A DNA stretch of 64,000 bases from Kofleriaceae bacterium (GCA_046597055.1 JBKJLC010000283.1:1-64000), one strand, 5' to 3'. Counted from the stretch's first letter, positions 1 through 64,000 are shown. A program made the numbers and translations. The notes: generated from the letters alone by a model not told the origin.

Positions 1-306
1 GCCGAGGAGATCGAGTCACGGGTGACGCTGGTCGATGGCGAGCTCGACCACACGGCGCTGGCGGCGTGGCTCACAAGCTTCAAGCGCGTGGCGATCGACG
101 CCGATCACCGGTTCCAACTCGAGAGCGTGACCGTGTCTGCCGAGCGTCTCGGCCCAGGTCGCGACGCCGCGTGGCATCTCGAGCTTCATTTCGAACTGCT
201 CGACTTCGAATCAGGCGGGTCGGTCAGGCATGCACAGCAGTTCCTGCTGACGTCACAGTCCGACTCGTCGGTCGACGCGGAACGCTATCGGCTTCTCGAA
301 GACTAG
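1..306 (+). CDS. hypothetical protein, probably 5'-truncated by the window edge
   Basis: Frame 1 is open from base 1 to TAG at 304-306 and converges on the next gene. No family recognised. Confidence 0.5.
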   Translation, partial: AEEIESRVTLVDGELDHTALAAWLTSFKRVAIDADHRFQLESVTVSAERLGPGRDAAWHLELHFELLDFESGGSVRHAQQFLLTSQSDSSVDAERYRLLED

Positions 307-1244
307 CTGGACGGGCGAATGCAGCGAATGGTTGCGTTGCCATCGAGCCCACGGCGGAAGCGCCGCCCGCCGTTCATCAGGTGCGCCGGAAAGCCCGCGG
401 CGCCGCCCCGGACGAGGCCGCACTGCTGGTTGCCATGGTGGACCCCATCCACGCACGCCGGGTCGCGTACGCACGCGTCGGTCCCGACCGGATCGACGCA
501 CGGTTCGGGGCAACTCGGCGCCGGGTCCCAGCAGTCGCGGACCCACTCGGTCGCGTTGCCGCCGAGATCCAAGATCCCGGCGGGCGACACGTCGCGCGGA
601 CAGCTTCCCACCGGCGCGGTGCCATCGAGATCGCGGCTGCCGGGCTCTTGCGTGCAGTTCGCGAGACCCGGCGCGAACGCATCGCCCCATGGATAGTGCC
701 GGTCACGTCCGGTTGCCGGATCATGGAGCGCGGCCAGCTCCCACTGTGCCTCGGTGGGCAGCTCCTTGGCGGCCCAGGCGCAGTAGGCCGCCGCCGAGAT
801 CCGGACGGTCTTGATCGGATGGCGCGCCCTGGCCGCGACCACCTGGTAGCCGGTGGGTGAACGGGTCCACTGGTCGTCATGCTGCTGGCGGCTATCGATG
901 CACTCGCCCCGCAGGGCACCGTCACAGCGATTGTCGACCGCGTTGACGAAGCGCACGAACTGCTCGACGGTCACCTCGTGCTGGTCCATGTAGAACCCGC
1001 GCGAGACGCGAACGCGTCGTGGTGGGACATCGAACGGACCGGCGTGCTCCGGCCGCGCGCCCATCGTGAGCTCGCCGGGCGGGACCCAGCACATCGGCGC
1101 CGGATCATGGTCGGGCTTGGGCGCGGCGTCGGTCCCGCAGCGGGGACCCTGCCACGTCTCTCGCGGCGCCGCGGCGCGCTCGCAGCCGCCGAGGACCGCG
1201 AGCGTCAGCAGGAGCCCCTCGACCGTGCTTGCCCGCGCCGTCAC
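303..1244 (-). CDS. formylglycine-generating enzyme (FGE-sulfatase/SUMF1) family lipoprotein
   Basis: Lipobox-like LGGC. Motifs VPPGELTMG, FYMDQHEVT, LPTEAQWELAA, YPWG, DLGGNATEWV and VRGG. Confidence 0.85.
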   Translation of the reverse strand: MTARASTVEGLLLTLAVLGGCERAAAPRETWQGPRCGTDAAPKPDHDPAPMCWVPPGELTMGARPEHAGPFDVPPRRVRVSRGFYMDQHEVTVEQFVRFVNAVDNRCDGALRGECIDSRQQHDDQWTRSPTGYQVVAARARHPIKTVRISAAAYCAWAAKELPTEAQWELAALHDPATGRDRHYPWGDAFAPGLANCTQEPGSRDLDGTAPVGSCPRDVSPAGILDLGGNATEWVRDCWDPAPSCPEPCVDPVGTDACVRDPACVDGVHHGNQQCGLVRGGAAGFPAHLMNGGRRFRRGLDGNATIRCIRPSS

Positions 1245-2530
1245 GGCGCAGGGACGACGATGCGACGCACCAGGCCGTTGATCGTGGTGACGTAGAGCTC
1301 ACCGGTCGCATCCTCGTGGATCGAGGTGATCGCGCCGATGTTGGGGATGACCTCGCGGTCATTCTGGTCGTTGCCGTTGACGTACTCGAACGCCCAGATA
1401 TCCCCGGCATAGTGATCGCCATAGAAATAGGTGCCGACCAGGTCCGGGAAGCAGGTGCCCCGGTAGACCTGACCACCCATGATCGACTTCCAGCCCTGGG
1501 TACCGGTCTTGAACAGGACGGGAGCGAGCAGGCCGGTCGTGTCGCAGGTTCCCGGCGGCTCATGACAGCGGGTGGCCTCGAGGGTGTCCCAGCCCCAGTT
1601 GATGCCAGGCGTGTTCGGTGCCACGTCGATCTCCTCGAGGTTGTCGGGGTTGGGGCCCTGGCCGACGTCGCCGATGTAGATGTTCCCGTTGGCCCGGTCA
1701 AACGTGAAGCGGAACGGGTTACGCAGGCCCTTGTGCCAGATTTCGGGCTTGGGCTGGCCAGCACCGCCGGCCGAGTCCTGGTGCGGGTTGTCGGTCGGGA
1801 TCCCGTAGGCTCGGGGCGGGGTCCGGGTGTCGACGTCGATGCGCAGCAGCTTGCCGAACCACTCACTGTCCTTCTGAGCGAGCTCGTCGGGATCATCGCC
1901 ACCGCCGCCATCGCCGATCGCGATGTAGAGTTTGCCGTCGGGACCAAACTCGATCGAGCCGCCATTGTGGTTTGTCGCTGGATCTGGGAACCGCAGCACC
2001 TCGCGGTAGGTGCTCGCCAGTGCGACATCGGTGCCGTGCGTCGCGCGGTACTCGGCGATGACGTGATCGCCGTTCGTCTTTGCCGAGAAGTGCACGTAGA
2101 AGCGGTCGTTGCTGCGGAACTCCGGGTGGAAGGCAAGCCCGAGCAGACCGCGTTCGCTACCAAGGAGGATGGGGCCGCTCGCACCGGTCAGGTTGAGGAA
2201 CGGCTCCGGCACCAGCGCTCCATTCTTGATGATGCGGATGCGTCCGTCCTTCTCGACCACGAACAGGCGCGGATCGCCTGGAGCGAAGGTGACCAGCACC
2301 GGCTCGTCGAGGCCGGTGGCGACCGGCTCGAGGCGCACGTTCGTGCCGCTGCGAGGCGTACAGGTCGCGACCGCGGCGTCGGCTGGAACGTCACCCGCGT
2401 CGGGATCCGTGTTCTGGCCACCATCGCCGCCGCCGGGGGTGGTGGGAGCGTCGGGGCCTACCGCCTTGTCACCCCCGCAACCCGCCGTAAGTACCAGAGA
2501 CAACAGACTCATCGGGACGACAGCGCGCAT
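1241..2530 (-). CDS. PQQ-dependent sugar dehydrogenase (GSDH, beta-propeller) family lipoprotein
   Basis: Lipobox TAGC. Motifs GSERGLLGLAFHP, NHNGGSIEFGPDGKLYIAIGDGG, GKLLRID, GLRNPFRFTFD and DVGQ...EEID. Stop overlaps the next start (GTGA). Confidence 0.88.
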   Translation of the reverse strand: MRAVVPMSLLSLVLTAGCGGDKAVGPDAPTTPGGGDGGQNTDPDAGDVPADAAVATCTPRSGTNVRLEPVATGLDEPVLVTFAPGDPRLFVVEKDGRIRIIKNGALVPEPFLNLTGASGPILLGSERGLLGLAFHPEFRSNDRFYVHFSAKTNGDHVIAEYRATHGTDVALASTYREVLRFPDPATNHNGGSIEFGPDGKLYIAIGDGGGGDDPDELAQKDSEWFGKLLRIDVDTRTPPRAYGIPTDNPHQDSAGGAGQPKPEIWHKGLRNPFRFTFDRANGNIYIGDVGQGPNPDNLEEIDVAPNTPGINWGWDTLEATRCHEPPGTCDTTGLLAPVLFKTGTQGWKSIMGGQVYRGTCFPDLVGTYFYGDHYAGDIWAFEYVNGNDQNDREVIPNIGAITSIHEDATGELYVTTINGLVRRIVVPAP

Positions 2531-2596
2531 GCCCGGACTATATGTCAGTCGTCGCGGACCCCGCGTGACGTGGCCATCATCGCCGCTGACAACCGG

Positions 2597-2986
2597 TCAC
2601 GGCGGCTTGGTGCGGCTGGCAGGCACCGACGCGGGCGCAACCTTCCTGCTCACGCCGCGCGCGAGCCGGCCGACCGCGATCATCACGAGGCCGGCGAGGG
2701 CGAGCGGGAGGAGGAAGACCCAGCCAACGAGCGAGCTCGCGTCGGACGAGCCGCCGTAGAGGACGAGCGCGACGACCATGCCGATCACCAGGACCGCGAC
2801 CGCGGCGAGGTAGCCGACGAGCTCGATCTTGCGGCGGCGCAGGCTCTGCTCGAGCATCGTGACGAGCTCGGCGGCCTTCTCGGGCGGCATCGCGGCCACC
2901 GCCTCCTGGATCTGGGCGCGGAACGCCGGATCGGCGAGGCGCTCGGCGAGGTCCTGGGGCTTGGGTTTGGCGTCGGAGGTGGCCAT
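2597..2986 (-). CDS. small membrane protein (two TM helices)
   Basis: C-terminal part of track ORF 2597..3967, read from ATG 2986 (MATSDAKPKPQDLAERLADP...). Two hydrophobic segments. Confidence 0.65.
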   Translation of the reverse strand: MATSDAKPKPQDLAERLADPAFRAQIQEAVAAMPPEKAAELVTMLEQSLRRRKIELVGYLAAVAVLVIGMVVALVLYGGSSDASSLVGWVFLLPLALAGLVMIAVGRLARGVSRKVAPASVPASRTKPP

Positions 2987-3019
2987 GCGGGCGGCCGGCA
3001 TTGTGGCATGGTCCGCGCG

Positions 3020-3910
3020 ATGACGACCGTGAAGATCCGCGACGACCTCGGCCGCGACATCTTGATCGGGCGCCCGCCCCGGCGGATCGTCTCGCTGGTC
3101 CCGAGCGACACGTACACGCTGTTCGCGCTCGGCGCCGGCGACCGGGTCGTGGGCCGCACCACCTACTGCGAGCTGCCGGCCGCGGCCGGCGCGATCCCCA
3201 CCGTCGGCGGCACCAAGAACGTCGACGTCGAGGCGGTGCTGGCGCTCGAGCCGGACTTCGTGATCGCCAACCAGGAGGAGAACACCCGGGTCGCGCTCGA
3301 GGCGCTGGCCGCCCGCGGGGTGCGCACGCTGGTGTCGCTGCCGCGGCGCGCGGCCGACGGGCTCGCTCACATGGCGCGGCTGGCGCGGGCGCTTGGCGTG
3401 GCCAAGGAGCCGGCGGTGGTCGAGCTGGTCCGGCGCGGCTACGACGAGCTGCGCGCGGCCGAGGCCACCCGCGCGGCCAGCGGGCGCCGCGCGTTCGTGC
3501 CGATCTGGATGGATCCGCTGATGACGCTCAACGGCGACACCTTCGGCTCCGACGTGCTGGCGCTGTGCGGGGTGAGCAACGTCTTCGCCGAGCGGCTGCG
3601 GCTGTATCCGCTGGCGGCCGATCTCGGCAAGGCGATCGCGCAGGACGCCGCCGGGCGCGACGTCCGGTACCCGCGCGTCACCGAGGACGAGCTGCGCACG
3701 CGCGCGCCCGATCTGGTGCTCTTGCCCGACGAGCCGTACACGTTCTCGGCCGCCGATCGCGCGGCGCTGGCCGCGATCGACACCCCGGCGGCGCAGGCCG
3801 GCGCGATCATCGACGTCAGCGGCAAGGATCTGTTCTGGTACGGCGCGTGGACCATCGACGCGCTGCCACGCCTGCGCGCCCAGCTGGCCGCGCTCGCCGC
3901 CGCGGCGTAG
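3020..3910 (+). CDS. helical-backbone metal receptor / BtuF-like cobalamin or iron-siderophore binding protein
   Basis: MTTVKIRDDLGR...PRRIVSLVPSDT...VVGRTTYC...VGGTKN...EPDFVIANQEEN, PDLVLLPDEPYTF and DLFWYG. No obvious signal peptide. Confidence 0.8.
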   Translation: MTTVKIRDDLGRDILIGRPPRRIVSLVPSDTYTLFALGAGDRVVGRTTYCELPAAAGAIPTVGGTKNVDVEAVLALEPDFVIANQEENTRVALEALAARGVRTLVSLPRRAADGLAHMARLARALGVAKEPAVVELVRRGYDELRAAEATRAASGRRAFVPIWMDPLMTLNGDTFGSDVLALCGVSNVFAERLRLYPLAADLGKAIAQDAAGRDVRYPRVTEDELRTRAPDLVLLPDEPYTFSAADRAALAAIDTPAAQAGAIIDVSGKDLFWYGAWTIDALPRLRAQLAALAAAA

Positions 3911-3929
3911 TGGTGTAGGGTTCGCCGCG

Positions 3930-6641
<2,712 letters not shown>

Positions 6642-6840
6642 GGCCCGGGCGGCGTCCGGCTGGCGCCGCCGACGCACACATGTCGCCGCCGTCGGCCCGT
6701 GTCGCACCGGTGGGTTGCGCAGGTTGCGCAGACGGCGGCAACGGCAGCTGCCGTGTCTGGCTGGCGGTCAGGGGCGGTGGCTGCATCGTCCCAGAAGTCC
6801 ACGGTCAGCGGCGGGCACGCGAGTTGCTCTCGGGTTCGCC

Positions 6841-7608
6841 GTGAAAACCGCCACGTTTGTCCTCACTTCCCTGCTCCTCGGCTGCGCCAGCGACAAGCTC
6901 CCCGATCCCGGTCCCGAGTTCGGCGAAGACACGCTCATGGCCGACGCCAAGGCCGACAGCATCGCGCGACCCAGCTCGTCCGAGCCGATCGCGTTCGGCG
7001 CCATCCTGACCGCTCGCTTCGACGCGCGCGCCAAGTACCGCGCCTACACCTTCACCGGCGTGCGCGGCCAGCAGGTCGACCTCTATGTCGATGGCCTCGC
7101 CGACCTCGACACTGTGCTCTACCTGTACAACGCCAAGAACGGCGCGCCGACCGGCCGCTCGCTGGTCTTCAACGACGACACCGCGACCCCCGGCTGGATC
7201 GTGCGCAGCAATCCGGTCGCGAACGAGCTGAGCGCGAGCACGCGGTACAGCCTGCCCGCCGACGGCAGCTATGCCCTGGTGGCCTCGACCTACGGGCGCG
7301 ACGGCGTCGGCAAGGCCGAGGTCACGATCGAGACGCCCGCCGCCAGCCTGACCGACGCCCAGGTGCTCGAGCTCGCCAAGGCGTACGCCTGGAACACCGA
7401 CGTCGAGCCGGGCACCGTGCGCCACCTGTTCGAGAACGAGGCGGCCGCGTACGCCTGGCTGCAGACCAACCAGCCCACCGGCGGCCTCGAGTGGCTGGCC
7501 TACGACGGTGACGCCACGCACTTCGTCGAGGGCACCAACGACCTCTGGTCGCAGCGCTTCGAGGTCGCCCGCGCCGATGGCGCGATCACCGTCACGGCCG
7601 AGCACTGA
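6841..7608 (+). CDS. lipoprotein with PPC (pre-peptidase C-terminal)-like beta-sandwich domain
   Basis: GTG start; MKTATFVLTSLLLGC lipobox; KAD motif; YTFTGVRGQQV...LDTVLYLY...NDD...LPADGSYALVAS. Confidence 0.7.
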   Translation: MKTATFVLTSLLLGCASDKLPDPGPEFGEDTLMADAKADSIARPSSSEPIAFGAILTARFDARAKYRAYTFTGVRGQQVDLYVDGLADLDTVLYLYNAKNGAPTGRSLVFNDDTATPGWIVRSNPVANELSASTRYSLPADGSYALVASTYGRDGVGKAEVTIETPAASLTDAQVLELAKAYAWNTDVEPGTVRHLFENEAAAYAWLQTNQPTGGLEWLAYDGDATHFVEGTNDLWSQRFEVARADGAITVTAEH

Positions 7609-7609
7609 G

Positions 7610-7622
7610 ACAGGGGACAGGT
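7610..7622 (+). repeat. left copy of 13-bp direct repeat (candidate att core)
   Basis: ACAGGGGACAGGT, identical to 26429-26441. Starts one intervening base after the stop of 6841..7608. Confidence 0.7.
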
Positions 7623-7670
7623 CTGAGGCCATCCAATAGTTCACAATAGTTACGGATCCCGCGGGGCCTT

Positions 7671-7705
7671 TGCTGCCACGGGGCTGCCACGGGGCTGCCA
7701 CGCGG
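7671..7705 (+). repeat. three 11-bp-period repeats, candidate integrase arm-type sites
   Basis: TGCTGCCACGG GGCTGCCACGG GGCTGCCACGCGG. The same motif occurs at 26316-26339. Confidence 0.65.
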
Positions 7706-7931
7706 CGCCAAACACGCTAGTGGGCTCGCTCGTCGGCGGGCTCGATGCCGGGCTCGATGGCGGGCTCGTCGGTGTACTCGCGAGGAGGCGACCACCTCGA
7801 ACCGGTCTGCCTCGGCCTCAATGATGTGCGGCGCCCGCTGCCCCCGATTCTCGGCCATGGCCGGTCCTCAAGATCGACGGCGCCCTGGTGGTTCGATCAC
7901 CTCCGGGCGCGCTCCATGGAGCGCCACCGTT

Positions 7932-8030
7932 GAGCGCTCGAGCGAGCGCGTCACGGAGCGGCCCGAGCGCTCGATCGAGCGCGTCAGCGAGCGGCCCGAG
8001 CGCCCGATGGAGCGCGTCAACGAGCGGACT
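7932..8030 (+). repeat. three tandem 33-bp repeats (11-codon units), possibly a gene remnant
   Basis: Units at 7932-7964, 7965-7997 and 7998-8030. The + frame reads ERSSERVTERP / ERSIERVSERP / ERPMERVNERT with almost all codons ending in G/C (track ORF 7821..8126). Confidence 0.7.
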
Positions 8031-8417
8031 CGGAGGCGTTCGTTGACGCGCTCCAAGCAGCTGATCCCGGAGAAGTTTGCGCTGCAACGAGTGTTCCCGC
8101 GGGCGTTTCGGCGAGTGGTCCGGTGAGCGCCACCGGTTGGAGCCGGCCGGCGGTCGCCGCAACCGGGCGCGCGCTCCTGGTTGTGGTGGCGGCTCAATCG
8201 TGCGTTCGCCCGGGGGCCGCGCGCTTGCCTGGCAGCGGGGACGCTGGCGGATCCCGGGATGATGCCGAGAGCTGCCTCCGCAGCCGCGAGCAAGTCAGGC
8301 GACACACGGCGACACACGCTTCGGATCCGCCGCTTCGCATTCTGGCTTCTACGGAGGTCGAGGGGAGCCGCGCCGCGCCGCGCCGCGCCGTCGAGCGGCG
8401 CGCCCGCGTCCGGGCGA

Positions 8418-10172
8418 TCACTCGTCTGGCCCCCTGTCGATGGGCGTAATTGGCAGGGCTTCATCGAAGCGAAGCCCGCTCCAGCCTTCGCCGGTGCCGA
8501 CGCTGCGAGCACGCCCCAGCCACACGTGGGTGGTGCCGTTAACGCCGCGGCTGCGCCGGGCGAGCCGCGTCACCCGGGTGCCTTCGCGCGGGATCTGCTC
8601 CTCGCGGACCCGGTACGGCGTGCCCGCCGCGACCGCGCGCGGCGAGAGGATCTTGCCGCGCGGGGTGACCACCGAGAGCGCCGCGGTGGCCGATAGCAGC
8701 GACGCCCGCTCGAGGGCGACCTGGGGGCTGGCGCCCAGCTTGACCGGCTGGAACGGGAACCAGTGGGGCGGCACCGACGACTGCAGTTGGTAGCGGAGCG
8801 TGGCGGTGCCAACCGCGGCGACCTCAGCGGCCGCCGGTGGGGCGGCCTGATCTGCGCGACGCTCGCCGCGGCCGAGCGGGCCCTCGACGGTGTGCTCGAC
8901 CGCCCACGCCAGGTTGGCGGTCTCGTCGCGCAGGAACCGGACTTGCTCGAGCACGCTGCCATCGAGCACGCTGGCGGCGGCGGTGCTCGGGACCAGGAAG
9001 CTGTCGGCCAGGCCGCCGTCGGCGCGCGCGGTCGAGAACATGGTGAACCGCCCGACCGCGCCGGCGTGCGCGGCCTCGGCGTCAGCGCGCGGGACCTTGG
9101 TCGACTGACCAAAGACGTCGACCACCGTGAGCGCGCTCCGGCACAACGTGCCCACCGGCTGCTCGAACGGCACCAGGTACCAGTCGTTGCCGTGCACCAG
9201 CAGGAAGTCCATCAGGATCATCGAAGCCAGGCTGCGACGATCGGGCCGGAGCGCGCCGATGTCGAACCGGCCGTCCTCGAAGTCCCAGAACCGCTCGTTG
9301 GGCATGCCGCGGAAGCGCACCGGCCCCGGGATCACCGCGCGCTCGATCGCCGACTGCCGCGCACCGAGCGAGCCGGCCGACGCGCCGCTCTGCGCCCGGT
9401 CGAAGGCGTACCACTCGAGATCCCCGCGCGCGTCGGGCGTCGCGTCGAGCGCTGCCCGGCCGCCGGCCGGATCGGTCGCGTAGACCCGCAACTGGTAACC
9501 GAGATCGGCCGGCGCCCAGCCCTCGGGATCGCCGTCGCACGGTGGATCCATGGTGGTGGCGACCCAGCGGACCAGCCGGCGCACCGCCTGGCGTGCGAGC
9601 TGGCGCCGCTCGTTCGGCACCGCCCACGGCACGCCCCGCGGCGGCAGGTCACCCGGCGGCGCCGCGTCGAGCGGCACGGGTGGCTGCCAGGTCTGGCTCG
9701 CCTTCCACAGGGCGACGCCATCGATCGCGCGACCTCGCCACAGCGCCCGCAGCCGCGCGGCGCGCGGATCGGCGTCGACCGCGTCGGTGATCGGATACGC
9801 GGCGAGGAAGTGGCCCCGCACGTCGAGCGCGCCGAGGTCGGCCAGGAACCGATCGAAGGTCTGGCCGAGCTCGACCGCGAGCGCGAGGTCGTCGGGCGAC
9901 ATCGCCTCGGACACGGCGTAGCGCTCGAGCGGTGTGTCGCCCGCGACCCGGTGCGCCGGCGCGCCGGGCTGGCCCCACCCGCGCACGTGGCCGAGCTGGG
10001 CCGCGATCCGCACGTACGCGGGCGACCCGGCGTCCTCGCCCTCGAATTCGCCGAGCTGCCACTGGCGGGTGAGCAGCCAGGCGGGATCATGGAGGCGGGC
10101 GGCGAGGGCATCGGCGAGGTCGGTCGCGCGCGGGCGCGGCTCGAGGCGGTTCCAATAGGTGATCGAGGGCAT
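8418..10172 (-). CDS. conserved-looking hypothetical protein, 584 aa (island operon gene E)
   Basis: MPSITYWNRLEPRPR...DPAWLLTRQWQLGEFEGEDAGSP; FRGMPNERFWDFEDG; FLLVHGNDWYLVP; FLRDETANLAWAVE; SGLRFD. Starts 2 nt after the stop of the upstream gene. Confidence 0.85.
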   Translation of the reverse strand: MPSITYWNRLEPRPRATDLADALAARLHDPAWLLTRQWQLGEFEGEDAGSPAYVRIAAQLGHVRGWGQPGAPAHRVAGDTPLERYAVSEAMSPDDLALAVELGQTFDRFLADLGALDVRGHFLAAYPITDAVDADPRAARLRALWRGRAIDGVALWKASQTWQPPVPLDAAPPGDLPPRGVPWAVPNERRQLARQAVRRLVRWVATTMDPPCDGDPEGWAPADLGYQLRVYATDPAGGRAALDATPDARGDLEWYAFDRAQSGASAGSLGARQSAIERAVIPGPVRFRGMPNERFWDFEDGRFDIGALRPDRRSLASMILMDFLLVHGNDWYLVPFEQPVGTLCRSALTVVDVFGQSTKVPRADAEAAHAGAVGRFTMFSTARADGGLADSFLVPSTAAASVLDGSVLEQVRFLRDETANLAWAVEHTVEGPLGRGERRADQAAPPAAAEVAAVGTATLRYQLQSSVPPHWFPFQPVKLGASPQVALERASLLSATAALSVVTPRGKILSPRAVAAGTPYRVREEQIPREGTRVTRLARRSRGVNGTTHVWLGRARSVGTGEGWSGLRFDEALPITPIDRGPDE

Positions 10173-10174
10173 GT

Positions 10175-13100
10175 TCACTCCGACGCGAGGACCGAGATCT
10201 CGTTGATCGTCTGGCCCGCCAGATCGAGGGTGATGGTGTCGTTGGCGAGGTTGGCCGCCAGGTAGGTCGTGGGCGCGAACATGCCGAGCACGCCGAGGTG
10301 CTCGGCGTCCACCGCGCGGATCTTCGCGAGGTCGAGCGTCTCGTGCAGGATGTCGACCAGGCTCGGCAGGTTCCAGCCGCCGCCGAGCACCGGCGGCACC
10401 GCGAGCAGCACGCACTGCGGCGCCTCGGCGCCCGGTGCGTCGTGGTGGACCGCGAAGCTGGTGTCCTGGATGGCTGACGGGATCAGCTCGGCCCACTCGT
10501 CGAGGAGCAGCCCCGCCCAGCCGCCGCCGGGCGTGAACGTGAGGTGACGGGTGACCGCCAGCGACAGAGCCCCGGCCGGCGGCGGTGCCTTGCCGTCCTT
10601 GGGATGGAAGCGACCGCCAAACCAGCGCGTCCCCGGTGCGTGGGGGAGCTGGCCGATCTGCAGCTCGAAGCGCCCGCCGCCGATCGCCTCGGACGCCATC
10701 GTCGCGAGCCGCAGCGCGGCGAGCGGCGGTCTCACCCGCGCGGCGCCCTCGAACCAGCGGCGCGGCGCGTACGGGTCGCCGACCAGCGTCGGCCCGTGGG
10801 CGATCGCCGCGTCGATGGCGGCGCGGTTTCCGGGCAGAAACGGCGACAGGATCGGCACGGTGTCACCGAACATCGCGCGCAGCGCCTCACGCGGCGCGGT
10901 CGCCACGTCGGCCGCGTTCAGCCGACGCTGCAGCTCCGCGTGGGCGGCCTCGGCCTGCGCCAGCAGGGCCGGTCGGGTGGCGGGATCGGCATCGTCGGTG
11001 CTCGCCGGGGTCGCCGCGCGCAGGCCGAAGCCCACCGCAGCCCACAGCTGGCTGCGCAAGACGTCGAGCGACACGGGGGCAGCCGGTGCCGACGCCTCGG
11101 TTCGCGCCTGGACCAGGAGCCCGCGGGTCACGACCAGGCGCTCGCGGGCGTCCAGCAGGCGCGCGGCCAGCGCCTCCTGCGGCGTCTCGGGCGGCGGTTC
11201 GTCGCCCGGTATGACCAGGTCGCTGGCAACCAGCGGACGCGCCGCGTCTACCGACTCGCCGATCAGCCGCGCGACCTCTAGCAGCTCGAGGAAGGTCACG
11301 TCCCGCGGCGCCGCCGGATCGCGGCGGTGATCGATCTCGAGGCCGCGTCGGCCGCGATCGCGCGTGGCGACCACCTGCGCGAGGCGCGCCGCCAGCTCGC
11401 CACGGCCGTCGAGATCGGTGGCGCGCGCCATCGCGACCACGTCGAACGGCGACAGCGCGAGCTCCGCCAGCGTGACGGTCACGCTGCGGCGCGCCCCGCC
11501 GCCGGCCGGGTCGGGAAACGACACCCGCGCGCGGACCCGCTGCGGATCGCCGAGTACCTCGCCAAGCCACGCGCCCAGCCGGGGCTCGGCCACCCGACGC
11601 GGCGTGAGGCTCGGCCACGTGGGCGGGAAGGTGCCGCTGCCGAGCAGGATCGCGACCCGGTGGGTACCGGCGATGCCGCCGCGTGGCATGGCGGCAACCT
11701 GAGGATCGGGGACGTCGCCTTCGCCAGCCAGCGATGCGAGCGTCGCGCTGGCGCGCTCGGTGTTGCCGCGCACGGTCTGGTAGATCGACTCGGCCAGCAG
11801 CAGGTCAGCCGCGCTGTCGAGATCAGCGTCGAGCGCGAGCAGGCACACCGCCAGCCGGTCGCGATGGACCGTCGCGACCGGCGGTAGCGCGGCCCACGGG
11901 ATGGTGGCCGCGGTGGTGCTGCCCGCCAGCGCGGTCCGGAGCGCGACACCGTCGACGACGTTGCGCGCGGCGATGCGGTCCGTCGGCTCGTCCAGCACCG
12001 CCGGATCCCGACCCAGCGGGAAGTGCGCGCGGAACGGGGCGATGAACATGTCGAGGCCAGTATCGTGGACCGCGCGCTCGAACCGGTACCCGAGCACCGC
12101 CCCGAGCGGGAGCCCCTGGCGGACCCCGTCGAGCAGCTCGCGCGCGCGGCGGACGCGCTGCGACGACAGGTCGACCGCGACCTCCGCGCGCGCGGCGCCG
12201 GTGCGGGTGAGGTGCGCGTTGCGCAGCACCGCGGCCGCGGCGGCGTGGGCCGCCGACGGGGCGTGGATGAAGCCGCCCGCGGTGCCGCCGCGCGGGGTCG
12301 TGCGGCGGCGCAGGTTCTCGACCCAACCGTACGCGCCGACGTGGATGCCGGCCGGAGCGGTCTTGCGCATCGCGGCGAGCCGGCGCGTCGCCATCGACGT
12401 GATCCACGCATCGAGCCGGTGCGAGCTCACGTCGAGGGTCTCGCGTAGGAGGCGCTCGAGCTCGGCGGGCGGCACCTTCTCGAGCACCTGCAGGTTGGCG
12501 CGATACGTGCGCACCTTGGCGCGATCCCCGTCGGTCGAGGGCGCGAGCAGCCACTCGCCGAGTGACTTGGTGCCGGTGAGCCCGGCGAGCGGCCGGCTCA
12601 GCCGCTCCCAGGTCGTGAGCCGCGCCTCGGTCCCCGGGGCGATCTTGTGGAGCTCGTGCTCCAGGCGCTCGATGGGCTGGGCCACCCCGGTGCGGATCGC
12701 GAGCTCCAGCCCGAGCCGGGCGTAGACGATCAGCGATGCCTGGCGCAGCAGGTGATACAGGACCGGGTTGCCGAACGCCGGGTGCCCGGCGAGGCCGGCG
12801 TCGCGCAGGCTGGCGGTCGACGCGGTGCGCAGCTCGCGGATGTAGTTGGGCGTGAGCTCGCCCTCCTCGGTGAGCGGCGCGCCGGTCACCAGCGGGCGGC
12901 CGATGCGCGCGGCCTTGTCGCTGAACGTCATCCGGGTGACGCGCGGGTGGCTGCCGGTCAGCCCGGCCTCGGCCAGCGCGGCCGACGCCAACGTCGCGCG
13001 CGCGGTGGCCTCGACCGCCGGGTCGAGCCCGATGAGCCGCCACAGGTTCTGGACGTAGCCGGGACCGACCACCTCGCGCGAGCGGAGCTCCCGGCTCAAG

Positions 13101-14428
13101 GCATCGCGGCTCAGGACGCCGAGCAGATCGTGGTCGGCGTCGCCGGTCTGGCCGACCCGCGGCACCGCGCTGGCCCGCGCCAGAAACCGCGCGCGCCAGA
13201 CGTTGAGCAGGCGGACCAGCCCGGTGTCGATCGCGGTGGCCGCGCCTTGCCAGCGGCCGAGCGAGGTCGCCGGCAGGATACCGTAGGGCACGTGCCCGAC
13301 GCGCATCGCGGGCAGCGGGCCGCGGCCGCGCACGTACTCGAGGACGTGGCCCTGGACCGCGTCGATCTGGGCGGTATCGAGCAGCGGCGTCATCATCTGC
13401 TCGAGGAAATAGCCGAGCGTGCACGGCCAGAGCGCATGGAGCATCGCCGCCGCCGCCGCCTGCTCGGTGCGGCGGGCGCCGTCGATCCGGGCCAATGGGG
13501 GCGCGGCCGTGGCCGGCAGCCCGAGCGCGCGCGTCAGGGCGTCGGCATCGGTACCCACGACCAGGCCAGCGTGGCCGCTGGCCCGCTCGATCGCGAAGCT
13601 CTGCACGGCATCGCCGGGCGGCGGGTAGCCCGACGGCGCGAGCGCCGAGTTATTGGTCGGCGTGCCCTGGCGGACCAGCGCCAGGCCGCGCGTGTAGTGG
13701 TGGGCGTCGAACAGGGCCGCCAGCTCGGCCGCGGCATCCCCCGGGGGCACACCGGTGCGGACGCCGAGCACCAGCAGGCGATCGAAGCCGGCGTCGAGAT
13801 CGATCGGTCGCAGCGGGATGGTCAGCGCCATGCCGGCGGCGGCCGCCGCGTCGAAGTCGACCGTCCACAGGAGCTCGCGGTCGATCGTCAGCTCGTCGCG
13901 GTGCGCCAGCGACGAGGCATCGGCGGCCAGATCGGGACGGAACGACAGGCGCAGCGGCGTGACGATATCGGCGCCGGTGACCCGCGCGACCTCGACGCCG
14001 CCGCGGTAGCCGATCGCCATCCACGCCCGCGGCAGGAGCCGCGCGACCACCTCGGCCAGCACGTCGTCGCGCAGCTCGGGCGCGACGAAGGTCGGTGCGG
14101 CCGGTCGCGGCTGCACCGCCACGTTGGTGGGCGCCCCGCGGGCGACCAGCCAGGCCGCCCGCGGCGGTGCGAACTGGGCGACCAGCCCGCGCCAGGCGTC
14201 GAGCTCGGCGGTGGGATTCCACGCGGTCTGCCAGTATGTCTGGGCGGCGCGCCACTCGTCGCTAGACAGCGGTCGGCGGTGGGCGTCGGCCACCAGCTCG
14301 TCGGGATAGACCCGGACCAGCAAGCGCGGGTTGGTGCCGGTCGCGAACCGCGTCTCGACGCGGACCGGGAACAGCGCGATCGGATAGCTGGTGCTGAGGA
14401 GCGGGAGCTCCGCGGCGAGGTCGGCCAT
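10175..14428 (-). CDS. large hypothetical protein, 1417 aa (island operon gene D)
   Basis: Long ORF with typical GC3. Motifs LFPVRVETRF, LVRVYPDE, HHYTRGL...QGTPTNN, SHRLDAWITS, GAYGWVENL, GGFIHAPS, LGYRFER and DEWAELIP...HHDAPGAEAPQCVLLAVPP. Confidence 0.88.
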   Translation of the reverse strand: MADLAAELPLLSTSYPIALFPVRVETRFATGTNPRLLVRVYPDELVADAHRRPLSSDEWRAAQTYWQTAWNPTAELDAWRGLVAQFAPPRAAWLVARGAPTNVAVQPRPAAPTFVAPELRDDVLAEVVARLLPRAWMAIGYRGGVEVARVTGADIVTPLRLSFRPDLAADASSLAHRDELTIDRELLWTVDFDAAAAAGMALTIPLRPIDLDAGFDRLLVLGVRTGVPPGDAAAELAALFDAHHYTRGLALVRQGTPTNNSALAPSGYPPPGDAVQSFAIERASGHAGLVVGTDADALTRALGLPATAAPPLARIDGARRTEQAAAAAMLHALWPCTLGYFLEQMMTPLLDTAQIDAVQGHVLEYVRGRGPLPAMRVGHVPYGILPATSLGRWQGAATAIDTGLVRLLNVWRARFLARASAVPRVGQTGDADHDLLGVLSRDALSRELRSREVVGPGYVQNLWRLIGLDPAVEATARATLASAALAEAGLTGSHPRVTRMTFSDKAARIGRPLVTGAPLTEEGELTPNYIRELRTASTASLRDAGLAGHPAFGNPVLYHLLRQASLIVYARLGLELAIRTGVAQPIERLEHELHKIAPGTEARLTTWERLSRPLAGLTGTKSLGEWLLAPSTDGDRAKVRTYRANLQVLEKVPPAELERLLRETLDVSSHRLDAWITSMATRRLAAMRKTAPAGIHVGAYGWVENLRRRTTPRGGTAGGFIHAPSAAHAAAAAVLRNAHLTRTGAARAEVAVDLSSQRVRRARELLDGVRQGLPLGAVLGYRFERAVHDTGLDMFIAPFRAHFPLGRDPAVLDEPTDRIAARNVVDGVALRTALAGSTTAATIPWAALPPVATVHRDRLAVCLLALDADLDSAADLLLAESIYQTVRGNTERASATLASLAGEGDVPDPQVAAMPRGGIAGTHRVAILLGSGTFPPTWPSLTPRRVAEPRLGAWLGEVLGDPQRVRARVSFPDPAGGGARRSVTVTLAELALSPFDVVAMARATDLDGRGELAARLAQVVATRDRGRRGLEIDHRRDPAAPRDVTFLELLEVARLIGESVDAARPLVASDLVIPGDEPPPETPQEALAARLLDARERLVVTRGLLVQARTEASAPAAPVSLDVLRSQLWAAVGFGLRAATPASTDDADPATRPALLAQAEAAHAELQRRLNAADVATAPREALRAMFGDTVPILSPFLPGNRAAIDAAIAHGPTLVGDPYAPRRWFEGAARVRPPLAALRLATMASEAIGGGRFELQIGQLPHAPGTRWFGGRFHPKDGKAPPPAGALSLAVTRHLTFTPGGGWAGLLLDEWAELIPSAIQDTSFAVHHDAPGAEAPQCVLLAVPPVLGGGWNLPSLVDILHETLDLAKIRAVDAEHLGVLGMFAPTTYLAANLANDTITLDLAGQTINEISVLASE

Positions 14429-14447
14429 GATGTTTCTCGAGAACGGC

Positions 14448-17267
14448 TCAGGGCAGGAGCTGCGCGCCGTGAAGCGCGACGCGCACCGGCCGCTGGCAGG
14501 TGATGACGGCGTGGTCGGCGCCGCGCGCGTACGGCTTGTCGGCGCTGGCCGCGGTCAGGTGCCAGCCGGGCCCGCCGGCGGTCTCGAGGCTCGCGGTCGC
14601 GGGCCACGGGGATGCGAGATCGATGTACTGCACGGTGTCGACCAGGTCGGGGCTCGCCACCAGGTGGGTCCAGGCCAGGTCGTAGAGGCTGGTCGGCGCG
14701 CTCGCGCCGGTCGCGTCGAGCCCGAACCGCGGCTCGCCGGGCTGCTCCTGGAAGACGAAGAACCAGCCGGGACTGGTGGTGGTGGCGGTGCCGCGCGCCT
14801 CGTCGCTGGTGAGCGCGAAGCCGAAGAACGCCACGTCAGGGCGCAGGCGCCCGGCGAACACCGGCTCACGGCGCTCGGTCGCCAGCGCATAGCCGGTGGT
14901 GGTCCTGCTGGCCCGCTGGGCGTACACGAGCGTGTTCGGATAGCGGTGCAGCAGCTCGCCGCGCACGACCACGACCAGGTGGGTGCCGCCGGACACCGCC
15001 GGCCGCGGGCTGTGGGTCCCGAGCGCGGAGTCCCTGGGCCACAGGTGGATCGGGTGGATGTCCTTCAACGTCTCGGGGGTCGGCGCCGGCGCCAGGCCGG
15101 CGGGATCCCAGAACTGCCGGAAGTAGCTGCCACGCTGATCCGACGGGTACTCGTTCCACAGCAGCTCGCGCGACATCTCGTGGTTGAGCCCGACCAGGTA
15201 CGCCTCGATGAACGCCGGGTTGGTCTCGGCGACCGTGACGCTATCGCGCGGGAGATCGGCGAGCCCGGGCAGCATCCACGCGGGCGACAGCTCGGCCAGC
15301 GGCTTGTACATCGGCTGCGGGAACACCGGGTGGGCCATCACCGGCTCGAGCGGGTCGGGCGGGCTCCAGCTGAACCCCGCCCCCTGGACCGCGCGTGCCG
15401 CGAACGCCGCCGCGAACGCGACCCGCGGCTGGGTAGCTTGCTCGACGGCGGTCTTCAGCGCGAGCGCGTCGACCCGCTGCAGGGTGCCGCCGGCGCCCGG
15501 CGTCACGGTGCGCCCGGCGAGCGTGGCCGCCGCCGTGCGGAACGCCAGCATCGACGGACTGTCCACGCCCGGGACGACATTGAAGCGCGTGATCACGGCC
15601 TCGGGGGGATCGATTGGGTCCCATACGACGGCATCGGAACGCACGGGTGCGGCCACGATCGTGCTTGCGGTCGGAAACGCCGTCCGCACCGCGTTCACCA
15701 CCCACTTGCGCGTGGGGATGGCGCTGCCGACCGGCGGCGGCGTCAAGGCGAGCACGGCGTCCAGCTCGCCGGTGTTGACCCGCGTGAACGCGGGCCGCAG
15801 GACGACATCCGGCCGCGCCTGACGACGACCGAGCGGGCCGAGCGGCCGGGCCAGCCGCCGCAGCGCGCCCGAGAGCAGGGCGAACCGCGGCGGGCTGCCG
15901 TTGACGCGGTCGCGCGCCGTGCGGCTGGCGACGCGCACCCGCGCCAGGACCGGCGCGGTCAGCACCAGCGCGTCCTCGGGGCCCGCGGTCTGGATGTGCC
16001 GACGATGCAGCCGCTCGCCGAGCGCGCGCGCCAGCTGGGCCATGCGGAGGCGCGCGTTGGCCTCGCGGATCCCGTCGACCTGCGCCCACGCCGATGCCAT
16101 GAGCTCGTGTTGCTTCTGCTGCACCACCTCGGTGCCCAGCGAGGCGGCGATGCGCGTGCGCGGATCCAGGTTGAGCCCGCGGAACCAGGGCGGGGTCGCG
16201 GTGGTATCGAGGCGGGCGCGACGTGCGTGCCAGGCGCCGTACAGCGGCGGTGCGACCACCGGCGTGACGCCTCCCTTCTCGAGCGCGTCGAACGGTCGGT
16301 TGAGCAGGCCGGTGAGCGCGGTCTGGAAGCTCGCCACCGGCGCGGCGGTCGCGGCCGCCTGGGGCGCCCGCAGCGCGCCGCCGAGCGCCATCGGCTCGGC
16401 CGAGGCCGCCGGCAGGCCGCCGCCGGGCCGGCTGGCGTCGAGCGCGCGGGTCGAGGCCGCGGTCGGGAACGGCGCCGGCGTGAGCGCCTGGGCCAGCGCC
16501 TCGAAGTCACCGCCGGCACCGGTCGTGAAGCGCCAGCGGTAGTAGACCGGCAGCTCGAGCGCGGCCCCGAGCGTCGTGGTGGTCCACGCCGGCGCCAGCG
16601 CGGCGGCGGTTTCGCCGAGCGGCAGGCGCAGGCCGGCGCGCCGACCGACCTCGAAGGTCGGCACCACCACCGCCCAGTAGGTGGCCCGTGCGGTGAGCCG
16701 TCGCGGGCACATGAGCCGGGCCAGGCACCGCTCCGGCTGCTGGGTCACGACCTTTTCGAGCGACAGATCGTCGTCGCCGCTCACCTGCACGTGACACCAT
16801 GCCCAGGTCTGCGCGGGCGGCGGCATCGGCGTACCCGGCTTGATCGTCACCGATTCCAGCGGACGCTCGGCGCGCGCTGGCAGGAACGGGCCCAGCTCGG
16901 CCTCGGTGAAGACCAGCAGGCACAGCCAGGGCGAGACGCGGCCCTCGGGGTCGTCCGCGCGCGGCGTGTAGCGCCACGGCAGGTCGACCTGGTCGAGCTC
17001 GACCATGGGAAAGTAGTTCGTCTCGGCGACGAGCGCGTTCGCCGGCGGCCACGTGCGGGCGATCGCGCGCGGATCGAACTGCACGACGTCACCCGGGCCC
17101 ACCAGCTCGAGCGTGGTCGACGCGCTCTGCGCCTGGTTGCTGTTGAACGTCACCGCCACCGGCAGCGTCGCGCGTGACCCTGCGGTCGCGAAGTCGCGCC
17201 GCAGCTGGGCGGCCACCCCGCGCCGTAGCCACGGGTAGAACCGGTACGCCGCGCCCGCCTGGCTCAC
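14448..17267 (-). CDS. large hypothetical protein, 939 aa (island operon gene C)
   Basis: GTG start overlaps the upstream TGA. Motifs FYPWLRRG, GPGDVV, DLPWRYTP, PWLCLLV, VPTFEVGR, WRFTTGAGGDFEAL, PPLYGAWH and FIEAYLVGLNHEMSRELLWNEYPSDQRGSYFRQFWD. Confidence 0.88.
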   Translation of the reverse strand: MSQAGAAYRFYPWLRRGVAAQLRRDFATAGSRATLPVAVTFNSNQAQSASTTLELVGPGDVVQFDPRAIARTWPPANALVAETNYFPMVELDQVDLPWRYTPRADDPEGRVSPWLCLLVFTEAELGPFLPARAERPLESVTIKPGTPMPPPAQTWAWCHVQVSGDDDLSLEKVVTQQPERCLARLMCPRRLTARATYWAVVVPTFEVGRRAGLRLPLGETAAALAPAWTTTTLGAALELPVYYRWRFTTGAGGDFEALAQALTPAPFPTAASTRALDASRPGGGLPAASAEPMALGGALRAPQAAATAAPVASFQTALTGLLNRPFDALEKGGVTPVVAPPLYGAWHARRARLDTTATPPWFRGLNLDPRTRIAASLGTEVVQQKQHELMASAWAQVDGIREANARLRMAQLARALGERLHRRHIQTAGPEDALVLTAPVLARVRVASRTARDRVNGSPPRFALLSGALRRLARPLGPLGRRQARPDVVLRPAFTRVNTGELDAVLALTPPPVGSAIPTRKWVVNAVRTAFPTASTIVAAPVRSDAVVWDPIDPPEAVITRFNVVPGVDSPSMLAFRTAAATLAGRTVTPGAGGTLQRVDALALKTAVEQATQPRVAFAAAFAARAVQGAGFSWSPPDPLEPVMAHPVFPQPMYKPLAELSPAWMLPGLADLPRDSVTVAETNPAFIEAYLVGLNHEMSRELLWNEYPSDQRGSYFRQFWDPAGLAPAPTPETLKDIHPIHLWPRDSALGTHSPRPAVSGGTHLVVVVRGELLHRYPNTLVYAQRASRTTTGYALATERREPVFAGRLRPDVAFFGFALTSDEARGTATTTSPGWFFVFQEQPGEPRFGLDATGASAPTSLYDLAWTHLVASPDLVDTVQYIDLASPWPATASLETAGGPGWHLTAASADKPYARGADHAVITCQRPVRVALHGAQLLP

Positions 17268-20200
17268 GCGACCGCCTCGACGCTCGACACGACCTGGAGC
17301 GTGCCGGCGTCGGCTGGCGTGTAGGTGAGGTGCGTGCGGAGGCCGAGCTCGGCCAGGCTGCGCGTGGTTGCCGGGCACAGATCCAGGCGCGCGCGCAGAT
17401 CGACCGTGGATGCGATCACGAACGTCTCCTCGGTCAGGGTGAACCGCGGCATGAACGCGGGCGGCGGCGCGTACGCGGCGACGCCGGTGCTGCGCAACGA
17501 TGCCAGCGCGGCCGACGACAGCGCGGTGCCCATTACCTGCTCGGCACGGCTGGGCCGGAACGGGGGCGCCGCGGTCTGCGCCCGACCGTCGGCCCACACC
17601 TTCGTCTCGTACTCGAGCGTCGCGATCAGCGGCGCGCCGGCGCGCATCGCATCACTCGTCACCGTCACGCCCGAGATCATCTGCTCGAACCCCGGCCGTG
17701 ACAGCCGGTCGGCCTCGCTCAGGTCCTCGAACTGCGCTGGTGCGAACCAGTCGCGTACCGGTTTCATCAGCACGTTCCGGCCCGCCACCTTCACGTCGGT
17801 GACGCGGAAGTCGTTGGGCCCCTCGGGCCGCACCTGACCGAAGCGCGTGATCGGCCGGTCGAGCGGCACCACCGTCTGCCGTAGCGTGATCGTCGCGCCC
17901 GGGTCCACCCGCGGCGTCGCGGTCGCGTCGACCGGCGGCGCGGTCGTGACCGCGACGATGCCCGGCGCCAGCGCCGTGCTCCAGTTCGCCGCGCGCCCGA
18001 CCTCGGGGCCAAGGACGTCCCAGATCCGCCGTCTCGGCAGCTCGACCGCCTCGTCGCGGCCGAAGCGGACATGGACCGGCACGCGCAGGTCGACGAACCA
18101 AAGCGACAGCGAGGCTTCGCCATCGAGCTTCCACGGCCCAGGCCCGGTCAAGCGGCCTTCGAAGTGCACGCCGGCGAGCACGGTCGTGCCGCGCCGCAGC
18201 TTCACCCCCGCCCACAGGTCGACCTGGAGCCTCAATGGGGAGAACGTCAGCAGCGTCTCGAAGCCCAGGTCGCCCTTGATGTTGAGCGGCCCAGCCGCGG
18301 CGTACAGCTGGATCTGCGCGCCGATCTGCGCCGTGTTGGACGTCAGCGCCAGGAAGCCCTGCAGGTCGAGCCGTGGGTTGTCTCCCGAACCGATCGCGAT
18401 CTGGATCCGTCGGAGGTCGGGAAAGCCTGGCGGCCGGCGGAACTGCGAATGGAAACCGCCGATCGCCAGCGCGAAGCTCGGCGAGGCGCCCCAGCTCGTG
18501 CGCAGCGCGAGGTCGCCGACGATCGGGAACCCGGCGATCTTCGAGTCGCGCAGCGACGCGTCGATGGCGACCCGCTTCTGGCCGAGATCGAGCTCGCCGA
18601 CCACGTCGACCTTCAGGTCGATGACCCGCCGGTCCTGGGTCGGCAGCGCCACCGCCGCGGTGCCGATCAGCACCATGCGCACCGGCGCCGGCAGCTCGAC
18701 CAAGAGTGCCAGCTCGGCGGTGACCAGCGTCGGCGTGCCCCAGCCGAGCTTCACCGCCGGCCCGACGACGTGCCGCCCCGCCGCGGCCGGGAAGTAGCGC
18801 GCCAGATCCCCGGTCAACCGAGCCGCCTGCGCCACCGGATCGGCCGGGAAGAAGATGTCGCCGACGCCGGGCCCGCGCAGCGCCGCGCGCAGCGCGTCGA
18901 CGTCGACCCGCCGGTGGATCCCGATCAGCCCGCCCACGCCCTGCAGCGTGAACCCGAGCCCGATCTGGACCGGGCTGAACTGCGCCGACACGACCGCGGC
19001 CAGCGAGAACCCGCGGCGGTCGCCGGGCAGGTGCGTGGTCAGGACGCCGAACGCGCTCATCGCAACGCCCGCGACCGCGAGCTCGAGCGCACCGGCGTAC
19101 TCGCCCCGGGCGTCGTCGAGCCGCAAGAACCCGCCGCCCTCGACCGGCCCGCCGTCGACGCGCAGGCCCACCGCCGACGGTGGTTGGAATCCGATCGAGA
19201 CTGCGAGCTCGCGCAGGCGGCGATCGCCACGCGGCGTCAGCGCGCACGCGACGCCGACGTCGGCGACGGTCGCGACGATCGGCCCGAGCGTGACCGCGCC
19301 GCTCGCGGTCGCGGCGAGCCGCACGCCGCCGTCGTCGGTCGCGACCGCGCTGATCCGCAGGGCGTCCAGGGCGACGATCCCCACGCGTCGGCCCGACGCC
19401 AGATCGAGCGTCACGCCGCCGGTCGGCACCGCCAGCCCGGTCTTGCTCGACCAGCGCAGCGCGACCGGTGCGCCGAAGCGTCGGGGCTCACGACCGAGCA
19501 ACCCGGTCGGGTCGTCATCGGGCGGGAGCAGGGTGGCGGCCAGCCGGTCAGCGCCGACGCGCACCACGACCTCGGGGTCCGCGGCGGAACCCTCGAGCGC
19601 AACGCTCACGGCCGCGCCTGCGACCTCGAGGCGCGACGTGCGCGGGGTGCCGATGACGAGCCACGGTTCGGCGCCCGGACGGGTCAGCTCCAGGCGGGCG
19701 CCGACCGCCGCACTGCCGCCCACGAAGCGGGCCTCGCCCGGGAACAGGCTCGCGCCGATCGCGTCTCCGGCGCTGGCTGTCACGCTCCACCGCAGGCGCC
19801 AGGCGTCGCCGAGCGGCAGCGTGGCCCCGGCCGCACCGTCGAGAATGGCCTTGATCACCAAGCCCGACACCCGCGCCTCGCCCGCGCGCGTGGCCGGCAG
19901 GAGGTCACCGCCGACCCGGTACAGCGTGTGGTCGAGCCCGGCGATTGCGGGCACCAGGACGACTCGGAGCGCCGATGCGGCGGCCTCGATGCGATGCCCG
20001 GGCGCGAGCTCGAGGGCGGGCGCGAGGTCGAGCGCTGGCGGGAACAACGTCGCCGGCACCCGCAGCGCACGGAGCACCGAGACCAGCGCCTCGAACGCGC
20101 GCGCGTGCGCGAACGGCTGCACGGGATCCCCCCAGTCGTAGGCCGCCCGCAGCGCGGCCATGGGATCGCGGACCGCCGCGAGCAGTTGATCCCAGTCGAG

Positions 20201-20722
20201 CGCGACGCGTGTGTACCGCGTGCGAAACGGACCGGTGGGCTCGGAGGGCTCGTGCCGGATCACGCCCCACAGGCGCAGGAACGCGTGCAGGCCCGGCCGG
20301 TAGGCACGGACGTACTCGTCGACCAGGTCCTCGAGCACGTGCTCGCCAACACTGGCCCAGAAGTCGGCGCGACCGAATGGTTCGGCCAGGCCTGCAAGCG
20401 ATGCCGGCGTGAAGGTCGCCACCGCTCGTAGCAGCGCGGCGGCGGTGGTCGCGAGCTGCTCGATCGAGGCGGGGTCGAGCGACGCGTCCGGATCCTGCGC
20501 GAGGCGATCCTCGATCCCGGCGGCGATCGTGACAAGCTCGGTGAGCGGCGCCCGAAACGGCGCGACGCGACCGACCGTTTCGAACGTGGCAGCGTCGAGC
20601 GGGGCGAGCCAGCCGTAGCGGCGGACCAGCAACTCGAGCGCGTCGGCGCGCTCGAACCGGCGCCGCAGCGGCTCGACGAAATCGCGCAGCGTCATGAACA
20701 AGAAGGTCAGCTGGTCCCTCAT
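17264..20722 (-). CDS. DUF6603-like domain protein, 1152 aa (island operon gene B)
   Basis: ATG 20722. Helical N-terminus, then a Gly-rich beta-strand region (GGGFL...YAGALEL...VQIGLGFTLQGVGGLIGIHR...GPAVKLGWG...AIGGFHSQF...LALTSNTAQIGA) that I recognise as DUF6603-like from memory. Confidence 0.8.
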   Translation of the reverse strand: MRDQLTFLFMTLRDFVEPLRRRFERADALELLVRRYGWLAPLDAATFETVGRVAPFRAPLTELVTIAAGIEDRLAQDPDASLDPASIEQLATTAAALLRAVATFTPASLAGLAEPFGRADFWASVGEHVLEDLVDEYVRAYRPGLHAFLRLWGVIRHEPSEPTGPFRTRYTRVALDWDQLLAAVRDPMAALRAAYDWGDPVQPFAHARAFEALVSVLRALRVPATLFPPALDLAPALELAPGHRIEAAASALRVVLVPAIAGLDHTLYRVGGDLLPATRAGEARVSGLVIKAILDGAAGATLPLGDAWRLRWSVTASAGDAIGASLFPGEARFVGGSAAVGARLELTRPGAEPWLVIGTPRTSRLEVAGAAVSVALEGSAADPEVVVRVGADRLAATLLPPDDDPTGLLGREPRRFGAPVALRWSSKTGLAVPTGGVTLDLASGRRVGIVALDALRISAVATDDGGVRLAATASGAVTLGPIVATVADVGVACALTPRGDRRLRELAVSIGFQPPSAVGLRVDGGPVEGGGFLRLDDARGEYAGALELAVAGVAMSAFGVLTTHLPGDRRGFSLAAVVSAQFSPVQIGLGFTLQGVGGLIGIHRRVDVDALRAALRGPGVGDIFFPADPVAQAARLTGDLARYFPAAAGRHVVGPAVKLGWGTPTLVTAELALLVELPAPVRMVLIGTAAVALPTQDRRVIDLKVDVVGELDLGQKRVAIDASLRDSKIAGFPIVGDLALRTSWGASPSFALAIGGFHSQFRRPPGFPDLRRIQIAIGSGDNPRLDLQGFLALTSNTAQIGAQIQLYAAAGPLNIKGDLGFETLLTFSPLRLQVDLWAGVKLRRGTTVLAGVHFEGRLTGPGPWKLDGEASLSLWFVDLRVPVHVRFGRDEAVELPRRRIWDVLGPEVGRAANWSTALAPGIVAVTTAPPVDATATPRVDPGATITLRQTVVPLDRPITRFGQVRPEGPNDFRVTDVKVAGRNVLMKPVRDWFAPAQFEDLSEADRLSRPGFEQMISGVTVTSDAMRAGAPLIATLEYETKVWADGRAQTAAPPFRPSRAEQVMGTALSSAALASLRSTGVAAYAPPPAFMPRFTLTEETFVIASTVDLRARLDLCPATTRSLAELGLRTHLTYTPADAGTLQVVSSVEAVA

Positions 20723-20724
20723 CG

Positions 20725-23507
20725 TCACACGCCCCGCACCTTGTCGAGCAGGCTCCGCGTGAGCGCCCGGACCACCTGGGCGCGCATCGCAGCGAGATCG
20801 AGAAACCGCGCGTCGACCAGCACCTTGACCTTGCACGCATCGAGCTGCAGCTCCCGGAGGACTTCGGTCACCGCCGCCGCCGCCTGATCGACGAGCGCGG
20901 GGCCGACCGTGGCCATGAGCGCGACCCCCTCATCGAAGCCCTTCTTCATCCGGTCCGGCGCAAACACGAACGGCGAGTACCGTCCGTACTCCTCGCGCTG
21001 CTCCTGGAAGTAGCGCTCGATGTGCGGGCTGGCCGAGCCGGCCCATCCGAGGTCGATCTCGAGCCGCTCGGGGAATGGCGTGGCGAAGGTCAGGTCCTGG
21101 GCTCGTCGCAGCCACTGCCGGATGGCGGTAACCTTTCCGACCGCCTCCCAGATTTGGTTCGCAACCTCCTCTTCGGCCAGCTGCTTCATCCAGATCGTGA
21201 GCGGGATTGTGAGCGCCGGCGCCGCGCGCAATAAGATGGTCGCGACGGTCGGGACCCCGAGTGCCGACGGCACGCCAAGATACGGGATCTTGCTGACGAT
21301 CTTGACCGCGATCCCGTCGGTCATGAACGTCAGGTTCTTCAGGTCGGGCAGCATCTTCCCGAGCTTGAACATGCCGTAGAGCCACTTGGCGTGATCCGCG
21401 AACGTCTTGCCATCGGCGGTCACGTGGAGCCCGAGCAGCCGCTCGATCTCGGCCGAGTCGGTGGCCGTGGCCTGCAGCTCCTTCCACCGGGCGATTGCCG
21501 CGGCGAAGTCGGCGCACGACGGCTCGGCGTCGTCGGGCGCTTCGAGCATCGTCTTGTCGGTCGAGTAGTATGGTTCGAGCCCGGCTGTCTGTTGGGCACG
21601 CAGCTCGTCGAGGTCGGTGTAGGGAGACGACGGATCGAGCTCGGGACCGGCGACGCGCACCGAGAGGTCCTCGGTGCGGCCGAGCTTCGCCCACAGGTCC
21701 TCTTCGGCGAACCGGTCGATCGTGAAGGTCCCGAGCGCGGGGTGCGACGCCTTGACCTCCTGCCAGACGTCATTGAACGCGAAGTCATAGGCGAGCGCGC
21801 GCTTGTCGTCGCGCTCGATCGGGTCGAGCTCGGCGTACGGATGGCGCACCAGCGGCTCGGTCAGCATGGCCTCGCGATAGAGCGACTGCCACCACGCGAA
21901 GTACGAGTGCTTGCGACGGAGCGCCTGCTGAGCGTGGTGGATGTAGATGCTGTGGGCGGCGCGGTAGGGCGAGCGCAGGTGATCGATGATGTCGATCAGC
22001 TCGTCGGTCGTCAGCCGGTCGAGCGTCGCCGCCAGCTCGGGTCCGGGCGAGTCGGGATCCTGACCGACCACCGCCGCCAGCTCGTGCTCGCGCTGTATCC
22101 GGGGCTCTGGATCGAGATCGAGATAGACCGACAGCCGGTGGGCGATCGTGCCGTCGCGCGTCGCCGGATGCTCGAGCCGGATCCGGAAGCGCTCACGACC
22201 CCCGAGGACCCAGGTAACGCGCGCGGTCGCGCCGGTGCCGCTGGTCGACAGCACACGCAGGCTCGCGTCGAGCGACAGCGGGCGGCCTTGGGCGGCGAAC
22301 ACGGCTCGGAGGTCGATGTCCGGGCCATCGAGGCGAAGCAGATCGAGGGCGGCGCGCACAGCGTCGAAGCGCTCGCGGTCGCGGGCCGGGGCCGCCGGGT
22401 GCTCGGCATGGCCGGCAAGCTCGAACAGCTTGCCGTGCCACAGCTCGTTCTCCGACTCGAAGAAGAACAGCTGGATCGGGAAGAACTCGCGCGCGCTGTG
22501 GGCATCGACCAGCGTCGCCGAAGAGACCAGGGTGGCTTGCCCACCCGCGACCGTCTGGGCGACGTCGTACTGGACGACGTGCCGCTCCCCGGCGTGGACC
22601 ATCGCGTCGCGAATCAGCCAGGCGCTATCTCGCGAGCGCACGCGGATCGCCGCCGGGCCGCTCAGATAGTGATTGTGAGCCGCGAGCCGGGCGCGCAGCG
22701 CGTCGGTGACCCGTCGCGCGTTGAGCGCGCCGATGAGGCTTTGGTACGCGGGATCGGGGTTGTCGAGCCGCATCGTCGCCAGCGCGACCTCGGCGGTGAA
22801 CTTCGCGGGATCGAGCAGGGCCTGCACGACCGCGTCCTTGCGCTCAGGGGTGTGGACATCGTCGGGCAGCAAGCGCTGGCGCACGAGGTGGCGGTGGACT
22901 CCCAGCCGGGTCTCCACGCGCGTGCCGGGCGCGATCGCGTGCGCACCAAAGAACTTGGAACTCGCGCGGGGCGTACACATTGGCGCGGCCACCGAAGAAC
23001 GAGTACAGCGCGTACATGCTGTCGGCAGACTGTCCGAACTGGCACGCACGAAGCGTCACCCACGAGTCGTCGCGCAGGCGCGCGACCACGGCCTGACGCT
23101 TCTGCATGAAGTCGGCGAGCTTGCCGTCGGCGAAATCCTTCTGGAGGCATGCCAGCGCGAACGCGTTCACGTACTGATACTCTGGCGTTTGGAAGGCCGA
23201 CGCGCCCGGCACCACCGGTACCAGGAGCGACTCCGGCGAGCCGTGGACCACGATCACGATCTCGCGAATGCGCCTGACCCCGGCCCGCACGTCGGCGTGC
23301 AGGACATCGATCAGCCCGGCGAGGCTGGCGACCTCGCGGCGAACGTGGCCGCGGTAAAACCTATCCAAGAAGGCACGTGCGGCCTTTGCCGTACCCATCT
23401 TCCGGAGGGAGGAAGTCGACGACGTAATCACGCACGCCCGGGGTCGCCGGCAGCGGATATTCGACGAGCTGCCCGAACAGCCGCTTCCCGCGCGCGAGAT
23501 CGCTCAT
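20725..23507 (-). pseudogene. island operon gene A: ~926-aa protein broken by two single-base insertions; N-terminal DUF4347/caspase-like domain
   Basis: ATG 23507 (MSDLARGKRLFGQLVEYP...GYGK) joins track ORF 22844..23431 if one A at 23385-23387 is removed, and joins ORF 20725..23049 if one A at 22955-22956 is removed. Could be a sequencing error rather than a true pseudogene. Confidence 0.7.
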
Positions 23508-23612
23508 CGGGTCGCCTGGACTGGATCCCTGGAGCGGGCCATCGCTGCGCGACGAATCACAGGCTGAGTAGGCCTGCTGCGAGCCCCGATATCCACGGAA
23601 GCGCAGGGTAAG

Positions 23613-24860
23613 TCACGGCACCGCGATCGGAGCAAGCGCCGCCCGGGCCGCGTTGCGCACGGTCGGCGGCGCGCGACGGACCGTCCGCTCGAGCGCCGCC
23701 ACGGCGCGACGGCGGACCCGGCGATCCATCGCTCCGGGGCGGCGCAACAGCATCCCGAGGCCTTGCGCGCCGAGCTCATGATCGGGCCCTCGCTCGAGCA
23801 GCGCGACGAACGCGTCGACCACCTGCGGCGACCGCGGGCCAGCGGTCGCGATCAGGTCGACGAGCCCGAAGCGGACCTGCGCCGGCGCCGAGGGCAGCGC
23901 CGCCAGCAGCCGGCCCAGCGCGGCGTCGAGCGACGGTGTCCAGCCGATCGCGGCCAGTGCCCGGGTAGCGCGGACGGCGCTCCAGTCGGTCGGGCTCAGC
24001 ACCGGCCGATGCACCGCATCGACGAGTGCCGGCACCGCCGCCCGCGCCGCGGCTCCTAGCAGCGGCAACGAGTCGATCGCCTGCTCGCGCGATCGCGGGG
24101 AGCGTGTGAACTCGATCACCGCGATCGCGAACTTCACGCGGTCATGATCGGTGGCGTCCGGGCCCGGGTAATGCGCGCGCTCCCAACGCAGCGATTCGGC
24201 GACCTCGGGCGCCATCCCGTCGGGCGCGACGCCGGCGTCGGCGAGATACGTGAACATCGCGGCGCTCGGGCCGTTGGCGTAGGTCATCACCGTGTCGCCA
24301 CGGGCGGTACGCTGGGTCGGATTGATGCCGTGGTCGACCAGCAGGCGCGCGATGTCCACCGAATCGACCAGCGCGGCGAGTATCAAGAGCGGCACGCCGT
24401 CGGGCGGCGCCAGATCGGGATCGGCGCCGGCAACGAGCAGCCGCCGCACCGCCTCGGTATGCCGGGCGGCAACCGCGAACCAGAGCGCTGTCTTGCCGAT
24501 TTCGGCCGAGCCGATCCCGTGTTCGGCAGGTAGCTGGAAGTCGACGGCGGCACCGGCCTGCACGAGGAGGTCGATCACCTCGACTTCACCGTGCTCAGCT
24601 GCAGTCATGAGCGGGGTGCGACGGCCGTTGAACGCGTGACCGTTGCAACGCTGGCGGTCGAGCTGGGCGCGTACCTCCGCAGGCGATATGAGCCAAGCGA
24701 GCTCGGGCGAGCAGTCGGGCGCCGGACGCGGGGGAACGGGCGGCACCGCCCGCTGGGGCTGGGGCGCCGCGATGGGTCGGGCGGCCACGCTAGACGGTCG
24801 TGACGAGCCGCACGCTCCGGCGACAAGCGCTCCGGCGGCGAGTAGCGCGCCCTGCACCAT
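23613..24860 (-). CDS. ankyrin-repeat lipoprotein with C-terminal HEAT-like repeats
   Basis: SD GGAGGT before ATG 24860; lipobox AGAC. Ankyrin motifs RTPLMTAAEHGEVEVIDLLVQAGA, GKTALWFAV...LLVAGADPD and LLVDHGINP. HEAT-like ARAAVPALVDAV. Confidence 0.8.
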   Translation of the reverse strand: MVQGALLAAGALVAGACGSSRPSSVAARPIAAPQPQRAVPPVPPRPAPDCSPELAWLISPAEVRAQLDRQRCNGHAFNGRRTPLMTAAEHGEVEVIDLLVQAGAAVDFQLPAEHGIGSAEIGKTALWFAVAARHTEAVRRLLVAGADPDLAPPDGVPLLILAALVDSVDIARLLVDHGINPTQRTARGDTVMTYANGPSAAMFTYLADAGVAPDGMAPEVAESLRWERAHYPGPDATDHDRVKFAIAVIEFTRSPRSREQAIDSLPLLGAAARAAVPALVDAVHRPVLSPTDWSAVRATRALAAIGWTPSLDAALGRLLAALPSAPAQVRFGLVDLIATAGPRSPQVVDAFVALLERGPDHELGAQGLGMLLRRPGAMDRRVRRRAVAALERTVRRAPPTVRNAARAALAPIAVP

Positions 24861-24912
24861 CCACCTCCCAAGGAGCCCGCGCGGCACGACAGGGGTCTAT
24901 AACAAGGGCGCG

Positions 24913-25821
24913 ATGAACCGTCAACCTACCGTCAAGCGCTGCGGAGGGGCCGGCGGATTTTGCGTGGCGCGGTGGCTCGTCTTCGTTGCGCTCGGCGTCG
25001 GCTGCTCGGGCGAAGGCGGTGGGCCGAGACCGGCCTCGCCGCCAGCACCGACGAACGTGCCGGCCGGGACCTCGTGCGAGGCGCGCACCGAGCAGCTAGC
25101 CGAACAGCTGGCGGCGGGCGCATCATCTTTACCCAAGATCCAGGCGCATCCGCCGGCGCGCCTGCCGGACGCGCCGGGCGGCGCGGTGGTCGAAGTGACG
25201 GGCGTGGTGGTCATGATCGAAGGCGATGGTGGCCTGCACCTGACCGGCGAAGGGTTTGCCGATGCGACCGCGCTCGGGCGACGCGTGGCGTCGATGGTTG
25301 CGCGCGTCCGCGACGGCGCGGCGACCCCGATCATCTACGTCTCGGCTGATCGCGACGCGCCCGCGGCGGCCCTCGCCAGCGTCGCGGAGGTGATTCCGGG
25401 CGCGGTCACCGAGCGCCGCTTGCTCGTGCGTTCAAGTGCGCGGTCGACACTGGCGGCGGCCGAGCTCATCGATGTGCCGAGCGTCGTAGCGCTACGCCGC
25501 CAGCTGGACGCGGCGCGCAGCGCAGCCGACGCCGCGGTCGCCTCAGCCGATGCGATGCGGCGCGGCTTCGGCGATCGGTGCGCGTCGCTGGCCCGCGCCT
25601 TCGCCACGACGTGGCCGGCCGGAGCCCTCGAACGTGCGCGCTCCGTGCCGGCGGCGCTGCGTGACTGCCGTTGCGACGTACCCGACTTCGCCCTCGGCGC
25701 TTACGCGCTGCTTGCGGGGTCCGGCGCGCTCGACCCGCCACCCCGCTGGGTGCCGCTCCCCGCTCCACCGGCGCCGCCGCGCGCCAGCGTTGCCGCATGG
25801 CTGGCGGCGCGTGGTCCGTGA
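24913..25821 (+). CDS. hypothetical lipoprotein, central region ExbD/TolR periplasmic-domain-like
   Basis: ATG 24913; LVFVALGVGC lipobox; VVVMIEGDGGLHLTG...IIYVSADRDAP; C-terminal CRCD motif. Confidence 0.6.
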   Translation: MNRQPTVKRCGGAGGFCVARWLVFVALGVGCSGEGGGPRPASPPAPTNVPAGTSCEARTEQLAEQLAAGASSLPKIQAHPPARLPDAPGGAVVEVTGVVVMIEGDGGLHLTGEGFADATALGRRVASMVARVRDGAATPIIYVSADRDAPAAALASVAEVIPGAVTERRLLVRSSARSTLAAAELIDVPSVVALRRQLDAARSAADAAVASADAMRRGFGDRCASLARAFATTWPAGALERARSVPAALRDCRCDVPDFALGAYALLAGSGALDPPPRWVPLPAPPAPPRASVAAWLAARGP

Positions 25822-25960
25822 CGGCGTCGAGCCTCCGTCGACGTAGCCGGGTGCGGGGCGCCAAACCTGACGGGCGGGCCTTGGCCTCGACCCTTCGATG
25901 ACGTCGCTACGAAGGGCAAGCTGATGGAGCCGCAGCTTGAGGCGCTGGAGGTCGTGGTCA

Positions 25961-26010
25961 GCCTCGCACGAACCGGCACGAACCGGCACGACCCAGCACG
26001 ACCCGGCACG
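25961..26010 (+). repeat. five 10-bp tandem units ending in GCACG
   Basis: GCCTCGCACG AACCGGCACG AACCGGCACG ACCCAGCACG ACCCGGCACG. Confidence 0.75.
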
Positions 26011-26315
26011 AATCCGGGGAATAGTTCAGCCGACGGCACGCCGCCTCCGCCGCGCAGCTGCGCACGAGGCGCTCGGCCGCACGTCGGTAGTCCCGCGGGG
26101 CTCGACGTCGCTGACGTCGGCATTGACTGGTGGCGGCCAGTCAAGGGGCTGCCGCGGCGGTGCTGACCGCTACCTCGGCGACGCTGGTGACCGCCCCTGC
26201 GGCAGGGATCCAGTAACGCGAGGCGTTGTCACCCCATGGCGCGGACGAAGGCTCGGGAGTGTAACCTGGTCTTGACTCATACCCGTGGCTCAGCGACCGA
26301 TCGAGAGTCCTGACG

Positions 26316-26339
26316 TGCTGCCAAGGTGCTGCCACGCGG
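26316..26339 (+). repeat. two 11-bp-period repeats, candidate integrase arm-type sites
   Basis: TGCTGCCAAGG TGCTGCCACGCGG. The final 12 bp are identical to 7694-7705. Confidence 0.65.
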
Positions 26340-26431
26340 AACGGAACTGGACGGCTTCAGACGGGGCGGAGCGGGGTTCCAAGGTTGCGAAACTTGTGCA
26401 AGGTCCCGTCGTCAAAGAAAACCCGCCAACA

Positions 26432-26587
26432 GGGGACAGGTTCCTATAGTCCATCCTATGGGAACCAATGACATTTTCAGGGCCATGCCCCAGCGCGAGC
26501 CAGTCCCCGAGCGGCCAGAACGCCCTGGGGCAGTGGCCCTGAAAAGACGATTGTTCTTCGACTCTTACCAGGTAGGATCCTGTCCCC
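26432..26587. repeat. 156-nt nested inverted-repeat element (REP/MITE-like or structured RNA)
   Basis: Outer arms 26432-26446 / 26573-26587 (14 of 15 complementary). Inner arms 26474-26493 / 26525-26545 (20 bp, one bulge). Two 27-nt intervening segments. Confidence 0.7.
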
Positions 26588-27847
26588 ATGCGCTGGCTGC
26601 CGCTGATCGTCGCGAGCCTCCTGGCCGCGACCGCGGCGTGCGGAGACCGTCGGCCGGTCGCGCGGGTCAAGGCCGACGCGGGTCCCGAGGTGGCCCTGAC
26701 CGCGGCCGATCCGCGGGCCAAGGCGGAGCCGGCTGGCGGCGAGGCGGTGCCGCTGGTCGGAACCTGCGCGGCGGCGACCTCCGACGACATGACCGACGAC
26801 CGCCGGATCGACGCGATGCTCGACGAGGCCGGGCGTCAGCTCGAGCTGGCCGGGTGGGCCGACGCGTTCACCTGCGCCGACATGGCGGCCGACCTGCAGC
26901 CGCGATCGATCGAGGCCCACCACCTGCGCGCGGCGGCGCTGGCCGGCGGCGGCCACGATGAGGCGGCGACGATCGCCTACGGGATCGCGCTGGCGCTCGA
27001 CCCCGAGGATCCCGAGACGCTGCGGGCCGCGGCCGACTTCTACATCAACGTCACCCGGGCCAAGACCCGGGATACCACCGGGCTCGGGCTCGAGCTGGCC
27101 CGACGCGGCTCGGCCCGGGCGACCGCCCGCCGGCGCGGCCAGCGCGAGCTGCGCGGCCAGCTGGCGCTGCTCGAGGCCCAGGCGCTGAACGACCTCGGCC
27201 ACTCCGACGACGCGCTCGAGCGCGCGACCGAGGCGGTCCGGCTGTCGGCCGAGCTGATCGACGGCGTCCACGAGCGCGGCGTCGCGCTGTTCAACCTCGG
27301 CCGGTTCGCCGATGCCCGCGCGCAGTTCGAGCGGGTCCTGACCGCCGCGCCCGAGGACGCCTACGCCCACCACCTGCTCGGGCTGACCCTCGAGCAGACC
27401 GGCGCGCCGGCGGGGGCCGAGACGCACCTGGGCCGGGCCCGTGCGCTCGCCCCCGGCGAGTTCCCGGTGCCGGTCGTGATCACGCGCGGCGAGATGGAGG
27501 CCGAGATCGCCCGGGTGGTCGCCGGCCTGCCGCTCGACCGCCAGGCGCGGCTGCGCGGCGTGCCGATCCAGGTCGTCGACTTCCCGGACCCGATCGATCT
27601 CAAGTCGGTGTCGCCGCCGTTCCCGCCCACGATCCTCGGGCTCTATCGCGGCCTGCCGCTCGGGGTCGAGCCCCTGCCCGGCGAGGACGTTCCGGCCCGC
27701 ACGATCCTGCTGTACCGGCTGAACCTGGCCCGCGCGGTCCGCACCCGCGCCGAGCTGTCCGAGCAGATCGAGCGCACGCTGCTGCACGAGATCGGCCACC
27801 TCGACGGACTCGACGAAGACGATCTGCGCCGCCGCGACCTGGAGTGA
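26588..27847 (+). CDS. TPR-repeat lipoprotein with C-terminal zincin-like (Zincin_1) metallopeptidase domain
   Basis: Lipobox TAAC. TPRs ([30 protein letters not shown]). ILGLYRG...ILLYRLNL...[17 protein letters not shown] (HExxH). Confidence 0.88.
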
Positions 27848-27891
27848 CCGTGGCCGACCCGCGAGCGCCAACTGCGGTAGCCTGTGACCGC

Positions 27892-29757
27892 ATGACCGCG
27901 CGGGAGCCCCTCCCCGATCACGGCGGACCCGAGGCGACCATCGCGGCGCTCGAGGCCGCGCTGCGTCGCGAGAAGAAGAAGCTCGAGCTGGTCAGCGAGG
28001 TTGGCAGCGCCCTGTCGAGCGCGCTCGACCTCGATCAGCTGCTCGCCCTCCTGATGGAGAAGGTGACCCAGCTGATGGAGGCCGACCGCTCGACCCTCTA
28101 TCTGCTGTCCGAGGACGGCCGCGAGCTGTGGTCGAAGGTGGTGCAGGGCGGCGAGGTCCTCGAGATCCGGCTCAAGGTCGGCGAGGGCATGGCTGGCTGG
28201 GTCGCCTCGTCGGGCGAGGTGGTCAACATCGCCGACGCCTACCACGACACCCGGTTCCAGCCGGCGGTGGACCTGCGCTCGGGCTACCGCACGCGCTCGT
28301 GCCTGTCGGTGCCGATGCGCAACTCGATCGGCGTCATCGTCGGCGTGCTGCAGGTGCTGAACCGGCGCCCGGTCGGGCTCGACGGCGCCGGCCATGACCC
28401 CGACCGCGCCGATCGCACCGACGCGCCGTTCTCGGCCGACGACGTCGAGCTCTTGCTCGCGCTCGCCAGCCAGGCCGCAGTCGCGATCGAGAACTCCAAG
28501 CTGTACCTGTCGGTGGTCGCCAAGAACGTCGAGCTGGCCCAGGCCAAGGCCGACCTCGAGCAGAAGACCAACGAGCTCAACGTCCTCTACGAGGTCGAGA
28601 AGGAGCTGTCGGCCGCGGTCGGGCTCGACCAGCTGCTCGACCGGATCTTGGCCCGCACCACCGACCTGCTCGACGCCGAGGCCGGCACGATCGCGCTGAT
28701 CACGCCGGCGGGCGACGCGCTCGAGCTGGCCACCGTGCTGGGCCCGGCCGCCGACCGGCTGCGCAAGCAGCGACTCGCGCTCGGCCAGGGGCTGATCGGC
28801 TGGTCGATCGCGCAACGCAAGCCGGTGATGGTCGGCGACGCCGAGCACGACACCCGCCACGCGGCCGGGTTTGCCCGCGAGCACGGCGTCACCACCGGCA
28901 CGCTGATGGTCGCGCCGGTGGTGTCCGACGACAGCGTGGTCGGCGCCATCGAGGTGATGGACAAGCGCAGCGGCAGCTTCGGCGAGGCCGACCTCAAGCT
29001 GCTCGAGTTGATCGCGGGCCAGATCGGCCAGGCGATCTCGCTGAGCCAGAGCCGCGACGAGCGCCGCGACCGCGACCGGCTGGCCTCGATCGGCCGGCTC
29101 ATGGCCGGCGTGCTGCACGATCTGAAGACCCCGATGACGGTGATCTCCGGCTACGCCCAGCTGATGGCGCAGTGCGACGACGCCGACCAGCGCGAGCGCC
29201 ACGTCGAGAGCATCCTGCGCCAGTTCGACATCATGTCGGGCATGACCCGCGAGGTGCTGGCGTTCGCGCGCGGCGATCGCGACCTCATGATCCGCAAGGT
29301 GTACTTGCACCGGTTCGTCGACGAGGTCGTGACCCAGCTGCGCCACGCGTTCGCCGGCCGGCCGATCGACATCGAGGTCGACCTCGGCTTCGACGGCGCC
29401 TCGCACTTCGACGAGCAGAAGATCCTGCGGGTCCTCCACAACCTGGCCCGCAACGCGGCCGAGGCGATGGCCGGCGGCGGCAAGTTCACGCTGCGGACCC
29501 GGCTCGATGGCGATTCGCTGGTGTTCGAGGCGGTCGACAACGGGCCCGGCATCGAGCCCGCGATCCGGGCCCGCCTGTTCGAGCTGTTCGCGTCGGGCCG
29601 CAAGGGCGGCACCGGCCTCGGCCTCGCGATCGTGAAGAAGATCGTCGACGATCACGGCGGCGAGATCGCGTGCGACACCGGGCCGGGCGGCACCACCTTC
29701 ACGATCCACATCCCGCACCGCAGCACGCGCACGGGAGAGTTCCCGCCGGTCCGGTGA
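27892..29757 (+). CDS. GAF-GAF sensor histidine kinase (cytoplasmic)
   Basis: Two GAF domains ([28 protein letters not shown]). H-box [10 protein letters not shown]-box [16 protein letters not shown] and GTGLGL. Alternative GTG start at 27844. Confidence 0.92.
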
Positions 29758-30533
29758 TGGCGGTCGGGGCGACCGCCGACGACGGGGGCGCGGGGGGCCT
29801 GGTGCTGGCCGGGGTGTCGGTGCGGCTGGGCCGCCGCCAGGTCCTGGCCGGGGTCGGGTTCACGGTCGCCGCCGGCCGGCTGTGCGCGCTGTGCGGCGGC
29901 AACGGCGCCGGCAAGACCACGCTGTGCCGCATCGTCGCGGGTTACCTCGATGCCGACGCCGGCGCGGTGCGGGTCGGCGGCATCGATCGGGCCGCGGCGC
30001 CGCGGGCGGCCGCCGCCCAGGTCGCCTATCTCCCCGAGCACGCGCCGCTGCCGGCCGAGCTCACGGTCGCCGAGTACCTGACCCACCGGGCCAACCTGCG
30101 CGGGGTCGCCCGCCGCGACCGCGCCGACGCGATCGAGCGCGCGCTGGCCCAGGTCGCGATCACCGATCGCCGCGGCGACGTGATCGCGCGGCTGTCGAAG
30201 GGGCTGCGCCAGCGGGTGGCGCTGGCCGCGGCGGTCCTGGGCGACCCGCCGGTGCTGGTGCTCGACGAGCCGGCCGCCGGCCTCGACGAGCTGCAGCGGG
30301 TCGAGCTGCGCCGGCTGCTGCGCGAGCTGTCCGGTCACCGGACGGTCCTGTGGTCGACCCACGAGCTCGGCGACGTCGACGCCGCCGCCGATCAGGTGGT
30401 GGTGCTGGCCGCCGGTCGGGTGGTCGCCGACGGCGACCTGGCCGCGGTCAAGGCCGCCGCCGGCCTCGACCCGTCGGCGCCGCTGCGCGACGCGGTGGTC
30501 GCGCTCGGGGCCGGGCCCGGGAGCCCGCCATGA
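29757..30533 (+). CDS. ABC transporter ATP-binding protein (GldA-like)
   Basis: Walker A GGNGAGKTT, signature LSKGLRQRV, Walker B LVLDEP and STH. ATG overlaps the kinase stop. Confidence 0.9.
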   Translation: MAVGATADDGGAGGLVLAGVSVRLGRRQVLAGVGFTVAAGRLCALCGGNGAGKTTLCRIVAGYLDADAGAVRVGGIDRAAAPRAAAAQVAYLPEHAPLPAELTVAEYLTHRANLRGVARRDRADAIERALAQVAITDRRGDVIARLSKGLRQRVALAAAVLGDPPVLVLDEPAAGLDELQRVELRRLLRELSGHRTVLWSTHELGDVDAAADQVVVLAAGRVVADGDLAAVKAAAGLDPSAPLRDAVVALGAGPGSPP

Positions 30534-32788
30534 CCGCGCCCGGGTGGCCGCGGGCCGCGGGCGAGGTCGCCCGCAAGGAGCTGACGATCTACCTGCGCTC
30601 GCCGATCGCCCTGGTGGTGGCGGCCGCGTTCCTGGTCCTCGAGGGCGCGTCGTTCACGGCGCTGGTCGCGGTGCTGGCCGACCCGACCCGGCCGGCGCCG
30701 CTCGGCGCGGTGCTCGAGGGCCACTTCGGCGGCACGCTGCTGCACTGGACGCTGCAGCTCACCGTGCTGGCCGCGCTGGCCGCGCGGATCGCCGAGGAGC
30801 GCCGGGCCGGGACCTGGGAGGCGCTGGTGACCGCCCCGGTGCCCGAGGGCGCGGCGATCACCGGCGCGTGGCTGGCCGCGCTGGCGTTCTACGCGCTCTT
30901 GTGGCTGCCGACCCTGGGCTACGTCGCGGTCCTGGTCCACTTCGCGCCGGCCGGGGTCACCCTCGACCCCGGGCCGCTGGCGACCGCGTACGTCGGTGAG
31001 GTCGCGATCGGGGCCGCCGCGCTGGCGCTGGCGCTGGCGGCGGGCGCGTGGTCGGCGCAGCCGCTGGTGGCGACCATCGCCGGCTTCGGCGTGCTGCTGG
31101 CGTGGCTCATCGTCGGCGAGCTGCCGGCGATGTGGCCGGAGCTGGCCCGGTCGTCGCCGACCGTGGCCGCGGTGCTCGACCGCGGCGGGCCGCGCGCGAT
31201 CCTGGCGGCGCTCGCCCGCGGCGAGGTGCGCTGGGAGTCGCTGGCCGCGCTGGCCGCGCTCACCGCCGGTGGCCTGCGGATCGCGACCGCGATGGTGGCG
31301 GTCGGGCGCCGCCGGGCCGGCGTGGTGCCGGCCGGCGCCGCCGAGGGCGTCTTGCTCGCGGTCGCGCTGGGGCTGACCGCGGTGCTGCTCGGACGCGCGT
31401 TCGCGCCGTGGGACGTGACCGCGGCCCGACGCAACTCGCTCGAGGCCGCGACCCTCACGGTGCTGGCGCGGATCGCCGACCCGGTCACCGCGACCGTCAT
31501 CCGGCCCGGCCTCTCCGAGCTCGATCCGGTGTTCGCCGAGGTCAGCCGCGTGCTCGGGCGGATGGCGGTCGCCCAGCCGGCGCTGCGCGTGGTCGGCTGG
31601 GATCCGGCCGCCGATCCCACCGCGGTGCCGGCGGCCGCGGCCAGCGCCGCGATCGACGAGCAGCAGCTGATCCGCGGCGGCGCGGTCATCCTCACGCGCG
31701 GCCCGCGCCGGCGCGCGGTGTCGCTGCTCGATCTGGCCAGCATCGGCACCGACGTCCTCGACGCGCCGGCGGTGCATACCCTGCGGATCGAGGCAGCGCT
31801 GGCCCAGGCGCTGGCCGAGCTGGCGTCCGACGTGCCGGTCCGGGTGTGCGCGACCACCGGCCACGGCGAGCTGCCGGTGAGCGCGCCGCCCGACGAGCGC
31901 GCGGGCGGCGGCGGCTGGGGCAGCTGGGCGCCGGTCGCCGATCGGCTGCGCGCCGACGGCATGACCGTCGACACCGTCGAGCTGACGGGCGGGGTCCCGG
32001 CCGCGTGCCGGGTGGTCGCGGTGATCGGCCCGATCGCGCCGCTGGCGCCGGCCGAGGCGCTGGCGATCGCCGGCTTCCTCGAGCGCGGCGGTGGCCTGCT
32101 GGTCGCGCTGGCCGGGCGCGACGTCGGCGGCGGCGCCGGCGGGGGCGGGGCCCTGGCGCCCACCGGGCTCGAGGCCGTCCTCGCCGACTGGGGCGTGCGG
32201 ACGCCGGCCGCGTGGGTGGTCGATCCATCGCTGGCGGTCACGCTGCCGCTCGCGCTGCGGGTGGTCGAGGGCTACGCCGATCATCCGATCACGGCCGGGT
32301 TCGCCGGCCGGCGCTACACGGTGTGGCAGCGCGCGCGGCCGGTCCTGATCGACGACGGCACCGCGCTGGTGCAGACCACCGCCGCTGGCTGGGCCGAGAC
32401 CGAGCTGTCGTCGGCGCCGAGCCGCGACGCCCGCGATCTGGCCGGGCCGGTGACCCTGGCCGCAGCGGTCGCGCGCGCGGCCGACCCCGCGGCAGGTTCG
32501 GCAGCGGCGCGGGCCGGCGGGCGCCTGGTTGTGCTGGGCAGCGCCGAGGGCCTGGCCGCCATCTACGCCGAGCGCGGCCACGGCGGCGACCTGCTGGCGG
32601 CCCAGGCGATCGGCTGGCTGGCGGGGCGGGTCGCGCCGGTCGCGGTCGCGGCCAAGAACCCCGAGGCGGTCCGGCTCTTGATGTCGACCCGCGAGCGGCG
32701 CGCGGTGGCCGCGGTGGTGATCGCGATCGTGCCGCTGGTCGCGGTCGCGCTCCTGTGGCTGGCCGGGCGCCGGCGGCGGGCGCGATGA
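30530..32788 (+). CDS. ABC-2 permease fused to GldG-like auxiliary domain (GldF-GldG-like)
   Basis: RKELTIYLRSP, IAEERRAGTWEALVTAP and multiple TM helices, then WDVTAARRNSL, TTGHGE, HPITAGF and a C-terminal TM. Confidence 0.82.
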   Translation: MTAPGWPRAAGEVARKELTIYLRSPIALVVAAAFLVLEGASFTALVAVLADPTRPAPLGAVLEGHFGGTLLHWTLQLTVLAALAARIAEERRAGTWEALVTAPVPEGAAITGAWLAALAFYALLWLPTLGYVAVLVHFAPAGVTLDPGPLATAYVGEVAIGAAALALALAAGAWSAQPLVATIAGFGVLLAWLIVGELPAMWPELARSSPTVAAVLDRGGPRAILAALARGEVRWESLAALAALTAGGLRIATAMVAVGRRRAGVVPAGAAEGVLLAVALGLTAVLLGRAFAPWDVTAARRNSLEAATLTVLARIADPVTATVIRPGLSELDPVFAEVSRVLGRMAVAQPALRVVGWDPAADPTAVPAAAASAAIDEQQLIRGGAVILTRGPRRRAVSLLDLASIGTDVLDAPAVHTLRIEAALAQALAELASDVPVRVCATTGHGELPVSAPPDERAGGGGWGSWAPVADRLRADGMTVDTVELTGGVPAACRVVAVIGPIAPLAPAEALAIAGFLERGGGLLVALAGRDVGGGAGGGGALAPTGLEAVLADWGVRTPAAWVVDPSLAVTLPLALRVVEGYADHPITAGFAGRRYTVWQRARPVLIDDGTALVQTTAAGWAETELSSAPSRDARDLAGPVTLAAAVARAADPAAGSAAARAGGRLVVLGSAEGLAAIYAERGHGGDLLAAQAIGWLAGRVAPVAVAAKNPEAVRLLMSTRERRAVAAVVIAIVPLVAVALLWLAGRRRRAR

Positions 32789-34452
32789 CGGCGCGGCTGC
32801 TCGGGCTGACCGCCCTGTGCCTCCTGCTCGCGGCCGCGGTGGCGATCACCGGCGAGCGCCGCGGCGTGATCGGCCGCCCGCTGGTCGTGCCGGGGCTGGC
32901 GCTGGCGCAGGTGACCCGGCTCGAGCTGGCGCGCGCCGACGCCGCGCCGATCGTCGTCGACCTCGGCGCGCACGGGGCCCAGGTGACCGCGCCGGTGCCG
33001 GGGCCGGCCGACGAGGCGGTGGTGCGCGACCTGGTGTCGGCGCTGGCCGCGGCCCGCGCCGATCGGGTCACCCGCGACCGCGGTGCGTGGCAGCGGGCGG
33101 GGCTCGACACGCCACGCCTGATCGTGCGGCTGACGCGCGGGCCGGGTGCGCTCGAGGTCCGGCTCGGCGCGGCGCAGCCGGCGAGCTCGCAGGTGTGGCT
33201 CGGCGTCGACGGGACCGCGCTGCTGGTGCCGGCCTGGGTCGCCGACGCGCTCGATCGCGAGCTGCCAGCGCTGCGCCGCCGCCGACCGTTCGCGGTGACG
33301 CGGGTGACCGGCCTCGAGCTGCACGGCACCGAGCCCCCGATCGATCTCGTCCTCGCCGGCGATCCGCTGATCCGCCGCGACGACGGCGCCGGCGCCCGGG
33401 TCGCCGCGCGGCCGCGCGACCGACTGCTGGCCGCGCTGGCCGGGCTCGAGCTCGAGGTCCTGGTCGATGGCCCCCGCGATCGCCCGGTGCTCACCGTGCG
33501 CGTGCTCGGCGGCGCGAGCCCGGCCGAGCTGGCGGTCCACGGACCGTGCCCGGGACATGCCGACCACGTGCTGGTCGAGGGCGCGGCCGGGATCGGCTGC
33601 GTGCCGGCCGCCGGGGTGGCGGCCGTGCGCGCCGCGGCCGCCGAGGTCGCCGGTCCCGAGGGCATCGCGCGCGCGCCGCTCGATGGCGCCGCGCCGACCG
33701 CGATCACGCTCGGCCCCGCCGGCGGCGGCGAGCCGCTGATGCTATCCCGCACCGGTGCCGCCTGGCAGCTCGCCCGCGGCGGCGCGCGCTGGTCGGCCGA
33801 CGACGACGCGGTGCGAGCGCTGCTCGAGGCGCTGGCGCGACCGGCGACCCTGGCCCCGGTCCCGCCGGGCCCGGTGGCCGCGCGGTGGACCGTCGACCTG
33901 CCGGGTGGTGCGGTCGAGGGGTGGGAGCTGCGGCCGGTCGGTGATGCCATGACCGTGCGCCGGGCCGGTGAGCCGCGCGCGCTGGTGCTCGACGCCAGCG
34001 CCAGCCGCACGATGGCCGCGCTGGTCGGGACCGCGGGCGGCCTGGCCCTGCGGGGCCGCACCGTGCTCGTCATCGAACCGACCGCGCTGGCGCGGGTGGT
34101 CGCCACCGGCGCCGCTCCCGCCGAGCTCGAGCGCGGCGCGACCCTCGATGCCTGGCAGGTCATCGCGCCGGGCGGATCGGTCGCGACCCCGGGTGTCGAA
34201 GCGCTCGTCGATGCGCTCGCGACCCTGCGCGCCACCGCGTGGCTGGGCGCCAGCGAGCTCGGTCGGGTTCGCCGCACGCTGGCCATCACCGTCGATCCCG
34301 AGCCCTCGCCGGGCGCGCAGCCGACTCGACACACGATCGAGATCGGCGCGGCCCGCTCCCGCGGTCGCTGTGCCGCGCGGGTCGATGCCGGCGATCCGGT
34401 CGAGCTGGCCGCCGCCGACTGTGCGCTCATGCTCGGTGTGCTCGCCCGCTGA
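32785..34452 (+). CDS. DUF4340-like domain protein
   Basis: N-terminal anchor; VTAPVPGPADEAVVRDLVSAL...AGLDTP repeated module. Usual position after GldG-like genes; ATGA overlap. Confidence 0.7.
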   Translation: MTARLLGLTALCLLLAAAVAITGERRGVIGRPLVVPGLALAQVTRLELARADAAPIVVDLGAHGAQVTAPVPGPADEAVVRDLVSALAAARADRVTRDRGAWQRAGLDTPRLIVRLTRGPGALEVRLGAAQPASSQVWLGVDGTALLVPAWVADALDRELPALRRRRPFAVTRVTGLELHGTEPPIDLVLAGDPLIRRDDGAGARVAARPRDRLLAALAGLELEVLVDGPRDRPVLTVRVLGGASPAELAVHGPCPGHADHVLVEGAAGIGCVPAAGVAAVRAAAAEVAGPEGIARAPLDGAAPTAITLGPAGGGEPLMLSRTGAAWQLARGGARWSADDDAVRALLEALARPATLAPVPPGPVAARWTVDLPGGAVEGWELRPVGDAMTVRRAGEPRALVLDASASRTMAALVGTAGGLALRGRTVLVIEPTALARVVATGAAPAELERGATLDAWQVIAPGGSVATPGVEALVDALATLRATAWLGASELGRVRRTLAITVDPEPSPGAQPTRHTIEIGAARSRGRCAARVDAGDPVELAAADCALMLGVLAR

Positions 34453-34502
34453 TGGTCGATTGACACGATCGCTCATTTGCGCTTCGAGCGACCAGCGCTC
34501 TA

Positions 34503-35450
34503 ATGCGGCTCATGAAGATGCTTAGATTGTCCACTGTGCTGCTGAGCGCGGCGCTCGTGCTGGGATGCAAGGCCAAGGAGAAGGAGCCGGCCCCGGTCCC
34601 GACCGCGACCACCTACGATGCCGCGACGGGTGCGATGACGCCCGTCGCTGACGCCGCCGCCGCCGGTGACCCGGCGACCGCCGGCGACCCGTCGTTCCCG
34701 CTCTCGCCCGGCGAGACCTACTTTGGTGGCAAGGTCGTCGCGACCAACCTGCTCGAGTGGAAGGTCTCCGACGGTACGGTCATCAAGCTGGGCATCGTCA
34801 CCACCGGCAAGGGCGACCAGGAAGGCCACGAGAAGGGCGTCCTGCGCGCGTACTACGACGGCAAGGGCCACGATCTCCAGACCTACTCGATCCACACGAC
34901 GGCCGAGCACTGGGCCGATCTGAAGACGCTGCCCAACGACCGCGCGCTGTTCCGGTATGGCCAGCAGGGCGACGGGCACCGCAACCGCAACGCGGTGGTG
35001 CTGCGCTGGGATCCCGGCACCAAGCAGGTGGTGGTCGCCAAGCGTTGGGCCGGCCCCGGCAAGGCCGAGGAGCCGGCCTGGCTCGCGACCGGCGAGTACA
35101 AGGCGCCGACCGAATCCCAGGATCTCTGCGCGAAGATCGTCGCGCGCATGGTCAGCTGCGAGAAGGATCCCAAGTTCCGCGAGGCGCTGTTCCGGAACCT
35201 CGACGCCGCCAACCGTCCCGGCGTGGAGAAGGACTTCGAGGGCAACATCGCGCGCTGGAAGAAGCCGGCCGAGGCCAAGGCCCAGTGCCAGAAGTGGGCG
35301 AGCGACGAGTACGTCGAGACCCACTTCTCCGAGGTCGCCGCGCTCCAGGTGATGGCCGACGAGACCAAGCTCGACTGCGAGTTCTTTGGCCGCGAGATCG
35401 ACGACGGCGGCGGTCTCCCGCGGCCGATCGCCGCCGCGCCGACCAAGTGA
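34503..35450 (+). CDS. hypothetical lipoprotein
   Basis: ALVLGC lipobox; strong GC3 bias; Cys-containing helical C-terminus. Start may be at a downstream ATG. Confidence 0.78.
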   Translation: MRLMKMLRLSTVLLSAALVLGCKAKEKEPAPVPTATTYDAATGAMTPVADAAAAGDPATAGDPSFPLSPGETYFGGKVVATNLLEWKVSDGTVIKLGIVTTGKGDQEGHEKGVLRAYYDGKGHDLQTYSIHTTAEHWADLKTLPNDRALFRYGQQGDGHRNRNAVVLRWDPGTKQVVVAKRWAGPGKAEEPAWLATGEYKAPTESQDLCAKIVARMVSCEKDPKFREALFRNLDAANRPGVEKDFEGNIARWKKPAEAKAQCQKWASDEYVETHFSEVAALQVMADETKLDCEFFGREIDDGGGLPRPIAAAPTK

Positions 35451-35570
35451 ACCGGGCCGGCCCGGCCGGCACCGCCGCGCGCCACTGATGGACGACCGGG
35501 ACGAAGGCCGCGCCGGCCCTCGTCCCGGGCCCGCGCGTGACCGCGGGTTCCGATCGCGGGACGGGCAGGG

Positions 35571-36254
35571 TCAGTGCGCGGGCGCGCGGATCACCGGGGC
35601 GGCGACCTCGACCGGCGCCGGGCTCTCCCACGCCTGCGTCACGTTCTTCATCTGCGTGTAGACGAGCAGGCCGTCGGTGTTGCTCTCGCCGTGCGGCGAC
35701 GAGTTCTGCCACTGGCCCTTCACAAGGACCTCGTCGCCGACCTTGTACGGCGGCACCGCCGGCCACGCCTCGATCTCCTCCTTCGGGAGGCGCTCCTTCT
35801 CGATCTTGGTGTACGGCCGCGGGACCTCGACCACCCAGGCCGCGCGCTCGACCGGGGTGTCGGGCGCGTCGCCGATGTAGAACGCCGGGCGCCGGCACAG
35901 GGTCGGGTTCTCCTCGATCCGCTTCTTCACCGCGTCGTCGGCCTCGTCGGGCTGGCGGATCGCGGTGACGCAGTCATAGGCCCAGACCACGTAGCCCTTG
36001 AGCGCGACGTCCTTCTTGAGGTACCGGTGGCCCTGGACCCGCATCTCCTTCACGGAGTGCGAGTCGTCGGCGTTGGGCTTGGGCACATCGAACGACGGCA
36101 CCGAGGGCATCGTCACCTTGATCGTGTGCGGCTTGACCTCGGCCTGGGCACCCTTGAGCTGGTCGCCCTTGCAGGCTCCCAGCACCGCTGGCAGGATGAC
36201 GAGCCCGCCGAGGAGCGCGGAGCCAATCGAGTCGACCGAGCGCGGCTTTCGCAT
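35571..36254 (-). CDS. hypothetical lipoprotein (possible OB-fold)
   Basis: VLGAC lipobox; KDVALKGYVVW...YKVGDEVLVKGQW. Confidence 0.78.
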   Translation of the reverse strand: MRKPRSVDSIGSALLGGLVILPAVLGACKGDQLKGAQAEVKPHTIKVTMPSVPSFDVPKPNADDSHSVKEMRVQGHRYLKKDVALKGYVVWAYDCVTAIRQPDEADDAVKKRIEENPTLCRRPAFYIGDAPDTPVERAAWVVEVPRPYTKIEKERLPKEEIEAWPAVPPYKVGDEVLVKGQWQNSSPHGESNTDGLLVYTQMKNVTQAWESPAPVEVAAPVIRAPAH

Positions 36255-36268
36255 GGCGCGGTCATAAC

Positions 36269-37963
36269 ATGAGCAATCTGGCCTCTCAAGCGACCGCGCT
36301 CGCCGCTCTCTCCGTGCTGGCGATCATGGCGGCTGCGTGTGACGGCACGCCGCCGCGCGTCAAACCGTGGCGGCACGCGCCCGACCCCAAGGCGGTCGCG
36401 GCCGGCGCACCCCGATCGACCGCGCTGGTGGAGCAGGAGGACGACCTCGCCGTCCGCGCGCGCCGCGGCCACACGCTGCGCGTCCACCTCGACACCGAGC
36501 CACGCGGCCTGCACCCGCTGCTGTCGCCGTCGCGCTGGAGCCGTCGCATCATGCTCGGCACCGTGTTCGAGCCGCTGGTGCACTACGCGCCGCCCGAGGG
36601 CGGCGCCGGCGCCGGCCTGGGCGGGTATCAACCGGGGCTGGCGCGGTCCTGGCGCATCCAGCTCCAGGGCCACGAGATCATCATCGAGCTGGATCCCCAG
36701 GCCCGGTTCTCCGACGGACGCGCGGTCACCTCGGTCGACGTCCAGTTCACGCTCGACAGCTGCCGGCGGCTCGAGCGGCTGCGCGGGACGCTCGCCAGCA
36801 TCGAGGCGGTCGAGCTGGTCACCGCGCGCACCCTGCGCATCCGCCTGCGCCAGCCCGACGGCTGGATCCTGCGCGCGCTCGCCGAGATCCCGATCCTGCC
36901 CTACGCGGTCTACGGCGAGGCCCTCGACGGCAACGGCAAGCTGATCGGCTCGGGGCCGTACCGGCTGGCCGGTCGCGACGACGGCGTGGTGCACCTGACC
37001 CGCCGCGACGACTATCCGGGGACCCAGCCCGCGATCGCGGATCTCGAGTTCGTCTACCAGCCCGACGCGGCGCTGGCGCTCATGGCAGCCAAGCGCGGCG
37101 AGATCGACGTGGTGCCAGCGCTGATCGCCGAGCACTGGCCCGAGCAGGCGTCCGCGCCGGGGCTGGCCTCATCGTTCGTCGCGATCGAGCTGCGGCCCCC
37201 GAGCTTCCGCTACATGCTGTTCGCGGCGACCACGCCGCCGACCGACGACGTGCGGGTCCGCAAGGCGCTGTCGCTCCTGATCGATCGCAAGCGGCTGGCC
37301 CAGGAGGTCGGCGATGGCTTGACCCGTCCGGTGGTCGGCCCGATCTGGCCGGGTGGGCCCGGCGACGGCCCGGCCCCGGCCCCGCCCGATCTCGATCCGG
37401 GCGCGGCCGGTCGCATGTTCGACGAGGCCGGCTGGGTCGACGCCGACGGCGACGGCGTGCGCGAAAAAGCCGGCGCCAAGCTGCGGCTCGAGGTGCTGGT
37501 CGTCGAGCGCGAGGATGGCAAGCCGCACCCCGAGCAGCAGCGCATCCTCGACTCGCTGCGCCGGGCCGGGATCGGCCTCGACGTGCGCGCCGGCACCGAG
37601 GCCGTGCTGCGCCTGCGCCTGCGCGATCGCGAGTTCAACCTGGCCTTCCTCGAGTGGTCGGGCGCCGTCGACAGCAACCTCGAGCCGCTGGTCGGGACCG
37701 GCGGCGAGGACAACCTCGGCGGGTTCTCGTCGCGTCGGGTCGATCGCGCGCTGGCGGCGCTGCGCACCGTGTGGGAGCCGGCGTCGCGCGGGCCGCTGAT
37801 GGGCGAGCTCGCGGCCGCGCTGGCCGACGAGCTGCCGCTGACCGGCATCGTCGCGCTGGCACCGCAGGGCCTGATCCACCGCCGGGTCGCCGGCGCGGTG
37901 CCGTGGGACGGCTGGCTCGACCTGCGCACGCTGGCGCTGCGGCCCGACGCGGTTGCACCATAG
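36269..37963 (+). CDS. peptide/nickel ABC transporter substrate-binding protein (family 5)
   Basis: Lipobox AAAC; PGLARSW, FSDGRAVTSVDVQFT, IGSGPYRL, DVRVRKALSLLIDR and GWVDADGDGVREKAG. Confidence 0.88.
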   Translation: MSNLASQATALAALSVLAIMAAACDGTPPRVKPWRHAPDPKAVAAGAPRSTALVEQEDDLAVRARRGHTLRVHLDTEPRGLHPLLSPSRWSRRIMLGTVFEPLVHYAPPEGGAGAGLGGYQPGLARSWRIQLQGHEIIIELDPQARFSDGRAVTSVDVQFTLDSCRRLERLRGTLASIEAVELVTARTLRIRLRQPDGWILRALAEIPILPYAVYGEALDGNGKLIGSGPYRLAGRDDGVVHLTRRDDYPGTQPAIADLEFVYQPDAALALMAAKRGEIDVVPALIAEHWPEQASAPGLASSFVAIELRPPSFRYMLFAATTPPTDDVRVRKALSLLIDRKRLAQEVGDGLTRPVVGPIWPGGPGDGPAPAPPDLDPGAAGRMFDEAGWVDADGDGVREKAGAKLRLEVLVVEREDGKPHPEQQRILDSLRRAGIGLDVRAGTEAVLRLRLRDREFNLAFLEWSGAVDSNLEPLVGTGGEDNLGGFSSRRVDRALAALRTVWEPASRGPLMGELAAALADELPLTGIVALAPQGLIHRRVAGAVPWDGWLDLRTLALRPDAVAP

Positions 37964-37978
37964 ATGTAAGCTGGCCCG

Positions 37979-39553
37979 GTGAGGCCGCGCGTCGCCGTGC
38001 TCGCGCTCGTCGCGCTCGCCGCCTGCTTCGAGCGGGGCGGCAAGCGCCCGGCCGGGCGTGACGCCGACGTCGCGGCGGTCGCCGCCGGCGCCGGCGGTGA
38101 TCCGGGCTGGCTCGTGCAAGCGCCCGCGGGCCCGGCCGATCCGGCCGCGACCATCACCATCGCGCTCGAGGCCGAGCCGGTGTCGCTCGATCCGTTCACC
38201 GCCGGCGACGCGATCGCGACCCGGGTCCTCGCCGACGTGTACGAGGGGCTGCTGTGTCCGGACGCCGGCGGGGCCCCGGCGCCGTGCCTGGCCGCGCGCC
38301 ACGAGGTGTCCGCCGACCGGACGGTGTGGCGGTTCTGGCTACGGGCGGGCGTGCGCTTCCACGACGGGCGCGAGGTCACGGTCGCCGACGTGATCGCCAG
38401 CGTGCGGGCGCCCGGGCAGGGCGCCGCCGCGCGTGGGCCGCTGGCCGCGGTCCTCGACGAGCTGGTCGCGATCGACAGCCCGGCCCCCGGCGAGCTGGTG
38501 CTGCGGTTCGCCCGGGCCCGGGTCGGCCGCGACCGCGACCTCATGCTGGTGCCGGTCGCGCCGGCCGCGCGGCTCGCCGCCGGCGATCTGGCGCGGGCGC
38601 CGGTCGGCACCGGTCCCCTGCGCGTGGTCGGGTGGCAGCCCGGGGTCGCGATCGAGCTAACCCGCTGGGACGGCTACCGGGGCCCGCCGGCGGCGGCGGC
38701 GCGGGTGCGCTACCGCCCCACCGCCGACCGCGCCGAGGCGTTGCGGCTGATCGCAGCCGGCGAGGTCGACGTCGCGGTCCAGATCCCGATCGCGGAGGCG
38801 ACCGCGTTCACCAGCGCGCATCGCGGGGTGGTCCGCTTCCGTTACGAGCTGCCCGCGTTCCTGGCCGCGGTGTACCAGACCCGGCGACCGGCGCTGGCGT
38901 CGCCGGCGGTGCGGCGCGGGCTGACCGCGCTGCTCGATCGGCCCGGCCTGGCCACCGCGATCCTGGGCGGGGCCCGCTTGACCAGCGGGCCGTGGCCGCC
39001 CGGCGATCCGTTCGCCGATCCGGGGGTGGCGCCGATCGCCTTCGATCGCGGGCTGGCGGCGGGCCTGCTCGGCGCGGCCCGGCCGGCGGCCGAGCTGCTG
39101 GTGCCGCAGGGCTCGACCACGACCGCGCGGATCGCCGACGTGTGGGCGGCCGACGCCCGCGGCCTGGCCACCCTGACCGTGCGCGCGGTGCCGTACCCCG
39201 ACTTCCTGGCCCGCCTGCAGGCGCGCGACTTCGACATCGCGCTGACCTCGATGTCCGGTGGACCGGACGTCGACCTGTGGTCGCGGCTGGCGTCCGACGC
39301 GCCGGCGGCCGAGGCCTGGCCCGGGCTCGCCGACCCGGCGCTCGATCACGCGCTGTCCGAGTTCCGGACCGAGGGCGATCCGGCCGGGCGCCGCGCGCTG
39401 GCCCGCGCGATCCACCGCCGGCTCGACCAGCTGCAGCCGTTCGCGTTCATCGCGGTCGACACCCGGGCCGGGGTCGCGCGCGCCGGGATCGGCGGCCTGC
39501 GCGGCGATGGCCTGGCCCCGCCGCGCGCGCGCGGGATCTGGAAGGCGCGGTGA
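37979..39553 (+). CDS. second family-5 ABC substrate-binding protein
   Basis: LAAC lipobox; EPVSLDP, VYEGLL, LRAGVRFHDGREVTVADVIAS and PVGTGP. Confidence 0.88.
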   Translation: MRPRVAVLALVALAACFERGGKRPAGRDADVAAVAAGAGGDPGWLVQAPAGPADPAATITIALEAEPVSLDPFTAGDAIATRVLADVYEGLLCPDAGGAPAPCLAARHEVSADRTVWRFWLRAGVRFHDGREVTVADVIASVRAPGQGAAARGPLAAVLDELVAIDSPAPGELVLRFARARVGRDRDLMLVPVAPAARLAAGDLARAPVGTGPLRVVGWQPGVAIELTRWDGYRGPPAAAARVRYRPTADRAEALRLIAAGEVDVAVQIPIAEATAFTSAHRGVVRFRYELPAFLAAVYQTRRPALASPAVRRGLTALLDRPGLATAILGGARLTSGPWPPGDPFADPGVAPIAFDRGLAAGLLGAARPAAELLVPQGSTTTARIADVWAADARGLATLTVRAVPYPDFLARLQARDFDIALTSMSGGPDVDLWSRLASDAPAAEAWPGLADPALDHALSEFRTEGDPAGRRALARAIHRRLDQLQPFAFIAVDTRAGVARAGIGGLRGDGLAPPRARGIWKAR

Positions 39554-40473
39554 TCGGCCTGGCCCGGCTGGTCGCCCGGGTCGCGCTGGCCTGGGTGCTC
39601 ACCTACCTGCTGGCGTCGGCGCTGGCCGAGCTCGGGCGCGCGCCGCCGGCCGAGCGCGCGGCGCGGGCCGGGGCCCGGCTGCCGCCTGACGACGCCCGCG
39701 ATCCAGCGGTGCGACGCGCGATGATCGAGGCGGCCGCGCGCGAGCACGAGCTGGGTGGCGGGCCGGTCGACCGCCTGGTCACCTCCGCCCGGCGCGCGGT
39801 CACCCTCGAGCTCGGCCACGCGTGGCGTGACCGCCGGCCGGTCGCCACCGTGATCGGGCCCGGCCTCGTCGCCACCGCGGCCCGGGGCGCGCTGGCGCTG
39901 GTGCTCGCGCTCGGGCTCGGCGCGGCCGCCGGCCTGGCCGCGGTGGCCCGACCCGGGGTGGTCGGGGCCGGGCTGGGGGCGCTCACCGCGGTCGCGCTGG
40001 CGACCCCGACCTTGTGGCTGTGTCAGCTCGCGCTGGCCGGCCTGGCGCCGGGGCCGAGCGGCGCCCGCGCGCTCGCGGTGCTGATCCTCGCCGCGGCCCC
40101 GGCCGCCGTGATCGCGGCCCACGTGCGCGCGGCCGCCGGCGAGGTGCTGGCCTCGCCGCTGGCCGCCGCGATCACCGCGCGGGGCGCCGGACCTGGCCGC
40201 CTGGTGTGGATCCACGGCGCCCGGCTGACCCTGCCGAGGCTGGCGCCGCTGGTGGCGTCGACGATCGGCTTCATCCTCGGCGCGTCGGCGGTGGTCGAGC
40301 GCGCGCTGGCGCTGCCCGGCGCCGGTCGCCTGCTCACCGAAGCCGCCGCCGCCGGCGACGTGCCGGTGGTCGCCGCGCTGGCGGCGCTGACCGCGGCCAC
40401 CGTCGCGGCCGGGGCCGGGCTCGCGGCCGTGGCGGCGCGGCGCGCCGATCCGCGCCTGCGCGAGGTCGGGTGA
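39550..40473 (+). CDS. peptide ABC transporter permease (DppB/OppB-like)
   Basis: GTGA overlap; multiple TM helices; ARGAGPGRLVWIHG and VVERALALPGAGRLL. Confidence 0.8.
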   Translation: MIGLARLVARVALAWVLTYLLASALAELGRAPPAERAARAGARLPPDDARDPAVRRAMIEAAAREHELGGGPVDRLVTSARRAVTLELGHAWRDRRPVATVIGPGLVATAARGALALVLALGLGAAAGLAAVARPGVVGAGLGALTAVALATPTLWLCQLALAGLAPGPSGARALAVLILAAAPAAVIAAHVRAAAGEVLASPLAAAITARGAGPGRLVWIHGARLTLPRLAPLVASTIGFILGASAVVERALALPGAGRLLTEAAAAGDVPVVAALAALTAATVAAGAGLAAVAARRADPRLREVG

Positions 40474-41384
40474 GCCGGGCGACCTGGCGGCTCGCGCTGG
40501 CCTGGCTCGGGCTGGTGCTCGCGCTCGGGCTCGGCGCCGACTGCGTGGCGGCGGCGCGGCCGCTGGTGGTCGAGCAGGGCGGCCAGCGGACCTGGTTCGC
40601 CAACCTGCGCGGCACCGGCCCGGCCGGCGACGCGCTGCGCGCGCGGCTGGGACCGGCGGACTGGGCGCTGTGGCCGCCGATCGCGGCCGATCCGATCGAT
40701 GTCCGGTCGACCGGACAGCTCGCGCCGCTGGCGCCGCCGTCGGCCGCGCACCGGCTCGGCACCGACGACCGCGGCCGCGACGTGGCCGCGCGCCTGGTCC
40801 ACGGCGCCCGCACCAGCCTGGTCACCGCCACGGTGGCGGCCGGCCTCGCGCTGGTCCTCGCGCTGGTCCTCGGGTTGATCGCGGTCCGCGCCGGCGGCGT
40901 GGTCCTGTCCGCGATCAGCGCCGGGGCCGACGTGCTCGCCACCGCGCCGGCCGTGCTCGGCGCGATCGCGGTCCAGGGGCTCACCGGCGCCCGCGGCCTC
41001 GGCGCGCTTGCGCTGCTGGTGGCGGTCCCGCGGGGCGCCGACACCGCGCGGCTGGTGATCGCCAGCTTGCGCGCGACCCTGGCCGAGCCCTACGCCGACG
41101 CCGCGCGTGCGATCGGCGCGTCGCCGCTCCGGGTCCTGATCCGGCACGCGCTCCCGCACGCGCTGCCGGTGCTCGCCGCCGCCACCGCGATCACCGCCGC
41201 CACCGCGATCCTGGCCGAGGCCGCGCTGACCTTCCTCGGTCTGGGCGCGCCGCCGCCGACGCCATCGTGGGGCGAGCTCCTGGCCCAGGCCTCGCAACAC
41301 GAGCTGCGCGCCTGGCTGTCAATCCCGGCCGGCGTCGCGGTCACGCTCACGACCGCCGCGCTGCTCCGCCTCGCGCGGCGCTGA
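40470..41384 (+). CDS. peptide ABC transporter permease (DppC/OppC-like)
   Basis: HRLGTDDRGRDVAARLVHGARTSL, YADAARAIGASPLRVLIRHALP and LTFLGLG...PSWG. Confidence 0.88.
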   Translation: MSRATWRLALAWLGLVLALGLGADCVAAARPLVVEQGGQRTWFANLRGTGPAGDALRARLGPADWALWPPIAADPIDVRSTGQLAPLAPPSAAHRLGTDDRGRDVAARLVHGARTSLVTATVAAGLALVLALVLGLIAVRAGGVVLSAISAGADVLATAPAVLGAIAVQGLTGARGLGALALLVAVPRGADTARLVIASLRATLAEPYADAARAIGASPLRVLIRHALPHALPVLAAATAITAATAILAEAALTFLGLGAPPPTPSWGELLAQASQHELRAWLSIPAGVAVTLTTAALLRLARR

Positions 41385-41408
41385 CGCGTGCGGCGGGGCT
41401 CGGCCCGG

Positions 41409-41768
41409 CTAGGCTTGGACGAGCGTCTTGAAGCCGCCGTAGATCATGCGCTTGGCGTCGAACGGCATGTGCTTGGGATCCATCATGGTGGCCAGGCGCG
41501 GGTCGGCCATGACCCGCTTGTTGATGCGATTGCGGTCCGCCTTCGACCGGTAGACGATGTACGCGAACACCACGGTCTCGTCGGGCTTCAGCTTCACGCT
41601 CTGCGGAAACGAGGTGGTCTTGCCGGGCTTGACGTCGTCGGCGACGTACTCGACGTAATCGAGCGCGCCGTGCTCGCGCCAGACCTTGCCGGCCTTGCGG
41701 GACATCTTGCGATAGGCGGCCAGGTTCTTCTTGGGGACGGGCACCACGAATCCATCGACGTAGCTCAT
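41409..41768 (-). CDS. DUF1428 family protein (YbaA-like)
   Basis: SD AGGAG; MSYVDGFVVPVP...WREHGALDYVE...MPFDAKRMIYGGF. Confidence 0.9.
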   Translation of the reverse strand: MSYVDGFVVPVPKKNLAAYRKMSRKAGKVWREHGALDYVEYVADDVKPGKTTSFPQSVKLKPDETVVFAYIVYRSKADRNRINKRVMADPRLATMMDPKHMPFDAKRMIYGGFKTLVQA

Positions 41769-41923
41769 CTCGGCTCTCCTCTGGGCGTTGCAGGCGACCG
41801 GCGCCGCGCCAGCCGGTCGGTCGACGGTCCCGATCGGCGCGGGCCTCGTCGGGCAGCCTAACCGCGCGGGGGTGGGGCGACAACCGCCGGCGCCGCGCGA
41901 CGCGAGCACGGGATCGCCCCAGG

Positions 41924-42349
41924 TCACGGGCGCGGCGGCGGCGGGAGCTGGCGGCGCGCGGCGGAGGCGACCACGAAGCCGGGTGTGGACATCGTCAGCA
42001 TGCGGGACGGATTCACCACGCCCTGGTCGCGGGCCCACTGCTCGGCAGCGAGGATCAGCGCCGCGCCCTCGGCGGTGTCGAGCAGCTGACCGAGCCGCCC
42101 GCGTGCGGCCTCGGTGAACCGGCGCATCGGGCCGGCGCGGACCGCGGCGACCACACCGCCCTCGTCCTCGTGGCGATGGGTGACCCGCAGCAGCAGCGGC
42201 TCGGGCGCGTGGACCACGACCACGCGATGGACCTCGCCGACCCCGCCGGCGCCGAGCCGGCCGCGGACCTCGAAGCGGTCGGCGCCCGCTGGCGTGGCGT
42301 CATCGATCGCCTCCGACCGGATCTCCTTCTTCCCGCCGGTCGAGACCAT
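41924..42349 (-). pseudogene. internally deleted, still in-frame remnant of a kinase-ATPase-TPR paralog (141 aa)
   Basis: Joins DRFEVRGRLGAGGVGEVHRV (kinase start), HAPEPLLLRVTHRHEDEGGVV (ATPase region) and a C-terminal tail resembling those of the adjacent paralogs. Confidence 0.75.
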
Positions 42350-42509
42350 CCCGGAGTATGCGGGCATCGACGAAGACGACCCGCCGCCGGGGGGCTGGCC
42401 ACGGGTAGCGCCCGGCATGCCCCCGGCGGTCCTCCCAACGCTTGCGTGTACGTGTGCCGGGCAGGTCGCCCCCGGCCGCGTCGCCGCGGTCGGCTTCGTG
42501 CTCGAGCGA

Positions 42510-46261
<3,752 letters not shown>

Positions 46262-46265
<4 letters not shown>

Positions 46266-46288
46266 CGGTTGCCCCCGTTCGACGTCAT
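46262..46288 (-). CDS. putative leaderless upstream ORF (MTSNGGNR)
   Basis: ATG lies 6 nt after a CATAAT -10-like box (46295-46300). Its TGA overlaps the kinase GTG at 46265. Confidence 0.5.
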
Positions 46289-46448
46289 CCGACGATTATG
46301 CGGCCCGGCGTCGGCCGAGCAAGCGCCCGGCCCGCCCAACCGCAGCCGGCAGCCGGCGCCGGCTGCGACATGGGCGTACCTCCCGCGGGTGCGCGCGCAC
46401 ACGCGCTCATGACCCTACCCACCGCGGCGGCCCGCGCCCGCGCCCCAG

Positions 46449-50251
<3,803 letters not shown>

Positions 50252-50255
<4 letters not shown>

Positions 50256-50278
50256 CCGGCTCCGGTGGTCGAGGACAT
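50252..50278 (-). CDS. putative leaderless upstream ORF (MSSTTGAG)
   Basis: ATG lies 6 nt after CATAAT (50285-50290). Its TGA overlaps the kinase GTG at 50255. Confidence 0.5.
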
Positions 50279-50360
50279 CGTCACATTATGCGGCGGCGCC
50301 GGTTCGCGGCAATCTCGGGTGCCCCGAGGGGCCGGGCCGCGGGGTATCGGGCGGGCACGC

Positions 50361-52043
50361 TCAGAAGGGTGATGACACGACCGTGCCGTGGAAGCTGGCG
50401 CTGACCTCGCCACCGCCGACGAGGGTGATCGCGGCCAGCTCGAGGGAGCCGTCGGTCACCAGCCCGATCAGCGTGTAGGTGCCGTCCGCGGGCTGGTAGC
50501 GGTGGACCCGGCCCTCCACCACGACCCCGTCGACCGGCAGGCGCACGCCCGGGCGGAGCCGCGCGACGTCGGTCTGGAGGTCGATCACGGCGACGGTGCC
50601 GTCGGCCAGCGCCGCGGTGAGCAGGATCCGCGCGCGCGTGGGCGTGGCCGGGATCGATCCGGCCGCGGCGCCGACCGCCCCGACCACGAGCGGCACGTCG
50701 TCGAGCGTCGCCACCAGCACGCCGCTCCCCGCCGCGAACGCGTCGGCGATCGCGGTGCCCCAGCGGGTGTGCAGTCGGCCGTCGAGGGTGCCGATGCGGT
50801 CGAGGCAGGGCGCCTCGCGGGGCGGCGCCGACCACTCTGGCGGGCCGGCGTCCAGCTCGGCGAGGATCGCGGCGCGGCGATCGCGCACGAACCCGCGGAC
50901 CTCGTCGATGCTCGCGGCCAGGCCGCGATCGCCAGCCGGATCGGCGATCGGCGCGATCAGCGCCTCCATGCGAGCGAGCTCGCGGCCGAGCGCGTCCTCG
51001 TCCCAGGCCTGGTCGAGCACGCGGCGCAAGGTCGCGAGGTAGCGATCGCGCGCGGCCGGCAGCCGGGCCAGGCGCCAGGGTGCGAGCGAGCCGGCGTGGA
51101 TGGAGACCAGGCCGGTGCCGAACGGGTCGGGGCCCGGCAGGAACGTGCGGTCAGTGCCCCACGGCAGGAGCTGGAAGCGATCGCGGGCCGGGTCGTGATA
51201 GGCGAAGAAGTTGTTGGCGTTGCCGGCGTAGCCGTCGCGGTGGGTGACCAGCACCTCGACCGCCCAGAACGTGAGGAGCGGGTCGAGCGCGATCACGGTG
51301 TCGACCGCGGCGAGCAGGGCCGGGTCGGGCTGCTCGAGCGCGGCGACCGCGGCGTCGAGATCGCGGCGATCGTCGACGGTCCGGTTGGTCTCGGCCTCGA
51401 ACGTCGCGGTCCAGCCGGCCCGGAAGTCGCTGAAGGTGCCCTCGTAGAGGTTGCCGCGATCATCGTCGAAGTGGCGCGCGACGAAGTCACGATCGATCGC
51501 CTCGACGTGCACGTACAGGCCGAGGTCGTCGCCGTTGACCCGGACGTGCGCGAAGTTGCACCGCGGCGCCGGCACGCCGGCGGCAGCGAACGTCTGGTAG
51601 CTCAGGCACTGCCGGACGTACGAGCGATCCTGCTCGGCATTGTTGAGCGTCAGCCCGTCGATCCCGAGCTGGCGGCGGCCGTCGACGTCGAGCGCGATCT
51701 TGAGGCTCGGCTTGGTCGTGCTGAGCGACCCGAGGAACCCCTTCTTGCGCACCCCGGCGCCGGCGACGCGGACCCCGTCGATGGTGACGATGGCCGGGAC
51801 GCCGGTGAATGGGCTCGGAAACGGTGCGGCCAGGCAGGCCCCGTAGACCGCGAGCCAGCTGCGGGTCTGTTCGCGCACGGTGTCCCAGTCGGCCGGCGCC
51901 AGCGCGATGTCGACCTCGACCACGTGGGCGGGGTCGAACCGGCGCGCGGCCGGGTCGAGGTCGGGCCCGGACCCCGCGCCGGGATCGGCCGCGCAGGCGA
52001 TCATCGCCAGCGCGATCAGCCCGGCGCCGGCGGTGCGGCTCAC
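50361..52043 (-). CDS. CotH kinase family lipoprotein
   Basis: GTGA overlap; MIAC lipobox; GVRKKGFLGS...KPSLKI, LTLNNAEQDRSYVRQCLSY, APRCNFAHVRVNG...GLYVHVE and DGYAGNANNFFAY...LPWGTD. Confidence 0.88.
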   Translation of the reverse strand: MSRTAGAGLIALAMIACAADPGAGSGPDLDPAARRFDPAHVVEVDIALAPADWDTVREQTRSWLAVYGACLAAPFPSPFTGVPAIVTIDGVRVAGAGVRKKGFLGSLSTTKPSLKIALDVDGRRQLGIDGLTLNNAEQDRSYVRQCLSYQTFAAAGVPAPRCNFAHVRVNGDDLGLYVHVEAIDRDFVARHFDDDRGNLYEGTFSDFRAGWTATFEAETNRTVDDRRDLDAAVAALEQPDPALLAAVDTVIALDPLLTFWAVEVLVTHRDGYAGNANNFFAYHDPARDRFQLLPWGTDRTFLPGPDPFGTGLVSIHAGSLAPWRLARLPAARDRYLATLRRVLDQAWDEDALGRELARMEALIAPIADPAGDRGLAASIDEVRGFVRDRRAAILAELDAGPPEWSAPPREAPCLDRIGTLDGRLHTRWGTAIADAFAAGSGVLVATLDDVPLVVGAVGAAAGSIPATPTRARILLTAALADGTVAVIDLQTDVARLRPGVRLPVDGVVVEGRVHRYQPADGTYTLIGLVTDGSLELAAITLVGGGEVSASFHGTVVSSPF

Positions 52044-53113
52044 GTGGTGACGGTGCAGCGGTTCGAGCAGCCGTCGAAGTCGTCGGGGTTGGCGTCGTCG
52101 CACTGCTCGCCGAGCTCGAGGACCCCGTTGCCGCACACCGCGGTCGGCAGCGGCGGCAGCTCGATGATGCAGGCGGCGCTGCAGCCATCGCCATCGACGG
52201 TGTTGGCGTCGTCGCAGCGCTCGCCAACGTCGAGCACGCCGTTGCCGCACGGCGCGGTGCCGCCGTCAGGGGACGTCCCGCCGTCAGGGCCGGTCGTCGC
52301 GTTGCACGCCAGCGTGACCGTGTTGCCATCGAGCGTCACCGCGCCGGTGTGCGCGAGCAGCCGGCCCGACACGGTCGCACCGGTGGTCGCCGTGATGCTC
52401 GCCGAGGCGAGGATGGTGCCGTGGAACCGGGTCGCGGTGCCGAGGGTCGCCGAGCTGCCGACCGCCCAGAACACGTTGCAGTCGCTGCCGCCATTGATGA
52501 CGAGCACCGACGAGTTGCTCGCGGTGGTGAGCGTGCTCGCGATGCGGAACACGAACACCGCGTCGGCCTGACCCTGGGCATCGAGGGTGAGCTGGCCGGT
52601 CAGCGCCGCCGACGGCGACGTGAAGCAGTAAACGCCGGGCGTGAGCACCGCGCCGCCCAGCTCGGCGTCGTCGCGCGTGACGTCGCACGGTTCGTCGTTG
52701 AGTCGGGTCCACGCGGCGTGGAGGTCGGTCTGCGCGCCGGCGGCCAGCGGGTCGGCCACGTGGATCGCGCCAACGACCTGGCCGGGCAGCAAGCCGGTGA
52801 CCGCGCTCCCCGGGCTGAGGCCGAGGTCGCCCTGGATCACGGTGGGCCCGGTGCTGGTCACCGTCGAGGCGCCGAGCACGAGGAAGCTCGCTGCGGTGCC
52901 GAGCATGGCGGCGTCGACCGAGGACTGCGGCGCCTGGGTGCACGCGGCCGGCACCAGCAGCGCGCACGGCACCAGGTAGCGGAGTCGGCGCGACCGATGC
53001 TTTGGTGATCCGTGGTCGAGGTCCTGATCGTCGACGGGCTGGGTGGTCGCGGTCGCGACCGAGCCAGTGGTGGTGGACGTGATGCCGGGGGTTCGGTTGC
53101 CAGGGTTGCGCAT
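52040..53113 (-). CDS. ice-binding-like (DUF3494) protein with two myxobacterial Cys-rich (DUF4215-type) repeats
   Basis: SD GAGGAG before ATG 53113. FLVLGASTVTSTGPTVIQGDLG, LTPGVYC, LTLDAQG, NVFWAVGSSATLGT and GRLLA...AVTLDGN. Two CGNGV...E.CDDAN...DGCS repeats. Confidence 0.88.
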   Translation of the reverse strand: MRNPGNRTPGITSTTTGSVATATTQPVDDQDLDHGSPKHRSRRLRYLVPCALLVPAACTQAPQSSVDAAMLGTAASFLVLGASTVTSTGPTVIQGDLGLSPGSAVTGLLPGQVVGAIHVADPLAAGAQTDLHAAWTRLNDEPCDVTRDDAELGGAVLTPGVYCFTSPSAALTGQLTLDAQGQADAVFVFRIASTLTTASNSSVLVINGGSDCNVFWAVGSSATLGTATRFHGTILASASITATTGATVSGRLLAHTGAVTLDGNTVTLACNATTGPDGGTSPDGGTAPCGNGVLDVGERCDDANTVDGDGCSAACIIELPPLPTAVCGNGVLELGEQCDDANPDDFDGCSNRCTVTT

Positions 53114-53494
53114 GCGGTCTCCTCGTCGGACGTGACACCCAGGTCGGGTGCAGCCGCCCTCCCGTTCGGAGTAGCAGCCGTCCGATTGCTGCCGTTGCAC
53201 CTTCCAAGCCGCAGTGTTTCGTCGCCGCGACGGCGTGTAGGCGCGCCGCCGCGCGCGAGTGCAACTGGTCGCAAGCAGCCACGGCGACCTCACGGATCCG
53301 ATCCGGATCACGGACACGCCGGCTCGCAGCACCGGTCGCCGGGGTGTGCGCAGCCGCTCCCTGGGCTGCTGCGCCTCCTTCTTGCCCGTACGCTGGGGTA
53401 CCTGTGCGCGGACCGGAACACCTGCCACGTCGGGCGACGGTCGGGATGTCCCGCCGTGCGGATCGAGGCGCTGCGATCCCGGGGCCGGTCCCGA

Positions 53495-56400
53495 TCAGCG
53501 GCAGTGCTTGAGGCCGTTGATCCAGGTCGAGATGAGCGCGAGGCCCGCGCGGTCGACGCGGCTGGTGCCGGTGCGGGGCATGCGCGCGGACGTCAGGGTC
53601 TTCATGCGCAGGGCCAGGACCGAGTGGGCCGCGTCGCCGGGGACGACCACGCGGGTGCCGCCCGGCAGGCGGAGGGCGGGTCGGACGTTGCAGATGTTCA
53701 TCGAGGCCAGGGGCGTCTCGAAGCGCAGGTCGAGGGCCGAGCCGGGTCCCGGGTGGCACGGCGCGCAGTTGGCGTGCAGGTAGGCGCGGGCGCGGCCGGC
53801 GGGCGCGGCGGTCGTGTCGGCGGGCTCGGGCAAGCGGGGGTGCCGCGCTGGATCCCGGAAGCTCGCGTCGAGCACGCCGAGGCTGGCGAGGGTCGCGAGC
53901 TGGTTCGCGCGCCGACCGGTCGGGTAGAGCACCTCGCGGTTGAGCTGCCCGGTCTCGAGGCCGAGCACCCGCCCGCGCGCGGGGGTGTGGCACCCGAGGC
54001 AGTCCTCGCGCGAGGGCACGGTCCACGGTGCGCCGCCGTCGCCGAGCTCGACCTTCACCGCGCCGGTCGCGAGCACCGCGTCGGTCTGCGACCGGTCCCA
54101 CACGTACGTGTAGCCGGCCCAGTCGCCGTCGTCGTGGTGCACCAGCAGGCGGGTCTCGATCCGGCGGCCCCCGAAGCTGAATTCTTTGATCAGGACGCTG
54201 CCGACCGGCAGCTCCCAGTCGCCGCCGGCCGCGACGGTGATGCGGCTGTCGTCGGGCAGCACCATCCACCGGCGCTTGCCGAGCCCGTCGGCCCACAGCT
54301 CGGCGTTGACCTCGTACGGGATCGCCGCCGCCACCGGCTGCGACGGCGCCCGCGGTTGCACGCAGCCGGTCGCCGACAGCATCGTCGCCGGACCGGTCGG
54401 GACCGCGGCCGGCGCTGGCGTGGTCGCGACCGCGGCGGCGCGACCCGAGGTGAGCTTGAACACGCCCTGACCGGCGGCCGGGTTGAGCGAGACGACGTAC
54501 AGCTCGCCGTGCTCGTCCTCGATGAACGAGGCCGGCGCGAACCGCGCGCACGGCGTGGCGAGCGCGACCCGCAGCTTGCGGGTGCGGGCGTAGGGATCGT
54601 CGAGCCCGTAGATCGTGCCGTCGCCGTTGTCGGCGACCAGGTAGGTGCCGATCAGCGCCGGCATCGCGGTCCCGCGATAGACCTGGCCGCCGATGATCGC
54701 CGTGCCCGCGCAGGTGCGGCTGGTCTGGGCCGGCAGCGCGGCGACCGCGGCGGTGATGGCGCCGCTGGCGTCGGTGCCCTCCTGGGTATCCCAGCCATGA
54801 TCGCCGTCGCGCGCGACCAGGTTGATCTCCTCGCTGCGCGCGCCGGTGTCGCCGACCCAGAGCTGCCCGCCCTTGCGATCGAAGCTGATCCGGAACGGGT
54901 TCCGGAACCCGCGCGCATAGACCTCGGGGCATGCATGCGCGGCATCGGGCAGCCCGCCGTTGCCCTCCTCGAAGCAGGGCGGGTTGGGCTTGCCGGCGCG
55001 GTCGAGCCGGTAGGGGTTGTCGGCCGGGATGCCGTACTGCTTGCCGGGCAGCGGCTTCGCGGCGTGCACGTCGAGGCGCAGGATCTTGCCGCGCAGGTTG
55101 GTGGGCTTGCGGGTGCGGGCGAAGATCTCGTCCTCGCCGACCGACATGTACAGGTGGCCGTCGGGGCCGAACACCACGTCGCCGCCGTAGTGATGGCTGC
55201 CGCCACCGGCCGACAGCAGCTTGACCTCGCCCGAGGCGACGTAGCTGCCGCTGCGGTTCTTGCGGACGTCCGCGCGGAACAGCGCGACGCTGCCCCAGCC
55301 GCCGCGCACGTAGTACACGTGGGCCCGCTTGGGGTCGGTCGCCAGCGCCGGGTCGAACGCGAGCCCGAGGAAGCCACCCTCGTTCTCCGAGAGGTCGCGC
55401 GCCGCGGGCACGTACGGGTCGATCAGGTTGGTCGCTGGCGGTTGGGTGGCGTTGACGTCGCTCACCTGGAACACCCGACCGCTGCGCAGGCCGATGAACC
55501 ACAGCCACTGCTGGTCGGGCATCCGCACGCGACGGGCGACGATCGGCGCGTTGTTGCCGAACGGCTTGCCGGGTCCGGTCGACAGCCGCGGAAACAGCGG
55601 CTGCAGCGCCAGGCCCCGGTCGCCGCCCTGGCGCGTGCGCTTGCCCCTGGGCGGCGCGGGCGCCGCGGGCGCGCCCGGTCGCGACGGGGCGGTGCAGGTC
55701 GGGTTGGCCGCTCGCGCGTCGAGGCCCGCGAGCGAGGCCACCGGCAACGGGACCGCCGGCGCGCGCGGCGGTGGGCCCGCATCGCCCGCGGTCGTCGCGA
55801 CCGGGGCGCGCGGGCGCGCGGGCCCGATCTCGTAGGTGACCTCGAGCGACGGCTTGTGGGTCGCGTGCCGCGACGCGTAGAGCTTGGCCACCTTCGCCCG
55901 GGTCTCGTTGACGAGCATGACGCCGTGGTTGGTCCGGGGATCGTCGATCCACCCCTGCACCACGTCGACATCGAGCGCGACGGTCTGGACCTCGACCCCG
56001 CGGCCCTGCCACGCCGTGATCGCGAACGACCTGCCGGCGACCACGTCGGTGCCCTGGCCACCGGCGCCCGGCTTGGCCCACGCGTGGTCGGCGTCGCGGT
56101 TGAGCCAGCCGAAGCGGGCCGAGCCCGGGTCCCATGCGGTGGTCAGGTAATGACCGCGGACGGTGAAGTCGCTGTCCCAGCTGGCGAACACCAGCCGCAG
56201 GGTCGCGCTGGTGACCCGGGCCCCCCGCGGCAGCGTGAGGCCGGTGAACCGGAGCAGCGGCTGGCTCTGGTAGCCGTCAGGGCCGGGCAGGTGCCAGCAG
56301 CCGAGCTCGGCGCTGCTGCGATCGGCCTCGCCGTTGCCGCCGCCCCGCGACAGGATGCTCACGTCGGTCACGCCGGTGGCGCGCACGGCCGCGGGCTCGT

Positions 56401-56530
56401 CGGGGGCGGCCGCCGCCGGCGACGGGGCATGGCACCCCGCAGAGATCAGGCCGACCAGACCCAGCACGCGCAGCGTGCTTGAAACGTTCCGCACGCCCGG
56501 CCCGCTACGACGACTCACCGTGAGATACAC
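53495..56530 (-). CDS. multidomain lipoprotein: DNRLRE-like domain + PQQ sugar dehydrogenase propeller + diheme c-type domain
   Basis: ISAGC lipobox (start may be GTG 56494). VVQGWIDDPRTNHGVML; EGGFLGLAFDP, HHYGGDVVFGPDG and GFRNPFRISFD; YEVNAELWADG...IETRLL; two CxxCH motifs (CLGCH, CAPCH). Confidence 0.85.
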   Translation of the reverse strand: MYLTVSRRSGPGVRNVSSTLRVLGLVGLISAGCHAPSPAAAAPDEPAAVRATGVTDVSILSRGGGNGEADRSSAELGCWHLPGPDGYQSQPLLRFTGLTLPRGARVTSATLRLVFASWDSDFTVRGHYLTTAWDPGSARFGWLNRDADHAWAKPGAGGQGTDVVAGRSFAITAWQGRGVEVQTVALDVDVVQGWIDDPRTNHGVMLVNETRAKVAKLYASRHATHKPSLEVTYEIGPARPRAPVATTAGDAGPPPRAPAVPLPVASLAGLDARAANPTCTAPSRPGAPAAPAPPRGKRTRQGGDRGLALQPLFPRLSTGPGKPFGNNAPIVARRVRMPDQQWLWFIGLRSGRVFQVSDVNATQPPATNLIDPYVPAARDLSENEGGFLGLAFDPALATDPKRAHVYYVRGGWGSVALFRADVRKNRSGSYVASGEVKLLSAGGGSHHYGGDVVFGPDGHLYMSVGEDEIFARTRKPTNLRGKILRLDVHAAKPLPGKQYGIPADNPYRLDRAGKPNPPCFEEGNGGLPDAAHACPEVYARGFRNPFRISFDRKGGQLWVGDTGARSEEINLVARDGDHGWDTQEGTDASGAITAAVAALPAQTSRTCAGTAIIGGQVYRGTAMPALIGTYLVADNGDGTIYGLDDPYARTRKLRVALATPCARFAPASFIEDEHGELYVVSLNPAAGQGVFKLTSGRAAAVATTPAPAAVPTGPATMLSATGCVQPRAPSQPVAAAIPYEVNAELWADGLGKRRWMVLPDDSRITVAAGGDWELPVGSVLIKEFSFGGRRIETRLLVHHDDGDWAGYTYVWDRSQTDAVLATGAVKVELGDGGAPWTVPSREDCLGCHTPARGRVLGLETGQLNREVLYPTGRRANQLATLASLGVLDASFRDPARHPRLPEPADTTAAPAGRARAYLHANCAPCHPGPGSALDLRFETPLASMNICNVRPALRLPGGTRVVVPGDAAHSVLALRMKTLTSARMPRTGTSRVDRAGLALISTWINGLKHCR

Positions 56531-56615
56531 GCGTGAGTATCGAACCTGGCGCGCCCGGCTGCAACGTCGCTCGTGCGCGAGGCCACACGCGGCCAGCTGG
56601 CCCGGCCCGGCGAAG

Positions 56616-57656
56616 CTACCCGCCGGCGCGCTCCCCGAGGCTGGGACCGGCCTCGGCCGGGTCCGATCCAGGCTGCTGCCGCTGGCCGGCCGGCGCCAGG
56701 ACCTCGACCGGCACGGTCACGTGCATGCCACCGGGCACCTCGCCGCGGACCTCGATCCGGCCCGGCGACCCGGCGACCACGTACACGCAGTTGCGCGGGA
56801 AGAACCGCACCAGGGTCGCGCCCGCGCTGACCGTGAACGTCCATGGCGCGAACACGACGTCGGCGGCGCCCGCCGACGCCTCGAAGCACACCAGGTCGGC
56901 GTTGCCGGCCGCGACCGGCGCGTCGTTCACCCGCCGGCCGCGCACCGCATCGAGGGTGGTCGTCGCCGCGACGGTGAACTCCCGCGGCTCGGCCAGGTCG
57001 CCCGCGGCGACCGTCAGCGCGAGCCCGGCGGGGCCGACCGTTTGCCGGCGCACGTCCCACGCCAGCGTGGTGAACGGCGCGCCATCGGTCGACCTCACCG
57101 CCATGGCCTCGTCGACCAGCGGGCGGCCATCGGCGGCGTGCAGCCCGATCAGCAGCGCGGCGTCGGCGCCGGTCCATACCTGCCACGGGCGCGCGCGGTC
57201 GGACCGGTACGCGAGCTGCGGATCGGGCTCGAGGTGAACCCGGGCGAGCGCCGCGGCGTGGACCTCGACCTGATCGATCAGCCCGTCGCGGTCGTCGATG
57301 CGCAGCAGCGCGGTGCCGGCGGCGCGGCCAGTGAGCATCACGACGTGGCCCTGCGTGCGCGCCACCGCGACCGCAGCTCCGTCAGTGCCAGCCTGGTAGC
57401 CCGCGGTCAGCGCGCGGCCGCTGGCGTGGTCGCGGACCTCGACCGACTGGACGCCGCCGATCGCCGTGACCTTGACGTCTTCGTCCCCGAAGCAGGCCTG
57501 ACCGAACGCCGGACCGCTGAACTCGAGGCGCTCGGGAGCCGCGATCGAGCACGGCGTGGCGGGACACGGACCGGCGTCGGCACGCTCGCGGGGCTCGACG
57601 CAGCCGGCCGACCCGACGAAGCCGAGGCACCCAACCGCCAGCGCGACGCGAAGCAT
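56616..57656 (-). CDS. hypothetical lipoprotein (beta-rich, Ig-like)
   Basis: ATG 57656; GSAGC lipobox; typical GC3. Confidence 0.65.
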   Translation of the reverse strand: MLRVALAVGCLGFVGSAGCVEPRERADAGPCPATPCSIAAPERLEFSGPAFGQACFGDEDVKVTAIGGVQSVEVRDHASGRALTAGYQAGTDGAAVAVARTQGHVVMLTGRAAGTALLRIDDRDGLIDQVEVHAAALARVHLEPDPQLAYRSDRARPWQVWTGADAALLIGLHAADGRPLVDEAMAVRSTDGAPFTTLAWDVRRQTVGPAGLALTVAAGDLAEPREFTVAATTTLDAVRGRRVNDAPVAAGNADLVCFEASAGAADVVFAPWTFTVSAGATLVRFFPRNCVYVVAGSPGRIEVRGEVPGGMHVTVPVEVLAPAGQRQQPGSDPAEAGPSLGERAGG

Positions 57657-57810
57657 GTCGTGGGCGAGAGCAGCTGGCGTGCCAGCGCCAGCGAGCTGCA
57701 TCCACCGGACTTACGCGCAGCCGCGCCGCGGCGCGGCCTGCGCCCCTGACAGACGTGTGCGGTGAACCGTCAGCGAGTGTCGAACCGCCGACACCTGCCC
57801 ACGCAGGGAG

Positions 57811-58683
57811 CTAGCCCTTCACCGCGCCCGCGGTGAGGCCGCCGACCAGGTACTTCTGCAGCACGTAGAACAGCGCCATGACCGGCAGACTGGTGACGAT
57901 CGCGCCGGCGGCGAACCGGCCCCAGTCGGCCGAGAACTGACCGACCGACGACTGCAGCAGCACCGGGAGCGTGTACTTGCCCTCGTCGGTCAGGAAGGTC
58001 GACGCCATGATGAACTCGTTCCACGCGGTCATGAACGAGAACAGCGCGGTGACCGCGATGCCGGGGCGGGCCAGCGGCAACACGATCGTGAAGAAGATCC
58101 GCGCCGGCCCGGCGCCGTCGACCCGGGCCGCCTCGAGCAGCTCGCGCGGCAGCCCGTCGAAGTAGCCCTTGAGGGTCCACACGCAGAACGGGATCGCGGT
58201 GGTCGAGTACACCAGCACCAGCCCGGTCAGCGAGTTGAGCAGGCCCAGCCGGTGCAGCAGCACGTAGAGCGGCAGGATGAGCAGCGACGCCGGAAACATC
58301 TGGACCACCAGGAAGGTCGTCAGCGCGGTGCGCCGGCCCGGGAAGCGGAACCGCGACAGCGCGTAGGCCGCGGTGCACGCCAGGATGATGCCGACGATGG
58401 TGGTCGCGATCGCGACCGCGATGCTCGCCAGCGCGTGGTGCACGAACGCGAGCTCGCCGCCGGCGCCGCGCGCGCCGAGCAGGCCGCGGAAGTGATCGAG
58501 CGTGAGCGCCTCGGGCACCGGCGACGCCGACAGCGCGAACTGCCGTCCCGGCTCGAAGGCCTTCTTCACCACCAGCAGCACCGGGTACAGCACCACCGCG
58601 GTCGCGATCGCGAGTGCCAGGTAGACCAGCGTCATCGTGTACCAGCGCGGCCCCGCGCGGCCCGCGCGCGCCGGGCCGCTCAT
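57811..58683 (-). CDS. malG: sugar ABC transporter permease (MalG-like)
   Basis: AAYALSRFRFPGR, QMFP, LKGYFDGLPRELLEAARVDGA and GGLTAGAVKG. Confidence 0.82.
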   Translation of the reverse strand: MSGPARAGRAGPRWYTMTLVYLALAIATAVVLYPVLLVVKKAFEPGRQFALSASPVPEALTLDHFRGLLGARGAGGELAFVHHALASIAVAIATTIVGIILACTAAYALSRFRFPGRRTALTTFLVVQMFPASLLILPLYVLLHRLGLLNSLTGLVLVYSTTAIPFCVWTLKGYFDGLPRELLEAARVDGAGPARIFFTIVLPLARPGIAVTALFSFMTAWNEFIMASTFLTDEGKYTLPVLLQSSVGQFSADWGRFAAGAIVTSLPVMALFYVLQKYLVGGLTAGAVKG

Positions 58684-60263
58684 GGCGCGTCCTCCTTGCG
58701 CGTGACCCGGGTGCCGAACACCGTCCACAGGAGCAGGATCAAGAAGATGATCGTGCCCATCGCGGCCGCCATGCCGTAGCGCTCGCCGCGTTCGAACGCC
58801 CACCGGTACGCATCGGTGACCAGGATGTCGGTCGAGCCGCCCGGCTTGCCGCCCGACACCAGGAAGATCACGTTGAACATGTTGAAGGTCCAGATCGACC
58901 CCAGGATCACCGCCGGGCCCAGCGCCGGCCGCAGGTGGGGCAGGGTGATGTGGACCAGGCGCTGCCACGCGCTGGCCCCGTCGACCTCGGCCGCCTCGTA
59001 CAGATCGCGCGGGATCGACTCGAGCGCGCCGAGCGCGACCACCATCATGAACGGGAAGCCGAGCCACGTGTTGGTGGCGACGTTGGCCGCGAACGCGGTC
59101 GCCCACGACGAGAACCACGACACGCCGTCGAGGCCGAACCCCTCGAGCAGCGAGTTGATCGCGCCGTACTCGCCCTGGAACATGCCCTTCCAGATCAGCG
59201 CGGTGATGTAGTTGGGGATCGCCCACGGCACCACCAGCAGTACCCGGAACAGACCCTTGCCGCGCAGCCACGGCTGCCGCAGCGCCAGCGCCAGCGAGGT
59301 CCCGATCAGGACGTGGAGCACGACGTTGGCGCCGGTCCACAGCACCGTGACGCCGAGGATGAACCAGAAGTTCAGCGGGTCGTCGAAGGCGCGGCCGTTG
59401 CCGGTCAGGATGCGCCCGAAGTTGGCGAACCCGACGAACGACCAGCGGCCGTGCTCGTGGTCGTAGAAGCCGATCAGGAGCCCGACCACGAACGGGATCA
59501 CGACCAGCACGATCATCGCGACCGCGGCCGGCGCCAGGAACGACAGCGCGACCCGGTGGGCGCGCACCGCGGCCCCGAACCGCTCGGTGCCGCCGCGGGC
59601 GTGGGCGACCGCGGTCACCAGCGCGACCCCCAGCGCGCACCCGGCCAGCGGCCAGCCGCTCCACATGGCGGCCGGCACCGCCAGCAGCGCCAGCGACACG
59701 CCGACCCCGAGCGCGCCGCGGCCGGTGACCGCGCCGGCCGCGGCCACCACCGCGCCCAGCCCGACCAGCCCGATCACGACCAGCCACGGAAACCGCTGCG
59801 GTCCGCCGGGCTCACCGGTCACCGCGATGGCGGCGCCGCGGGCGGTGGCGACCGCCGCGACCGCGCGACCGCTGCCGTCGTGCAGCATCTCGGCGAACGG
59901 GCCGGTCGTCTCGAACCGGGTCGCGGCGTCGTAGAGCAGCTTGTCGGCGGCGGGCGCCACCGGGCCACCGAGCCGTCGCTCGCCGGTCGCCTCGACCAGC
60001 CGTCGCTGCGGCAGGTAGGGGTGACCCGGCGTCGGCGTCGCCGGGCTGACCACCCCGGCGGCCGCGGTCGCCCACAGCGGGGTGGCGCCGGCGGCGACCG
60101 CGTGGGCCGCGGCCTGGGCCCGACCCAGCTCGCGCGCGGTCAGCTCGCGGTTGCGCATCCGCACGAACGCGGCGAGCAGCACGATCCAGACGATCAGCGC
60201 CGCCACGCTGGCGTCGCGGAGCGCCGCACGCAGCGGCGGTCGCGGCGGGCTCACCAGGATCAC
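58680..60263 (-). CDS. malF: sugar ABC transporter permease (MalF-like) with extended N-terminus
   Basis: GTGA overlap; LVVPWAIPNYITALIW, WLGFPFMM, SIPRDLYEAAEVDGA and WTFNMFNVIFL. Confidence 0.8.
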   Translation of the reverse strand: MILVSPPRPPLRAALRDASVAALIVWIVLLAAFVRMRNRELTARELGRAQAAAHAVAAGATPLWATAAAGVVSPATPTPGHPYLPQRRLVEATGERRLGGPVAPAADKLLYDAATRFETTGPFAEMLHDGSGRAVAAVATARGAAIAVTGEPGGPQRFPWLVVIGLVGLGAVVAAAGAVTGRGALGVGVSLALLAVPAAMWSGWPLAGCALGVALVTAVAHARGGTERFGAAVRAHRVALSFLAPAAVAMIVLVVIPFVVGLLIGFYDHEHGRWSFVGFANFGRILTGNGRAFDDPLNFWFILGVTVLWTGANVVLHVLIGTSLALALRQPWLRGKGLFRVLLVVPWAIPNYITALIWKGMFQGEYGAINSLLEGFGLDGVSWFSSWATAFAANVATNTWLGFPFMMVVALGALESIPRDLYEAAEVDGASAWQRLVHITLPHLRPALGPAVILGSIWTFNMFNVIFLVSGGKPGGSTDILVTDAYRWAFERGERYGMAAAMGTIIFLILLLWTVFGTRVTRKEDAP

Positions 60264-61483
60264 CTGGGATCCTCGCCGAACGAGCGCAGCTCGGCGGCGG
60301 CGCGGTCGAGCGCCTCGGCCGGCGACGCGCCCCCGATCACCACGCTGGCCAGCGCGTTCTTGTAGGGCGTCCACACCGCGCGCATCAGCGGCACCGCCGG
60401 CATCGGCACGGTGTGCTCGAGCTGGCGACGGAACGCGCCCAGCACCGCGTCGTCGGCGAGCGCGCCCTGGTATGCGCGCAGGTTGGGCACCACCTGGCGA
60501 GCGCGCACGGCGCGCGCGGCCGCCGACGCGTCGTCGGCCAGGGCCAGCATCACCGCGATCGCCGCGTCCTTGTCGCGGGCCCGCGCCGACATCAGCACGC
60601 CCTCGGCGCCGAGGAAGGGCGCCGCCGGTCGGCCGGTCGCCGACACCACCGGCAGGGTCGTGACCTGCCAGGGCACGCCGGCCTCGATGTCGCCCTGGAA
60701 CCACGGCCCCGACATCGCCATGGCGGCCTTGCCCTCGTTGAACAGGGTCGCGGTGAGCGCCACGTCGGCGTCGCGCGGGACCACCTCGCGGGCGACCAGC
60801 TCGCGGGCGAACCCGGCCGCCGCCACCGCCGCCAGGGTCGCCAGCTGCGGCGCGCCGTCGCCGTCGAGGCTGACCCCGCCGAACCCGTGCAGCCACGGCG
60901 CGTGGCCGTAGAGATCGTCGACCGGGTAGGCCAGCGGGAAGATGCCGCGCGCGCGCAGCCCGGGCGCCATCGCCAGCAGCTCGTCGGTGGTGCGCGGCGG
61001 CGACGCGACCAGGTCGGTGCGCACGTACAGCGCCAGCGACTTCACCGCCAGCGGCAGGCCGAACAGCGAGCCGCGGTAGGCCATCGCCGCGATCGCGTCG
61101 GGCGCGTAGCGACCGGCGGTCGGCTCGTCGATCCAGAACTCGATCGGCTCGAGCAGCCCCGACGCGACCCAGTCGCCGATCCGGTCGTGCGAGTACACGA
61201 ACAGATCGGGGCCGTTGCCGTTCGGGATCGCGCTCGTGATCTTGTCGGCGAAGGCGTCGTAGGGCACCGCCACCAGGCGAACGGTGCGCTCGGGATGGGC
61301 CTGGTTCCAGCCGGCCACCACCTCCTCGAGCGCGAGCCGCTCGTCGCCGCCATAGGCGTGCCACAGCGTGACCGCCTCGCCGCCGTCCCGGCCGCAGCCG
61401 ACCAGCGCCAGCACGGTCGCGACGATCCACGCCGCCACGGCTCGTCCGGTTCCCGGACGCACGCGATCGGCCGCCTGGTTCAA
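60260..61483 (-). CDS. malE: sugar ABC transporter substrate-binding lipoprotein (MalE-like)
   Basis: TTG start overlapping the upstream stop (uncertain); LVGC lipobox; VTLWHAY, GNGPDLFVYSHDRIG, FNEGKAAMAMSGPW and PMPAVPLMRAVW. Confidence 0.8.
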   Translation of the reverse strand: MNQAADRVRPGTGRAVAAWIVATVLALVGCGRDGGEAVTLWHAYGGDERLALEEVVAGWNQAHPERTVRLVAVPYDAFADKITSAIPNGNGPDLFVYSHDRIGDWVASGLLEPIEFWIDEPTAGRYAPDAIAAMAYRGSLFGLPLAVKSLALYVRTDLVASPPRTTDELLAMAPGLRARGIFPLAYPVDDLYGHAPWLHGFGGVSLDGDGAPQLATLAAVAAAGFARELVAREVVPRDADVALTATLFNEGKAAMAMSGPWFQGDIEAGVPWQVTTLPVVSATGRPAAPFLGAEGVLMSARARDKDAAIAVMLALADDASAAARAVRARQVVPNLRAYQGALADDAVLGAFRRQLEHTVPMPAVPLMRAVWTPYKNALASVVIGGASPAEALDRAAAELRSFGEDPR

Positions 61484-62559
61484 AGCCGCAGCTCCGACCG
61501 GGCGTCGAACCAGTGCACCGCCCGCGGGTCGAGGTACATCGTCACCGGATCGCCGGGGCGCCCCGGGGTCCGCGCGTCGGCGCGCACGGTGACCTCGCCG
61601 GCGGGCGACGCGATGTGCAGCACGACCTCGGCGCCCAGCATCTCGCGCAGCTGGACCGCGCCGGTCAGCGCGATCCGGTCGGCGCGCCGCTCGAGCCCGA
61701 TGTCCTCGGGGCGGATGCCGACCACCACGTCGGCGCCGCCGTCGACCTCGCCGGGCACCGGCACCGCGAAGCCGTGGCCGCGGGCGGTGCGCGCGCCGTT
61801 CGCGCCGTCGACCGCCGCGGTCAGGAAGTTCATGGTCGGCGTGCCGAAGAACCCGGCGACGAACCGGTTGGCCGGCTGCTGGTAGATCTCCATGGGCGTG
61901 CCGACCTGCTGCAGGGTGCCGCCGTCGAGCACCACGATGCGGTCGGCCAGCGTCATTGCCTCGATCTGATCGTGGGTGACGTACAGCGAGGTCGCGGTCG
62001 ACTCGGCGTGGACCCGCGCGATCTCGCGGCGCATGTCGCCGCGCAGCTTGGCGTCGAGGTTCGACAGCGGCTCGTCGAACAGGAACACCTTGGGCCGGCG
62101 CACCACCGCGCGGCCGATCGCGACCCGCTGGCGCTGACCGCCGGACAGCGCCTTGGGCCGGCGCTCGAGGTACGGCTCGATGTCGAGGCTGCGGGCGACC
62201 TCCTCGACCCGGGCCTTGATCTCGGCCTCGGGCAGCTTGCGGATGCGGAGCGCGAACGCCAGGTTCTCGAACACGCTCATGTGCGGGTAGAGCGCGTAGC
62301 TCTGGAACACCATCGCGATGTCGCGCTGGGCCGGCTGGACCTGGGTGACGTCGCGGCCGTCGATGAGGACCTGGCCCTCGGTCGGCTCCTCGAGCCCGGC
62401 CACGATGCGCAGCGTCGTCGACTTCCCGCAGCCCGACGGGCCGACCAGCACCACCAGCTGTCCGGACGCGAATGTCAGATCGAGCCGGTCGAGCGCCGGC
62501 CGGCTGGCGCGCGCACCCTCGTACAGCTTCCGGATGCCCTGCAGTCGGACCTCGCTCAT
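61480..62559 (-). CDS. malK: sugar ABC transporter ATP-binding protein (MalK/UgpC-like)
   Basis: GPSGCGKSTT, MVFQSYALYPHM, LSGGQRQRVA, FLFDEPLSNLDAKLR and YVTHDQ. Confidence 0.88.
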   Translation of the reverse strand: MSEVRLQGIRKLYEGARASRPALDRLDLTFASGQLVVLVGPSGCGKSTTLRIVAGLEEPTEGQVLIDGRDVTQVQPAQRDIAMVFQSYALYPHMSVFENLAFALRIRKLPEAEIKARVEEVARSLDIEPYLERRPKALSGGQRQRVAIGRAVVRRPKVFLFDEPLSNLDAKLRGDMRREIARVHAESTATSLYVTHDQIEAMTLADRIVVLDGGTLQQVGTPMEIYQQPANRFVAGFFGTPTMNFLTAAVDGANGARTARGHGFAVPVPGEVDGGADVVVGIRPEDIGLERRADRIALTGAVQLREMLGAEVVLHIASPAGEVTVRADARTPGRPGDPVTMYLDPRAVHWFDARSELRL

Positions 62560-62575
62560 GAAGCACCGGCGGAGA

Positions 62576-62588
62576 GCAAGCGCCTTGC
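62576..62588. promoter_or_regulatory. possible LacI-family operator upstream of the sugar ABC operon
   Basis: Imperfect palindrome GCAAGCGCCTTGC, 16 nt upstream of the malK ATG. Confidence 0.25.
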
Positions 62589-62865
62589 CATGGCTGGAAG
62601 TTACATGGTTGCGAAGAGTTGCGGCCACGAACGGCCCGACCATCGTTGCGAATGGCAACGGCCCGACGACCAGCGTCGGACTCGCGGACACGACAGCCAC
62701 GTCGCGGTCGCCCCGGCGGCCCGGGCGTGAGTCTTTTGCACCGGCCGCTGGGACGGCCTCACATTTCCGTGGCGGTACCTGGTCGCCGGCTCGGGCTTCT
62801 CACGGCTTACGGGCGACTCGGACGGTTCCGGACCACGGCACGCCGGTTGCTCTCGGTTCGCGTCC

Positions 62866-63750
62866 ATGCGCCGACCCTCGCTCGTGCTCGCGCCGCTCGC
62901 CTTGCTCGTCCTCCCCACGATGGCCGCCGCGCAGTCGGCCGGGCCCGGCACGGTGCCGGTGGCGGCGGTGCCGGCCATGCCGGTGGGACCCGGCGCGACG
63001 CCGGTGATGGTGGCGCCAGCCGAGCCCACGCCGCCGCGGGTCGGGCTCGATCGCCGGGTCGCCGAGGACGCCGCGGTCGACCGCGCCTTTGCCGCACCGA
63101 CGGCGCTGATCGCCCCGCGCGGCACGTGGACCCTGACCGTGCGCGCCCCGGTCGGCCCGGTGGTCAACGGCCAGATCAGCTACGCGATCAGCGACCGGCT
63201 CGAGCTCGGCCTCGGCACGGTGCTCGTGGCGGCGGAGGAGACCAGCGTCACCTCGCTCCATGCCAAGTTGCAGCTGTGGCGCTCGTCGCGGGCGGCCCTG
63301 GCCGCCTCCCTCGATCTCTACACGGTGCGCGACGCCTACGAAGAGAATCAGCTGCTGATGCCGTCGCTGGTCGCGAGCTTCTGCGCCGGTGGCGCCGCGT
63401 GCCGCACGCTCGTCAACCTGCACCTGACCGGGCTGGCAGCGGCCGGCGAGGACCAGGTGCCGGTGCTGCCCGGCGTCTCGATCGTCACCGGCGGCCGGAC
63501 CCAGCTGGTCGGCGAGGCCCACCTCTTCAATGACGAACAGAGCGAGGCGAGCTTCCTGACCGGCTACCTCGGGCTGCGCTGGCTGAGCGGCCGCTTCGCG
63601 GTCGAGGGCGGCCTCGGCTTCTACGCCGACCTGTCGACCGAGGCGATCAACTACGCCGACTGCCCGGCAGATTATTGCCAGTACGAGGACGACACGGTCG
63701 ACCCCGAGGTCGTGCCGTGGCCGTTCGTCGGCGTGTCGGCCCGGCTGTAA
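62866..63750 (+). CDS. secreted / outer-membrane beta-strand-rich hypothetical protein
   Basis: Signal peptide ending MAAA-Q; alternating beta pattern; C-terminal WPFVGVSARL. Confidence 0.72.
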   Translation: MRRPSLVLAPLALLVLPTMAAAQSAGPGTVPVAAVPAMPVGPGATPVMVAPAEPTPPRVGLDRRVAEDAAVDRAFAAPTALIAPRGTWTLTVRAPVGPVVNGQISYAISDRLELGLGTVLVAAEETSVTSLHAKLQLWRSSRAALAASLDLYTVRDAYEENQLLMPSLVASFCAGGAACRTLVNLHLTGLAAAGEDQVPVLPGVSIVTGGRTQLVGEAHLFNDEQSEASFLTGYLGLRWLSGRFAVEGGLGFYADLSTEAINYADCPADYCQYEDDTVDPEVVPWPFVGVSARL

Positions 63751-63815
63751 GGAGCCGTACCCACCGGCCTCCTTGCGCGGCCGGCGTGCGGGATGCTACG
63801 ACCGTTGACCCCCGC

Positions 63816-64000
63816 ATGAAGCGCCGCTCGAAGTCCGCGCCCCGGTCGGGCGGCCTCTGGCCGCGGAAGCGCCGGCGTGCGCTGCCGGCGGGTGGCGGCT
63901 CGGTCGATCTGCTGGCCGGTCCCCAGCCGCACGCGGCCGAGAACAACCCGCGGGTGGTCGGCTCGGGCGAGCAGGCCTTCCAGCGCATCGTCGAGCGGGT
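63816..64000 (+). CDS. 5' part of a gene running off the window; weakly phospholipase D/cardiolipin synthase-like
   Basis: ATG 63816 is open to the end. ...ENNPRVVGSGEQAFQRIVERV resembles PLD-family N-termini, but no HKD motif is visible within the window. Confidence 0.4.
   Translation, partial: MKRRSKSAPRSGGLWPRKRRRALPAGGGSVDLLAGPQPHAAENNPRVVGSGEQAFQRIVER

Follow-up and report, generated by a model that had tools for sequence, protein, structure and literature searches.

The 64,000-nucleotide stretch of DNA analysed here (the window) comes from a Kofleriaceae bacterium, a soil myxobacterium, and contains a 15-kb operon in which a broken gene, A, precedes four translationally coupled genes, B, C, D and E (Table 1). 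The intergenic distances are 2 nt between A and B, a 4-nt overlap between B and C, 19 nt between C and D and 2 nt between D and E. The start codons of B, C, D and E are consistent with the N-termini of their homologs in the alignment consensus lines, and each copy of the cassette encodes approximately 4,100 residues of conserved protein. A prior reading made from the sequence alone had proposed these coordinates and spacings for B-E, which are borne out: all four genes are real and intact, and the motifs quoted for them are all found in the ORF translations. The same reading had noted that the five genes lack NTPase and nuclease motifs and signal peptides. Searches of Pfam, NCBIfam and PADLOC returned no such motif matches, and a crude Kyte-Doolittle scan detected neither an N-terminal or strong hydrophobic segment nor a clear transmembrane segment in B-E. 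No export, lysis or membrane component was seen within the cassette, and a scan for promoters and terminators gave nothing above chance.

Table 1. Coordinates of the cassette, its domains and its flanking features in the window
Feature	Position	Strand	Description
polA	3930-6641		Flank of the inserted block
Inserted block	6642-26587		~19.9 kb between polA and the zincin/TPR gene
Left flanking direct repeat	7672-7705	plus	Three tandem 11-mers, GCTGCCACGGG/GCTGCCACGCG
Gene E	8418-10172	minus	584 aa, intact ORF
Gene D	10175-14428	minus	1417 aa, intact ORF, largest chassis protein
Gene C	14448-17267	minus	939 aa, intact ORF, GTG start
Gene B	17264-20722	minus	1152 aa, intact ORF, DUF6603 protein
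DUF6603 domain of B	17711-19387	minus	Residues 446-1004, Pfam PF20248; placement confirmed by a second search
N-terminal domain of B	19388-20722	minus	Residues 1-445, head-class specific
Gene A, broken	20725-23507	minus	Three frames: 23507 to ~23388, ~23384 to 22955, 22953 to 20725
Second frame change in gene A	22953-22956	minus	One extra base at ~22954; alignment junction
First frame change in gene A	23385-23387	minus	One extra base in an A-run; alignment junction
Ankyrin-repeat protein	23613-24887	minus	Pfam Ank, lipoprotein-type N-terminus
Right flanking direct repeat	26317-26339	plus	21/23 identical to the left copy
zincin/TPR gene	26588-27847		Other flank of the inserted block

Gene B is a full-length member of the Pfam family DUF6603 (PF20248), which has no described function; it scores 383.7 bits against a cut-off of 27 (E = 1.6e-114) and covers profile positions 4-501 of 502. 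Unlike B, the proteins C, D, E and the window's A belong to no family at all, and searches of A-E against Pfam, NCBIfam, PADLOC and PHROGs gave no match except DUF6603 in B. Sequence and profile searches of the PDB with all five proteins returned nothing meaningful, and the N-terminus of B matched nothing other than designed coiled coils. The RefSeq relatives are labeled as ‘DUF6603 domain-containing protein’ with ‘hypothetical protein’ neighbours, and a literature search found no paper containing ‘DUF6603’ or ‘PF20248’. DUF6603 also occurs in a divergent second architecture consisting of single ORFs of 2997-3782 aa, in which no further Pfam domain was found and alongside which C, D and E were not detected.

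The protein encoded by gene C has beta-rich N- and C-terminal domains that flank a long-helix core, and its GLNHE..R..W motif is invariant. The N-terminus of D is rich in invariant residues, with the pattern PVRxETRF...VRxYPDE in an alignment of 40 sequences. For E, which was aligned across 45 sequences, the AF2 model has a pLDDT of 78.9 and a pTM of 0.75. Its N-terminal 47 residues form the most conserved motif of the family, yet are predicted to be disordered when E is modelled alone, and its C-terminal part is beta-sandwich-rich. A helical subdomain of E (residues 98-212) is homologous to residues 775-878 of D (hhalign probability 92%, E = 6.4e-7); the hhalign comparison of D with C found nothing. 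The confident models of C and E, searched as whole models, gave no significant fold match in the PDB, and negatives obtained with whole models do not establish a new fold. The model of E has no fold match in BFVD, and D has no usable match in the ESM Atlas. A known fold may hide in B or D, given that the fold negatives concern the C and E models only. A search of IMG/VR (2.9 million viral contigs) with the C alignment as query found no relative, an observation that is uninformative for or against a role in conflict with phages or plasmids.

The gene set has no published family, and the cassette was given a working definition as C, D and E homologs located directly downstream of a DUF6603 gene on the same strand and in the same order. 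The window contains this arrangement directly 3' of its DUF6603 gene, and it also has a co-directional variable gene upstream of B and a matching B N-terminal domain, though A is broken. The order and strand of B-C-D-E are the same in 66 of 76 loci, and the remaining 10 are cut by contig ends. The loci span at least 10 phyla (Myxococcota, Actinomycetota, Bacillota, Chloroflexota, Acidobacteriota, Verrucomicrobiota, Gemmatimonadota, Planctomycetota, Pseudomonadota and Bacteroidota), the cassette is also present on plasmids of haloarchaea, with an A-B-C-D-E set on one from Salinigranum, and the E-family profile has 5,674 representatives at 50% identity. The sequence-only reading had proposed to test whether B-C-D-E keep a fixed order with a changing gene in the A position, and across phyla they do, in orientation as well as in order. 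Its statement that similar motif sets accompany DUF6603 genes in unrelated bacteria is likewise confirmed, and no library tried mapped the genes onto an already characterised system. Together, the fixed order of B-E, the variable A and the lack of a characterised counterpart support the description of the cassette as a conserved chassis plus a variable head gene. The further proposal of that reading, a large B-E complex serving as a toxin-delivery, membrane-attack or defence apparatus, is a hypothesis.

The gene preceding B is nearly always co-directional and differs between loci. Among the 62 ORFs directly upstream of B, Pfam identified 15 Peptidase_S8, 13 M64-like and 4 PhoD-like proteins, two each of PLD, M14, galactose-oxidase/Kelch and DUF2515, and one each of tyrosinase, trypsin and NAL1_N, with 19 having no family; the M64, PhoD and NAL1 assignments are weak partial matches, many of which score close to the cut-off or under it. 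Unrelated S8 and S1-type heads have a C-terminal module of 120-150 aa in common (16 of 68 proteins), and a hydrophobic N-terminus is present in none of the 68. Surface-type decorations, namely a halo surface domain, LTD, VCBS and Kelch, occur in relatives of D, E, C and B.

As judged by alignment, the DUF6603 domain is the universal part of B and travels with C, D and E. The N-terminal domain follows the head gene instead: the top 18 matches of the window's copy (E = 1e-64 to 5e-109) all lie at loci with the same A family as the window, whereas the loci nearest to it in the DUF6603 domain (57-58% identity) reach only E = 4e-5 to 5e-11 against this N-terminal domain. For locus pairs with a C identity of at least 0.5, the mean identity of the N-terminal domain is 0.25 in 184 pairs of different head class versus 0.50 in 111 pairs of the same class, compared with 0.67 versus 0.74 for DUF6603, a contrast that overstates its statistical support because head classes correlate with taxonomy and the locus pairs are non-independent. 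The breakpoint seen in sliding windows along B does not rest on this contrast. When locus L022 is compared with the S8-headed loci L025, L031, L033 and L052, identity rises from 13-35% to 83-97% at residue ~450-510. By these comparisons, gene A is exchanged as a unit with approximately the first 450 codons of B, and the recombination boundary falls where the DUF6603 domain begins. The N-terminal domain of B, swapped together with gene A, is proposed to be the adaptor for the A protein. Similarity among B N-terminal domains does not separate S8 heads with the C-terminal module from those without it, and a complex prediction for A (774 aa) with B residues 1-220 yielded no verdict at a score of 0.01.

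Gene A had been taken for an intact gene of ~926 aa beginning at 23507, which does not hold. Its longest open frame covers only 20725-23049 (774 aa), and the span from 23507 to 20725 is 2783 nt, which is no multiple of 3. Three frames align with residues 1-42, 38-185 and 186-937 of an intact 940-aa homolog (P0122), and GC3 along the gene switches at the same frame changes. Removing two extra bases gives 926 codons and a stop, which matches the earlier figure. Gene A is accordingly an ortholog of a 920-964-aa family and is interrupted in the window by two 1-nt frame changes. Two separate genes were rejected as an explanation, the three frames aligning to one intact homolog. At the first frame change, contigs of runs X1 and X3 agree fully with the window, and the X4 and X5 contigs, which come from another study at a depth of 2.4, have one letter fewer at 23385 and an intact frame there. 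An assembly error was also rejected as the only explanation of this frame change, as a contig of X3, from a different sample of the same study, has the same sequence. The second frame change (~22954) lies outside the X4/X5 coverage, and the X3 contig piece ends 6 nt away from it. With its two frame changes gene A is non-functional as written, and this copy has lost or is losing its head enzyme.

The GC content of gene A (0.69-0.71) is lower than that of B-E (0.74-0.75). In metagenomes, the A family of the window is directly followed by B in 22 of the 24 loci with downstream sequence; a query of this family against 400 other genomes of the phylum gave nothing beyond E ~1e-4. The N-terminal domain of the family has a His89 and a Cys156 that are invariant in 21 sequences and are both kept in the middle piece of the window's gene. 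A Clan CD-like cysteine peptidase, in which a conserved His and Cys follow consecutive beta-strands, is a candidate identity for this domain. It has no Pfam or PDB match, and the ESM Atlas provides feature leads only (DUF4347 at 0.92 and 0.90, Peptidase_C80 at 0.88).

The cassette lies within a block inserted next to polA. In four relatives polA and the zincin/TPR gene are ~70 nt to ~1.5 kb apart, being adjacent in the same-genus genome G150 (~70 nt) and near-adjacent in G250, G290 and G245; in the window they are 19.9 kb apart. G150 has three matches to the C-gene query, and its cassette copies sit elsewhere than the polA site. The 23-nt flanking repeat has no other site within the 64 kb and 0 occurrences in 100 shuffles. 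No integrase or recombinase was identified, the flank ORFs having been scanned without a Pfam family, and the window has no tRNA or tmRNA gene. The proposal of an att-bounded island is thus partly upheld, by synteny and by the flanking direct repeat, but neither an integrase nor a tRNA gene accompanies the block. The block also contains an ankyrin-repeat gene, co-directional with and directly upstream of A. Its product alone matches PADLOC models, those for ankyrin proteins (A-E match 0 families), and it has no homolog in any of the 76 loci and does not belong to the conserved cassette. This genome carries the five-gene cassette, which is widespread and horizontally mobile, in two copies, one of them in the region described here. 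DUF6603 scores above the cut-off in 13 of 401 genomes of the phylum. Patchy occurrence, several copies, plasmid relatives and insertion mark the cassette as accessory and mobile.

Several known systems resemble the cassette in organization. Tc toxins have leaderless giant subunits encoded in one operon and an exchangeable enzymatic payload, and the cassette, with leaderless giant proteins and an exchangeable enzyme, may work likewise. However, A-E contain none of the TcA, TcB, TcC, RHS, SpvB or TcdB_toxin_midN families (Pfam and NCBIfam, E<=0.01), the models of C and E, the two subunits modelled, have no significant PDB match, and the payload comes from its own gene together with an adaptor domain rather than from a C-terminal hypervariable region. 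Extracellular contractile injection systems (eCIS) and tailocins are multi-gene particles whose proteins are leaderless and whose cargo genes, at one end, vary. The cassette is likewise leaderless and multi-gene with a variable gene at one end, but A-E have no sheath, tube, baseplate or AAA+ family (Pfam, PHROGs), E has no BFVD match and C no IMG/VR relative. As in encapsulin cargo systems, an enzyme gene is located directly upstream of structural genes, and the C-terminal module shared by unrelated head enzymes resembles a targeting peptide. In contrast to encapsulins, the cassette encodes four giant distinct proteins and not one small HK97-fold protomer, the module is 120-150 aa long rather than a short peptide and occurs in only 16 of 68 heads, no shell family was found in Pfam, and neither the C nor the E model, the only two searched, matches an HK97-type fold. 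Modular anti-phage systems are likewise accessory and mobile, with several copies per genome and an exchanged effector gene, whereas the cassette has no match in PADLOC-DB 2.0, no nucleotide-binding sensor and unusual head enzymes.

The main reading, to which a probability of about 0.45 is assigned, is that an exchangeable enzyme, docked through the N-terminal domain of B, is carried beyond the cytoplasm to its target by a four-protein chassis. The chassis would be a stoichiometric assembly of B-E, ~440 kDa in size and lacking an NTPase, and the class-specific N-terminal domain of B would serve as the adaptor that holds the A enzyme. The chassis would then carry or present this enzyme to a substrate outside the cytoplasm of the producer, which may be another cell or extracellular polymers, leaving by a route that needs no signal peptide, for example lysis or an unknown export path. 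The logic would be that of Tc toxins and contractile injection particles, with unrelated parts. The subdomain shared by D and E, the conserved segment of E that is predicted to be disordered, the coupled genes and the shared head module resemble the features of a complex. The head enzyme families are typically secreted, and this, combined with the surface-type decorations, provides a lead toward action outside the cytoplasm. The cassette shows no export, lysis or membrane component, and B-E have neither a signal peptide nor a clear transmembrane segment, so that the data agree just as well with a purely cytoplasmic role.

One such role, judged unlikely here, is an intracellular anti-phage or anti-plasmid conflict system in which B-E form a cytoplasmic sensor or scaffold that, upon infection, would release or activate A as an abortive-infection effector. 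The patchy distribution (13/401 genomes), the several copies per genome, the plasmid relatives and the inserted block would all suit such a system, as would the leaderless proteins and the decaying head gene, and defence systems typically exchange their effectors, with heads of the protease, PLD or phosphoesterase type. It is harder to reconcile with A-E matching no PADLOC model and having no NTPase, nuclease or nucleic-acid-binding family, with tyrosinase, galactose-oxidase-like, M14 and M64-like heads, which would be odd intracellular effectors, and with relatives bearing LTD, halo surface domain, VCBS and Kelch decorations.

A cytoplasmic cage or holding complex that sequesters a potentially harmful enzyme, similar to an encapsulin or proteasome, with its cargo gene upstream and docked by a targeting module, is improbable. 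Four different giant proteins, probably in equal amounts, are unlike a shell of many small protomers, no encapsulin or HK97-type family was found with Pfam, and surface-type decorations on an accessory rather than housekeeping cassette do not fit, even though a cargo-like gene does lie directly upstream, unrelated proteases do have a C-terminal module in common, and the proteins are leaderless with no energy source. It is very improbable that the genes are co-inherited without forming a complex, with the head enzyme, in many loci a protease, processing B-E into released products or the set forming a pathway for an unknown polymer. Peptidases account for 32 of the 43 heads with a Pfam family, and the invariant His/Glu/Arg/Asp columns in C could form an active site; yet PhoD-like, PLD, tyrosinase and oxidase-like heads are ill-suited to maturation, Pfam and NCBIfam searches found no biosynthetic family, and the co-variation of head and B N-terminal domain points to direct recognition of B and not to a cleavage site across B-E.

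Thousands of bacteria and some archaea have the same four genes preceded by an exchangeable enzyme gene, which suggests a protein machine that has yet to be described. Not many conserved systems as large as this still lack annotation: the set has thousands of diverged members in haloarchaea and at least 10 phyla of bacteria, a single DUF is its only named family, and C and E, the two subunits modelled, have no fold that can be recognised. Whether B-E are the chassis of an unrecognised class of prokaryotic machine, shared by bacteria and archaea, that delivers enzymes without a signal peptide, ATPase or phage-derived part is a tentative and rather doubtful extension of the main reading. Whatever the machine does, it may not do it in this copy, the head gene being broken. 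The exchange unit and its boundary at B residue ~450 are new in the present analysis, and the boundary provides an exact, testable rule for matching heads to chassis. Should the chassis deliver or display its head enzymes, which include proteases, lipase- or nuclease-type PLD enzymes, phosphoesterases and oxidases, the cassette would represent a new principle for deploying enzymes or toxins and might serve as a programmable carrier.

Genes B to E of the window were located as four minus-strand open reading frames whose sizes and spacings agree exactly with the four giant genes of the sequence-only reading (see the table), with B and C overlapping by 4 nt and gaps of 2 nt between A and B, 19 nt between C and D and 2 nt between D and E. 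The start codons chosen are consistent with the N-termini of homologs, and all the motifs quoted in that reading were found in the translations. The window itself has a G+C content of ~74% and is contig C188 of an 8.4-Mb, 303-contig assembly, and its genes find their best relatives in Kofleriaceae and other Myxococcota. Protein B is a DUF6603 protein by Pfam, and no family was found for C, D or E in Pfam, NCBIfam, PADLOC or PHROGs. The only catalogued family in the cassette is thus that of B, itself a domain of unknown function, and neither 'DUF6603' nor 'PF20248' is mentioned in the part of the literature that was searched. As had been claimed, no signal peptide was found in B to E by a crude hydropathy scan, which also returned no clear membrane segment. 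Residues 775-878 of D are homologous to residues 98-212 of E (hhalign 92%, E-value 6.4e-7). The most conserved stretch of E, residues 1-47, is disordered in the predicted model, as expected of an arm that would fold on a partner.

Positions of the cassette genes, related cassettes and other features (coordinates are those of the window except where a locus or accession is named)
Feature	Position	Strand	Description
Flanking repeat	7672-7705 and 26317-26339		23-nt repeat of tandem 11-mers
33-nt unit	7932-8030		three in tandem, 79-100% identical, poorly coding; between left repeat and end of E
Gene E	8418-10172	-	ORF, 584 aa
Gene D	10175-14428	-	ORF, 1417 aa
Gene C	14448-17267	-	ORF, 939 aa
Gene B	17264-20722	-	ORF, 1152 aa, DUF6603
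Gene A, piece 1	from ATG at 23507	-	P0122 residues 1-42
Gene A, piece 2	next frame	-	P0122 residues 38-185, 61% identity
Gene A, piece 3	third frame	-	P0122 residues 186-937, 53% identity
G+C-rich segments	30001-34000 and 38001-42000		G+C 77-80%, AT skew strongly negative (~-0.2), in contrast to the remaining window
Kinase/ATPase pair	42510-50285		two adjoining paralogs (~1260-1280 aa); in both, a Ser/Thr protein kinase domain precedes an AAA_16 (STAND-type) ATPase domain
CotH cluster	50361-56716		CotH kinase-like, ice-binding-like with DUF4215 repeats, 1073-aa glucose/sorbosone dehydrogenase-domain protein
Second full cassette, same genome, contig C101	L003:12960-19999 and L004:1-6382		B-E 44-57% identical to window copies
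Kelch-containing cassettes	L014-L053 (25 loci)		B of ~1470-1575 aa with C-terminal extension; extra Kelch beta-propeller gene between B and C
Archaeal cassette (L123)	NZ_CP100462.1 334581-354217		Salinigranum marinum plasmid

Homologous loci were collected with an alignment of C, scanned against one genome per species; at least 657 stretches encode a relative, and the best 80 of these, corresponding to 76 distinct loci, were retained. These 76 loci represent at least 10 bacterial phyla, and cultured, non-pathogenic carriers include Neobacillus, Verrucomicrobium sp. and Streptomyces strains. By tblastn with the window proteins, the order B-C-D-E, all on the same strand, was seen in 65, and in 66 once the B gene of L069, overlooked at first, had been located directly upstream of C. 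In the other 10 a contig boundary falls where the missing gene would be, leaving no exception to the order among the loci listed. Three loci contain one in-frame stop each in genes that are otherwise full-length (TAG in D of L010, TGA in B of L062 and TGA in E of L073), which may reflect decay or sequencing errors. The Kelch gene between B and C occurs in 25 of the 76, nearly all actinobacterial. Beyond this set, a profile of E retrieved 5,674 representatives at 50% identity among 1.84 billion proteins, 4,603 of them at E-values of 1e-10 or below.

The gene preceding this fixed set is variable, as the sequence-only reading had proposed. In 62 of the 76 loci listed, B is immediately preceded by a same-strand open reading frame of 150 aa or more, mostly at a distance of -8 to +50 nt, and these head genes belong to many unrelated Pfam families: Peptidase_S8 (15 of 62), M64-like (13, weak partial matches), PhoD-like (4, weak partial), PLD, M14, Galactose-oxidase/Kelch and DUF2515 (2 each), and Tyrosinase, Trypsin and NAL1_N (1 each, the last weak and partial). 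The remaining 19 have no Pfam family, although seven of them are similar by BLAST to S1/NAL1-like heads. A subset of the S8 heads shares a C-terminal module of 120-150 aa with S1-like heads; it was found in 16 of 68 head proteins, 12 of these being seeds. A crude test for a hydrophobic N-terminus was negative for every head protein (0/68).

The head gene does not appear to be exchanged alone. Across 46 loci, pairwise identities were computed for C and for two parts of B, the N-terminal domain (residues 1-445 in the window's copy) and the DUF6603 part. The figures are descriptive, since pairs of related loci are not independent of one another; this does not affect the breakpoint. For pairs with at least 0.5 identity in C, the B N-domain averages 0.25 (maximum 0.40) when the head classes differ (n=184) and 0.50 when they are the same (n=111), with DUF6603 means of 0.67 and 0.74, respectively. 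At equal C identity, the B N-domain therefore follows the head class. The clearest case is L022, which has an M64-like head and was compared with four loci with S8 heads (L025, L031, L033 and L052): C is 78-80% and DUF6603 83-85% identical, versus 24-27% for the B N-domain. In sliding windows, identity rises from 13-35% to 83-97% at residue ~450-510 of B, where the Pfam DUF6603 domain begins. For the window's own B N-domain, the 18 best matches all come from loci with the same A family (31-44% identity over ~430-440 residues, 396 in one, E-values 1e-64 to 5e-109), and L015 and L003, which carry the closest DUF6603 domains (57-58%), match it at just 4e-5 and 5e-11. By these alignments the exchanged unit is the head gene plus the first third of B, which is a new result.

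Gene A had been described as an open reading frame of ~926 aa. Its frame is in fact broken twice in the window, where the longest frame at this position is 774 aa, and the alignment to P0122, an intact 940-aa homolog, runs through three successive frames. GC3 changes frame at the same places. The breaks correspond to an extra base in the A-run at 23385-23387 and another at ~22954, and removal of both would give the 926 codons of the sequence-only reading. A protein search found 22 further family members of 533 to 1034 aa, 20 of them between 920 and 964 aa. Contigs of public sequencing runs cover part of this region. X1 may be the source of the window's DNA. The contig of X3, a second sample from that study, does not differ from the window at the first site, and those of X4 and X5 (a different study, depth 2.4) are one letter short at 23385 and have an open frame there. 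The first frame change consequently appears to be a genuine mutation in this population. For the second, which lies outside the coverage of X4 and X5 and 6 nt short of where the X3 piece ends, this is less certain. The A region has a G+C content of 0.69-0.71, versus 0.74-0.75 in B to E.

No homolog of the window's A pieces was found in the 76 cassette loci listed, and a search with an alignment of the A family returned 35 metagenome loci. B is directly downstream in 22 of the 24 having more than 100 nt of downstream sequence; the remaining two match the family in its N-terminal domain only. In L118, a fragment of a C homolog (L118:3-329) is found upstream of an A-family gene, suggesting a tandem arrangement of two cassettes. 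His89 and Cys156 are invariant in the first 190 residues of the family. No match was found in Pfam or PDB, and the ESM Atlas features obtained for this domain, DUF4347 and Peptidase_C80, serve as leads only.

Comparison with related genomes indicates how the cassette reached its position. The distance from polA to a zincin/TPR gene is ~70 nt in G150, a member of the same genus, and ~0.3-1.5 kb in G245, G250 and G290, versus 19.9 kb in the window; the cassette is absent from this site in all four relatives. Judged against them, the 19.9-kb block is an insertion. On either side of the cassette lies a 23-nt repeat that has no other site in the window (0/100 shuffles) and is plausibly att-like. 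The proposal of an att-bounded island is thus upheld as to the insertion and flanking repeat, but no integrase was found among the flank ORFs scanned and the window contains no tRNA gene. Of 401 genomes of the window's phylum, only 13 have a DUF6603 score above the cut-off, a second full cassette is present in the window's genome, and G150 has three matches to the C-gene query; on these grounds the cassette is an accessory element, present in several copies per genome and, as its distribution indicates, horizontally transferred. The second cassette is preceded by a 383-aa ORF that overlaps B by 4 nt and whose N-terminus is weakly similar to the N-terminal domain with His89 and Cys156 in the family of the window's A (E-value 1e-5). 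Relatives of C are carried by 13 plasmid records, including four from haloarchaea, and the Salinigranum marinum plasmid has the full set, with C, D and E accompanied by a PhoD-like A and a DUF6603 protein as B. A divergent DUF6603 architecture was observed in four genomes of the same phylum (L124-L127 in G241, G129, G106 and G292) each time as one very long ORF (2997-3782 aa) that carries the domain around residue 2100-3000 and has no further Pfam domain and no adjoining C, D or E by tblastn.

The fixed four-gene chassis, the exchange of the head with the B N-domain and the accessory, mobile distribution are established by these comparisons, as is the lack of an NTPase and of leader peptides in the cassette. 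Our proposal is that B to E would come together as one complex, in which the B N-domain would hold the head enzyme, and that this complex may carry the enzyme to its substrate. The families of the head enzymes are typically secreted, and relatives of the chassis bear surface-type decorations: the archaeal D is expanded to 2322 aa and contains a halo surface domain, the archaeal E reaches 904 aa, has two lamin-tail domains (LTD) and keeps an almost identical N-terminal motif, one C relative carries VCBS, and the extra Kelch gene of the 25 loci is a further decoration of this type. For these two reasons, action outside the cytoplasm is tentatively favoured over the main rival, a defence system that would act in the cytoplasm with an exchangeable effector and is also compatible with the present data. 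Modular defence systems do follow a similar logic but have no detectable part in common with the cassette, and the same is true of Tc toxins, contractile injection systems and encapsulins.

The sequence-only observation is largely right, except that gene A is broken here. The earlier interpretation of B to E as a large complex with a variable effector or activator is supported in part, namely for a conserved gene set with a variable head gene. The entire chassis-plus-enzyme proposal, including action outside the cytoplasm, is tentative, with a probability of roughly 0.45. Those parts of the proposal that concern the cassette and the adaptor are by themselves far more secure. B-C-D-E is a real, very widespread and uncharacterised system.
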